NCBI GenBank assembly: GCA_963931495.1
Contig: OZ007020.1
Coordinates: 870,001 to 902,000, forward strand
Reading direction: 5' to 3'
From: an uncultured Alphaproteobacteria bacterium
Lineage (GTDB): Bacteria; Pseudomonadota; Alphaproteobacteria; Rs-D84
Length of the DNA: 32,000 bases
Part shown: in pieces, positions 1 through 32,000 of the stretch
Layout: every line of letters begins with the position of its first letter
How positions within the stretch are numbered: position 1 is the first letter of the stretch
Translations under genes and position numbers: made by a program
The notes under the pieces: generated by a model
The model's database searches: none
The model's input: only the letters and a program-made list of their open reading frames with translations
What the model was told of the DNA's origin: nothing

Positions 1-435
1 AGCAGTTAAATTACCAGATGTTTTCATATCGCCAATAGCTTCAACATTACCATCTACTTTCATGTTGCCGGTACAGCTTATATTCCCATTGTTTTTTACT
101 TCGCCTGTTTGCTCAATATCGCTATTTAGAACTATTTTCTTATCATCGGCACTTGGCGCTGGCATAGAACTTTGATACAATGCTGGTAATATCATACCCA
201 TTCGTAAATCACCATTTGGTGACAAAACAACCACTTGTTCACCCATTTTTAATGGTATCCATGCCGAGGTGCTTGGTGTTAACCATGGCAAATAGCCTGT
301 GGTTATTTCACCGATTTTTACCCGTGCTTTAGCTTTATTGTAGTCTACTGTCACAACTTTTCCCATGCGAACTATATTACTAACCCTACGTAACAATTCG
401 CTAATTTGTCTGCCTTGTTCAATCGATGTCATCAT
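1..435 (-). CDS. Baseplate assembly / spike protein, P2 gpV-like (N-terminal ~145 aa; gene truncated by window edge)
   Basis: Own translation from ATG at 433-435 (minus): MMTSIEQGRQISELLRRVSNIVRMGKVVTVDYNKAKARVKIGEITTGYLPWLTPSTSAWIPLKMGEQVVVLSPNGDLRMGMILPALYQSSMPAPS... The pattern (LRRxxxxIRxGxVxxVD...TxWLPWLT...GEQVxVLSPxGDL...LPxLY...PAPS) matches my memory of P2 gpV. Missing from the ORF track because no stop lies inside the window. Confidence 0.65.
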   Translation of the reverse strand, partial: MMTSIEQGRQISELLRRVSNIVRMGKVVTVDYNKAKARVKIGEITTGYLPWLTPSTSAWIPLKMGEQVVVLSPNGDLRMGMILPALYQSSMPAPSADDKKIVLNSDIEQTGEVKNNGNISCTGNMKVDGNVEAIGDMKTSGNLTA

Positions 436-859
436 TGTGTGTTTCCGTCATATATGTAAGAGAATATTCTAATAGAATTGCACCATATATTTTATTTCCG
501 ACAATATTATGCTCAACCTGCGTACGTTTAAAGCGTAAAATTGCGTTTTTTCTATTGGGTATTGTCCAACCGTCCAAAGACTTTTCTATTTTCTCGGCAA
601 TATCATCCAAAATGTTATCCAAATCGTCACGACCACTTGATATTGCCTCTATGAATATTTCTAATTCACGGGTTAGTTCCCCACACCCGTCAGCATCCCA
701 ACGTTCTGCTATAATCTGTTCATTGTTTGTATAAACTAAAATTGCAGGTAAATCTTGGTCGAACATAGGAATTGAACGACCAGAAAATATTTTTACGTTT
801 GGAACTTTTTTAAGCTGTTCTGCTATTTTATCCCGAATGTCTGATCTTGGGTGTGTCAT
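419..859 (-). CDS. Tail terminator / tail completion protein, lambda gpU-like
   Basis: 146-aa ORF whose stop overlaps the gpV-like start. Layout resembles lambda gpU (FxGR...FDxDLPAxxVY...ELxIxIE...LTY.TE). Position is between the head-tail joining gene and the baseplate gene. Confidence 0.5.
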   Translation of the reverse strand: MTHPRSDIRDKIAEQLKKVPNVKIFSGRSIPMFDQDLPAILVYTNNEQIIAERWDADGCGELTRELEIFIEAISSGRDDLDNILDDIAEKIEKSLDGWTIPNRKNAILRFKRTQVEHNIVGNKIYGAILLEYSLTYMTETHNDDID

Positions 860-1188
860 GCTGTTTCGTGTAGTACTAGTTTTCTTGATCCAGGTATATG
901 ATGCTCTATATCAATAACTTGATATTCTATGTCCCAAATCTTTACATAATCACCTTGTAATGGTGTCGGATATTCTGGCGGAAAATTTACAAGTCGCACA
1001 AAAAGTACTATTTTTGCGCTAGATATATCTGCACCAGCGTTTTTTAATTCAACTTCCATATAACTTTTATGAAAGTCACCAATTATTTCAAACGGAAGAA
1101 AAGCCTTATTCTTTGGGCGGTACATTACTCGCCGCCCAAAGATTGCCATATTTGGTTTATTAACAAAGTTATCAAAATCAAATGGCAT
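856..1188 (-). CDS. Head-tail joining protein, lambda gpFII-like
   Basis: 110-aa ORF starting MPFDFDNF..., with ...LFVR... and a C-terminal hydrophobic pattern resembling lambda FII (MADFDNLF...LFVRT...). Lies directly downstream of the capsid gene with a 4-nt overlap to the next gene. Confidence 0.55.
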   Translation of the reverse strand: MPFDFDNFVNKPNMAIFGRRVMYRPKNKAFLPFEIIGDFHKSYMEVELKNAGADISSAKIVLFVRLVNFPPEYPTPLQGDYVKIWDIEYQVIDIEHHIPGSRKLVLHETA

Positions 1189-1189
1189 T

Positions 1190-2143
1190 TTATGAACCTG
1201 ATTTTGTCAGAGTTACTTGACAAGCGTGTTGCCAATAGCCGTATCCAACGTTGCGCCATGTATCTACTCCATACTGGTGGGCATCGTTATCAAATTCATA
1301 TTCTGAACCCTCGGCCTTGGCTTTTACTTGTACCTTTGTTTCTTCCTGACGGATAAATGCTTTTACATCACCGTCCGCTCGAAAAACATAGATTTTACTT
1401 CCATTCAAACGTGGATTTGCCGCAACAGCGATATCCAAATCTGCCAAAACCTTTACAGGGTTAGTTGCACCACCTGTAGTCAATGGAACCGCCAGCGCAG
1501 CTTTGGCTACGAACCACAAATTTACTGGAACCATCACAACAAAACGAGTTGCGTTTTCATTTGTTGGTTCACCTTGATCATCCTTAAAACTGATAATTTG
1601 CTGAATACCTGCCAATATCGCCTCACGCAATGCGGCTTCAGTTGGTGCGGTTACTGTGCCAACCTCCCCATTGATACCTGCTGACATCAAATTAAAGTCT
1701 ATTTTATTTGATTGTACACCGGACTTACCCTCTTTGTGATTTTCTGCAAAGAAAGGTTTCCCGTCATAGCATTCGCCGGTTTCGCCATTTATTATCAGTT
1801 TAGATAATAACAATGCCCAATGAGAATTTGTACGTGTGGCCAATTCACCAATACGGGCTTTGATTTGACCAGTTTTATCACGGCGCAAATGTTTTACAGG
1901 AATATCTAATGTAGCCTCAAAATGCTTATTCTCAATTGAGATACCGTTAGATGTAAAACCCTTAGAATGACGACCTCCAATCCATTCACGCATTACTGGG
2001 CTTTGTCCAATCCAAGCGTATTCTTCACTGTCTTGATCTGAAGTAAAATAGTTAGAAATAGCGGTAATCCATTCCATACCGCTGTTTTCATTTAAACGTT
2101 TATAAAATTCACCGATAATCGCTCGGCTAGATAATCTATTCAT
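1190..2143 (-). CDS. Major capsid protein, Mu gpT-like family
   Basis: 317 aa. Motif block YAWIGQSPVMREWIGGRHSKGF...ENKHFEATLDIPVKHLRRDKTGQ matches the gpT-type major head subunit signature (Y.WLG..P.MREWIG.R...N..FE.T..V...D.EDD). Position follows the protease and decoration genes. Confidence 0.8.
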   Translation of the reverse strand: MNRLSSRAIIGEFYKRLNENSGMEWITAISNYFTSDQDSEEYAWIGQSPVMREWIGGRHSKGFTSNGISIENKHFEATLDIPVKHLRRDKTGQIKARIGELATRTNSHWALLLSKLIINGETGECYDGKPFFAENHKEGKSGVQSNKIDFNLMSAGINGEVGTVTAPTEAALREAILAGIQQIISFKDDQGEPTNENATRFVVMVPVNLWFVAKAALAVPLTTGGATNPVKVLADLDIAVAANPRLNGSKIYVFRADGDVKAFIRQEETKVQVKAKAEGSEYEFDNDAHQYGVDTWRNVGYGYWQHACQVTLTKSGS

Positions 2144-2163
2144 CGTTAACCTCCATTAACGTT

Positions 2164-2631
2164 TTATGGTTGTACATCTTCCCCTGTGGTTTCTTCGGGT
2201 TCTTCAGATATTGTTGTTGCCTTTGCAATATTTAAGAAATCAAATGAAACAACAGCGTTTTTATCGTCTTCTAAACGGATTATGGTTCCGAAATATGTAC
2301 CACCACTTTCTTCTAAACTGAAAGTATTGTCATCTGTTACATATACACTAGAACCTATTTTTTCCTGTGTAATGCTTTCAAATTCCAATACGATCTTTCC
2401 GGACACCTTGACATCTACCTTTATATCCCCATCTGCACCGTTTGTATTATCTGCAGAATCCAGGGCAATCCCCATTAAAGTATCGCCTACTTGAAAAGAA
2501 CGACCGTAACCAGTTGCGGAACAACCAACAACAGCACCCTTAAAAATCTTTTCACCTGCGGCAACAGAAACAGCATTACTATCCGTCTGCGTTTCAAATA
2601 TACGAGTCACATCTTCTGTAAGTTTTGCCAT
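2164..2631 (-). CDS. Head decoration / capsid cement protein (DUF2190-like)
   Basis: 155-aa ORF between protease and capsid genes. Gly/Val-rich beta-type sequence (GDTLMGIALDSADNTNGADGDIKVDVKVSGKIVLE) typical of the small structural proteins found at this position. Confidence 0.5.
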   Translation of the reverse strand: MAKLTEDVTRIFETQTDSNAVSVAAGEKIFKGAVVGCSATGYGRSFQVGDTLMGIALDSADNTNGADGDIKVDVKVSGKIVLEFESITQEKIGSSVYVTDDNTFSLEESGGTYFGTIIRLEDDKNAVVSFDFLNIAKATTISEEPEETTGEDVQP

Positions 2632-2633
2632 AT

Positions 2634-3890
2634 TTATTCCCCTTTATTTTGAATTTTTATTTGACCATTTTCTTGAGCGATGAAATATGCAACAAAAGCT
2701 TCTTTATCACCGTCAAATTCTTTACGAATTTCCGCCTTTGTGTTCCACTCGTGTTCTGCACGCTCTGTTGCCGTAGCTCCAACGAAAGAAGGTGCTACAA
2801 CTTTTGCGCTAGGAGATATTTCTGGCAAATTCTCTTCCGCCTTTTTTAAACTCGCAAGGTAATCGTTACCTTTAGCTTTTTCTGCTTTTACGATTTCCAA
2901 TGCTAATTTTTCGGCGGTCATTTCTGGATCTGCTTTCGCTTTTGCCAACAAATCTTCATGTCCAGCAACAGCAACCTCTTCCAGAGCCAACAATCTGGCA
3001 CGTTCAGCAGCCGCCCCCTCAGAACGATACGCATCGATCTGTTCCTGTGTAATGGCTTGTTTGTCCATTTTTTGTACTCCTTTGTTTTGTTCAATAAGTT
3101 CTGCCAAGGTACTTTCATAGTCGCCAAGTGCATCCGCCATCCCTACATTGACGGCAGCAGGTCCCATCAAAACACCGCCTTGTCCGAAATCCTTTTTTAC
3201 GGTTTCCGGTGCCAAACCTCGGTATTTTGCAACAGCATCTATGAATTCTGATTCCAAATCATCAAGCTCAGCTCTGATTGTTTCGACTCCCTCTGCTGTA
3301 CGTGGGTCAGGTCGTTTTTTCTTTGCGTTAGTAGAAACAATTTCTATATTTTTATATCCATCTGCATCTGGCTGCTCTTGAACAGACACTGTTGAAACAA
3401 CTCCTATACTTCCCAATAAAGCCGTTCTTTGAGCAACAATTCGTTTCGTTGCTGAAGCAAGCCAATAAGCCGCAGAACAGCAGTTGCGCCCAACGTATGC
3501 CCAAACTTTTTTACATTCACATGCCTGGCGAATAATAGCAGCCATTTCAGACGGTCCAACTGCAACACCACCAGGGCTGTCTATATCTAATAAAATTGAA
3601 TGAATGGACTTATCATCAAGTGCTGTTTGTATATCACGAGCCAAAACGTCCAAACTTGTTCCGCCCATCAATAGAGTGAATAAATCGAACCTAGCCGTGA
3701 TAATCCCCTTAATGGGAATTACGGCAACACCATCTCGTATTGTTGTTGTAAACGAATGTTCTAACGGCTTTTGTGAAAACAAAGAGAGCCCCGATTGGAG
3801 CTCTCTTATATTCGCATCCATATTTTGAAATGTTTGTGGTTCTATCGCCCAATGTTTAGCAATTATTTGCAAATCATTCCTCTTCTTCAT
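2634..3890 (-). CDS. S49-family (SppA/ClpP-like) head maturation protease with scaffold-like C-terminal region
   Basis: 418 aa. Contains ILLDIDSPGGVAVG...CSAAYWLASA...GSIGV, classic S49 peptidase blocks. The Ala/Glu/Lys-rich helical C-terminal half fits a scaffold. Start overlaps the portal stop by 17 nt. Confidence 0.85.
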   Translation of the reverse strand: MKKRNDLQIIAKHWAIEPQTFQNMDANIRELQSGLSLFSQKPLEHSFTTTIRDGVAVIPIKGIITARFDLFTLLMGGTSLDVLARDIQTALDDKSIHSILLDIDSPGGVAVGPSEMAAIIRQACECKKVWAYVGRNCCSAAYWLASATKRIVAQRTALLGSIGVVSTVSVQEQPDADGYKNIEIVSTNAKKKRPDPRTAEGVETIRAELDDLESEFIDAVAKYRGLAPETVKKDFGQGGVLMGPAAVNVGMADALGDYESTLAELIEQNKGVQKMDKQAITQEQIDAYRSEGAAAERARLLALEEVAVAGHEDLLAKAKADPEMTAEKLALEIVKAEKAKGNDYLASLKKAEENLPEISPSAKVVAPSFVGATATERAEHEWNTKAEIRKEFDGDKEAFVAYFIAQENGQIKIQNKGE

Positions 3891-5433
3891 CGTTATCCTT
3901 TCCTATGGTTTCTGTTAATCCTGCCTCAGTTCGAAGTCTTTGTTCCTTGGCACGCTGAACATGTTTAACTTCCCAAGAACCACCTGTTATTTGTGCAGTT
4001 TCTTCTTCAAGTGTTGAAACACCTAAACGAACACGATAGTCAGCAGCACGAATTTCTTTCAACTGATCTATTTGTCCACGTGGAGGTCCTATCCACTCTG
4101 TTCCTAAATATGCAGCTCTTACAAATGGATCAGAAAAGAACCCCGGTGCTTCAATTATCCCTTTTGCCACAGCCTCAGTTATTACCATCTCATATACGGG
4201 TTGGCAAAACTGACTAGCCATCCAGATACGCCTTGTACTGAACGTTTTCCACGCCTCAACCAATGCCGCCTGTGCTGCTGAATAACTTGCTGTAAAATGC
4301 TTTATCAGTATTTCAAACGGTAATTCCAACGCAACACCGATTTGTCGCAAAATTGATTGTACAAAACCGTCAAACGCTTGGTTTGGGCGTTTTGGGTCTG
4401 CTATCTCTATCTCTTCATTTGGTTGCAGATCCAGAATTGCGCCCGGCGACATTTTATAGTCGCTGTTTTTGGTATTGGTCGGCTGGTCATTAACCCCCAG
4501 GGGTACCATTGGTGCCATTCCTGTTTCACTTTCTGTTTTCACAAATATTGTGAACATAGACGATATGACGGCCGCCATAATTTCCGCCTCAGTATATCTA
4601 TCTAATTGTTTAAGGCTTTCAATTACAGGCGCCAAATATGGTATTCCACGTGTCAAACCTGGCCTTATTCTTGAAAATATGTGCAACATTTGCCTATGCC
4701 CATCAGAATCAAACGCAGAGATTCTACTAAATGCCAAAACGCCTTTATCGTGATCATCAGGGTGACGATTTGCTACATGATAGGCAACTGGCGCACCGTC
4801 TGAATCTATTTCAACACCTGCCACAATATTTTCATTATAAGTTTCTGGATCGGCTATGCGATCAGCTTCTATTACTTGTAAACTAGTTCCAAAAGGATTA
4901 CCTAGCCTTGTTTTATACTTACGTAGTACAAACACATCGCCAGATTCTAAGCAAGACCGCAATACCAACGATTGCATTTCTGCAAAAGTCTGTCCACGTG
5001 TGATATCGCAATCTCGGCTATTTGCCCATATTTGAAAAATACGTTCCGCATCTGCCTCCCACTTTTCCATAGCCTCATCTGTCTTGAGATATGGGCGCAA
5101 AATATTTCTATCTATATGCGATTGAGGTTTCAACCCCGTGCCAATAACATTGGTTATTACAGTATTTACAGCCCCGCAAGCCAATGGTGCGTTTCTGAGC
5201 AAATCTCTTGATCTATCTCGTAAAACAGGCAAATCATCTAGAGAAACATTATCCGCAGAACCACTAGTTGGATACCACGTTGTTGTCTGTCTTCTGTCTT
5301 TTCTAGCACCTGTATACCCTCCCAACATAGCCAATTGAGTGCGAGCTTGCCAACGTCGCAATCCTGCATGTGGCGATATCCAAGTGATTGCTTTATCCAC
5401 AAAATTCTGGGATGGGAGTTTAATTTTTTTCAT
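3874..5433 (-). CDS. Portal protein, lambda gpB family
   Basis: 519 aa, with the size, position and acidic C-terminus (DNDEEEE) of lambda-family portals. The N-terminal region (GGYTGARKDRRQTTTWYPTSGSADNVSLDDLPVLRDRSRDLLRNAPLA) matches the lambda-portal signature as I remember it. Confidence 0.85.
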   Translation of the reverse strand: MKKIKLPSQNFVDKAITWISPHAGLRRWQARTQLAMLGGYTGARKDRRQTTTWYPTSGSADNVSLDDLPVLRDRSRDLLRNAPLACGAVNTVITNVIGTGLKPQSHIDRNILRPYLKTDEAMEKWEADAERIFQIWANSRDCDITRGQTFAEMQSLVLRSCLESGDVFVLRKYKTRLGNPFGTSLQVIEADRIADPETYNENIVAGVEIDSDGAPVAYHVANRHPDDHDKGVLAFSRISAFDSDGHRQMLHIFSRIRPGLTRGIPYLAPVIESLKQLDRYTEAEIMAAVISSMFTIFVKTESETGMAPMVPLGVNDQPTNTKNSDYKMSPGAILDLQPNEEIEIADPKRPNQAFDGFVQSILRQIGVALELPFEILIKHFTASYSAAQAALVEAWKTFSTRRIWMASQFCQPVYEMVITEAVAKGIIEAPGFFSDPFVRAAYLGTEWIGPPRGQIDQLKEIRAADYRVRLGVSTLEEETAQITGGSWEVKHVQRAKEQRLRTEAGLTETIGKDNDEEEE

Positions 5434-5434
5434 A

Positions 5435-5461
5435 TAAAAAAAGACGCACTTTCGTACGTCT
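5435..5461 (-). terminator. Intrinsic terminator of the repeat-protein moron, abutting the portal start codon
   Basis: Minus strand reads AGACGUAC-GAAA-GUGCGUCU (8-bp stem with one G.U, GAAA tetraloop) followed by UUUUUUU, then AUG of portal at 5433. Confidence 0.7.
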
Positions 5462-5482
5462 TCCCCTTATTCTGGTTATTTT

Positions 5483-5917
5483 CTAAAAACTGTGATACGT
5501 CGTGCCTAGGCTGTTGTATGACCTGGAATTTACACTGGTGTCACCAATTGACCCTGTTGTATAGGTTGTACCCAGACTATCATATGTTCTGGTGCTTACA
5601 TAGCTATCACCGATAGTGCCTGTCGTATATGTTGTGCCCAGACTATCGTATGATCTGGTGCTTACGTGGCTATCACCGATAGTGCCCGTTGTATAGGTTG
5701 TACCCAGACTATCATATGATCTGGTGCTTACGTAGCTATCACCGATAGTGCCCGTTGTATAGGTTGTGCCCAGACTATCGTATGATCTGGTATTTACATA
5801 ATTGCCGGCACTGTCTGTTCCAGAACAATATGTCGTACCAAGACTTTCATAACACCTGACCGATGCGAATGCGTTAACTGATATCAGCAATGATGCTAGC
5901 AATAACAATCTTTTCAT
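5483..5917 (-). CDS. Secreted protein made of 22-aa tandem repeats (moron inside the head module)
   Basis: Start moved to the ATG at 5915-5917 (AGGA about 7 nt upstream). Signal peptide MKRLLLLASLLISVNAFA|S. Then about 5.6 repeats of TRSYDSLGTTYTTGTIGDSYVS. No family recognised. Confidence 0.7.
   Translation of the reverse strand: MKRLLLLASLLISVNAFASVRCYESLGTTYCSGTDSAGNYVNTRSYDSLGTTYTTGTIGDSYVSTRSYDSLGTTYTTGTIGDSHVSTRSYDSLGTTYTTGTIGDSYVSTRTYDSLGTTYTTGSIGDTSVNSRSYNSLGTTYHSF
5486..5860. repeat. 66-bp in-frame tandem DNA repeats (coding)
   Basis: Four nearly identical 66-bp units (about 5528-5791) flanked by more diverged units. They encode the 22-aa repeats of the 5483-5917 protein. Confidence 0.9.
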
Positions 5918-5938
5918 AAACAAATCCTTTGTTCTTGC

Positions 5939-5966
5939 ATTGTAGAACAATTATTACAAATTGCAA
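5939..5966 (-). promoter_or_regulatory. Sigma70-like promoter of the repeat-protein moron
   Basis: Minus strand: TTGCAA (5961-5966), 16-nt spacer, TACAAT (5939-5944). It lies directly after the gpW stop and about 20 nt before the moron RBS. Confidence 0.5.
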
Positions 5967-6188
5967 TCAAAATGGCGTTGCACCACGAACACGAATTCCG
6001 CCACGACGTTTCTGGGTCACTTTGTTTTGGAGGTATTCTTCTCGTTGTTGCAATGCTATAAGGTCAGCTTTCCTAACTTTCTGACCATTATAGCTAGCCT
6101 CTTGAGCACCACTTAAAATGTCCGATATTGCCTGTTGTACTTCAATTAGTTGTTCCTCATAGGACTTTATTTTTGGTGTATCCGTCAT
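5967..6188 (-). CDS. Head-tail joining protein gpW family
   Basis: 73 aa, with a 4-nt overlap to the TerL stop. Small helical protein in the lambda W position with a similar pattern (EEQLIEVQQAISDILSGAQEASYNGQKVRKADLIALQQREEYL). Confidence 0.7.
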   Translation of the reverse strand: MTDTPKIKSYEEQLIEVQQAISDILSGAQEASYNGQKVRKADLIALQQREEYLQNKVTQKRRGGIRVRGATPF

Positions 6189-8059
6189 TGTATTCCTCGA
6201 CTTCTAACCGTTCGCCTGTGCATCACAATGTTTGATTGTTCCTCCAAAGGCACTATCGGTTTCTTTTTTGTTTTCATTTTCAATTCCGCAAGTCTATCCG
6301 CACCCAAATCAAGATTTAGACGATAATTACGAACAAGACCTCGTAATGCCGCATATGCATAAACTCGACAATCTAAACCCTCGGTTCTAACCCCATCTTT
6401 ACGAGGGGTCCATTCTCTTATCAACCTGCCTTTACTGAGTTTTTTATGAACGACCTCATTGGTAACCTGTTCAAACCATTCTATTTCTCTATCGTATGGG
6501 AAATGCCAAACACCAGGACCACTACTGTCTTCAAGATGCAAACGACGCATCAAAATATCTTTAGCATCGTTGACTCCTATTACATATACTGGTTTTTGGG
6601 TTTTATAGCTTTTACTTGCGGTTGCCGGCCAAATAGGCTTACCTACACCACCAACACCTTTAATTGCCCAAACCCCATGTAAACGCCTGGCATAACAATA
6701 GTTGATAACATAGTCGGTATAGTGACCACCACTATCTACGCATGTTGCAGATATATGCATATCCGGAGTATCTTTGCTGTGCGGATATGCACGACAAAGT
6801 ATTTCGTCCAATTGTCCCCACAGTTCTGGTGAGCTTGGGTCACCATATAAGACTTGATAATCAATAGACCAAGATTCCTCACCACGTCCCCAACCGACAA
6901 TTTCTAACTCTAAACGGTTGTCTTGAACGTCAACACCGCAAGTCAGCACAACCACTCCTGCTGGCAAATCTTGCCCCCAACGTTCACGTCTTGCCATTAA
7001 ACTAGTCGGATCCACTTGTTCACCAGCCATATCCTGCCATGTTTCTGCCAATTTTGTGTTGGTCCACACCTGTAAACGTGACGGGTCGTCTTTGGAATTC
7101 AGAAAATCTCGTGCAATTTCTGTCCAACTTGTCCATCCATGTGGAGAATATAACGACGATAGGTGAAAAGACGCAATTTTCTTGTTTTCTGGGTGATGGG
7201 CAATCCATTTCCCTTTGCTAAGTATCTGATCTTTTTGCCAATCGTGCCATAAATCACCGCACTTCTCACACTTATAACACGCCTCTGTAAGTTTTTTAGG
7301 GTCAAACACCAAATTTTTCCAACGCAAAATTTGCATATGCCCACAACTCGGGCAAGGAACATAATAATAGCGTTGATCACCCTCTAAAAATGCTTGTTCT
7401 ATTCTGCTCGCATCTTTAATTGTTGGTGTAGACACCATAAAAATCTTTCTATTACTAAACGTGGCGGTTCTTTGTACTGCTAAATCTACTGGATCGCCCT
7501 CTGAACCTGCATCGTCAGGGAATCCATCTACCTCGTCTAAGAAAAGGTAGCGAACTGGCATAGAACGTAATCCGACAGGCGAATTTGCACCTGTCAATAT
7601 CAGAATTCCACCCGGAAATTCTTTTAACAGTATCGTATTTCCGCTATCTTTTGCCCGTGGACTGCTTATTTTTTCTTTTAATACTGGGCAACTTTCAATG
7701 GCAGGATCAATACGCATTTTTGAATTGCGCTTTGCCATTTCAGTTGTTGGGTTTACAACCAGCATTGGTCCAGGTGCATTGCAAATGCAAAACCCCATCC
7801 AATTGTTTCCGCACTCGGTTCCTCCGATTTGTGCGCCTTTCATCAAAATTACTCGTTCGCACGGATTATGCGGAGACAAACAATCCATGATTTCTTGTAA
7901 ATAAGGCGTCCTAGAGGTTTGCCATTTTCCTGGTTCACTTGAAGCAATGCTGGACAAAATACGATTTTCATCCGCCCATTCACTAACCGTTAAATCTGGA
8001 TCTGGCTTGAACCCTTGTGCAAAAGCATGCACAATAAAGCTATCATGATTCAGGTTCAT
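6185..8059 (-). CDS. Terminase large subunit, lambda gpA family
   Basis: 624 aa. Walker A-like KGAQIGGTECGNNW, acidic LFLDEVD, and Zn-ribbon CPSCGH...CEKCG, all typical of gpA-type terminases. Confidence 0.9.
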   Translation of the reverse strand: MNLNHDSFIVHAFAQGFKPDPDLTVSEWADENRILSSIASSEPGKWQTSRTPYLQEIMDCLSPHNPCERVILMKGAQIGGTECGNNWMGFCICNAPGPMLVVNPTTEMAKRNSKMRIDPAIESCPVLKEKISSPRAKDSGNTILLKEFPGGILILTGANSPVGLRSMPVRYLFLDEVDGFPDDAGSEGDPVDLAVQRTATFSNRKIFMVSTPTIKDASRIEQAFLEGDQRYYYVPCPSCGHMQILRWKNLVFDPKKLTEACYKCEKCGDLWHDWQKDQILSKGKWIAHHPENKKIASFHLSSLYSPHGWTSWTEIARDFLNSKDDPSRLQVWTNTKLAETWQDMAGEQVDPTSLMARRERWGQDLPAGVVVLTCGVDVQDNRLELEIVGWGRGEESWSIDYQVLYGDPSSPELWGQLDEILCRAYPHSKDTPDMHISATCVDSGGHYTDYVINYCYARRLHGVWAIKGVGGVGKPIWPATASKSYKTQKPVYVIGVNDAKDILMRRLHLEDSSGPGVWHFPYDREIEWFEQVTNEVVHKKLSKGRLIREWTPRKDGVRTEGLDCRVYAYAALRGLVRNYRLNLDLGADRLAELKMKTKKKPIVPLEEQSNIVMHRRTVRSRGIQ

Positions 8060-8522
8060 TTAGAAAATCCACCAAATTTTCTAGGCTTTGCCTTATTTCT
8101 TTACGAAGTATTTCTTTAATTTCATTGATATCCGTTTTCCCCACCAGCGCAGGCGCAATTCTGTCCGGAATTTTCAACAATTTATCTCTGGCAAACCTTG
8201 CAGCTGTATACGCCTCCATTTCTGTTTGTTTTAACGGAATCAAAGCACCAGACTGTTTTTCATATTCCAGCTTTTTTAGAAGTGCCTCATAAATTTCTTT
8301 TTGTGCACGACTTATCTGGAATGAAGATGCGGCTTTGCTATCGCCACGGTCTGATTGAGCCTGTGCAGGATTTGTATTCATAGACCATTGACGGTCGGCA
8401 ATTGCTGGATCAATTTTTCCGTCCGCCGTTGTTGATATGCGTCCTGTGGCTATTGCTTTACGAACAGCACCCTCAGTGACTTTTCGATGTTCGGCATAAG
8501 CTCTGAGTGATAATAAAGCCAT
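8043..8522 (-). CDS. Terminase small subunit (HTH N-terminus)
   Basis: 159 aa, overlapping the TerL start by 17 nt. N-terminal HTH-like segment LRAYAEHRKVTEGAVRKAIATGRI followed by a helical oligomerisation-like region. Call rests on position plus architecture. Confidence 0.6.
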   Translation of the reverse strand: MALLSLRAYAEHRKVTEGAVRKAIATGRISTTADGKIDPAIADRQWSMNTNPAQAQSDRGDSKAASSFQISRAQKEIYEALLKKLEYEKQSGALIPLKQTEMEAYTAARFARDKLLKIPDRIAPALVGKTDINEIKEILRKEIRQSLENLVDFLNEPES

Positions 8523-8529
8523 TGTTTAA

Positions 8530-9846
8530 TCATTTTCGTTCTGCCGCTATCTCTGCAAATGTTTTCCCAGTTGATACATGTACCGCTTTTTTACCTGTAA
8601 AGGATTCCCAACGTTTAATTATTGTGTCCACATATTTTTCATCCAGTTCTATCATTCTGCAACGGCGATTTGTTTTCTCAGCGGCTATCAATGTTGATCC
8701 AGAGCCACCAAAAGCATCTAAAATTATGTCCATGGTCTTACTGGAATTGTTTATTGCACGTTCAATCAGAGCAACAGGTTTCATTGTTGGATGTAAATCA
8801 TTATTCGTTGTCTTATCAAAGTTCCATACATCTGACTGATTTCTACCACCATACCAAGGCGTAGTTATACCGTTTTTCTTTCCTAACAGTATTTGTTCAT
8901 GTTGCGCCTTATAAACAGATTCAGTGTTACCGAATACCAACCATTCATGTTGGTGTTGATATCTTGCACGAGACAATGCAAACGAATTTTTAACCCATAC
9001 AATGTATGCTTCCCACTTGCCACCTGCATCTGTAAATGCATGATATAGGGTATGCAATTCACTACCACCCATACACACATAAACCGATCCATCGGTGTTG
9101 CTCAAGATGTTCCTCATAGCTGTCGTTAAAAAACCTTGGAATTCACTTCCAAGGTTATCATTCTGAATTGGCGCATGCTTTTCTTTATCGTTTTTCTGTC
9201 TGAAACTACCGTCATAATCCACATTATATGGAGGATCTGTAAAGGTCATATTTGCCTTTTCACCGTCCATCAAGATTTCATAACTATGTGGGTCACATGC
9301 ATCGCCACACAGCACTCTATGTTCCCCTAACTCCCATAAGTCGCCCTGGCGGTTTACCAAATGCTGTTCTTCTACGACCGGGACCAAATCCTCTTGTTCG
9401 GACAAAATCTTTTCTGATTCAAACTCTGCTTTATATTTTTCTATTTCTTTATTTGAAAAACCAAGTGTTGTTAAGTCAAAGTTGCCATCATGCAGTTGCT
9501 CCAAAGCTTGCTGCAACATGTCCTCATCCCAACCTGCATTATCAGATATCTTGTTATCCGCAATCAACAGAGCCAGTTTCTCATGTTCTGATAAGTGCTT
9601 TAACTGTGCCACCGGAACCTTTTCATAGCCCAATTCTTTACCGGCTAGCAAACGCCCGTGACCTGCGATAATTTCAAAATTTTCATCGACAAGGATAGGA
9701 TTTACCCATCCGAACTTCATCATAGACGTAGCAATCTGCTGTATCTGTTCCTTGCTATGAGTACGAGGATTTCGTTCAAATGGCTTTATCTGGTTTATGT
9801 CCAGGTATTGAATTTCCAGTTTTAAATCTTTGAAATTTATGTCCAT
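8530..9846 (-). CDS. ParB-like N-terminal domain fused to an N6/N4 DNA methyltransferase (phage orphan MTase)
   Basis: N-terminus has NPRTH...IIAGHGR (ParB/Srx fold motif). The middle has TDPPY (motif IV). The C-terminus has ILDAFGGSGST (motif I), which is the beta-class order. Confidence 0.85.
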   Translation of the reverse strand: MDINFKDLKLEIQYLDINQIKPFERNPRTHSKEQIQQIATSMMKFGWVNPILVDENFEIIAGHGRLLAGKELGYEKVPVAQLKHLSEHEKLALLIADNKISDNAGWDEDMLQQALEQLHDGNFDLTTLGFSNKEIEKYKAEFESEKILSEQEDLVPVVEEQHLVNRQGDLWELGEHRVLCGDACDPHSYEILMDGEKANMTFTDPPYNVDYDGSFRQKNDKEKHAPIQNDNLGSEFQGFLTTAMRNILSNTDGSVYVCMGGSELHTLYHAFTDAGGKWEAYIVWVKNSFALSRARYQHQHEWLVFGNTESVYKAQHEQILLGKKNGITTPWYGGRNQSDVWNFDKTTNNDLHPTMKPVALIERAINNSSKTMDIILDAFGGSGSTLIAAEKTNRRCRMIELDEKYVDTIIKRWESFTGKKAVHVSTGKTFAEIAAERK

Positions 9847-9863
9847 TACGTGTTCCTTTTTGG

Positions 9864-9895
9864 TATAAAAAAAGCCACTGTAAAGTGGCTTTTGT
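9864..9895 (-). terminator. Intrinsic terminator after the ATPase moron
   Basis: AAAGCCACU-UUAC-AGUGGCUUU on the minus strand (plus coordinates 9871-9892), followed by UUUUUUAUA. Confidence 0.75.
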
Positions 9896-9899
9896 CTTT

Positions 9900-11174
9900 T
9901 TAATCTTTCAGGCAGCCTATTGGTACCACAAAGATTCCGTCTTTTCGTTTATATGCCATATCACCAATACCCGTTAACACCATTTTAAACGATGGCGCAG
10001 GCATTTTACTAGTATCTATGCTGTCACTTAGTTTGTTCAGCGTTTCCGCAGCATCGGCTATCGCCTTTTCGCCACCCAGTTTTATTTCTATCAACCCATA
10101 CTTACCATTTCTGAGATGAACAACTGCATCACATTCCAGACCATAACTGTCACGATAGTGATATACATTGCCCCCCAGCAGGTCTGCATAAACTCTTAAA
10201 TCTCTGACACATAGATTTTCCAGCATCAGGCCCATTGTATTCAAATCATTTTTCAAATCTTCTGGTCCCAGACCTAATGCCGCGGTACCAATTGATGGAT
10301 CCGTATAGTATCTTGTATCAGATGTTCTAACTGCGGTTTTAGACCTAAGGTTAGGATTCCATGCCAGGGAATCTTCTATAACATAGATTTTATTCAATGC
10401 CGCTACATAACTCTCTATAGTTGCTTTTGATATCGAACCTCCCTCATTTTCTTCTAAGTCCGATATAATGGTTTGTAATGAGCACGTCGACCCTACAAAT
10501 CTAGCATACGATCGCATCAGTTTTCTTGTTTTTTCCTCACTTCTTGATGTATTATCTACGTTAGATATGTCGGTTGTAACAACCGCCTCAAAATAATCTA
10601 TAGCCTGTGCCAAAGCTATTCTCTGATTATTATTTAACGACTTGGGCCATCCACCCCTGCATATTACAAAAGCTAAAGAATCCAAGTCCAGGTTGCTTGT
10701 ACCGCCAACATCTGATGCACCATCAAATAACCCTTGTAAAGAGACTGTTCCTGTAGAATCTTGAGATTCATACAAACTCATTGGGCGCATACGCATTCTG
10801 GATATTCTGCCCGTACCAGTGTGAGAAATATCCTTTTTATTCGGTGGGACAGCCGAACCTGTTAATATAAACTGTCCAAAATCGTCACGTTTATCAACTT
10901 CATCTCTGACTGCATCCCATAATTTGGGGGCTAATTGCCATTCATCGATCAATCTAGGAACTGCACCTTGCAATAATTTTACAGGGTCTACGTCCGCCAT
11001 TTCTATGTATTGGCTTTTTCTCGCAGGATCCTGCATACGTACTACACTTTTTGCGACTTGTTCAGCGGTAGTAGTTTTTCCACACCACTTAGCCCCAACA
11101 ATCAATACAGCACCCTTGCTATCCAGTTTGTCTTTTAAAACTTTGTCTGCAATTCTCGGTTTATATTCTTTCAT
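9900..11174 (-). CDS. AAA-type ATPase with C-terminal DUF4143-like PD-(D/E)xK nuclease fold (moron)
   Basis: 424 aa. Walker A GAKWCGKTT, Walker B-like LIDEWQ. C-terminus has GLECDAVV...GLIEIKLG (ExD...ExK). Overall the AAA_14 + DUF4143 architecture. Confidence 0.75.
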   Translation of the reverse strand: MKEYKPRIADKVLKDKLDSKGAVLIVGAKWCGKTTTAEQVAKSVVRMQDPARKSQYIEMADVDPVKLLQGAVPRLIDEWQLAPKLWDAVRDEVDKRDDFGQFILTGSAVPPNKKDISHTGTGRISRMRMRPMSLYESQDSTGTVSLQGLFDGASDVGGTSNLDLDSLAFVICRGGWPKSLNNNQRIALAQAIDYFEAVVTTDISNVDNTSRSEEKTRKLMRSYARFVGSTCSLQTIISDLEENEGGSISKATIESYVAALNKIYVIEDSLAWNPNLRSKTAVRTSDTRYYTDPSIGTAALGLGPEDLKNDLNTMGLMLENLCVRDLRVYADLLGGNVYHYRDSYGLECDAVVHLRNGKYGLIEIKLGGEKAIADAAETLNKLSDSIDTSKMPAPSFKMVLTGIGDMAYKRKDGIFVVPIGCLKD

Positions 11175-11197
11175 TTGAGTATCCTATATATGGGTAC

Positions 11198-11226
11198 ATT
11201 ATAGAGCAAAACAGACCGATTATCAA
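11198..11226 (-). promoter_or_regulatory. Near-consensus sigma70 promoter of the ATPase moron
   Basis: Minus strand: TTGATA (11221-11226), 17-nt spacer, TATAAT (11198-11203). AGGAT RBS precedes the ATG at 11174. Confidence 0.65.
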
Positions 11227-11259
11227 TAACATTATTCTATTTATAGGGTTTTTATTAGG

Positions 11260-11313
11260 CAATTTGCAGACATTTTACTATCCAATTTGTAGGTTTTTGC
11301 TAGTCAATTTGCA
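11260..11313 (+). promoter_or_regulatory. Three direct repeats CAATTTG(C/T)A spaced 22-23 bp (putative operator/activator sites)
   Basis: CAATTTGCA 11260-11268, CAATTTGTA 11283-11291, CAATTTGCA 11305-11313. They sit between two divergent promoters, and the third overlaps the -35 of the rightward one. Confidence 0.45.
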
Positions 11314-11343
11314 CCCCCCAATTCTTTAGAATATATTTCTATG

Positions 11344-11425
11344 TGCATATCGCGTGGTACGCACATAACTCGTTGATTTTACACCACAACAAACCACAAA
11401 TGCGTACCGTGCGTACCATTTTTTT
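11344..11425 (+). ncRNA. Candidate ~80-nt small RNA (promoter plus hairpin/T-run, no ORF)
   Basis: TTGCAC (11309-11314), 17 nt, TATATT (11332-11337). A 10-nt arm TGGTACGCAC (11355-11364) pairs with GTGCGTACCA (11409-11418), followed by T7 (11419-11425). An alternative partner TGCGTACC lies at 11401-11408. The ~44-nt loop is atypical for a terminator. Confidence 0.3.
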
Positions 11426-11496
11426 AACCCAGTGTCTAGCGAAGTGCTGCGCTCGCCGTTACCCTCGTTAGAAAAAAATCCCGACAGAACCTATTT

Positions 11497-12057
11497 TTAT
11501 GGGGTGATATTCTTTAAATTCTCGTCAAATATTCGTTGAAACTGTGTGGTTGCTATCTCTGTGCCAATTTCTAACATCTGCAACCTCTTCGGCACACGTG
11601 CAAAGTCTTTAAGATGGAATAGAATTTCCAAGCCTTTGCTATTTCTGTGTGCAATTACACGCTCCCCAGACCTTAGCCGCAATACAAATGATCCAGGAAC
11701 ATCTGTCTTTCTATTCGCCTTTAATTGACGTAAATCTGTATATTGTGGAACCGCAAGCCTACCTGATTTAGCAACACGACGCCCTCCCGTCTGTTGTAAA
11801 GTAGCAAAACCTGCCATAGTATATGTTTCTGTCTGCAATCTTTGTATAGTTGCCGGCCGTATCTTGATAGACTTTTCAAAATTTGGTTTACGCAGAACAA
11901 ACTGCTCATGTAAATGCTCTTTTACTCTTGATTGAATAATCTGTGATGTTTGGGTAAGGCTTTTGGCGGCAACAAATTTAACGTTCTTTTCACCAATGGC
12001 TAATAGGTGGCTGATTTTGCCATCGTTAAAAGTCAGTTTTATTACCGCCATAGCCAT
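11497..12057 (-). CDS. Hypothetical phage protein
   Basis: 186-aa ORF co-directional with the packaging genes. No family recognised. Confidence 0.5.
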   Translation of the reverse strand: MAMAVIKLTFNDGKISHLLAIGEKNVKFVAAKSLTQTSQIIQSRVKEHLHEQFVLRKPNFEKSIKIRPATIQRLQTETYTMAGFATLQQTGGRRVAKSGRLAVPQYTDLRQLKANRKTDVPGSFVLRLRSGERVIAHRNSKGLEILFHLKDFARVPKRLQMLEIGTEIATTQFQRIFDENLKNITP

Positions 12058-12079
12058 AAAAATACCGCCCGAAGGCGGT
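12058..12079 (-). terminator. Intrinsic terminator abutting the start of the 11497-12057 gene
   Basis: Minus strand: ACCGCC-UUCG-GGCGGU (plus coordinates 12064-12079), followed by AUUUUU and then the AUG at 12057. Confidence 0.6.
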
Positions 12080-12205
12080 TATACAGGAAGATTCAATTAT
12101 ATGAATTATCGTGCCATTTATTTCAAAAAGTGTAAAGTCCCATTTTTTTTCGTTTTTTGTATCTTGGTTGTTTTTGATTGTTTAGAATATATTTAACATA
12201 ATTTT

Positions 12206-12625
12206 TCAGGATATTTTTGTATCTAAAAACCGCAATTTATGTACAAGCTCTTCCACCGTATGTTGATACCTATGTGCCACAGTTTGTCTTGTTAAATGTG
12301 TTCTTTTCCCTATTTTTACCCATGAAACCCCACAAGATCGCAACCACAAAATACGTTTGTTTTTGCTATCTTCAATTAGTGGAAACCAGCGCAATACAAC
12401 CTCCTCCCATATTGATATTTGCCTATTTGTTGGTCGGAATATTTCTTCTGCCTGCCTTACTTCTTCTATATCCCACAACAACTCATACCACTCTCTTTTT
12501 ATATCCCACTGCTGTCCAGAAATTCCTCTACGATACACAGGAGGCAAGCTTTTATCCACTTTTACAGCGATATCTAACCACTCAAGAACTATTTCCTTTG
12601 TCCATTGTATCTGTTTTACTTGCAT
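12206..12625 (-). CDS. Putative HTH (sigma-70 region 4-like) regulator
   Basis: Start moved to the ATG at 12623-12625 (GGGGG RBS, 1 nt after the upstream stop). The C-terminal segment ILWLRSCGVSWVKIGKRTHLTRQTVAHRYQ looks like an HTH. Confidence 0.5.
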   Translation of the reverse strand: MQVKQIQWTKEIVLEWLDIAVKVDKSLPPVYRRGISGQQWDIKREWYELLWDIEEVRQAEEIFRPTNRQISIWEEVVLRWFPLIEDSKNKRILWLRSCGVSWVKIGKRTHLTRQTVAHRYQHTVEELVHKLRFLDTKIS

Positions 12626-12626
12626 G

Positions 12627-13211
12627 TCATACCCCCTGATTTTTTGTATAAAAAGAATTCTCTTTTTCAATCCATTGCACAATATTTATCATTTGAACCC
12701 ACTGACCATTTCTTTTCTTCTTCAAACTTTCTTCTGCTTTAATTACAACTGAAAGAGGAAACATTTCTAAAAAAGTCTTAAATGCTGGACGCATTTCTGA
12801 AATCCTTTCAAAAGAGAAATTATCGTCTATTTGAATTTCAAACGGCTTTTCAACATAGTTTTCAACAGGTTCAGACGAAATACCTCTTTCACTTCTTTTT
12901 ATTTCTTTTTCTTTTTTATTTTTTATTTCTTCTACATCTTCTATTACTCCTGAAATCATCTCTGATTTCATACCTGATTTCAAAGAAAGACCAAATGCGT
13001 TTTCTCTTTTATTCCGTATTTCTGCAATTCGGTCACATTTTTCTTTATATTTTTTTGCGTCTTCTGCTATTTGCTGTTTCATATATTTCCATATGCCTAA
13101 ATCACAATCACGGTCCGGATAACAGAAAATACAACGCAATAGTTCTGCACACTGAGCATCTGTTAAATCCTGAATCAAAACCGACAGCTTTGGATCTATT
13201 AGTATTTTCAT
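12627..13211 (-). CDS. Hypothetical early protein
   Basis: 194-aa ORF with a Lys/Glu-rich middle region. No family recognised with confidence. Confidence 0.5.
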   Translation of the reverse strand: MKILIDPKLSVLIQDLTDAQCAELLRCIFCYPDRDCDLGIWKYMKQQIAEDAKKYKEKCDRIAEIRNKRENAFGLSLKSGMKSEMISGVIEDVEEIKNKKEKEIKRSERGISSEPVENYVEKPFEIQIDDNFSFERISEMRPAFKTFLEMFPLSVVIKAEESLKKKRNGQWVQMINIVQWIEKENSFYTKNQGV

Positions 13212-13222
13212 TTCTATTTCCT

Positions 13223-13633
13223 TTAGTCAAACAAGCTTGGTTGTTTGCTTTGTTCCTGCCAATCTATACGATATTGCACACAATCTTTTATCTGACCTAT
13301 AAACACTAATTCTGAGCATTGCCTTATTACATTAGCATTCTTCGTAACTACGAATTGGGGGACCTGTATGCGTCCTTGTAAAAACCAAATACCATGATCT
13401 GTTATTTGCCATTCATTGTTGTTTGAGGTAGGAATTGCTAATCCGAAATATCTTAATTTTTGGAAGTTAGCAAACTGTGTGTTATTTAATCCCATTCCAT
13501 CTAACCTTGCTCGTCCTCCCAGCGCATTTAACCTATACAAACAGGAAATAAGTGTTTTATTTATGCTGTGTTTATATTCAACAGATTTATGTCCACAAGT
13601 GGGGCAAATGAATATATTATTTTTCATAGGCAC
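13223..13633 (-). CDS. Hypothetical protein with N-terminal CxxC element
   Basis: 136 aa. ICPTCGH near the N-terminus. Tight spacing to the neighbouring genes. Confidence 0.45.
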   Translation of the reverse strand: MPMKNNIFICPTCGHKSVEYKHSINKTLISCLYRLNALGGRARLDGMGLNNTQFANFQKLRYFGLAIPTSNNNEWQITDHGIWFLQGRIQVPQFVVTKNANVIRQCSELVFIGQIKDCVQYRIDWQEQSKQPSLFD

Positions 13634-13634
13634 C

Positions 13635-13859
13635 TCACTTATCTGAATCTATTTTTTTACCGGTGCCTTGAAACATACGACCGTTTTCATACTCTTTGAT
13701 CGCTTTAATTGGATATAAAACCTTTCCTCCAATCTTTACGTATGTTGGTCCAACACCAATTGAACGCCACTTCTGCAAAGTTGTTGTTTTAATACCCCAA
13801 TAATTAGCTAGTTCTATTTCCGACATCTTTTCAATGCTTTTTAAAGTATTTATTCGCAT
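13635..13859 (-). CDS. Small HTH DNA-binding protein (excisionase/MerR-like HTH_17 type)
   Basis: 74 aa. ELANYWGIKTTTLQKWRSIGVGPTYVKIGGKVLYPIKAIKEYE matches the AlpA/Xis-type HTH pattern. Confidence 0.6.
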   Translation of the reverse strand: MRINTLKSIEKMSEIELANYWGIKTTTLQKWRSIGVGPTYVKIGGKVLYPIKAIKEYENGRMFQGTGKKIDSDK

Positions 13860-14092
13860 AGAAAAACTCCATTTTTGAGTGATTTAACTATGCTTGAACT
13901 GTATTGAGATATTCGTTGTGTGTCGGTAGGGGCTATGCACGGAAATTGAGACGTGATTTTTACTAGTTTCTATTTTTTATTCGCAGGAAAACTCATCATG
14001 TGTGTCAAATGTATGGGGAATGTACGGAAGAAGAAAGGTCTATACGTATAAAAATATTGAAAACATGCTGTTTTTTTGGCTATTCTAAAAAT

Positions 14093-14311
14093 ATGAAATA
14101 CACAAAAGAGTATATCAGGGAAAAAATTGATGCGGCAATAGCTGAAAATCCAGATAGCCGATATGTTTTTATTACTTTAACAACCGAATGCCCCACACAT
14201 GAATATATTATTTCATATGATACAAATACAAGAACCGTTCATGCTGTTGTTGAAAAAATTGGCAAACATAGAAAAGTACCTCGTACTCTTTCTGATATTC
14301 TACGCAATTAA
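14093..14311 (+). CDS. Hypothetical protein (start uncertain; track ORF starts at GTG 14000)
   Basis: The only plus-strand ORF in the early region and divergent from the HTH gene. The ATG at 14093 (MKYTKEY...) or an upstream start are both possible. Confidence 0.3.
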   Translation: MKYTKEYIREKIDAAIAENPDSRYVFITLTTECPTHEYIISYDTNTRTVHAVVEKIGKHRKVPRTLSDILRN

Positions 14312-14965
14312 ATTTTTCTTGGGTCTATTAGCTAAATTCAGTCTATATTTTCCACTACCATTAGATAATACCAATCTTCGCCAGTATTTATTATGACTAA
14401 ATATACTTTGGATACGTTCACTACCAGAACCAATATCAGAAAGTATATGTTTGCCATATACCCAAGGCACTCCATCTTGATATGCTTTCCAAAGTCTTTC
14501 TAATACCTTTGCCTGCATTACACCAAAAGTATATTCCTGTCCATTAAACAATACACAAGTGAAGTCCTTTGATAGCAATTTAAACGTATTTCTAACTGTG
14601 TTTAAGCATCTATTTTCAAATGCCTCAACATCTGTAATGGGGATTACCAAATCACAAAATTCCACAGATATATCTATGTTATACTCATCAAAATTTCTTA
14701 CCTTAACACCGACATCCCTACTTTTAAATAACAAGTAGACATCTCGATGATCTATTTGTCTGTGGCTTAAATTTTCTAATATATTTTTATATCGTTTTCT
14801 ATCGGAAAAAATTCTTTCTAAAGCGATCTCAAGAACTACGGGGCGAACAAAAAAGCGAATTTCTTTCAACTCCGCTAAAGCTTGTATAATATTCAAACTA
14901 CATTGCCATCTGTCTTGTAATGTTAAAACATCCAAGAATTCCAGAGGAAATTTTAACTTCGTCAT
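14300..14965 (-). CDS. Hypothetical protein
   Basis: Start moved to the ATG at 14963-14965 (AGAGAGGA RBS). 221 aa. No family recognised. Confidence 0.5.
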   Translation of the reverse strand: MTKLKFPLEFLDVLTLQDRWQCSLNIIQALAELKEIRFFVRPVVLEIALERIFSDRKRYKNILENLSHRQIDHRDVYLLFKSRDVGVKVRNFDEYNIDISVEFCDLVIPITDVEAFENRCLNTVRNTFKLLSKDFTCVLFNGQEYTFGVMQAKVLERLWKAYQDGVPWVYGKHILSDIGSGSERIQSIFSHNKYWRRLVLSNGSGKYRLNLANRPKKNLIA

Positions 14966-15074
14966 TATTCCTCTCTTTATCCCAAAAGAAGAAAGGAGCC
15001 GCATAGCGAGCTCCTTTCTTTCCTTTCTTGTTCATTATATAATAGTTTCTATCAATATCAACAGGAAAGAAAAC

Positions 15075-15374
15075 CTAATTCTTACAATGGGTTATCTTAT
15101 ATTCAGCACCTTGATCTGTGATATAAATTACTATCCTGTATATTTTAGAATTCAACATTATTTTTATGTTTATTTTTTTTATATCTTCCCCTATTCTGAC
15201 ATATTGGAATCCGTTGGCTCTGCAACAATCTTTGACTGCTTTTTTATAGCTCTTGGGGTCTTCGCCTAACGGTTCTTCTCGCCAGCGTTTAATCATTGGG
15301 TAGCAAATATTTATAACACGACACATTCCCTCATAAACCTCAACCCAGTTTTTGTTATTTATCATTTCTGCCAC
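15075..15374 (-). CDS. Hypothetical protein
   Basis: 99-aa ORF in the co-directional early gene string. Confidence 0.4.
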   Translation of the reverse strand: MAEMINNKNWVEVYEGMCRVINICYPMIKRWREEPLGEDPKSYKKAVKDCCRANGFQYVRIGEDIKKINIKIMLNSKIYRIVIYITDQGAEYKITHCKN

Positions 15375-15383
15375 ATCTACCCC

Positions 15384-15614
15384 TTATGCCCCGAAAACAC
15401 GATCTGAACCAATTATTTCCTTAGGTATTTCATAGCCGATTTTACGTAACAACTTTATGATTTCTTTTTCTGTACGTCCTTGTTCATACCAACACCACGC
15501 TGTACTTTCCGTTACATATTTTTCGCCTATTGCCTTACATATTGCTTGTATTCCTCTATCTGTTGTTAACTCACGCAGTAACGCTGATTCATACACATTT
15601 TTTGCTTGTTTCAT
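15384..15614 (-). CDS. Hypothetical protein
   Basis: 76-aa ORF in the co-directional early gene string. Confidence 0.4.
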   Translation of the reverse strand: MKQAKNVYESALLRELTTDRGIQAICKAIGEKYVTESTAWCWYEQGRTEKEIIKLLRKIGYEIPKEIIGSDRVFGA

Positions 15615-15717
15615 GTTCTATTCCTTTTTATTTGTTTCTTTACAACGCACAAACTACTGAAAGAAACACATAAGTCCAGCGAATAAAGCATAATCGCCGA
15701 ATAAAACTGATTTTTCC

Positions 15718-15957
15718 TTATTCTTTAAACAATATACCAAACCAATCGGCCATTACTTTTAAACGCTCTTTATAATTTTTTCCGTCTAATTCTGCATTGA
15801 ATTGTTTGCGTTCATCCGCATCTAATTGGAGTCTTTGCATAAGCCTGTTACATAAACCCATAAGGTAGAAAATATTTCCCTCTGGCCCAGATAAATTTAT
15901 AACTATTCCTGTCGGATACTTTGCATTATATTGCATCTGCTGGCTTGTCGAATACAT
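15718..15957 (-). CDS. Hypothetical protein (79 aa)
   Basis: Start moved to the ATG at 15955-15957 (AAAGGTGA RBS). The longer track ORF would overlap the upstream gene by about 160 nt. Confidence 0.4.
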   Translation of the reverse strand: MYSTSQQMQYNAKYPTGIVINLSGPEGNIFYLMGLCNRLMQRLQLDADERKQFNAELDGKNYKERLKVMADWFGILFKE

Positions 15958-16489
15958 AATGATCACCTTTATTAAATTCACATTTTTGTTGTAAATACGC
16001 CCACATTTTTTCAAGGTCGTTTGCCGTTGTAAATTCTGAATACAACCAGGTTTCTGGATCTTTCCAGACAGGGTCTTTTTCACAATTTAGTAATTGCTTT
16101 ATTTCTTTTTGAACATCTTCTCTAACTAATACAGCTTTGATTGCTGTTCTATACAGATACGCAGAATCTATTGGTAGTTTTGGTCTTGTCACCCCGTAAT
16201 ACCATGACCACCAATCACTAAGCTTGATCTTATTTAACATTGCTATACGCATCATTAACAGTCCCAAATTGAAATCTCCGGCCACATCTACTAACGAGTC
16301 AGCAAAATGCCTTCCATATCTTGAGTTCAAGAAATCTACTATTTCTTCTTCTGTCTTTTCTGGATACAGCCCTTTAATTCGCTTAAGTGCTAACATCCAT
16401 ATATTCCGTGTTATTTTTTCTGTTTCTGCATATATTTTAATTGTTCCCCAGAAACCGAACTTTTTGTTTATCTCTATATTTTTACTCAT
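15926..16489 (-). CDS. Hypothetical protein
   Basis: 187-aa ORF, the first gene downstream of the integrase on the minus strand. Confidence 0.45.
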   Translation of the reverse strand: MSKNIEINKKFGFWGTIKIYAETEKITRNIWMLALKRIKGLYPEKTEEEIVDFLNSRYGRHFADSLVDVAGDFNLGLLMMRIAMLNKIKLSDWWSWYYGVTRPKLPIDSAYLYRTAIKAVLVREDVQKEIKQLLNCEKDPVWKDPETWLYSEFTTANDLEKMWAYLQQKCEFNKGDHYVFDKPADAI

Positions 16490-16564
16490 GTTTTCCTCTT
16501 CTTTTATGCAACAACATACCCGAACAAACTCTTAAGTCCAGAGAATAAGAATCACACCATGCAA

Positions 16565-17788
16565 CTATCCGCATATTGCACTTGCAACATTGTTCACGGC
16601 TATAAAAGTCGCTTTATCCGATAAATGTGTATATCCCTCAGTCGTAGTGATTCTACTGTGTCCTGCAGCATCTCGCATTGCTATCATGTTTTGACCAGTA
16701 TTAGCCCCCATAGTTATAAATGAGTGTCGCAAATCGTGTATTCTCATATGAGGCAAATTTGCCTCTTTTAATACCCAATTAAACGCCTTTCTAATATCCT
16801 GTAATGATTGATTTGGATTTAAAATACTTGGGAAAACGTACTTACTATTCAAAACCTTTGCCTCTCTTATGGACATTTCCAATACTGGAATCACCGCATC
16901 ACAAAGCTTTACATCCCTTGCACCAGTTTTGCTATCGTGCAGGTGTATTATTTTTTCATCTAGCGCAACATCATCTATCAACAAGTCTGTTATTTCTCTA
17001 CATCTGCAACCAGTTAAAGCCAATACTTTTATAGCTCTAAATATTCGTGGATGCGATTTCCCTTTTGTTGGACCTTCTTCTAATGCTTTAAAGAATGCTT
17101 TATATCCTGCTGCATCTAATATTTGTGGTTTAAACTTTTCGTTTGAACCTTTACGAACATATACACACGGATTTGATTTCCTAGGGACATACTTATATGC
17201 CTCACACCAATCCCAGAAACTAGACATCAAAGACAATGCTTTATTTGCTGTAGAAAACGATGTTTTTTCTGCCCACAATGCATACGCATCAAGAATATGC
17301 CCCTCTTCTATTTCATCCATGTACATTTGACCGAATACCGGTTTTAAATACAATCTTAATTGATCCCAATTACTTTTTTGTGTGCGAGGTTTCTTATACA
17401 ATTTAGAATATTTTTCCATATAAAGGTTAAATGCATCTAAGAATAAATATCTTTTCTCTTGCTCCAGCACCTGTTGCTTAACGCTATCAGCATTTATCGT
17501 ATCAGACACACAGCCATCTATTATTTGTCTTTTTATCGCATTCGCTTTTCTCTTTACATCTTCAACGGTTTCATAGTCGCACATTCTTCCTAAGAATATG
17601 TTTCTACGTTTCATTGACGGTTTTAAAACACAGCCAAGGTAAAAGCTCACATTATCTGTTAGTTTAGAATATCTTAAATACAGACCAGGAATTGTACCAT
17701 CTGTTATCTGCATAAACTTATCGCCATGCAATTTTTTTATCCAGGTATCTTTAAACACCCTTTTTTTACATATCCATTTTTCTGCCAT
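16565..17788 (-). CDS. int: Tyrosine integrase, P4-type
   Basis: 407 aa. C-terminal catalytic block HDLRHSF...AAGHSRITTTEGYTH (R..HxxR..H..Y). The N-terminal arm-binding-like region (GLYLRYSKLTDNVSFYL) is typical of P4-type integrases. Confidence 0.9.
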   Translation of the reverse strand: MAEKWICKKRVFKDTWIKKLHGDKFMQITDGTIPGLYLRYSKLTDNVSFYLGCVLKPSMKRRNIFLGRMCDYETVEDVKRKANAIKRQIIDGCVSDTINADSVKQQVLEQEKRYLFLDAFNLYMEKYSKLYKKPRTQKSNWDQLRLYLKPVFGQMYMDEIEEGHILDAYALWAEKTSFSTANKALSLMSSFWDWCEAYKYVPRKSNPCVYVRKGSNEKFKPQILDAAGYKAFFKALEEGPTKGKSHPRIFRAIKVLALTGCRCREITDLLIDDVALDEKIIHLHDSKTGARDVKLCDAVIPVLEMSIREAKVLNSKYVFPSILNPNQSLQDIRKAFNWVLKEANLPHMRIHDLRHSFITMGANTGQNMIAMRDAAGHSRITTTEGYTHLSDKATFIAVNNVASAICG

Positions 17789-17856
17789 TTTGCCACCTCT
17801 TCAAAACAAACAATGCCGGTAAAAAATATAATATCCAGAGAAAAGAACACATAGCC

Positions 17857-18033
17857 CTATACCTTGTTCTCTTCAATCCAATCTTTAATATCTTGCAATC
17901 GGTATCTGACAACTCTACCCAATTTTATAAAGTGCGGCCCCTTACCTTGAAGCCGATATTTTATGAGTGTATATTTTGCAATTCCTAATAATTCGGAAAG
18001 CTCTTTTGTTGTTAATAATTTTTCTTCTGCCAT
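17857..18033 (-). CDS. AlpA/Xis-like HTH protein (58 aa, below the ORF-track cutoff)
   Basis: Own translation: MAEEKLLTTKELSELLGIAKYTLIKYRLQGKGPHFIKLGRVVRYRLQDIKDWIEENKV. Classic AlpA/excisionase HTH pattern. Sits between the att-like site and int. Confidence 0.75.
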   Translation of the reverse strand: MAEEKLLTTKELSELLGIAKYTLIKYRLQGKGPHFIKLGRVVRYRLQDIKDWIEENKV

Positions 18034-18345
18034 AAAATGTCCTTTTGACTATACGTTCAAAACATATCTTTAAGACATCTTTTTGGCTATTCAGAAATAT
18101 CTAGTTTTATCCAATTTTATCAAACAAGATTTCTTAATTCATAATTTCGAAATTCCAGTATATATACGCAGTATATATACTAAAAAACTTGTTTCTTTGG
18201 ATTTTGGTTGCTTTTGATTGCTTTAAAAACTTTGAACAAAAACACACAGAAACACATAGAAATAGTACACAGCCGATGTCACGACAAACAAAAATTCCAA
18301 GTTTTCTGCGGGATTCAGCCATTTTTGAAACAACGGTACAATTCC

Positions 18346-18390
18346 CTGTTAATCCGTATGTCACTGGTTCGAGTCCAGTTGCCCGAGCCA
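18346..18390 (+). other. tRNA 3'-half-like segment (T-arm, acceptor 3' strand, CCA); not a complete tRNA
   Basis: ACTGG-TTCGAGT-CCAGT T-arm, then TGCCCGA-G-CCA. No complementary 5' acceptor strand or D-arm is found upstream, so it is interpreted as an att core. Confidence 0.65.
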
Positions 18391-18396
18391 AGATTT

Positions 18397-18420
18397 CCGC
18401 AGATTTCTGCGGATTTTTTT
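18397..18420 (+). terminator. Intrinsic terminator after the tRNA-like core
   Basis: CCGCAG-ATTT-CTGCGG followed by ATTTTTTT. The same element occurs at 23274-23296. Confidence 0.7.
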
Positions 18421-18489
18421 ATTGTCTATCGGAAGTCCTATTTTTGGCAAAATTGGATAAAAATGGCTCTAAATTGCCCTAGTTATAAA

Positions 18490-18777
18490 ACAAAAACACA
18501 TATTTGACACACAGTAATATATACCATTACTGCTGAAATCATCTCTGAAATCACATAGATTTCATACTTGAAATCAGAGATGAAATCGTGATGAAATCAT
18601 ACCTGATTTCAGTATGATTTCAGGGCTGATTTCAGTATTGATTTCATACCTGAAAAGAGCCCCTTTTTGCCTGCGAACTATGGAACGCTATTCCGTCAGT
18701 CACAAGACTAAAACACACAAAAATCAAACAGTTATAAAAATACGATTTTCCCCTATGTGTCAAATATGTGTTTTTGT
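18490..18777. repeat. 22-bp perfect inverted repeats enclosing ten 8-mer iterons (TGAAATCA / TGATTTCA)
   Basis: IR-L ACAAAAACACATATTTGACACA is at 18490-18511, and its exact reverse complement is at 18756-18777. Forward iterons start at 18534, 18546, 18569, 18581 and 18592. Reverse iterons start at 18557 (1 mismatch), 18604, 18615, 18627 and 18639. Spacing is 11-12 bp. Confidence 0.85.
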
Positions 18778-18856
18778 ACTTTTTTATTTTTGAATAAACA
18801 ACTGGACAAAGACGAAAGAATAAGCACAAATGCAACAACTTTTAAAGGGGTTGCAT

Positions 18857-19063
18857 ATGAGCTTCAAACATTTTGATGATATTAAACCAAATGATAAGGC
18901 ACAATTTGAGATGCTGTATTTCTCTGCTCAACGGGCTTTAAGAAGGTTGGAACTTAAACTGAATAAAATTTATGGCGATAAAACGCCAAAACATTTGCGT
19001 ATAGAATTAAAACAACTCAACCGCAAACTCACCCAAATGGCAGGTGCGTGGAAATGTACATAA
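18857..19063 (+). CDS. Small helical hypothetical protein (68 aa)
   Basis: ATG at 18857 with an AAGGGG RBS. A frameshifted paralogue lies at 26240-26460. Confidence 0.5.
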   Translation: MSFKHFDDIKPNDKAQFEMLYFSAQRALRRLELKLNKIYGDKTPKHLRIELKQLNRKLTQMAGAWKCT

Positions 19064-19080
19064 AAACAAAGAATTCTCCA

Positions 19081-19575
19081 CTATAATGGATTCACTATAT
19101 CCAAAATTTTTTCTAGAATACCCAAAATGTTATTATAATCACTATTTATACACATTTTAAACACCCCCTTGTTGGCTTCATAATCATCATTTAAATGTGC
19201 TATTGAATCCCTAAAGTTAATAAAATTTATATATACATCCCATTCACCAGAATTTACTAAACCTTCAAAAGCTTTCTTCTTACGAAAAGTATCTTTAATT
19301 ATGCTCGACAAGTTGTTTTTATTTAAATGGCCATGAAGTTGTTTTTTGCTATTTTTACTAAGTGTACTTAAATAACGCTTAGAAAATGCCGAAGATTTAT
19401 CTAAACGGTTCCCTATAATAGTATTGAGCTTTTTCTCAAATTCTGCATAACACGTAATGACTATATAGTCCACAATCATATCACCAAACTTCATAAAATC
19501 TGCTGGATTTAACGCAACTTGTATCGAGCTACAATCATTTACATGCAATCTTGAAACTTCCAATTTATTTGTCAT
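19081..19575 (-). CDS. HEPN-like protein (Rx4H motif), partner of the DUF262 protein
   Basis: 164 aa, all-helical in character. Contains FRDSIAH (R-x4-H). Start overlaps the DUF262 gene stop by 11 nt. I recall HEPN-like families that neighbour DUF262 genes, but this is not verified here. Confidence 0.45.
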   Translation of the reverse strand: MTNKLEVSRLHVNDCSSIQVALNPADFMKFGDMIVDYIVITCYAEFEKKLNTIIGNRLDKSSAFSKRYLSTLSKNSKKQLHGHLNKNNLSSIIKDTFRKKKAFEGLVNSGEWDVYINFINFRDSIAHLNDDYEANKGVFKMCINSDYNNILGILEKILDIVNPL

Positions 19576-20692
19576 TTACTATGACCTCATAAGCTAACTT
19601 TAAACGATATTCTACCTTGCTTAATGACGTAGTACCAGAAAGATCGTTATAGACTTCTTTGGCCTTTTCGGAATTTTTATAGCTAATAATCTTACTTTTT
19701 AAAGTTTCATTTGGAACATGAGTTATATGTAACAGCGCATTCATAATCGAATCAAATATTAAATAATTCATTCTTTTTGAAGATTTCATATTAAAAATAT
19801 TACTTGTTTCGTCATCAAAAGCGCTTACAAGCCCACCACAAATATTTACAAATCTGTTTTCAAAATCTTTAAACTCTTTATTTTTATTATGAGCCATAAA
19901 AGCATCTAAAAATTGTCTCATATTATTATAGTTATATAATTTTAGTTCTTTAGTATTAAAATTCTCGTATAAAGCTAAAACACGTAAAATCAGCTCCAGG
20001 TCAAAAAATCTTTCATTTTCTTTCGGCTGACCGAAAATTTTTCTCCAATTTTCGTCTTTATTTAACCTCTCTAACATATCCACCAACTTTCCAGAACTTA
20101 TTGCTCGCCTTATCTCCATTGCTTTCAATGCGACACTACTAGTATTTATGCGTTCAAATACATTATATAAAAATGTATCATCTTTAGGCTCTATAGCTCT
20201 TATTATCATAGCACTTAAAAATGTGTTATTCTCCAACCTATTTTTGTATTTTTCTAATTCCCCTGTTAATTGTTTAAACTTTTTTCCACTCAAAATAGAA
20301 TCGTTTTTTAATAACAAAGAAAATTTATTATTAAAAAAATCCGATATTGTATTCAGCCGTTGCCAACCATCAACCACCCAATATCCCTCATCTTTAGGCA
20401 ATTGATATAGCATAATTGGTGGGACGGGATACCCCTTTAAAAAAGATTCTATTAAACGGCTTTTGGTTTTAGTGTTCCATATAGAATTTCTTTGAAAAAT
20501 TGGTTTTTTAAAAACTGTTTTAAATTTTGAATTGTATTCATTTATACTAAATGTCGCTATATTTGTAACAATATCTATATCTAAATTATCTGCTGAAACA
20601 GGTTCTTCTTCCAAATCTTCGAATTCTAAAGCAACGTCAACAAGTTCCTTAACCTTTTGGTCTTCATTGAAATTTTCAAAACTTTCTGTCAT
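19565..20692 (-). CDS. DUF262 (ParB-like, GmrS-type) domain protein lacking a DUF1524 nuclease domain
   Basis: 375 aa. IFQRNSIWNTKTKSRLIESFLKGYPVPPIML...VVDGWQRLNTI matches the DUF262 signature (FQR..VW......LI.S.l.g.P.P...........DGqQRl.t). No HNH/His-Me motif is seen in the C-terminal half. Confidence 0.75.
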   Translation of the reverse strand: MTESFENFNEDQKVKELVDVALEFEDLEEEPVSADNLDIDIVTNIATFSINEYNSKFKTVFKKPIFQRNSIWNTKTKSRLIESFLKGYPVPPIMLYQLPKDEGYWVVDGWQRLNTISDFFNNKFSLLLKNDSILSGKKFKQLTGELEKYKNRLENNTFLSAMIIRAIEPKDDTFLYNVFERINTSSVALKAMEIRRAISSGKLVDMLERLNKDENWRKIFGQPKENERFFDLELILRVLALYENFNTKELKLYNYNNMRQFLDAFMAHNKNKEFKDFENRFVNICGGLVSAFDDETSNIFNMKSSKRMNYLIFDSIMNALLHITHVPNETLKSKIISYKNSEKAKEVYNDLSGTTSLSKVEYRLKLAYEVIVNDK

Positions 20693-20753
20693 TATATAAA
20701 CTCCTCAATATGTTAGCATTATTCTTCATCTTTATACATATATCATCTATATG

Positions 20754-21290
20754 TTATTTCGGAACCGGCAATCCTAACCTTTGTAATGGTATGTATTCAA
20801 AATAATACGAACAACCAACAGACACAATGTAATCCAATACATCCTTATAACAAGACTGTTTAAACCAATCGCTTAATAAATAAATGTATTCAACTTCCAT
20901 GTTTAGCTGTGCTAGTAACTTTTTATACTGCTTCTTCTTAAAATCGCATGTTTGCAACTTTTCATCGACAGAACCCGCAACCTGTTGAAATTTGCACTCT
21001 ATAACAAAAAAAGTGTTATTTGCTACTACATATATAGAGTCATCAGGTAATAATTTTTTTGATAAAATACTTTGCCATTTAATGCCACGATACGTTAAAA
21101 ATTTATACAAAGCGTTTTTCTTAAAGATCGAGGCAACCTCAACACCATTGTACGAAACAGAAACCCATCCCCTTTCATCATCGATACACTCGTAGCCCTT
21201 TTGAAGACACAGAAATGTACGTAGGTCCGTTTTCCCCTCAAAAACCAATCCTGTTTTAGTATTTGCACCGCCTATTCCATTAGCTTTCAT
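20754..21290 (-). CDS. Putative type II restriction endonuclease (PD-ExK)
   Basis: 178 aa. LLPDDSIYVV...FFVIECKFQ gives PD...E-x-K. The start ATG overlaps the upstream methylase stop (TAATG). It sits at the third position of an M-M-R operon. It does not resemble R.DpnII as I remember it. Confidence 0.6.
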   Translation of the reverse strand: MKANGIGGANTKTGLVFEGKTDLRTFLCLQKGYECIDDERGWVSVSYNGVEVASIFKKNALYKFLTYRGIKWQSILSKKLLPDDSIYVVANNTFFVIECKFQQVAGSVDEKLQTCDFKKKQYKKLLAQLNMEVEYIYLLSDWFKQSCYKDVLDYIVSVGCSYYFEYIPLQRLGLPVPK

Positions 21291-22075
21291 TATACTATTC
21301 CTTTCTTTTTAAGGATATCATACAGCCTTTTTTCTGCCAATTCAACAAATTGCGCTTCCTGCTCTATGCCGACAAACATTCTGTCATATTTTAATGCCGC
21401 AACCCCAGTTGTCCCACTGCCCATAAATGGGTCTAATATTAAATCGCCTGGATTTGTACAACATAAAATAATTCTTTCCAATAAGTCCAATGGCTTTTGT
21501 GTAGGATGCCTGCCAAAAGTTTTTTCTGATTTTGACGGCGTTGGAATAGACCAAACACTGCGCATCTGACAATCCGGCTTTTTCAAAATATCTTTTGGAA
21601 ATGCACCGCATTTCATAGCATTGTAATTAAATATATGCTTTGCGTTCTTACTTTTTCTTGCCCAAATAAGTGTTTCATGGCTGGCAGTAAAGTATCTACA
21701 AGACATATTTGGACTGGCATTTGGTTTATACCACGCCACATCATTTAATATATGAAAGCCCAACAACTGCATTGCAAAGCCACATGAGTATATACTGTGG
21801 TATGTACCACTTATCCAAATTGTGCCATTGGGTTTTAACACTCTCCGACATGCGGAAAGCCACTTTTTATGAAACTCAAAATCATTCATCAACCCGTGCG
21901 ACTCGTCCCACTTACCTTTATTAACCGACACAACTTGACCATTTTGGCACGTTATACCCCCATTTGACAACATATAAGGCGGATCCGCAAAAATCATATC
22001 AAAGGTATTTTCTGGAATCTGTTCCAGACACGTTAAGCAATTTTCACAATAAAGACGGAAGGGTTTATTAGTCAT
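21290..22075 (-). CDS. N6-adenine DNA methyltransferase, DpnA (M2.DpnII)-like, beta class
   Basis: 261 aa. FADPPYMLSNGG...VVSVNKGKWD...KPNGTIWISG...HPTQKP...LDPFMGSGTTGVAA closely parallels DpnA along the whole length. Confidence 0.85.
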   Translation of the reverse strand: MTNKPFRLYCENCLTCLEQIPENTFDMIFADPPYMLSNGGITCQNGQVVSVNKGKWDESHGLMNDFEFHKKWLSACRRVLKPNGTIWISGTYHSIYSCGFAMQLLGFHILNDVAWYKPNASPNMSCRYFTASHETLIWARKSKNAKHIFNYNAMKCGAFPKDILKKPDCQMRSVWSIPTPSKSEKTFGRHPTQKPLDLLERIILCCTNPGDLILDPFMGSGTTGVAALKYDRMFVGIEQEAQFVELAEKRLYDILKKKGIV

Positions 22076-23000
22076 AATTAGTTATCAATAACTCACGAAT
22101 AGCACTACGACCATCTGCATTTGCGTTTATCAGACGTTTTGCAAGTATTCTGTTTATATTATAGTCTTGGTATAAATCATCAAAAAATGTATCGTTTACA
22201 TAATTTGTTGGGTCTGAATTACTTAACATCTGTAAAGCACCCGCTTTATCACACGCTTCAAAAACGTTCTTAAGGCGAATTTGCTCATCATCATTAAAAT
22301 CCCCAACAGCATAAGAATTAAACGAAGATGTTTTTCTAATCGGGCGATATGGTGGGTCGTAATAGATAAACGTATCTTTTTTTACATACTCTTGAACAGA
22401 ACTAAAATCTGTTTGGATTATTGTCGCAATCTGTAAAGCGTCTGATACATTACGCAAATTTTCTGCATCTAATATTCTTGGATTGGTGTACTTACCCATC
22501 GGAACATTAAACATATTTTTTGAATTAACACGAAATAAGCCATTAAAACAGGTTCGGTTTAAGAATATGGTCAACGCTGCACGTCTGATAAACCGCTGAT
22601 TATAAATATTTGCATCGACAGTTTTGTCCATGCTGTTATATTCATCACGCCTTGTATAGTAATATTCTTTTTTATCTTCTGTATGATTGTACTCTGTACT
22701 TATTTTTGTCAGTTCAACTATCAATTTTTCAACATCATTTTTGATAACATTATACAGAATAACCAGCTCAGGATTGATATCAAACAATAAGGCTTCTTGT
22801 ATTTTGTAGTTATTATAAATATCAAAGAATACAGCCCCACCACCGACGAATGGTTCTATATATCTTTTTATTCCGCCCATTTTCAATTTTAAGGGCAGTT
22901 TTTCATCGATTTTATCTAATAGTTGCCCCTTGCCACCTGCCCATTTTAATACAGGTTTGCACTCAATATAATCAGCTAATTTTGCCGGTAGTGGTGACAA
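22068..23000 (-). CDS. Dam-family (D12 class) N6-adenine DNA methyltransferase, DpnM-like
   Basis: 310 aa. LKWAGGKGQLL, EPFVGGGAVFF and YYDPPY. Probable TTG start at 23000 behind AGGAAAGGAAAGA. An 8-nt overlap joins it to the next gene. Confidence 0.85.
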   Translation of the reverse strand: MSPLPAKLADYIECKPVLKWAGGKGQLLDKIDEKLPLKLKMGGIKRYIEPFVGGGAVFFDIYNNYKIQEALLFDINPELVILYNVIKNDVEKLIVELTKISTEYNHTEDKKEYYYTRRDEYNSMDKTVDANIYNQRFIRRAALTIFLNRTCFNGLFRVNSKNMFNVPMGKYTNPRILDAENLRNVSDALQIATIIQTDFSSVQEYVKKDTFIYYDPPYRPIRKTSSFNSYAVGDFNDDEQIRLKNVFEACDKAGALQMLSNSDPTNYVNDTFFDDLYQDYNINRILAKRLINANADGRSAIRELLITNYD

Positions 23001-23083
23001 TCTTTCCTTTCCTTTACGATTTGATATTACAAAATCACGCCACCTAAATCCAGTAGTAATTTTTTACTTATAGTTGTTTTTAA

Positions 23084-23296
23084 TTGCTTTTGATTGCTTT
23101 AAAAACTTTGAACAAAAACACACAGAAACACATAGAAATAGTACATAGCCCATGTAACCGCAAATAAAAAATCCAAGTTTTCTGCGGATTTCAGCCGTTT
23201 TTGAAAAATTTGTACAATTCACTGTTAATCCGTATGTCACTGGTTCGAGTCCAGTTGCCCGAGCCACGAATTTCCGCAGATTTCTGCGGATTTTTT
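23084..23296 (+). repeat. 213-bp direct repeat, copy B (att-like, with tRNA 3'-half-like core 23222-23266 and terminator 23274-23296)
   Basis: See copy A. The core CTGTTAATCCGTATGTCACTGGTTCGAGTCCAGTTGCCCGAGCCA is identical in both copies. Confidence 0.9.
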
Positions 23297-23418
23297 AATA
23301 CTTTTTTTAATTTAACATTTTTAACAAAACCCCTACATTGTTCGTAAAACTGTCAGAAAGTTCGTTAGAAAAACATATATTTTCATACGGGATACACATA
23401 TGTTTTTTTAATTATCAC

Positions 23419-23447
23419 TTGAACAATCTCTGAATGTAAAATATAAT
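23419..23447 (+). promoter_or_regulatory. Near-consensus sigma70 promoter for the metK-like gene
   Basis: TTGAAC (23419-23424), 17 nt, TATAAT (23442-23447). Confidence 0.65.
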
Positions 23448-23457
23448 AGAAAACATT

Positions 23458-23622
23458 AAAGGTGGATTTAACCTGACTTGTCCTACCTCTAAATGGACTA
23501 AACAAGGAGTTGTTATATGCAAATTTTCCTATACTTTATGCCGCATTTTGCACAGTGCTTTTGCACCTGTGTTGGTAGCTACATGAATCCACCTTTGGTT
23601 CTTACTGCAAAAACCAAAGGAG
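23458..23622 (+). promoter_or_regulatory. Structured 5' leader with mutually exclusive helices (long-range P1 versus SD-sequestering hairpin)
   Basis: AAAGGTGGATT (23458-23468) is perfectly complementary to AATCCACCTTT (23586-23596). CCTTTGGTT (23592-23600) is perfectly complementary to AACCAAAGG (23612-23620), which contains the metK SD (AAGGAG 23617-23622). The two helices share CCTTT. Confidence 0.55.
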
Positions 23623-23672
23623 TATATTATGCAAAGAACAGCAGAAGCGGTGTCTTTGGGACATCCAGATAA
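23517..23672 (+). CDS. Candidate leader peptide (51 aa uORF) overlapping the metK-like start
   Basis: AAGGAG (23504-23509), 7 nt, ATG. Peptide is MQIFLYFMPHFAQCFCTCVGSYMNPPLVLTAKTKGVYYAKNSRSGVFGTSR. The Pro-Pro codons (23589-23594) lie on the switch sequence. Confidence 0.35.
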   Translation: MQIFLYFMPHFAQCFCTCVGSYMNPPLVLTAKTKGVYYAKNSRSGVFGTSR

Positions 23673-24639
23673 AATCGCCGATTACATTTCAAGTTATATC
23701 TTAGATCGGTTAATTGAGCAAGATCCACAGGTCAAATATGCCGTTGAAGTCTTAATAAAAGATAACAATGTCGTCCTTGGTGGCGAAGTTACCACCTCTG
23801 CCCCACTTGGTAATTTGACCGACTATGTTAAGGCCGCCATTGCCGAAATCGGGTACAATGACCGATACGCATCAATATGGGGCGATTTGGCCATTAACCC
23901 AGCGCAAATAAAGGTTACCAATTTAATTGGCGTACAATCCGCAGATATCAATCGTGGTGTTGTTGCCGATGGCTGGGGCGATCAAGGTGTGTTTGTTGGC
24001 TATGCCTGCCAAGGCGAAGGTAAGATAAATCGGGAATTATATTTGGCCCGAAAGCTGAACAAAGCCCTGTACGATAAAGCCCGTCAATCTGATAATCTCG
24101 GCATAGATATCAAGACACAAATCACATTGAACGACGACAAGATTGAAACCACTATTGTGGCAATCCCGATGTTAAAGGACGAAGACCTGACCGACTTTAT
24201 CATTGAAACATTGGGCGAAAAGCCAGCGCACATTATCATAAATGGTACTGGACGTTATACATATCATGGTTCCATAGCAGACTGTGGCATTACAGGACGA
24301 AAATTGGCATGTGACTTTTATTCAACCGCATGTCCGATTGGTGGTGGCAGTCCATGGACAAAAGATGCTAGCAAGGCAGATTTAACCCTTAATGTGTATG
24401 CCCGTATCTTGGCGTGCGAGAACTTGGCCGACAACGACGAATGTTTTGTTTACCTGTCTTCGTGCATTGGGCGTGCCGAACTGCCAAGCGGCCTGATAAA
24501 AACGGTTAAAAACAGCATTGTTTCCTATCGTGATCTGTGGTGCAATCACAAACCAAGTAACTTGATAAAAGCATACGGTTTAGATAAACCGATCTATGCA
24601 AAATTATGCGACAAAAGTATATCTGGAATACAGAATTAA
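23629..24639 (+). CDS. metK: Compact S-adenosylmethionine synthetase (MetK) homologue, 336 aa
   Basis: GHPDKIADYIS, GGEVTTS, GDQGV.VGYA, DIKTQIT, NGTGRY, ADCGITGRKL, GGGS and TKDASKADL all align with the E. coli MetK catalytic blocks. It is about 50 aa shorter than bacterial MetK. Confidence 0.8.
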   Translation: MQRTAEAVSLGHPDKIADYISSYILDRLIEQDPQVKYAVEVLIKDNNVVLGGEVTTSAPLGNLTDYVKAAIAEIGYNDRYASIWGDLAINPAQIKVTNLIGVQSADINRGVVADGWGDQGVFVGYACQGEGKINRELYLARKLNKALYDKARQSDNLGIDIKTQITLNDDKIETTIVAIPMLKDEDLTDFIIETLGEKPAHIIINGTGRYTYHGSIADCGITGRKLACDFYSTACPIGGGSPWTKDASKADLTLNVYARILACENLADNDECFVYLSSCIGRAELPSGLIKTVKNSIVSYRDLWCNHKPSNLIKAYGLDKPIYAKLCDKSISGIQN

Positions 24640-24642
24640 AAA

Positions 24643-24663
24643 AAGGTGCCACTTGGCACCCTT
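24643..24663. terminator. Bidirectional hairpin between the metK-like gene and the cupin remnant
   Basis: GGTGCC-ACTT-GGCACC (24645-24660), flanked by an A-run on the left and T-rich sequence on the right. Confidence 0.55.
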
Positions 24664-24669
24664 GTTTTA

Positions 24670-24993
24670 TTATTTCAATTTATTGTATTCCGTATCACTG
24701 ACCGGTTCCAACCATTCGGTACGACCGTTTTCACTTGGTACTTCAATTGCGATATGCGTAAACCAAGAATCTTGTGCCGCACCATGCCAATGTTTTGTGC
24801 CTGGGGCAATATTTACTTTGTCGCCAGGTTTCAATTCAACCGCTGGTTTTCCCCATTCTTGATACCAACCACGTCCATGTGTTACCGTTCTTACTATTAC
24901 ATTAGCAACATCTTTCCCGATACCTCTACCACGATTATTAGATTTAGAATAACCAAGACACAATCCTATGGGTTCTTTAGCTTTGAGTGCCAT
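24670..24993 (-). pseudogene. 5'-truncated, degenerate cupin-domain gene
   Basis: The C-terminal 60 aa (GRGWYQEWGKPAVELKPGDKVNIAPGTKHWHGAAQDSWFTHIAIEVP...EWLEPVSDTEY) are typical of small cupins. The N-terminal ~45 aa are missing, and the first His cluster (WH.H) reads RGRG. Confidence 0.6.
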
Positions 24994-25271
24994 TTTAAAC
25001 TTTTGACAATTTTACCCTTAATAGAATTGTCTTTTTCTTGCACAAGCATCTGAACTTTATGATACAAATCATGATAAAAATCTTGATACGCATTCCACGC
25101 ATCTGTATTAAATATTTCATATGTACTATTTTTTAGTAGTTGAGGGTCAATAAACAGCGGTGTATCGGTATTCAGAGGCACATCTAAAACCCCTAATTTT
25201 ATAAAAGCATCAGGAGACACACCAAAGTGTTCAGACAATGGAATTATTCGATTAGATTTTTTCACACTCAT
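24966..25271 (-). pseudogene. Probable N-terminal fragment of a larger gene, running into the cupin remnant
   Basis: 101-aa ORF whose last ~10 codons overlap the cupin ORF in another frame. The sequence reads like the N-terminus of a longer protein (…LFIDPQLL…). Confidence 0.4.
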
Positions 25272-25340
25272 AAGTAAAACCTTTTATATTATCAGCCAAT
25301 CTATAGGATTTTACTGCAAATTTTCAAGAGAATCCTTGAG

Positions 25341-26117
25341 TTAATCTGAAACTTTTTGCAAAATACTTTTTATATTCTTTTCTGTGTATTCCAAACACAT
25401 CCAGACAACTATAGGGCTAAGGCCTCTGTACTGATTTTTATTCATAACAACCCTATCTTTGCATAGAACTGGCGCATACATAGCCGCCCCGCAGTGTTTT
25501 ATTTTGCAATATGACGAATAAAACAACACAAGCTTTTTATCAATACCGGAAAAACCATAAAAATTTGATAAATTTTTCCTAAACGGCCTCAAATAATCTT
25601 CAACCACCGGAAATTCGTAATTATTTTTTATAATTCTTAATTTTTCCGAATTTGTCATAGCCATCAATATAGTCTGGACCAATTCTTCGTGACTTTGTTC
25701 CGCTTTTTTCGATACAACTATGTCGCATCTATTCTTAAAATCATCCATTATAAAATCTATAGTTTCTTGAGTTTCCGCATCCACATTATCATCGCCTACA
25801 AATTTGAATAAATCACATAGAGTTTGTACCGTTTCTCGTGCCAGATATTTGCTTATTTGTTTTGTATTAGCTTCTTGCAAACTGGCAGAAATATAATTGA
25901 TCACCGCGGCATTCTCTAACAAATGTCCCGCTATCAATACAGCATCTGAAAACCTTTCATTGTCCATTAGTAATAAATACGATTTTCTTGACTCTGCCAT
26001 TTTATTCAACAACAAATGCACATTATATTCACAAGACGTCATATCCAATGGAAATGAATCAAAATATAACAACTGCGAATTTCTTATTTTATCCAGATAT
26101 TCCTTATAATCTGCCAT
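25341..26117 (-). CDS. Hypothetical helical protein (258 aa)
   Basis: Intact ORF upstream of the truncated gene on the same strand. No confident family assignment. Confidence 0.5.
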   Translation of the reverse strand: MADYKEYLDKIRNSQLLYFDSFPLDMTSCEYNVHLLLNKMAESRKSYLLLMDNERFSDAVLIAGHLLENAAVINYISASLQEANTKQISKYLARETVQTLCDLFKFVGDDNVDAETQETIDFIMDDFKNRCDIVVSKKAEQSHEELVQTILMAMTNSEKLRIIKNNYEFPVVEDYLRPFRKNLSNFYGFSGIDKKLVLFYSSYCKIKHCGAAMYAPVLCKDRVVMNKNQYRGLSPIVVWMCLEYTEKNIKSILQKVSD

Positions 26118-26239
26118 TTTGTCCCCTTTTGTTCCAAATTACCAAAAAATTGAAAAACAAGCAATATCCTTTAGTTACAACAAATGACTGGGCAAGTGAC
26201 GAAAGATTATGCCAAATACGACAACCTTAAAAGGATTGT

Positions 26240-26460
26240 CTATGAAGTACAAACATTTTTGAGAAATTGAGCCCAGTAATAAGGCGGATTTTATTATGCT
26301 TTATTTCGCAGCATGCCGATCATTACACGAGTTGGAGCTATCCGCAGAACAAACAACGGCAACCTAACATGCCGGCAGACATGGTTGCTCCGCCGCATCC
26401 AGCACAAGTTGACACAGATGTCAAGTTATTACAAGTCCATATTTTCGTGACCAACAACTA
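26240..26460 (+). pseudogene. Frameshifted paralogue of the 18857-19063 small gene
   Basis: MKYKHF then a stop. The +1 frame continues EIEPSNKADFIMLYFAACRSLHELELS, against MSFKHFDDIKPNDKAQFEMLYFSAQRALRRLELK in the intact copy. An extra T in the CATTTTT run explains the shift. Confidence 0.6.
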
Positions 26461-26467
26461 GTTATTA

Positions 26468-26496
26468 TTGACTTTTTAAGCAAATTATGGTATAAT
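26468..26496 (+). promoter_or_regulatory. Near-consensus sigma70 promoter
   Basis: TTGACT (26468-26473), 17 nt, TATAAT (26491-26496). Confidence 0.6.
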
Positions 26497-26506
26497 TATC
26501 AGCATG

Positions 26507-26543
26507 AGCAACGAGATATTTTTGTTGCTTTTTTTATTTTTTA
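26507..26543 (+). terminator. Hairpin plus long T-run only ~5-40 nt after the predicted start site
   Basis: AGCAAC (26507-26512), 11-nt loop, GTTGCT (26524-26529), then TTTTTTTATTTTTT. Confidence 0.5.
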
Positions 26544-26629
26544 GTCCTATTTTTCTAAAAACCTAATTTTATGCTTTTATAATTTTAACATAATGTGTTA
26601 TAATTGCATTGAACTCAAAGAGAAATTTT

Positions 26630-27097
26630 ATGTGTCAGAAAACGAAACAGCTTTTGGCGCTCATTTTGCGTGATGGCCCACGCGGAGTTACTAGTTTGCT
26701 AAAAATATCATACTTGATTGACTTGGCCGCAATTCGCAATATTGGGAAACCTATATCCGAATTTAAATATATCCGTTGGAATTTTGGTCCTTTTGATAGT
26801 ACTATTTACAAAAACCTTGAAAACATGCGCGAAGAAGGAACGATATCTGCAGAATCCTGTTTCTTTGGAAGCGACGAGCACGTAGTTTACAATCTTACCG
26901 ATCCTACATCAGTAGAAACAGATTCTTTGTCACCAGATGAACTGAACATTATTTCTACTATGCTGGAACACGTGCAGGGATACGGAGCTAAAACTTTAAC
27001 AGAAATAGCCTATAACACAAAACCTATGGTTTTAATTGGTGCGACTCTTGGCGGCACAGAGCATATGGGTGAAGTTTTAAATATGTATGCTGCTTAA
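26630..27097 (+). CDS. Panacea-domain (DUF4065 / SocA-like) putative antitoxin
   Basis: Start set to the ATG at 26630. LLKISYLIDLAAIRNIGKPISEFKYIRWNFGPFDSTIY and the later LSPDELNIISTMLEHVQGYGAKTLTEIAYNTKP fit the DUF4065 pattern (KL.YL.D........pi....y.....GP....iy...Ls.ee...l..v...yg..sa..L....H...pw). Confidence 0.65.
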   Translation: MCQKTKQLLALILRDGPRGVTSLLKISYLIDLAAIRNIGKPISEFKYIRWNFGPFDSTIYKNLENMREEGTISAESCFFGSDEHVVYNLTDPTSVETDSLSPDELNIISTMLEHVQGYGAKTLTEIAYNTKPMVLIGATLGGTEHMGEVLNMYAA

Positions 27098-27605
27098 AAT
27101 GGAATATTTTCAACCGTTTTGGTGTTACGTTGATGAACAATCTGTAGAAGAAACCACAAATGTTTGCAAACGTAAATATAAATTATTTATAAACCGGATG
27201 CCTCTTATTCGGGAAGTACTGTATTTTTTTGTTTCTACATCAAAAGACTATACAAATCATAGCTTAACGTTTTCTGTAACAGAAAAAGAATGGTTATGTT
27301 TGATAAAAGATTCATTAACATCCAGACCTACACAATATTTATCCGGATGTTCTCATTTTGACATCAGAAAAATCTGCACTGAAAATGAATCTGATTTAAT
27401 GAACAAAAGAAAAAATAATCATTTAGCATGCATCGCCTATTTACCGGACACCAAACAGCATCTTATACGCAAATGTTTTGAAAATTTAAGACACCAAAGA
27501 TTAAATCCAAAAGAAAAAACAAATTTGAAAAATGTAAGCGATATATTGTCACACACTGTTTCAGATAAAGAACTACAAAATTTTTTTACTACTTTTAATA
27601 TATAA
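27087..27605 (+). CDS. Unknown protein, candidate toxin/effector partner of the Panacea protein
   Basis: 172-aa ORF overlapping the upstream gene by 11 nt (an alternative ATG at 27099 lies just after the stop). No family recognised. Confidence 0.45.
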   Translation: MLLKMEYFQPFWCYVDEQSVEETTNVCKRKYKLFINRMPLIREVLYFFVSTSKDYTNHSLTFSVTEKEWLCLIKDSLTSRPTQYLSGCSHFDIRKICTENESDLMNKRKNNHLACIAYLPDTKQHLIRKCFENLRHQRLNPKEKTNLKNVSDILSHTVSDKELQNFFTTFNI

Positions 27606-27657
27606 CATTATTTAAAATGATACTTGGCTATGTATTCATTATTTTTTCTTTTTATTT

Positions 27658-28371
27658 TTACCAAAGCCTATCCTCATAATTGAAAAGGGCTAAATAGGCT
27701 ATAAAAGCTAAACCTTTATTTGTAATTGTATATTCCCCATCTTTGTACTCCATCAGTCCCTGAGATTGCACAAATTTGGTCCAAGGTTCTAATTCAATAT
27801 TGCTATCCGGCATTTTACGTTTTTCTTGTTTGAAAAACTTAGCTACTTCATTTTTTGTTAGTGTTTTTGCTGCTTCCAAATGACGTAACAATCGTATTTG
27901 GCTTCCAAAGATAATTCTATATATACGTTCAAACTCCGTTGCTATCCTATAATTTGTCGAATCCCTAACCATTATATCTATTTTTTTATACGGCGATTCC
28001 GCTAAATCTTTCTTTAACTTATTTTCTATTTCTAATGTATAAGCCTTCAAGCCCGTATCAGGCAATTCTGGAAGATCATATTCTGCCTTACGCTTTTTTA
28101 ACTTCTTATCAGAAGTAGTTGCAGGAATATCAAATAATTTGTCTTGTGTGCTATTTTGAATATCTGGCTGATTTGAGTCACCAAGTGAAAATTTGTTGTC
28201 TTTTACTCGCAAATCTTCTTTTATTTTTTTCAAAATTGCGACAAAGTATTTTCTGAGTGCAAAAAACACAACCAGTACAATAAAAGGCCAGCTAGTAAGA
28301 AGTTTGACTATATTTTTAATAACATAATCGCCTCCCATGCCAATATATTCCAAAATATTACATGTATCCAT
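27658..28371 (-). CDS. Membrane-anchored protein with a possible C-terminal winged-helix-like region
   Basis: 237 aa. One N-terminal TM helix (LLTSWPFIVLVVFFAL). C-terminal GLMEYKDGEYTITNKGLAFIAYL looks wHTH-like. Last gene of a 3-gene operon. Confidence 0.5.
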   Translation of the reverse strand: MDTCNILEYIGMGGDYVIKNIVKLLTSWPFIVLVVFFALRKYFVAILKKIKEDLRVKDNKFSLGDSNQPDIQNSTQDKLFDIPATTSDKKLKKRKAEYDLPELPDTGLKAYTLEIENKLKKDLAESPYKKIDIMVRDSTNYRIATEFERIYRIIFGSQIRLLRHLEAAKTLTKNEVAKFFKQEKRKMPDSNIELEPWTKFVQSQGLMEYKDGEYTITNKGLAFIAYLALFNYEDRLW

Positions 28372-28391
28372 TTTTTATCTTATCCTATATC

Positions 28392-28736
28392 TTATAATTT
28401 TCGATGCATATCGGTTACTGAAGTGTAGTACATATTATTTTCGCCACGGATGGTTCTAACGACATAATCTACCTCAAAATACTGGTATGTAGCTTCTTTT
28501 TCATTGTATTTGGTTACCAGTTTGGCTGAGCAAGCACGTCTTTGTGGAGTAACATTATTAAACACTTCCATCTCCACAACTTCTTCAAACCCTACTATTT
28601 CCTTGTTATAGCTTTCTTTCGCTATATCTTTTAGTAAGCTTTTTACAGAAGGCGACCCGCATTCCGGTGCAGGTTCAGAACATCCAACCAGCGCAAGTGG
28701 AAATACAAGTAATATAAAAATGTGCAACATTTTCAT
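28392..28736 (-). CDS. Small lipoprotein
   Basis: Signal peptide plus lipobox: MKMLHIFILLVFPLALVG|C. 114 aa. A 4-nt gap separates it from the upstream gene. Confidence 0.7.
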   Translation of the reverse strand: MKMLHIFILLVFPLALVGCSEPAPECGSPSVKSLLKDIAKESYNKEIVGFEEVVEMEVFNNVTPQRRACSAKLVTKYNEKEATYQYFEVDYVVRTIRGENNMYYTSVTDMHRKL

Positions 28737-28740
28737 ACCG

Positions 28741-29778
28741 TTACTCCATTGGTTTGATCATAGATTCGATGAAATCAATTTCTTTCTTATCCAGCCCATA
28801 CTTCTTGTATAACTGCTTATCTATTTCAGCAATGGATTTTGACCAATCTATGTCAGACGCGTCAGAAAAATCCTGTTTTGGCACATTTGACCAAACTTCT
28901 ATCTTAAGCCCATTTGTTGCCTTTAGAGTCCCCACCATGAAACGAACAAATCTAGTTTTTAAATATTTCTGTAAATTATCCGCTTCTTTTTTACTTTTAA
29001 AAGCTCCAATTGAAATAAATGTCTGAGTGTATCCAACACCAGCATCCAACACAACTGGCTCTCCAATCACCCTTGCTGGTACAGGGTTGCCTATGGTACC
29101 ACTCGCCCCATCAGCGGAAGAAAGTAAAACTTTATAATGATCTATATTTGATCCACGTTCTAAATATTTTTCCTCAATGTATTTGACTATCCTTCTTCTC
29201 TTGAATAATCCACAAATAGGAACACTACTTTTTGTGTGCATCACATCTGAAAAAACTTCAGTAAGGTTCTCAAAAGCAGATGACACTATTCGCTTTTCGC
29301 TACCAGCAGAGCTAATTTTTGTTTTAGCTTTAGAATAATCTTTATATAGCGCCTCTAAATTAAATTTATTTTGGAGATAAACCATATCTTTGATGCTTTC
29401 AAAGTTTTTGTAATTCAATATTTTATCTGCAACACTCCCCATTTCTTTATATGGTCGAAAAAATTTAATTGCACCATATTTTTTTGAAGTATCTCTATAA
29501 GTTATTGCAATTCCGCCATTTATACTGGTATGAGGGAAATACTTTTTAGATTCTCTTTCATAAGATGAAACCTTAACATGCTCATCGTCAAGCATCTTCC
29601 TGTTCCATTCTTTTGGGGTTTTACCGGCATTAAATAAAAACCTAGCAGGCGTAATAAATGATGCTTTATTACTCAGCAGAAATGCTACCTTCATAAATAA
29701 ATGATATATAGGATTATCACTAGTATTCTGGCGCGCTTCTTGGTATGGCGGGTTTCCAACAACTGCTTGAAACTGCAT
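28741..29778 (-). CDS. Eco57I-family NPPY-first methyltransferase-like protein (345 aa)
   Basis: Start moved to the ATG at 29776-29778 (GGAGAAAATAAA-ATG). MQFQAVVGNPPYQ...NPIYHLFM...ITPARFLFNAGKTPKEWNRKML matches a short family I recall being annotated as Eco57I-domain proteins. A possible degenerate motif I (VVLDAGVGYT) occurs late in the protein. Confidence 0.65.
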   Translation of the reverse strand: MQFQAVVGNPPYQEARQNTSDNPIYHLFMKVAFLLSNKASFITPARFLFNAGKTPKEWNRKMLDDEHVKVSSYERESKKYFPHTSINGGIAITYRDTSKKYGAIKFFRPYKEMGSVADKILNYKNFESIKDMVYLQNKFNLEALYKDYSKAKTKISSAGSEKRIVSSAFENLTEVFSDVMHTKSSVPICGLFKRRRIVKYIEEKYLERGSNIDHYKVLLSSADGASGTIGNPVPARVIGEPVVLDAGVGYTQTFISIGAFKSKKEADNLQKYLKTRFVRFMVGTLKATNGLKIEVWSNVPKQDFSDASDIDWSKSIAEIDKQLYKKYGLDKKEIDFIESMIKPME

Positions 29779-29943
29779 TTTATTTTCTCCTGCTTCTTCA
29801 ATATTATCATTTAATTTAATTTTATCCAGTGGCTTAGTTTGTTTTAATATAGCAGCAACACGTGCATAATCTATGTTCTTTGTTGGTCTGCCACGTCTGT
29901 CCAACATCTTAACATCCAACAAATCATAACTATTAAATTCTGC

Positions 29944-31470
29944 TGCTATCGCCAGCAATAATATCCAAACACGTTGCAGACACCACAAATCTAGGATGTA
30001 ATTCAACCTGGGTTGATTTATAGGATGTTTACAATTACTACACCGGTATCTGTAACTAGGGCGCAACAATACAGAAACCTGACGCGCACGCCATAAAATA
30101 TGGGTGCGATTCAACCATAGGTTGTATATTTTCATATTCACAATTATTGTAACGGCATATGCAAACATATTTACATCAGTGCCATAAAACGGTGAAAACA
30201 CTATAAAATCGGGCCGTAATTCAACCTAGGGTTGAACAAAACGATGTTTGTATCCGGTAAGTCGTTATCTGTAATAATATGTAAAATATGCTACGTGCAC
30301 CGCAAAATGTGAACATAATTCAACCATAGGTTGAATTTTGCGATGCTTGTAATTCGTAAATCGGCATTTATAATTGGGGTATAATAACTCAAAACATGCT
30401 GCACACACTATAAAACATAGATGCAATTCAACCCCAGGTTAAATGCTGTAATGTTTACGATTGACGCGCTATCGCCAGCAAGAATATCAAAACACGTTGC
30501 AGACGTTATAAATCTGGGACGCAATTCAACTATGGGTTGAACGTTGCGTTATTCACAACTGACGAACAGCCGTCAGCAACAATACAAAATATGGTGTATA
30601 TACCGTAAAACATGGGCGAGATTCAATCATAGGTTGTATATCGTCATATTCACAATTACTGCGCCGACATCTATAACCAGGGCATAACAATGCAAAAAAC
30701 ATGGCGCATAGGCTATAAAACATGGGTGCGATTCAACCACAGGTTGAACGACATCATATCAACAATCAGCATACTGTTGCATATAATAATATTAAAACTC
30801 CTTATAGACATTGTAAATCGTGGGTACGATTCAACCTAAGGTTGAACAAAACGATGTTCGCAACTGGTAATTCGGCGCCTGTAATAATATATAAAATATG
30901 CTGCACACACTATAAAACATAGACGCAATTCAACCCCAGGTTAAATGCTGTAATGTTTACGATTGACGCGCTATCGCCAGCAAGAATATCAAAACACGTT
31001 GCAGACGTTATAAATCTGGGACGCAATTCAACTATGGGTTGAACGTTGCGTTATTCACAACTGACGAACAGCCGTCAGCAACAATACAAAATATGGTGTA
31101 TATACCGTAAAACATGGGCGAGATTCAATCATAGGTTGTATATCGTCATATTCACAATTACTGCGCCGACATCTATAACCAGGGCATAACAATGCAAAAA
31201 ACATGGCGCATAGGCTATAAAACATGGGTGCGATTCAACCACAGGTTGAACGACATCATATCAACAATCAGCATACTGTTGCATATAATAATATTAAAAC
31301 TCCTTATAGACATTGTAAATCGTGGGTACGATTCAACCTAAGGTTGAATTATGTAAGTTTTACGATTAGTGTCCCATCGCCTGTCGCAACATCAAAACAC
31401 GCTGCACGCACGATAAACCATGGGTGTAATTCAACCATAGGTTGAATATCAATGTTTTTTACAATCGTTA
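29944..31470. repeat. Array of 15 diverged ~100-bp tandem units, each with the palindrome TTCAACC-N3-GGTTGAA; includes a 502-bp-period secondary duplication
   Basis: Palindromes start at 30002, 30110, 30220, 30319, 30427, 30525, 30622, 30732, 30830, 30929, 31027, 31124, 31234, 31332 and 31430. Block 30396-30846 matches 30898-31348 with 1 mismatch. Confidence 0.9.
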
Positions 31471-31517
31471 TAACAGCGGTATCAAATAAATTTCAGGTGA
31501 TTTTGGCCAAGTATTTA

Positions 31518-31546
31518 TTGATTTAATTGTCAATTTGTGATATAAT
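31518..31546 (+). promoter_or_regulatory. Near-consensus extended -10 sigma70 promoter
   Basis: TTGATT (31518-31523), 17 nt, TATAAT (31541-31546), preceded by TGA (i.e. TGnTATAAT). Confidence 0.7.
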
Positions 31547-31590
31547 GTGTGGCATCCAAGCACCATAATAATTATTTATATTTTTATATG

Positions 31591-31618
31591 CCCGACCATG
31601 TTTTATGGTCGGGTTTTT
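31591..31618 (+). terminator. Strong intrinsic terminator between the promoter and the tail-fibre gene
   Basis: CCCGACCAT-GTTTT-ATGGTCGGG followed by TTTTT, about 40-65 nt after the predicted start site and 23 nt before the ATG. Confidence 0.75.
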
Positions 31619-31640
31619 CATTTGATTCAAAGGAGATTTT

Positions 31641-32000
31641 ATGAATAAATTTGATTTTGTCGCAGATGGGCACGTTACTGATTTTCATTTTACTTTCCCA
31701 TTTTTTTCAAAAAATGATGTTGTTGTAAAGCACAATTCCGCAGACGCCACAGGATATGATGTATTTTGTTACAGCGATGCAATAAATCCAGACTTTCCAT
31801 TTACTGGGGGTCGGGTACATTTCGCCATTGCGCCAAATCTTGGTGACGTTATCACAATTTCCAGAAAACTGGAATTAACGCGCACGGTGGATTACCAACC
31901 GACAATGCCGTTAAGCACGATGGCACTGAACCAAGACATGAATTTTATGTTGGAAGTATTAAAAGACATGAAAAACGAACTGATGGATTTTCATGACAAG
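31641..32000 (+). CDS. Tail fibre protein, T7 gp17-like N-terminal domain (5' part; runs off the right edge)
   Basis: Own translation: MNKFDFVADGHVTDFHFTFPFFSKNDVVVKHN...ITISRKLELTRTVDYQPTMPLSTMALNQDMNFMLEVLKDMKNEL. The pattern Y/F.xDGxxxxFxxxFPxxxxxxVxV ... R.T...vDf.....l....LN.....l....QE is that of podovirus tail-fibre N-terminal domains. AAGGAG RBS at 31630-31635. Confidence 0.6.
   Translation, partial: MNKFDFVADGHVTDFHFTFPFFSKNDVVVKHNSADATGYDVFCYSDAINPDFPFTGGRVHFAIAPNLGDVITISRKLELTRTVDYQPTMPLSTMALNQDMNFMLEVLKDMKNELMDFHDK

Follow-up and report, generated by a model that had tools for sequence, protein, structure and literature searches.

How did a block of defence genes that lacks a recombinase come to lie between two long direct repeats beside a prophage, and could it still move? 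The question arises in a 32,000-nucleotide stretch of DNA from an uncultured alphaproteobacterium, referred to here as the window. The prophage fills the window to the left of the first repeat (copy A) and is tailed, with terminase, portal and capsid genes, and the 4.7-kb cassette between copy A and copy B combines a DUF262 defence gene with a two-methylase restriction system. The reading favoured here, with a probability of about 0.7, is that the repeats are attachment (att) sites in tRNA-Asn(GTT) produced by successive integrations, and that the cassette is a non-autonomous element, mobilisable by the integrase and excisionase of the phage and possibly replicable through its iterons.

The direct repeats and the host tRNA-Asn gene

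The initial annotation had located the repeats correctly, and their homology reaches slightly further left, to 18202 and 23078. Copy A (18202-18420) and copy B (23078-23296) are 219 bp long and about 91% identical, close to the by-eye estimate of about 92%, with 17 mismatches in 189 columns counted up to the CCA. The alignment had been described as gapless, but it contains a 1-nt indel, copy B having one additional base right after the CCA (GCCA-AGA versus GCCACGA), which changes the A-to-B spacing from 4876 to 4877. The sub-blocks recognised by eye are all present: a perfect 62-nt block (18208-18269 and 23084-23145), a perfect 45-nt core (18346-18390 and 23222-23266), and a terminator common to both copies, consisting of the hairpin TCCGCAGATTTCTGCGGA and a T-run. 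One 34-nt stretch of the core is present in two places in the window, versus 0.00 occurrences expected from shuffles. Neither copy is a full tRNA, as had been stated, and a complete tRNA is absent from the window.

The core corresponds to positions 32-76 of tRNA-Asn(GTT), from the anticodon loop to the CCA, on the + strand in both copies. The anticipated host tRNA carrying this core was found: in Candidatus Enterousia and gut Alphaproteobacteria related to it, the complete tRNA-Asn(GTT) has exactly the 45-nt core as its 3' end, and 35 nt match annotated tRNA-Asn genes at 100%. In genomes of Ca. Enterousia and its relatives, a 25-nt scan for the tRNA-Asn 3' end recovered 37 fragments besides 84 complete tRNA-Asn(GTT) genes, and in every fragment inspected identity begins at the anticodon-loop CTGTTAA. 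The terminator (18391-18420 in copy A, from a terminator scan, and 23267-23296 in copy B, both +) is native to the gene, its hairpin also being found behind complete tRNA-Asn genes in many genomes. The layout is that of an anticodon-loop-type tRNA attachment site, with an identity block that begins in the anticodon loop and extends to the 3' terminus, and with a whole tRNA at the other junction, namely at the phage left end in comparative locus L129 and ahead of the cassette in L138. In the favoured reading, each repeat is composed of a 144-nt element-derived P arm, the 45-nt tRNA segment and the tRNA's own terminator, and the crossover would be located within the tRNA segment.

If the 213-bp unit of the initial annotation were a multi-copy non-coding RNA gene that resembles a tRNA 3' half by chance, the presence of a terminator and the perfect conservation of the 62-nt block would fit. 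However, the unit has no Rfam family (searches with the whole window at the gathering threshold and with 18000-23500 at E-values up to 10 gave chance-level matches only), its fold z-score is -0.21 with stable pairing in the T arm and terminator only, and its + strand lacks a promoter-like site. Moreover, the core is host tRNA-Asn sequence and all copies lie at element junctions, so that this explanation is close to refuted.

Attachment arms, cassette genes and iterons

The prophage encodes a 407-aa tyrosine integrase (16565-17788, - strand; Pfam Phage_integrase, 1.3e-20, with Phage_int_M and SAM_3). It had been labelled P4-type, but no match to a P4-type N-terminal arm-binding domain was obtained, and the CP4-57-type model PRK09692 gave E = 0.042 and 12.5 bits against a cut-off of 434. 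Next to it lies a 58-aa excisionase-type HTH protein (17857-18033, -; Pfam HTH_17, 3.3e-13), which scores 23.8 bits against the TIGR01764 'excise' model, under its cut-off of 28.8. The integrase is 85.5% identical in L148, where it adjoins the same type of P arm, while lineages at 47-60% identity adjoin other arms; P-arm type tracks integrase lineage.

The P arm of copy A (18202-18345, +), which includes the 62-nt block, is the right end of the prophage and contains tandem TTGYTTTTRA units (18205-18223) and tandem ACACAYAG motifs (at 18242 and 18252). There are 10 occurrences of the latter motif versus 1.4 expected; each P arm has a tandem pair, and the P' arm has a single copy. A third copy of the P-arm edge motif TGGTTGYTTTTGATTGYTT, which had been noticed near 12165, is real: it lies at 12165-12183 (+) in a phage intergenic region, with 0 mismatches to the degenerate pattern and 0 expected by chance. 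The P arm of copy B (23078-23221, +) is the right end of the cassette and has an identical 62-nt block; its 15 differences from copy A in the variable part (18270-18345) could weaken binding. Similar arms, at 88-94% identity to that of copy B, close other cassettes in L139/L042, L144, L148 and L149. The left end of the cassette is formed by a P' arm (18421-18533, +), which contains GACACACAG at 18506-18514 and is 88-96% identical to the sequence right after tRNA-Asn genes or fragments in L109, L117, L129 (the phage left end), L138, L139, L143 and others. The core and P' arm of the cassette match the phage left end at 91.7% over 206 columns, and the two ends of the cassette agree with the two phage att arms at about 91% identity. 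The derivation of the P arm from a decayed phage-borne promoter and tRNA 5' half was also considered and found no support, local alignment against shuffles giving z of at most 2.6 and a best match of 8 nt. The P-arm resemblance seen by eye was to relatives with a full tRNA beside the excisionase gene.

As the initial annotation had it, no recombinase lies between the copies in a Pfam scan, and the gene content is otherwise as described there. Integrase, excisionase and transfer genes were looked for among the six cassette ORFs with Pfam, PHROGs (two ORFs), PADLOC and NCBIfam (three ORFs), and none were detected. A conserved leader (18785-18856, +), with a hairpin GCAAC-N13-GTTGC around the ribosome-binding site, precedes the small gene c68 (18857-19063, +; start set by the ribosome-binding site AAAGGGG); in L139, L150 and L143 this leader is present in duplicate around additional cargo. 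The product of c68, the hallmark of the cassette family, is a 68-aa protein predicted to form two helices (pLDDT 82.5); searches of four libraries returned no family, and a fold search against the PDB gave generic helical matches only, with E above 2. The remaining genes are on the - strand. A DUF262 (GmrSD_N) defence protein (19565-20692; Pfam 1.8e-23) is of the NsnA / PD-T4-2_A type (PADLOC 6.2e-54 and 7.3e-40, respectively), and a 164-aa partner (19081-19575) overlaps the upstream gene by 11 nt. In comparison with the PD-T4-2 and Nsn systems, the A component is a strong match, whereas the overlapping partner has no match in profile searches; it had been labelled HEPN, a label that goes back to an RDSIAH motif seen by eye and has no HEPN profile match. 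The restriction system comprises a PD-(D/E)XK nuclease, presumably the restriction enzyme (20754-21290; Pfam PDDEXK_11, 1.7e-6), an N6/N4 DNA methyltransferase (21290-22075; Pfam 1.7e-59; PADLOC MTase_II 2.3e-98) and a Dam-type (D12) N6-adenine methyltransferase (22068-23000; Pfam 1.3e-60; PADLOC MTase_II 1.3e-90). A clearly decayed relative, a c68 pseudogene without an att core, is located further right at 26179-26440.

The iterons reported earlier are genuine, with eight copies of TGAAATCA, four direct and four inverted, at 18534-18646 (+) with a spacing of about 12 nt; the whole window holds 12 copies versus 2.7 expected. The distance from core start to first iteron is 188-189 nt in the window, L129, L139 and L143. 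Three phage copies at 12951-12982, also spaced by 12 nt and lying beside a very A+T-rich run, are proposed as a candidate phage origin or initiator-binding site. They sit inside a 194-aa phage gene (12627-13211, -) whose product has no family match and no solved relative, and whose homologue in L080 contains its own iterons at the same 12-nt spacing. This protein is presumed to be a replication initiator, the only basis being the iterons that two phages carry within its gene. The cassette that adjoins the phage in L080 lacks the iterons of that phage, and the iteron link is therefore limited to the window-type phage and cassettes.

Comparative loci and alternative readings

The proposal that the repeats are recombination end points is borne out by comparative loci, in which homology breaks at the core start on both sides. 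In L138 the cassette, at 99.66% identity, lies behind a complete tRNA-Asn and the host genes adh_short and LigA; the prophage is absent, homology to the window breaks exactly at 18346, and the P arm of copy A is replaced by a complete tRNA with its host promoter. On the other side, a complete tRNA-Asn in L064 and L092 leads directly into the right flank of copy B and MetK, with homology starting at 23221/23222, the beginning of core B; the flank itself (B', 23297-23628, +, reaching into the MetK-like gene) is 88% identical in L064 and 85% in L092. One viral contig of this phage, 57 kb long, has at its far end the complete tRNA that had been predicted to lie further left. L129 represents the phage attL with a complete tRNA; L128, a part of that contig too, shows 98-99% identity to window positions 5169-18033. 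The left end of the prophage is thereby known from a related sample and not from the window's contig. The layout of the window is reproduced in two contigs named in hifiasm/Canu style, whose long-read origin is assumed from these names only. No cassette-less variant or empty site was found in the same population, as all long contigs recovered by an exact-MetK protein look-up carry the cassette, and excised-circle and other junction contigs were not found among the contigs searched. Scans with the P-arm block gave 0 matches, both among viral contigs and among JGI metagenome contigs, and the P'-arm block gave 0 in metagenome contigs.

The window cassette is a member of a recurrent family in which the 68-aa gene is conserved and the defence cargo varies. 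Integrase-less cassettes bounded by a tRNA or a tRNA fragment occur in L139/L042 (8.6 kb), L148 (8.8 kb), L072 (5.1 kb) and L144, and c68 homologues lie downstream of 26 of the 90 tRNA-Asn sites. The comparison also points to horizontal spread of the family between species: the cassette parts of L138 and L139 are 87-94% identical at the nucleotide level versus 74% in the adjoining host LigA/adh_short region.

Two further explanations concern the present state of the cassette. It might be an inert scar, that is, a decayed older element with fossil repeats unused by any integrase and with defence genes that have become fixed island content. Decay of elements in tRNA islands is well documented (bioRxiv 10.1101/2020.12.28.424599), and the c68 pseudogene further right, the truncated and core-less P arm of L143, and the failure to find an excision product or a cassette-less variant are in line with it. 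Nevertheless this explanation is unlikely, as both arms and the core are intact with perfect 62- and 45-nt runs, the ends are kept at 88-94% identity around differing cargo in distant genomes whose host flanks show 74%, and a matching integrase lineage adjoins. Alternatively, the cassette could be a cargo region of the phage between duplicated attP sites, with copy B as the true prophage end. The integrase and excisionase genes, the att site and c68 are contiguous in several relatives, and one contig, NODE_1009, joins the right end of the cassette to the left arm of the phage. This junction was considered as a co-excised circle or tandem phage and is best read as an assembly mis-path, because its second repeat is a mosaic that switches from B-type to A-type to phage-type inside shared blocks of at least 60 nt, at a coverage of 4x; the same sample also has the MetK flank, on a contig that ends at the core. 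Since L138 has the cassette without the phage, a family cassette in L139 is flanked by host genes on both sides and phage-free within 10 kb, and c68 is absent from the 7-kb phage left arm in L129, a phage-cargo origin seems highly improbable.

Possible mobilisation and comparison with known systems

Under the successive-integration reading, copy A would be both the right end of a prophage of about 57 kb and the left junction of the cassette, and copy B the junction between the right end of the cassette and an older chromosomal flank. The 4.7-kb segment begins on the left with a phage-type P' arm, followed by iterons, and closes on the right with a phage-type P arm, and the prophage tyrosine integrase is proposed as its trans-acting recombinase. 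When integrase and excisionase are made, they may recombine copy A with copy B, releasing a 4.88-kb circle on which the P arm of copy B, the core and the cassette P' arm make up a complete attP-like site; recombination between the complete tRNA at the far left and copy B would instead excise the phage along with the cassette. Any tRNA-Asn site, or the phage attP, could take up the circle again, and the iterons that it has in common with the presumed initiator gene of the phage may permit its replication by the phage.

A broader interpretation, on balance doubtful, is that c68 cassettes are not products of decay but a dedicated minimal phage-dependent family. Taken as a whole, it would hold that these cassettes retain as cis-acting sites both phage attP arms and the phage initiator iterons, together with a single small gene; that a single temperate phage lineage supplies their integrase, excisionase and replication; that they serve as exchangeable carriers of defence systems among species of uncultured gut Alphaproteobacteria; and that a second fixed site, marked by the duplicated 50-nt leader, takes up extra cargo.

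The locus would be a clear case of anti-phage genes that move in units without a mobility enzyme and rely on what a resident temperate phage provides for attachment, in an uncultured, genome-reduced gut lineage. If this dependence is real, the resident phage decides which defence cassettes a cell gains or loses, and tRNA-Asn is the common docking site for the cassette pool of the clade. Exact junction sequences are provided and can be searched in existing long-read data, so that trans-mobilisation is directly testable without cultivation.

Among known systems, phage satellites (PICI, P4-like, PLE, PICMI) are small elements that use the cis-acting sites of a helper and carry anti-phage genes, and the cassette likewise adjoins a phage, shares cis-acting sites with it and carries such genes. 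The known satellites have an integrase gene of their own, in most cases along with a replication module and genes for packaging redirection. In the cassette, an own integrase, a replication initiator or primase and packaging-redirection genes are all absent, and only iterons common to the phage are present. Variable defence hotspots inside P2 and P4-like elements were reportedly described by Rousset et al. in 2022; the fixed spot near an att end and the fast-changing defence systems are common to both cases, whereas the P2/P4-like cargo lies inside an autonomous element and the cassette is a separate att-bounded unit also found without the phage. In Prochlorococcus, tycheposons build tRNA-proximal islands in which, as here, repeated integration at a tRNA gene displaces older elements inward and leaves scattered partial tRNAs, degenerated elements and defence or adaptive cargo (bioRxiv 10.1101/2020.12.28.424599). 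Active tycheposons encode a recombinase themselves, and the fragments that remain after degeneration are not clearly bounded (bioRxiv 10.1101/2020.12.28.424599), while the recombinase-less cassettes have two sharply defined arms that match a phage.

Close counterparts are also the cis-mobilizable elements (CIMEs) that adjoin ICESt1/ICESt3 in Streptococcus thermophilus (Pavlovic 2004, Bellanger 2011, via PMC5704250). As characterised in PMC5704250, CIMEs resemble the cassette in that they have an attL and an attR while integration genes are absent, lie in tandem with an autonomous partner that provides the cognate tyrosine integrase, and arise by accretion at a conserved gene, in its 3' part. 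The cassette accordingly has attL/attR repeats, no integrase, excisionase or transfer genes, and att sites related to those of its neighbour. Derivation from an ICE or mobilizable element was not apparent, the partner being a tailed prophage; no conjugation genes were seen. Relative to the ICESt1/ICESt3 CIMEs, the cassette differs in its partner, a temperate phage instead of a conjugative element, and in its target, which is the anticodon loop of tRNA-Asn; moreover, it belongs to a recurrent family with its own core (c68, leader and iterons) and swappable defence cargo. The cassette is best regarded as a phage-linked variant of a cis-mobilisable element that the neighbouring integrase may mobilise. 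Hitch-hiking elements of this kind are known already; the host and the form are new.

The repeats and their tRNA-Asn core

The two direct repeats, copy A (18202-18420) and copy B (23078-23296), differ at 17 of the 189 columns up to CCA within this span of homology. Two perfect stretches are common to both, a 62-nt block at 18208-18269 and a 45-nt core at 18346-18390 (copy A coordinates), and the terminator hairpin is identical as well. Copy B has a single additional base directly after CCA and the alignment therefore takes one gap; the pair described by the initial annotation at 18208-18420 and 23084-23296 is real, but not gap-free as had been stated. One 34-nt segment of the core is found at two places in the window, against an expectation of none. 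Neither copy had been taken for a full tRNA, and the tRNA scan indeed found no complete tRNA in the window, where no Rfam family was matched either.

Judged by its sequence, the core corresponds to positions 32 to 76 of a tRNA with anticodon GTT, reading in order CTGTTAA, TCCGT, the variable loop, the T arm, the acceptor strand TGCCCGA, G and CCA. A megablast search of the core against phage records matched only annotated tRNA-Asn genes (35 nt at 100%), and a scan of species-representative genomes with its last 25 nt matched at least 119 stretches; among the matches listed, almost all belong to gut or rumen MAGs of Candidatus Enterousia, uncultured Alphaproteobacteria and Rickettsiales. At the listed sites ARAGORN identified at least 84 complete tRNA-Asn(GTT) genes, while at least 37 other sites are fragments; in the fragments inspected by alignment, identity with the gene sets in precisely where the anticodon loop starts, at CTGTTAA. 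The host tRNA that had been anticipated is found in the complete tRNA-Asn(GTT) genes of Candidatus Enterousia and its relatives, which share this 3' end. As the hairpin and T-run also follow CCA in complete genes, the terminator is native to the tRNA-Asn gene.

Upstream of the core, each repeat carries a P arm, one of the two sides (P and P') of a phage-type attachment site. Both ends of the cassette have counterparts in the phage: the P arm of copy B at its right end matches the P arm of copy A at the phage right end, including the 62-nt block, and the P' arm with the first iterons at its left end matches the phage left end. The distance from core start to first iteron is 188-189 nt in the window as well as in the related loci L129, L139 and L143. 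The P-arm type tracks the integrase lineage: locus L148, with an integrase 85.5% identical, has the same arm, and integrases 47-60% identical are accompanied by different arms with their own tandem motifs or by a full tRNA. The motif ACACAYAG occurs 10 times in the window (1.4 expected), with two tandem copies spaced 10 nt in each P arm and a single copy in the P' arm, a pattern that fits candidate arm-type integrase sites. The P-arm edges contain 10-nt units of the TGGTTGYTTTTGATTGYTT kind, two or three in tandem. A third such edge motif, noticed earlier near 12165 as a short match to the left edge of the repeat, is real; this copy of TGGTTGYTTTTGATTGYTT (12165-12183) lies in a phage intergenic region and may be a candidate binding site for a phage protein.

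Recombination end points and order of the locus

Judged by comparison with related loci, both repeats are recombination end points. The cassette also occurs in locus L138, retrieved by an exact look-up of the DUF262 protein. There it matches window 22804-18346 at 99.66% identity, but ahead of it stand a complete tRNA-Asn, a short-chain dehydrogenase and LigA; the phage is absent, and homology to the window stops at 18346. In L064 and L092 a complete tRNA-Asn runs uninterrupted into the right flank of copy B and then MetK, homology to the window beginning at 23221/23222; the entire insert is absent from both of these relatives. The window's phage also occurs in a 57-kb IMG/VR contig, one part of which (L128) is 98-99% identical to window 5169-18033. 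The complete tRNA predicted to the left of the window is present at the opposite end of this contig (L129), where it has a host-type promoter and is followed by the terminator, by a P' arm with about 92% identity to the one behind copy A, and then by four TGAAATCA iterons and phage-arm genes. The window arrangement also occurs in two contigs with hifiasm- and Canu-style names, their long-read origin being assumed from the names only. From these loci taken together, the order is read as complete tRNA, phage, copy A, cassette, copy B and older flank, and, relative to L138, the phage came later to the intact tRNA.

The tailed prophage left of copy A encodes a Mu-gpT-like capsid protein, an S49 protease, a lambda-type portal and a GpA-type terminase, its early genes being without an assigned function. 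Its right end carries a 407-aa tyrosine integrase, previously labelled P4-type, a label not borne out by profile searches for such a domain or subfamily, and a 58-aa HTH_17 excisionase-type protein. The prophage also encodes a ParB-N6/N4 methylase fusion (8530-9846) and an AAA_14/DUF4143 protein (9900-11174), the latter with a match to PDC-S01, a candidate defence family (2e-61). Between the portal and terminase genes, an ORF at 5483-5950 on the minus strand contains a tandem repeat with a 66-nt period (5495-5824; four overlapping 132-nt copies, about five units). In L080, L066, L090, L123 and L038, with integrases 49-59% identical, xis and int adjoin a complete tRNA-Asn whose promoter (TTGACTTGTGCGGATTTT...TATATTATAT) is distinct, and their sequences suggest that phages of this type carry a full tRNA-Asn gene at attP.

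The iteron TGAAATCA is present in eight copies at 18534-18646 (four direct and four inverted, about 12 nt apart), in four copies at the phage left end, and in three copies at 12951-12982, within a phage gene for a 194-aa protein and beside a very A+T-rich run. L080, a different phage, has a homologous gene with other iterons and the same 12-nt spacing. In lambda, the origin is located inside the initiator gene O. Profile searches gave no family match for the 194-aa protein, and we infer by analogy that this gene and its iterons may have a similar origin-in-initiator-gene layout.

A recurrent cassette family and its neighbours

Six genes lie between copies A and B: c68, the first, encoding 68 aa, and those for a 164-aa protein, a DUF262 protein matching NsnA and PD-T4-2_A, a PD-(D/E)XK nuclease, an N6/N4 methylase and a Dam-type methylase. 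None of the six is a recombinase by profile searches, as the initial annotation had held; its HEPN label for the 164-aa protein received no profile match. The sequence that follows copy A (P' arm, iterons, leader and small gene) recurs behind tRNA-Asn or its fragments in many genomes, and of the 90 sites with 1 kb or more of sequence, 26 have a c68 homologue downstream in the same orientation, in most cases at a distance of 280-620 nt. Other fully bounded cassettes without a recombinase carry different cargo. L139/L042 (8.6 kb; P arm 93%) encodes two TIR proteins, E2-CBASS, AIPR, DpnII and the same two methylases as the window; L148 (8.8 kb), which adjoins a related phage, a type IIG restriction enzyme and a TIR protein; L072 (5.1 kb), c68 and two methylase-like matches, with no homologue of the window integrase by tblastn; and L143/L144, a reverse transcriptase, a C5 methylase and EcoO109I. 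The host locus is conserved (PBP, OMP, LigA, adh_short, tRNA-Asn). Nucleotide identity between L138 and L139 is 74% in the LigA/adh_short region and 87-94% in the cassette parts; as the latter are more alike than the host region, these values point to cassette parts having moved between species.

The leader ACTGGACAAAGACGAAAGAATAAGCACAAATGCAA (18785-18857), some 50 nt long, is duplicated around extra cargo upstream of c68 in L139 (7460-7508 and 10018-10091, enclosing TIR and E2 genes) and L143 (8230-8282 and 9956-10031, enclosing the reverse transcriptase). A hairpin spanning the ribosome-binding site shows compensatory changes among relatives (GCAAC..GTTGC versus GACAA..TTGTC). A second c68-type locus at 26179-26440 has the same leader and hairpin, TGA at codon 7 and no att core nearby, and is probably a pseudogene that marks a decayed, older cassette on the right side of MetK.

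To the right of copy B, the flank encodes a divergent MetK-like protein, a SocA/Panacea pair and an Eco57I-type methylase, and it also holds an array of 100-nt repeats. The MetK-like gene (23629-24639) scores 171.6, below the NCBIfam metK cut-off of 309.4. Among the relatives compared (L043, L057/L088, L127), it lies in some within an att-bounded segment between a complete tRNA-Asn and a fragment, and in others it is divergent from the tRNA. The order of MetK segment and c68 cassette in L057/L127, whose MetK is 97.5% identical, is reversed relative to the window. The array (29945-31460; about 14 units of 98-110 nt) is upstream of the Eco57I-type methylase gene and overlaps its start, has the unit hairpin ATTCAACC-NNN-GGTTGAAY, holds an internal 502-nt duplication (99%) and has no Rfam match. 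Contigs of one population differ in the length of this array, with about 1473 nt for L151, 971 nt for L152 and about 1506 nt for L156.

Proposed mobilisation and comparison with known systems

It is plausible that the phage integrase and excisionase act on any pair among the directly repeated sites. A 4.88-kb circle bearing a complete attP-like site would result from recombination between copies A and B, and the phage would then adjoin the old flank; recombination between the complete tRNA and copy B would cut out the phage together with the cassette. The circle, which may replicate via its iterons, could then enter another tRNA-Asn site or the phage attP. No excision or integration junctions were found among viral contigs, JGI metagenome contigs and contigs with an exact MetK. 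The only suggestive contig, NODE_1009 at 4x coverage, links the right end of the cassette with the left arm of the phage by way of a mosaic repeat of copy-B, copy-A and phage types; the join is probably a mis-path of the assembly graph through blocks that these types share, and less probably a real co-excised or tandem form.

The end points at tRNA-Asn cores, the two phage arms and the recombinase-less interior support, at the level of sequence, the earlier cis-mobilisable-type reading, namely a phage-linked defence cassette without a recombinase that belongs to a recurrent family; among the papers found on Candidatus Enterousia, none gives a description of it. Phage satellites are defined by an integrase, replication genes and packaging genes, whereas the cassette has none of these. 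It fits the working definition of cis-mobilizable elements given in PMC5704250 (integration genes lost, attL and attR retained), except that their partner is a conjugative element and here it is a phage. The locus also resembles the tRNA-island growth model of tycheposons (bioRxiv 10.1101/2020.12.28.424599), from which the cassette differs in retaining sharp ends without a recombinase of its own.

Follow-up and report, generated by a model that had tools for sequence, protein, structure and literature searches.

A divergent PD-T4-2-type gene pair, with a predicted DUF262 sensor and a predicted HEPN effector, in an att-bounded restriction-modification cassette

The window, that is, the whole stretch of 32,000 nucleotides analysed here, comes from a low-GC uncultured gut alphaproteobacterium, a host placed through a MetK-like gene. 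It contains a 4.9-kb cassette of five genes without an integrase, bounded by att repeats derived from tRNA-Asn (Table 1). Here 'gene A' refers to the gene of a DUF262 protein and 'gene B' to that of a small HEPN-type protein; the A-B pair makes up the last two genes of the cassette.

Table 1 Features of the cassette in window coordinates.
Feature	Position	Strand	Evidence
Left att repeat: ~150-nt arm, 3′ half of tRNA-Asn(GTT) and terminator hairpin	18202..18422	+	Repeat comparison
77-aa ORF, convergent with gene B, travelling with the cassette; uncertain whether part of the system	18830..19063	+	ORF list
Gene B: 164-aa all-helical HEPN-type protein, divergent RiboL-PSP/MAE_28990-like, predicted RNase effector	19081..19575	-	ORF list, ATG start; family profiles
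R-x4-H motif RDSIAH (R122...H127), predicted HEPN catalytic motif, probably where core helix 3 ends	19195..19212	-	Alignments, model
E47, acidic residue of the YAEFE motif in helix 2, predicted to complete the HEPN active site	19435..19437	-	Alignments
Overlap of A stop and B start, 11 nt (ATGACAAATAA), translational-coupling junction	19565..19575	-	ORF list, junction sequence
Gene A: 375-aa DUF262 (ParB-like NTPase) protein	19565..20692	-	ORF list, ATG start; Pfam and PADLOC
DUF262 motif I QRNSIW, residues 67-72	20477..20494	-	Translation; motif definition from PMC12065111
DUF262 motif II DGWQR, residues 108-112, predicted nucleotide-binding and hydrolysis centre	20357..20371	-	Translation, 11-pair comparison
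178-aa PD-(D/E)XK protein, presumed restriction endonuclease of the upstream R-M operon	20754..21290	-	Pfam PDDEXK_11 1.7e-6
N6_N4 (beta-class, DpnA/CcrM-like) DNA methyltransferase	21290..22075	-	Pfam N6_N4_Mtase 1.7e-59; PADLOC MTase_II 2.3e-98
Dam-family (D12 class) N6-adenine DNA methyltransferase, first of the five genes	22068..23000	-	Pfam MethyltransfD12 1.3e-60; NCBIfam TIGR00571 dam 9.2e-83
Right att repeat, composed as the left one	23078..23299	+	Repeat comparison

The direct repeat of ~220 nt that brackets the five-gene block is 90-97% identical between its copies. Its core is the 3′ half of tRNA-Asn(GTT), of which the window contains exactly two copies where none would be expected. 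ARAGORN detected no tRNA within the window, and a search with Rfam, covering both the window and the att repeat, likewise found no RNA family. The repeat was recognised as tRNA-Asn-derived because a related locus, L007, carries an intact tRNA-Asn at the left att position, the only comparison that explained the repeat. Homology to other genomes stops inside the right att repeat. The 77-aa ORF has no Pfam match, and gene calls in L004-L009 include its counterpart, 68-77 aa long. Incidentally, a full-length GmrSD adjoins the cassette in one metagenome (L008). Whereas the original prediction had placed the att-flanked cassette beside a type II restriction-modification (R-M) operon, the R-M genes lie inside the att-bounded unit; the att flanks and the defence-island context stand.

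The presumed restriction endonuclease bears no similarity to the DpnII enzyme of L010. PF04556 DpnII or a DpnII-family homologue is carried by L001, L002, L010 and L015, and the 178-aa PDDEXK_11 protein takes the place held by the DpnII-family enzyme in these relatives. The gap from the R-M genes to the pair is 61 nt in the window, 16 nt in L001-L002, 9 nt in L010 and 9 nt in L015, where DpnII is a fragment.

The gene A protein is matched by Pfam GmrSD_N over residues 56-198 (E 1.8e-23; 84.1 bits vs a cut-off of 33.2), and GmrSD_C/DUF1524 is absent from it in a Pfam scan down to E ≤ 1, in agreement with the claim of a DUF262 protein that lacks the DUF1524 nuclease. DUF262 is defined by the three motifs QRxxxW, DGxQR and FxxxN (PMC12065111). 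Besides motifs I and II of Table 1, the translation contains the third as FERIN at residues 179-183. A QRxxxW-type motif I is found in all 11 pairs compared, and so is DGxQR, in which x varies among W, L, Q, H, K, F, Y and S. Every one of the 104 homologues of gene A at E ≤ 1e-10 is DUF262-only.

Two PADLOC models cover most of the protein. NsnA aligns residues 29-371 with model positions 36-379 of 385 (6.2e-54, 181.7 bits), and PD-T4-2_A aligns residues 63-371 with positions 55-361 of 363 (7.3e-40, 135.1 bits). By these alignments, the C-terminal part is of the NsnA/PD-T4-2_A type, a ParBDB-type DNA-binding domain. The 'split GmrSD' of the original prediction is therefore a poor label, as A aligns end to end with both models and is no halved GmrSD; a split-GmrSD reading was rejected on this ground and on the missing DUF1524 component. 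SspE, HEC-05 and HEC-06 gave no PADLOC match to the DUF262 protein at E ≤ 1. Dazbog was likewise rejected, with no Dzb model among the PADLOC matches of either protein at E ≤ 1.

The overlap of the two genes that had been noted is borne out by the ORF list and by the junction, which reads GCT TAT GAG GTC ATA GTA AAT GAC AAA TAA in the frame of A with a second ATG embedded; GAGG stands 9 nt before the ATG of B. The pairing recurs in other genomes, as predicted, with B coming immediately after A, in the same orientation, in each of the 12 loci examined and a spacing between -11 and +10 nt in 11 of 11 pairs measured. It was found from either side. Starting from homologues of B, a DUF262-only gene lies directly upstream in L001-3, L004-9, L014, L015, L016 and one NCBI contig. 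Starting from homologues of A, a small HEPN gene lies directly downstream in L010-L013, L017 and L018, and in five of these six Pfam assigns it to PF18735 or PF18737.

The gene B protein itself has no HEPN match in Pfam, PADLOC or NCBIfam, its sole match being a chance one (Poxvirus_B22R_N, 0.062). Thus, domain scans proposed earlier returned DUF262 for the first protein but no direct HEPN family match for the second. Homology becomes visible at the level of the family, which a homologue search resolved into 12 representative clusters. First, PF18735 (HEPN_RiboL-PSP) in Pfam is touched by 10 of 13 family members (best 1.9e-8), one of which, P0015, exceeds the cut-off (30.4 bits vs 28.4), and PF18737 is matched by 5 of 13; three members carry a precomputed PF18735 annotation. 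Second, hhalign of the family against annotated PF18735 partners gives 94.2% (E 1.2e-7), and a query built from unannotated members alone gives 97.4% against bona fide PF18735 partners (E 1.1e-11). Third, R122 and H127, and likewise Y43 and E47, are invariant across 13 homologues with identity down to 20% and again when annotated HEPN proteins are included in an alignment of 17 sequences, so the R-x4-H motif is more than a chance occurrence. YAEFE of gene B aligns with YAEIE of annotated PF18735 partners. A search of 185,579 species-representative genomes with a 4-sequence alignment of gene B found no relative.

These residues fit the published description of HEPN domains, in which Rx4-6H has a polar N, D or H after R and is accompanied by an acidic residue of helix 2 (PMC3710099). 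In gene B the position after R, 123, is D, N or H in 12 of 13 sequences and R in one. The AF2 model is confident and all-helical (pLDDT 88.5, pTM 0.86), E47 sits in its predicted helix 24-60, and the order of helices and the positions of motifs are compatible with the same description, in which a four-helix up-down core has an insert between helices 2 and 3 and carries the motif where helix 3 ends. On the other hand, fold searches with the model gave no significant match: no PDB entry scored better than an E-value of about 1.4-2 and HEPN proteins appeared solely as weak matches, and the best match in BFVD was a MAE_28990-like HEPN protein at E 1.4. A profile search of PDB sequences returned chance matches only (E about 0.3). 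Hence the AlphaFold and Foldseek check proposed earlier gave a confident helical model but no significant fold match, and the proposal of a HEPN-like second protein with R-x4-H holds on the profiles and the motif and helix layout. Together these comparisons support gene B as encoding a HEPN-type protein with an intact R-x4-H that has diverged too far for current models.

Since NsnA tops the PADLOC matches of A, the pair could be a remnant of Menshen (NsnABC) that has lost NsnB and NsnC, with the small ORF unrelated or non-functional. However, NsnA outscores PD-T4-2_A even for pairs in which the PF18735 partner is undisputed, and therefore the ranking is not diagnostic. No gene for an NsnB ABC-ATPase or an NsnC inPIN-effector adjoins the pair, and because the catalytic residues of gene B are invariant and synteny is strict in 12 loci, gene B is not a decaying ORF. 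The remnant is thus already contradicted, and we regard it as very improbable. An intact Menshen was rejected as well, as the neighbours are the 178-aa PD-(D/E)XK protein, two methylases and the 77-aa ORF, and the cassette is without an ATPase.

The arrangement that these results leave is that of PD-T4-2, a validated defence system of E. coli ECOR65 whose deletion from that strain lets T4 form plaques again (Vassallo 2022). The authors describe it as "DUF262, HEPN", with B assigned to PF18735 at 97.8% by HHpred (supplement of PMC9519451), and DUF262 with a RiboL-PSP-type HEPN is listed for PD-T4-2 in a table of PMC10952713. RefSeq annotates a pair of this kind on an E. coli plasmid as "DUF262 domain-containing protein" and "HEPN domain-containing protein", and the 2013 survey of HEPN domains already has "Ribo L-PSP-HEPN ... 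operon with ParB" (PMC3710099). Because PD-T4-2 and this survey describe the pairing of DUF262/ParB with HEPN, the novelty implied for the pair in the original prediction fails.

The PADLOC model PD-T4-2_B matches neither the window protein (E ≤ 1) nor any of 13 family members (E ≤ 10). As a control, it was run on HEPN proteins of known annotation: it misses three Pfam-annotated PF18735 partners and finds the E. coli plasmid partner weakly at 4.4e-4. Therefore the model is narrow. As read from its sequence, the locus is a very divergent PD-T4-2-type pair packaged with an R-M operon in a small mobile cassette.

We favour the reading that the pair is a two-gene PD-T4-2-type anti-phage module, in which a DUF262 sensor probably controls a coupled HEPN RNase effector. 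Two other readings of the intact pair were weighed against it. One is that the pair acts mainly as an addiction module resembling toxin-antitoxin systems, with a HEPN toxin and a DUF262 neutraliser that stabilise the cassette, defence being incidental. The genes do overlap and are translationally coupled, gene B evolves faster than gene A, HEPN proteins are the toxins of HEPN-MNT systems and such toxins are the weak structural neighbours of B, and the mobile cassette sits in a tRNA-Asn hotspot without an integrase of its own. We nevertheless consider it improbable: at 375 aa and with its NTPase motifs conserved in full, A goes far beyond the needs of a simple antitoxin, the gene for the large protein precedes that for the small toxin and an MNT-type partner is absent, and the homologous PD-T4-2 protects its native strain against T4.

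The other is that the pair serves the Dam/DpnII-type R-M operon as a dedicated second arm and that all five genes form one system, with DUF262 reading the adenine-methylation or modification state of uncut incoming DNA and the RNase firing as a back-up. Within the subclade defined by A proteins at least 41% identical, the pair lies directly downstream of the operon of Dam, N6_N4 methylase and restriction endonuclease wherever the upstream side is visible (the window, L001-L002, L010 and L015). Moreover, the five genes travel together between their att repeats, the 61-nt gap holds only one weak promoter-like site, and another family member follows a 1247-aa type IIG-like enzyme. Distant pairs, however, have no R-M gene nearby (L011-L014 and a 3.9-kb E. 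coli plasmid), and PD-T4-2 works as a cloned two-gene unit (supplement of PMC9519451). The pair was retained when the endonuclease was exchanged (PDDEXK_11 vs DpnII), a sign of loose coupling, and defence genes commonly cluster without functional dependence. This integrated system is in our judgement rather unlikely, but if it were real, DUF262 would sense phage DNA that the type II enzyme fails to cut, such as hypermodified or pre-methylated DNA, and restriction and abortive infection would be coupled in a single mobile, integrase-less cassette.

For the two-gene anti-phage module, the literature searched contains no published biochemical mechanism of PD-T4-2, and we therefore infer RNase activity, an A-B complex, a trigger and an abortive outcome. 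The model is drawn from GmrSD, BrxU and SspE, in which DUF262 senses modified or foreign DNA and NTP hydrolysis turns on the attached nuclease; for GmrSD and SspE this sensor role is covered in PMC12065111 and PMC10952713. The gene A product, a predicted sensor and regulator, would form a complex with B and keep the HEPN RNase inactive. When A binds phage DNA, probably DNA with a modification that evades the neighbouring type II restriction enzyme, B would be activated in an NTP-dependent manner. Activated B would then cut RNA (mRNA, tRNA or rRNA) and halt phage growth, probably at the expense of the infected cell. Cleavage by B is proposed from HEPN RNases in general; RNase activity is predicted or has been demonstrated for HEPN domains whose Rx4-6H is intact (PMC3710099). 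With such a predicted RNase effector, it is reasonable to expect that the outcome would change from restriction to abortive infection, as the original prediction put it.

The overall architecture is already known, and the locus leaves that picture unchanged. What is specific here is a HEPN protein beyond the reach of current models, a subclade that follows a Dam/DpnII-type R-M operon, and an integrase-less cassette with tRNA-Asn att repeats. The PD-T4-2 family is thereby extended into sequence space that PADLOC, Pfam and NCBIfam miss for the HEPN partner; because detection fails on this partner, surveys of defence systems in gut and rumen Alphaproteobacteria will undercount it. Residues that stay invariant across very divergent sequences (Y43, E47, R122 and H127 in B; QRxxxW, DGxQR and FxxxN in A) are clean targets for mutagenesis. 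The compact att-bounded cassette is a natural construct for asking which DNA feature is read by DUF262 and whether restriction and RNase defence cooperate.

Among known systems, the single-chain DUF262-DUF1524 enzymes GmrSD, BrxU and SspE share with A the N-terminal DUF262 NTPase and its three motifs, and with the pair the logic of sensor plus effector. They differ in that the effector here is a separate protein, predicted to cut RNA rather than DNA. Menshen shares an NsnA-like protein over its full length (DUF262 with a ParBDB-type C-terminal domain) and the proposed scheme in which a DUF262 sensor is linked to an RNase-type effector. It differs in having the NsnB ABC-ATPase transducer and the NsnC inPIN-nuclease, in place of which a stand-alone HEPN effector is predicted here, and the Menshen paper contains no occurrence of "HEPN".

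The 2013 survey (PMC3710099) is a comparative-genomic catalogue that includes a small HEPN protein beside a ParB/DUF262 protein, sometimes with DNA methylases, and gene B has the R-[NDH]-x3-H motif and helix-2 acidic residue defined there. The present subfamily, however, is undetectable with the Pfam models that resulted, and the five-gene cassette is not described in the survey. Closest is PD-T4-2, with two adjacent genes on one strand, a DUF262 gene without DUF1524 (~350-375 aa) first and a ~165-aa RiboL-PSP/MAE_28990-type HEPN gene with R-x4-H as B, spanning 1612 nt here and 1540 nt there. B in the window misses PD-T4-2_B and PF18735 directly and shows its homology only through family profiles. 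The locus is further set apart from PD-T4-2 by the 11-nt overlap, the position at the tail of a Dam/DpnII-type R-M operon, the cassette bounded by tRNA-Asn att repeats and the alphaproteobacterial host.

The gene pair is as originally predicted: gene A encodes a DUF262 protein of 375 aa, gene B encodes its HEPN-type partner of 164 aa, and the two have 11 nt in common. At the junction, the coding strand reads GCT TAT GAG GTC ATA GTA AAT GAC AAA TAA with the ATG of B inside, and GAGG lies 9 nt 5′ of this ATG, which suits translational coupling of A and B.

A contains the full set of three DUF262 motifs given in PMC12065111: QRNSIW (67-72), DGWQR (108-112) and FERIN (179-183). In a Pfam scan, GmrSD_N (DUF262) was the sole match to A (E 1.8e-23) and DUF1524/GmrSD_C was not found, upholding the prediction of a DUF262 signature without DUF1524. 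On the other hand, 'split, GmrSD-like' is not the most fitting description of the pair. Among PADLOC models, NsnA (6.2e-54, residues 29-371 on 36-379 of 385) and PD-T4-2_A (7.3e-40, residues 63-371 on 55-361 of 363) both match A full-length. With these matches and no DUF1524, A is therefore of the DUF262 plus C-terminal 'ParBDB' type, described for NsnA of the Menshen system NsnABC (PMC12065111), and is not a truncated GmrSD. The better score of NsnA than of PD-T4-2_A is not diagnostic, because A proteins with an undisputed PF18735 HEPN partner rank likewise.

B itself drew no match from the Pfam, PADLOC and NCBIfam models. Its family is tiny, with four 90%-identity clusters in a word-indexed search, 12 representative clusters at E ≤ 1e-3 in an exhaustive HMMER search of 1.84 billion representatives, and no relatives among 185,579 species-representative genomes. 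When 13 family members were scanned singly, PF18735 (HEPN_RiboL-PSP) was touched by 10 (best 1.9e-8) and PF18737 (HEPN_MAE_28990) by five. One member, P0015, is above the Pfam gathering score (30.4 bits vs 28.4), and three carry a precomputed PF18735 label. Compared with three HEPN partners annotated by Pfam, the family profile gives a match of 94.2% (E 1.2e-7). In a cleaner profile-profile test, where the query was the 11 unannotated members only and the target was eight bona fide PF18735/PF18737 partners, the match reached 97.4% (E 1.1e-11) across 119 columns, and both YAEFE and R-x4-H were aligned in register. The HEPN assignment of B receives no direct match but is supported through its family.

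Across an alignment of 13 sequences, some as little as 20% identical, only Y43, E47, R122, H127, M1 and L158 are invariant. The R-x4-H motif is RDSIAH at residues 122-127, and in 12 of the 13 sequences its R is followed by a polar residue (D, N or H). The AlphaFold2 model of B from these sequences is all-helical and confident (pLDDT 88.5, pTM 0.86, five of five models ≥80), agreeing with the helical protein first proposed, and its predicted layout is consistent with the published HEPN description (PMC3710099).

Features of the window and predicted elements of protein B
Feature	Position	Strand	Remarks
Tandem repeat, 66 nt	5495-5824		~five units, in prophage ORF 5483-5950 (-)
ParB_N-N6_N4 methyltransferase fusion	8530-9846	-	438 aa, prophage
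Prophage integrase	16565-17788		
Left att repeat	18202-18422		
77-aa ORF	18830-19063	+	convergent with B, end 17 nt from B stop
Gene B	19081-19575	-	164 aa, ATG start
Gene A	19565-20692	-	375 aa, ATG start
PD-(D/E)XK (PDDEXK_11) protein	20754-21290	-	178 aa, endonuclease slot of R-M operon
N6_N4 methylase	21290-22075		five-gene block
Dam-family methylase	22068-23000		first of five-gene block
Right att repeat	23078-23299		
S-adenosylmethionine-synthetase-like (MetK-like) gene	23629-24639		336 aa
Repeat array	29945-31440		~45-nt repeat
B helix 1	residues 6-21		AlphaFold2
B helix 2	residues 24-60		AlphaFold2; invariant acidic E47 within
B helical insert	residues 62-108		AlphaFold2
B helix 3	residues 111-127		AlphaFold2; R122...H127 at its end, then loop
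B helix 4, kinked	residues 132-143 and 147-161		AlphaFold2

The two genes stay together in other genomes, as the original prediction needed, with the pairing kept in 12 of 12 distinct loci. From B homologues (L001-L003, L004-L009, L014, L015, L016 and one NCBI contig), a DUF262-only gene of 355-378 aa is directly upstream in every locus. From A homologues of 26-46% identity (L010, L011, L012 from Aliiroseovarius crassostreae, L013, E. coli plasmid pLR-27_3 and P2-like phage P24B2), a small HEPN-type gene is directly downstream in every locus, and in five of these six it is PF18735 or PF18737 by Pfam. Junctions range from -11 to +10 nt (11 measured), and QRxxxW, DGxQR and R-x4-H are present in 11 of 11 measured pairs. 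Relative to the window, A/B identities come to 73/52, 46/37, 44/32, 42/32 and 31/19%; judging from these sequences, B diverges faster than A.

A and B come last in a five-gene block. Within the subclade defined by an A identity of at least 41%, every locus with visible upstream sequence (window, L001-L002, L010 and L015) has a Dam/DpnII-type R-M operon immediately upstream of the pair. The endonuclease slot holds a DpnII-family enzyme in L001, L002, L010 and L015, and a dissimilar PDDEXK_11 protein in the window. One further pair member sits behind a type IIG-like enzyme, and more distant pairs are stand-alone. This pattern points to a lineage-specific R-M association, which may or may not be functional. 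Incidentally, the two methylases of L001 and L002 are separated by an additional gene of 179 aa without annotation.

The block is flanked by a ~220-nt direct repeat, the core of which is the 3′ half of tRNA-Asn(GTT) with its terminator, so that the predicted att-flanked cassette is borne out. The R-M operon placed beside it does adjoin the pair, but its genes are inside the att-bounded block. Homology to L005, L007 and L008 ends inside the repeats. This makes the block an att-bounded island of 4.9 kb that lacks an integrase of its own. In L007, it adjoins an intact tRNA-Asn (L007 11182-11257) with no prophage there. In the window, it is in tandem with a prophage having its own integrase, further left of which are the gpA terminase, portal and S49 protease. 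To the right are further genes of defence type: a SocA/Panacea antitoxin-type gene and an Eco57I-type methylase. The host, an uncultured alphaproteobacterium from gut or rumen, is close to 'Candidatus Enterousia'.

A tandem array of att-bounded cassettes seems to occupy the tRNA-Asn(GTT) locus. In L019, a species-representative genome, the intact tRNA (762-837) is followed by ~2 kb, a MetK-like gene and another att copy (4198-4431), so the MetK-like gene of the window is itself cassette-borne. In some MAGs, a single contig has two copies (L040/L043, L022/L048). A full-length GmrSD of 681 aa (GmrSD_N + GmrSD_C; L008 7653-9698) is inserted between cassette and prophage in one metagenome, placing a DUF262-DUF1524 enzyme of the classical kind next to the DUF262-HEPN pair. 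The 77-aa ORF, without a family match, is in the cassette of all close relatives. The prophage fusion, a DNA methylase carried by a phage, could influence sensitivity to the R-M system next to it.

Several repeats were also observed. The array located just past the beginning of the Eco57I-type methylase gene contains a ~45-nt repeat (…AATTCAACC…) in at least 13 copies, which are 60-78% identical with a spacing of 98-110 nt. It includes a 300-nt duplication of 99% identity (30391-30690 and 30893-31192); the spacing and identity of the copies are not CRISPR-like. The 66-nt tandem repeat lies between the genes for portal and terminase. Short TGATTTCA/TGAAATCA-rich repeats (families D8, D10 and D11), just inside the left end of the cassette (18519-18653) and in the prophage (12936-12982), may be bound by a recombination directionality protein or a regulatory protein.

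The domains, motifs, synteny and cassette are established by the analysis, and the mechanism is proposed from related systems. In GmrSD, BrxU and SspE, modified DNA is sensed by DUF262, which drives the attached nuclease by hydrolysing NTP (PMC12065111, PMC10952713), and HEPN domains with intact Rx4-6H are predicted or shown to be RNases (PMC3710099). By analogy, A would probably keep B silent in an A-B complex, recognise some feature of incoming phage DNA and switch B on in an NTP-dependent manner. Activated B would then cut RNA and stop phage growth, probably abortively. Speculatively, the trigger could be DNA escaping the neighbouring type II enzyme. PD-T4-2, a validated anti-phage system, was reportedly selected on phage T4, the DNA of which is glucosyl-hydroxymethylated.

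PD-T4-2 from E. coli ECOR65 is entered by Vassallo et al. as 'DUF262, HEPN', with PF03235 (99.7%) for its A and PF18735 (97.8%) and PF18737 (96.9%) for its B by HHpred, over an ORF span of 1540 nt (PMC9519451). Its deletion in ECOR65 restored T4 plaquing (Vassallo et al.). A review tabulates it under DUF262 and also PF18735 (PMC10952713), the 2013 HEPN survey had already recorded a Ribo L-PSP-HEPN in an operon with ParB (PMC3710099), and the E. coli plasmid pair is annotated in RefSeq as DUF262 and HEPN proteins. The literature searched yielded no mechanism for PD-T4-2. Therefore, the central idea of a HEPN partner replacing DUF1524 is right as a description but not new. The value of the locus lies chiefly in exposing the detection gap and in providing, with the cassette, a compact construct for experiments. 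The pair belongs to the known PD-T4-2-type DUF262 + HEPN class, of which it is a very divergent member.

Follow-up and report, generated by a model that had tools for sequence, protein, structure and literature searches.

In the 32,000 nucleotides of contig OZ007020.1 analyzed here, hereafter called the window, a gap between two genes is filled by tandem copies of a unit that encodes no protein and that contains a short interrupted palindrome. This raises the questions of whether the array belongs to a resident phage or to the host, and whether its palindromes act as sites on double-stranded DNA, as recombination sites or as RNA elements, or are simply products of neutral repeat turnover.

Anatomy of the array

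A pattern scan of the window with TTCAACC-N3-GGTTGAA, allowing up to 2 mismatches, yielded 14 matches, all of which lie within positions 30110-31446. Shuffled sequences led to a mean expectation of 0.12 matches, and no shuffle contained 14. The spacing from palindrome to palindrome is 97-110 bp, and the units are homologous along their full length, with 60-73% identity over the 55 nt that were compared; both observations agree with the original prediction. The predicted number of 15 units was also correct, but only 14 of them contain a 7-3-7 palindrome, whereas the first has a degenerate 7-2-7 form (Table 1). The alignment of the array comprised 11 unique units of about 100 nt. An ORF conserved between units was not found, as had been expected, and the array was not called by Tandem Repeats Finder.

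A recent expansion by duplication of five units, with an offset of 502 bp, had been proposed, and it was verified: positions 30391-30690 are 99% identical to positions 30893-31192, and the longer alignment listed in Table 1 gave an identity of 98.9%. The duplication is polymorphic, because the additional five units are missing from the array of two other strains (L040 and L044), which is otherwise the same and has 9 palindromes. The left edge of the array (29944/45) is the start of the unit homology, and the right edge (31475/76) is the start of GCGGTATCAAATAAA, a sequence that is common to array-less strains and to strains with a different arrangement. The long-read assemblies L004/L038 and L005/L043, which are from the same strain, contain an identical array. 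Short-read assemblies are broken by it, and three contigs (L007, L048, and L052) stop at or near the array.

Table 1. Positions of the array, its palindromes, and neighboring features in the window
Feature	Position	Strand	Remarks
Integrase gene	16565-17788	-
HTH_17 excisionase-like gene	17857-18033	-
Second tRNA-Asn 3' half	18346..18390	+	attachment remnant; adjoins the integrase and HTH_17 excisionase-like genes
tRNA-Asn(GTT) 3' half, then its terminator	23222..23266	+	the attachment remnant closest to the array; stacked islands end here
Eco57I-type methylase gene remnant	28741..29885	-	left neighbor; 5'-truncated where it meets the array; lacks Pfam profile positions 1-30
Tandem array	29944..31475	.	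15 units of ~100 bp, one orientation throughout in the window strain; no ORF kept between units
Degenerate first palindrome, TTCAACC-TG-GGTTGAT	30002..30017	.	7-2-7 form
Palindrome TTCAACCATAGGTTGTA	30110..30126	.	pattern scan
Palindrome TTCAACCTAGGGTTGAA	30220..30236	.	pattern scan
Palindrome TTCAACCATAGGTTGAA	30319..30335	.	pattern scan
Palindrome TTCAACCCCAGGTTAAA	30427..30443	.	pattern scan
Palindrome TTCAACTATGGGTTGAA	30525..30541	.	pattern scan
Palindrome TTCAATCATAGGTTGTA	30622..30638	.	pattern scan
Palindrome TTCAACCACAGGTTGAA	30732..30748	.	pattern scan
Palindrome TTCAACCTAAGGTTGAA	30830..30846	.	pattern scan
Recent 5-unit duplication, second copy	30884..31348	.	first copy 30381-30846; offset 502 bp; absent from L040 and L044
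Palindrome, duplicate of 30427 copy	30929..30945	.	pattern scan
Palindrome, duplicate of 30525 copy	31027..31043	.	pattern scan
Palindrome, duplicate of 30622 copy	31124..31140	.	pattern scan
Palindrome, duplicate of 30732 copy	31234..31250	.	pattern scan
Palindrome TTCAACCTAAGGTTGAA	31332..31348	.	pattern scan
Palindrome TTCAACCATAGGTTGAA, last unit	31430..31446	.	pattern scan
Promoter TTGATT-17-TGATATAAT and leader terminator hairpin	31518..31614	+	right neighbor, outside the array; belongs to the conserved gene starting at 31641

The array is part of the host chromosome

The array belongs to the chromosome of its host, an uncultured gut alphaproteobacterium, and neither to a prophage nor to a methyltransferase operon. 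It fills a variable gap between tRNA-Asn attachment remnants on one side and a conserved gene of about 310 aa on the other side. The remnants, at 18.3 and 23.2 kb, mark stacked islands. Strains with quite different islands at this locus still have the array. In the close relative L002 the tRNA-Asn is intact and an array of its own starts about 110 bp downstream, its units being oriented the same way with respect to the tRNA; the 8 kb of L002 that were covered contain only housekeeping genes. The location outside the island remnants, the persistence next to differing islands, the intact tRNA-Asn of L002, and the conserved chromosomal gene on the right together show that the array is host-chromosomal and not part of the phage.

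The left neighbor had been described as an MTase-like operon with a start at 29778, but the Eco57I-like remnant extends to about 29885, where it is truncated at the array, and its open frame continues by chance into the array, up to 30201. The strong promoter that had been noted at 31518 is indeed present, but it belongs to the neighboring conserved gene, the promoter/terminator leader of which is retained in array-less relatives. In relatives, this gene flanks gene clusters of the LPS/O-antigen type. The locus as a whole is an integration and defense hotspot that contains P4-type integrases, attachment remnants, fragments of large serine recombinases, restriction-modification genes, and CRISPR-Cas.

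Copy number and orientation differ between strains

Among strains of the same species, the number of palindromes is 0, 9, 14, 21 or 24, and blocks of units occur in both orientations. In strain L045, the array is replaced by a type II-C CRISPR-Cas system, which has an unrelated 36-nt repeat with a period of 66 bp. Such free variation of presence and copy number, including the replacement in L045, argues against an important cellular role. Three independent cases of a gene truncated where it abuts the array were found, namely the Eco57I-like gene in the window, a serine recombinase gene in L039/L041 (C-terminal part), and a serine recombinase gene in L049 (N-terminal part).

A symmetric site of 19 bp is retained in diverged arrays

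The sole part of the units that has survived in old, diverged arrays is a symmetric site of 19 bp, ATTCAACC-N3-GGTTGAAT. In 49 units of diverged arrays, the information content was 1.47 bit per position for the arms, 0.22 for the flanks, and 0.13 for the center, the arm values being inflated because the units had been picked by pattern similarity. The A and the T that flank the 7-3-7 palindrome are also conserved, though they were outside the search pattern, and thus the site is longer than the 17 bp originally assumed. In L002, 20 sites with up to 3 mismatches were found in 3.3 kb, compared to about 0.13 expected, and in L002, L042, and L049 the palindrome is retained while the flanks are near-random. 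The central trinucleotide, which had been thought to change freely, alternates between purines and pyrimidines (ATA, TAT, TGT, ACA etc.) in 79 of the 107 non-redundant sites, whereas 25% would be expected. The best-kept bases of the site are CAA-N7-TTG, which are 10 bp apart.

Within the 107 non-redundant sites, the substitutions of the left arm mirror those of the right arm. Compensated pairs account for 10 of 165 non-consensus pairs, and independent mutation of the arms predicts about 9, an estimate derived from the same counts. A strand bias was not apparent (29 G.T-type and 39 A.C-type pairs). The C6 of 'AAC' is altered in 17 of the 107 sites, and 14 of these changes are C>T. When covariation was weighed against half-site conservation, as the original prediction had proposed, covariation turned out to be absent, and the arms vary independently. 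The spacing of 97-110 bp does not correspond to a constant number of helical turns and therefore gives no indication of cooperative binding in an ordered manner along one helix face.

Searches for further copies and for a binding partner

No further site with up to 2 mismatches was found in the remaining 30.5 kb of the window, in the right flank (10 kb), or in the left flanks of other strains (5-6 kb). The motif thus has no non-array copy in about 58 kb of sequence of this species, which is less than a whole genome, and any binder would accordingly be dedicated to this locus. Three relatives, for each of which 17 kb were analyzed, lack the array, and a single isolated match with 2 mismatches is present in L032. 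Comparison of the array with 50,697 phage and 72,556 plasmid records using megablast and blastn did not reveal similar DNA. A pattern scan of public genomes uncovered one true relative, L002; two additional matches, L001 and L003, turned out to be a repeated tRNA-Asp fragment of Vibrio and a chance duplicate, respectively. The scan of JGI metagenomes returned unrelated repeat families only. Scans of IMG/VR for paired sites led to tape-measure coding sequence, coding repeats of giant viruses, and hairpin pairs on small contigs, none of which was operator-like beside a repressor. A literature search for the motif retrieved nothing relevant.

A partner of the ParB/SopB or the CI/Cro type had been suggested for the array, but none is linked to it, and parAB or sopAB genes do not flank it in any strain examined. 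Two other genes were considered. A 324-aa 'tail-fibre-like' gene was rejected as a partner, as it is a conserved chromosomal gene that is array-less in relatives. The second candidate, ORF123, is a Cys-rich gene of 123 aa that is integrase-linked and is present in or beside the arrays of L002, L039, L041, L042, and L046-L049. The AlphaFold model of its product is poor (pLDDT 56). The window strain lacks the gene, its family is tiny, comprising 7 clusters at 90% identity and 21 representatives at 50%, and distant homologs are neighbors of tRNAs or of an integrase but have no array beside them. ORF123 was therefore rejected as the binding partner, and its link to the array is probably a shared location.

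Possible alternatives: recombination sites, neutral repeats or decoys

The palindrome might be a core site at which a recombinase or transposase acts, either with a 7-7-7 arrangement (AATTCAA-CCNNNGG-TTGAATT) or as a hairpin target. It would then be similar to dRS3, into which phages integrate, or to REP sequences, and the array would be a by-product of such activity or a landing pad for it. Several observations point in this direction: the locus is a hotspot of integration and defense, genes abutting the array were truncated three times independently, blocks of units are inverted between strains, and the integrase-linked ORF123 is found in or beside the arrays of close relatives. In addition, the geometry would suit the core site of a tyrosine recombinase. 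However, the positions at which truncated genes and unique inserts join the array are tens of bases away from the palindromes and not inside them, the points at which the orientation switches have no extended symmetry, and no dedicated recombinase is consistently adjacent. Furthermore, dispersed copies were not found in about 58 kb of non-array sequence, distant ORF123 homologs have no arrays, and the fit to an integron simple site (RYYYAAC-N5-GTTRRRY) is weakened by the CAA/TTG triplet and the lack of an L box. We thus regard a recombination site as rather unlikely.

A functionless minisatellite, that is, neutral repeats arising by unequal crossing-over and gene conversion, would account for the range of 0 to 24 copies, for the variable orientation among strains, and for the very recent 502-bp duplication. 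Conservation would then be only apparent, caused by young copies and by the selection inherent in the search. In accordance with this explanation, the substitution rates of the arms between strains were not significantly below those of the remaining array sequence (10.3 vs 11.1%, 1.3 vs 1.7%, and 8.3 vs 16.1%, p = 0.07), and a partner, a promoter, and an RNA signal were all absent in the searches made. In contrast, L002, L042, and L049 keep the palindrome, together with the A and T that were not searched for, amid near-random flanks; drift leaves the non-random purine/pyrimidine center unexplained; and conversion alone would homogenize entire units, and not just the 19-mer. Purely neutral turnover is therefore rather improbable in our view.

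Operators of lambdoid phages and the sopC centromere had also been considered in the original prediction. According to this idea, the array would be a sopC-like centromere or an operator bank or sink of the resident prophage or island, or else a decoy on the chromosome by which a protein from an invading phage or plasmid is titrated. The embedded inverted repeats are reminiscent of sopC, lambdoid operators have the same 7-3-7 geometry, the locus is a defense hotspot, and the prophage encodes a ParB-domain methyltransferase (8530-9846). However, this gene is 20 kb away from the array, and fusions of ParB and methyltransferase domains are common phage methylases. An adjacent ParA/ParB operon or CI/Cro pair was not found, nothing similar is contained in the phage and plasmid records, and the paired-site scans of IMG/VR led only to unrelated repeats or coding sequence. 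The array lies outside the island remnants, persists with other islands and beside the intact tRNA-Asn of L002, and is a host-chromosomal element with 0-24 copies in either orientation. Taken together, this explanation is very unlikely. The chances are similarly slim that the hotspot uses the array as a functional module without coding capacity, either a chromosomal decoy bank that titrates a dimeric protein (for replication, for partition, or a repressor) of an invading phage or plasmid, or a cassette-exchange platform of 7-7-7 core sites of the tyrosine recombinase type. The decoy bank, if true, would represent an incompatibility-type defense without a protein.

RNA, promoter, and CRISPR tests

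An Rfam search of the array did not identify a family. RNAalifold revealed a core of only 5 pairs in the units, with a covariation term of -0.22 kcal/mol, and the folding z-scores relative to shuffles were about -1.3 for both strands. Pairing between cognate flanks does not exceed that between non-cognate ones (p = 0.26/0.085 in the window, 0.75/0.82 in L002). An extended hairpin or long palindrome around the core was also rejected, as extra pairing is suggested by single units but is not specific to cognate flanks, and extended symmetry is absent in L039. L001, in which the palindrome takes the place of a D-arm, had led to the idea of tRNA-like units, but a tRNA or Rfam signal was not detected in the array. 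Internal sigma-70 promoters were not substantiated either: TTYACA-17-TRTAAT pairs and TATAAA motifs are present, but the number of promoter-like sites in the array is not above that of shuffles (14 vs 10.3 +/- 3.1). U-tract terminators are absent from the units. Covarying structure and a promoter and terminator per gene or array, which characterize structured RNA families, were thus not found in the array. CRISPR arrays consist of identical repeats of 24-48 nt between unique spacers of uniform length, usually next to cas genes and a leader. Spacers are absent here because the whole 100-bp units are homologous, and cas genes were not found in the window.

An element that acts as RNA or as a single-strand hairpin, be it a set of tandem small-RNA genes, a CRISPR-like or ToxI-like RNA processed from repeats, or a stack of terminators, is the least credible explanation, because the possible stem of 7 bp with a 3-nt loop, the TATAAA-like motif 10-12 nt upstream in the window array (TAAAAT-like in L002), and the slightly better folding than that of shuffles are opposed by compensatory changes at chance level, wobble pairs without strand preference, a negligible covariation term and flanks that do not co-vary, the lack of a U-tract, an Rfam match, and a promoter excess, the occurrence of both unit orientations relative to neighboring genes, and the absence of a cas or toxN-like gene tied to the array.

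Interpretation and significance

The pattern of conservation supports a two-fold-symmetric site in double-stranded DNA rather than an RNA or a CRISPR repeat. The earlier preference for the site of a dimeric DNA-binding protein over an RNA loop or CRISPR repeats thus appears justified, given that covariation, an Rfam family, and a spacer architecture are lacking. The sequence pattern leads us to infer that a DNA-binding protein or a recombinase with two-fold symmetry would recognize the 19-bp site. Our preferred, still tentative reading, to which we assign a probability of about 40%, is that of a lineage-specific, strain-hypervariable intergenic array of the host, the 19-bp sites of which are read as double-stranded DNA by a dimeric protein acting in trans. 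Each unit of about 100 bp contributes one site that is kept while the remaining unit drifts. The two arms behave as independent and equivalent half-sites, with CAA and TTG one helical turn apart and a flexible alternating purine/pyrimidine center between them. The putative dimeric binder, supplied in trans, could be of the regulator or of the recombinase type, and recombination between units would lead to growth, shrinkage, and inversion of the array as well as to deletions into its neighbors.

As it stands, the array is a curiosity, the practical use of which is that of a VNTR-like marker for strain typing. If a dedicated protein binds the 19-bp site, the array would represent a previously undescribed repeat family in poorly known gut Alphaproteobacteria. 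The site would then be situated where the species swaps defense systems (restriction-modification, GmrSD-type, toxin-antitoxin, and CRISPR-Cas), and the array could help to explain how such hotspots are organized or insulated.

Comparison with known systems

Exchangeable gene modules at the locus are reminiscent of integrons, and ATTCAAC-N5-GTTGAAT formally fits the RYYYAAC ... GTTRRRY consensus of attC sites. However, attC sites are 57-141 bp long and contain R''/L''...L'/R' boxes with invariant AAC/GTT, whereas the array site has 19 bp and one pair of arms, without a second (L) core-site pair and without the architecture of extrahelical bases. Because CAA/TTG and not AAC/GTT is best kept, a simple attC site was rejected. 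In comparison with CALINs, the 'cassettes' would be about 80 bp long, mutually homologous, and non-coding, and an IntI gene was not seen. Integrons have been reported to be absent from Alphaproteobacteria.

Lambda operators share the two-fold 7-3-7 geometry, but these 17-bp sites overlap divergent promoters and form triplets about 20-24 bp apart that are flanked by cI and cro. The array has a spacing of about 100 bp, its copy number ranges from 0 to 24 among strains, and neither a promoter excess nor adjacent genes of the CI/Cro type were found. The sopC centromere of the F plasmid is likewise a direct repeat with an embedded inverted repeat. Its 43-bp units are located beside sopAB, in contrast to the units of about 100 bp analyzed here, which adjoin no ParB/SopB or ParA genes. 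A centromere of this kind would be expected to lie next to such genes on its own replicon and to be bound by the ParB/SopB-type protein.

REP/BIME elements and VNTRs of the MIRU type are also intergenic palindromic or tandem units with a copy number that is polymorphic between strains. IHF and gyrase, both host proteins, bind to some of the REP/BIME elements. These elements occur in hundreds of dispersed copies, usually in alternating orientation, and are associated with RAYT transposases, whereas dispersal of the array units, which the original prediction had named as the sign of a generic REP/MITE family, was not observed in about 58 kb. MIRUs differ from the array in that they lack a conserved palindrome.

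The NIMEs of Neisseria are units of 50-150 bp that are bounded by a 20-bp inverted repeat, dRS3 (ATTCCC-N8-GGGAAT), which is a demonstrated target of phage integration. The array is not a NIME/dRS3 element: sequence similarity is absent, and the palindromes differ in sequence and geometry. NIMEs are present at many loci, whereas the array has so far been found at one locus per genome, and phage integration was shown for dRS3 alone. Nevertheless, both consist of non-coding, drifting units of about 100 bp, each with a short and strongly conserved interrupted palindrome, and both are strain-variable and located near genes for surface structures and integration sites of mobile elements. The array is best regarded as a new lineage-specific intergenic repeat array that is NIME-like in its architecture.

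Architecture of the palindrome array

The palindrome array of the original prediction was borne out. A scan allowing at most two mismatches to TTCAACC-N3-GGTTGAA yielded 14 matches in the window, all within 30110-31446, whereas shuffled sequences predicted 0.12. Neighbouring palindromes are spaced 97-110 bp apart, and the homology between copies spans the entire unit, which has the consensus ..AAYAATAT-CAAAACAYGNTGCANACACTATAAAACATGGGTGCG-ATTCAACC-N3-GGTTGAAY-N7-ATNTTYACAATT... The predicted duplication of a 5-unit block was also confirmed, with an offset of 502 bp and 99% identity. Because same-strain long-read assemblies contain an identical array, it is not an assembly artefact.

Features of the window, and palindrome numbers in strains of the source species
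Feature	Window position	Detail
Lambda-type prophage head genes		TerL, portal, protease, major capsid protein
P4-type integrase	16565-17788	
HTH_17 excisionase-like gene		
Defence-type gene run		GmrSD_N, PD-(D/E)XK, N4/N6 and Dam methyltransferases, MetK-like, SocA/Panacea, Eco57I-like
215-bp direct repeats	18202-18416 and 23074-23293	91% identity
Array left limit	29944/45	unit homology begins
Degenerate palindrome copy	30002-30017	7-2-7 form
Array right limit	31475/76	sequence common to all strains starts
Leader at array right edge	31518-31640	strong promoter TTGATT-17-TGATATAAT, then leader terminator, then conserved gene
Source strain		14 palindromes
L040, L044		9 palindromes; window array without the duplication
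L039, L041, L046, L047		21 palindromes
L042		24 palindromes; low-coverage contig, may be chimeric
L045		0 palindromes; gap holds Cas9, Cas1, Cas2 and a 53-repeat type II-C CRISPR array

A symmetric 19-bp site in each unit

Across 49 units from diverged arrays, the information per position was 1.47 bit in the arms (the 7-nt half-sites), a figure inflated by the selection of sites with the pattern itself, 0.22 in the flanks and 0.13 in the 3-nt centre. An A before and a T after the 17-mer were conserved though they lie outside the search pattern, and therefore the site is the 19-mer ATTCAACC-N3-GGTTGAAT. Substitutions were counted over 107 non-redundant sites. They were mirrored between the arms: C>T at left-arm positions 6 and 7 has its counterpart in G>A in the right arm, and position 2 shows both T>A and A>T. 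Conservation was highest at C3-A4-A5 and at the partner bases T-T-G, which lie one helical turn away, and the centre alternated between purine and pyrimidine in 74% of the sites, compared with 25% expected. Unit spacing did not equal a fixed number of helical turns, and between-strain substitution rates were not significantly lower in the arms than in the rest of the array.

Compensation was close to chance: 10 of 165 non-consensus pairs were compensated, and about 9 were predicted by independent arm mutation, as estimated from the counts. G.T-type (29) and A.C-type (39) pairs revealed no strand preference. RNAalifold analysis of 18 units recovered the core stem only (covariation term -0.22 kcal/mol), and both strands gave folding z-scores of about -1.3. 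Pairing between the flanks of one unit was no better than between flanks taken from different units, an Rfam search of the array gave no match, and promoter-like sites were not enriched in it. An RNA or single-strand hairpin does not fit the conservation, the substitution pattern or the folding, Rfam and promoter results. The earlier argument for a protein site rather than an RNA thus holds, and the pattern fits a two-fold-symmetric double-stranded DNA site that would be read half-site by half-site.

Chromosomal setting

Both 215-bp repeats terminate in the exact 3' half of tRNA-Asn(GTT) with its terminator, and they bracket a restriction-modification/GmrSD cassette; the intact tRNA-Asn lies outside the window. 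The repeats are remnants of islands stacked at tRNA-Asn and point to related islands having accreted there in tandem. The array is to the right of both attachment remnants and therefore outside those islands. At its left edge, the Eco57I-type methylase gene lacks the first ~30 profile positions, and its open frame merely continues into the repeats.

The islands and prophage contain further features. At 18530-18650, just inside the second island, TGAAATCA/TGATTTCA occurs about 12 times in a dense cluster, in either orientation, flanked by inverted AAAAACACATATTTGACACA copies at ~18484-18510 and ~18757-18783; this looks like an iteron or operator cluster, i.e. the island's replication origin or regulatory region. 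Between the prophage portal and terminase genes is a 66-bp tandem repeat (5556-5800; 3.7 copies, 89% matches). The short (336-aa) MetK-like S-adenosylmethionine synthetase (23629-24639), located beside DNA methyltransferases in the island, might provide SAM from there or act as a counter-defence gene.

On the full contig, the right-hand gene encodes 324 aa, and the genes after it are ordinary chromosomal ones (adh_short, TPP enzyme, PAP2, PagL, DHFR). It has a T7-tail-fibre-like N-terminus (PHROG 1640; family of ~310 aa). Its ~300-aa homologues number in the hundreds, and the few with names come from MAGs labelled 'Alphaproteobacteria bacterium'. The original prediction could have mistaken it for a tail fibre; it is a conserved chromosomal gene. 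In three array-less relatives, its homologue flanks LPS/O-antigen-type clusters. A TGATATAAT-type promoter and then one or two intrinsic terminators always precede the ribosome-binding site (window, L032, L034, L036), which suggests attenuation or antitermination control. Because the array-less relatives keep the same leader, the strong promoter belongs to this gene and not to the array. With the array outside the islands and the promoter assigned to the neighbour, the original framing as a phage operator or centromere fails.

Strain variation and relatives

Further strains of the source species, recovered through the exact 324-aa protein, varied in palindrome number. In L039 and L041, unit blocks occur in both orientations and enclose a 123-aa ORF. 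Three independent settings show truncated genes next to the array: the window has the Eco57I-like gene, L039/L041 a C-terminal fragment of a serine recombinase, and L049 an N-terminal one. Strain variation and truncated neighbours thus characterize the array as a fast-evolving, dispensable, recombinogenic chromosomal feature, and it sits in a mobile-DNA and defence hotspot. In L045, the CRISPR-Cas system (1215-4756 and 4916-9590) occupies exactly the array position of the window strain, and its 36-nt repeats contain a TTGATATAAT promoter-like motif.

The genome-collection scan revealed one truly related locus, L002, in a MAG from the same sampling project. About 110 bp downstream of an intact tRNA-Asn, 3 kb of non-coding DNA begins, with 20 palindrome copies at irregular intervals of 56-500 bp; the window unit profile matches some of these units beyond the palindrome (E = 2e-6). 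The 123-aa ORF of L002 is 89% identical to that of L039. The short-read contigs L007 and L048 end inside or at most ~250 bp from the repeat region, and L052 ends at a similarly short distance (~250 bp at most) from the neighbouring tRNA gene, so such loci are likely under-represented in short-read MAGs.

No adjoining gene common to all arrays was found. ORF123 accompanies palindromes in L002, L039, L041, L042 and L046-L049 and is absent from the window strain. It represents a tiny, Cys-rich ~120-aa family with its own strong promoter (L039 8753-9124, L002 119-490, L048, L049, L050-L053) and a poor predicted model. Its genes are found beside tRNA genes, tRNA-fragment repeats or a P4-type integrase, with internal deletions or frameshifts in several copies; distant members adjoin tRNAs or lie directly upstream of a P4-type integrase without arrays, one near a single TACAATC-TAC-GATTGTA palindrome. 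In the prophage, the protein with a ParB domain is fused to a methyltransferase.

The searched phage and plasmid collections contained no similar DNA or operator-like site pairs. In Vibrio penaeicida (NZ_BFAQ01000024.1, 130-760), tRNA-Asp is followed by 5-6 tandem ~110-bp units, each a pseudo-tRNA with the 3' end of that tRNA, a terminator and TTCAACC-TGC-GGTTGAA at the D-arm position; the search probably picked up this resemblance by chance. Three high-GC metagenome contigs (L020, L022, L024) carry exact 100-bp tandem repeats with TTCAACC-GGA-GGTTGAA directly downstream of rpmH; these repeats share no sequence relationship with the window units.

Interpretation and comparison with known repeats

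This intergenic repeat array is new and lineage-specific. In our tentative reading (probability roughly 0.4), a dimeric DNA-binding protein or recombinase, provided in trans, would recognize a putative site carried by each unit, and recombination between units would cause expansion, contraction, flipping and deletion into neighbours. The main rivals, both unlikely, are that the array itself serves as a recombination site, and that it is a functionless minisatellite. A CRISPR array, lambdoid operator bank, sopC-type centromere, attC cluster and known RNA were all rejected. Among known repeats, the neisserial NIMEs have the closest architecture, in which a conserved interrupted palindrome marks off ~100-bp units that drift, and REP/BIME and VNTR loci show some resemblance; the array does not belong to the NIMEs or the VNTR loci and, with no further copy in about 58 kb of non-array sequence of the species, probably not to the REP/BIME family either.
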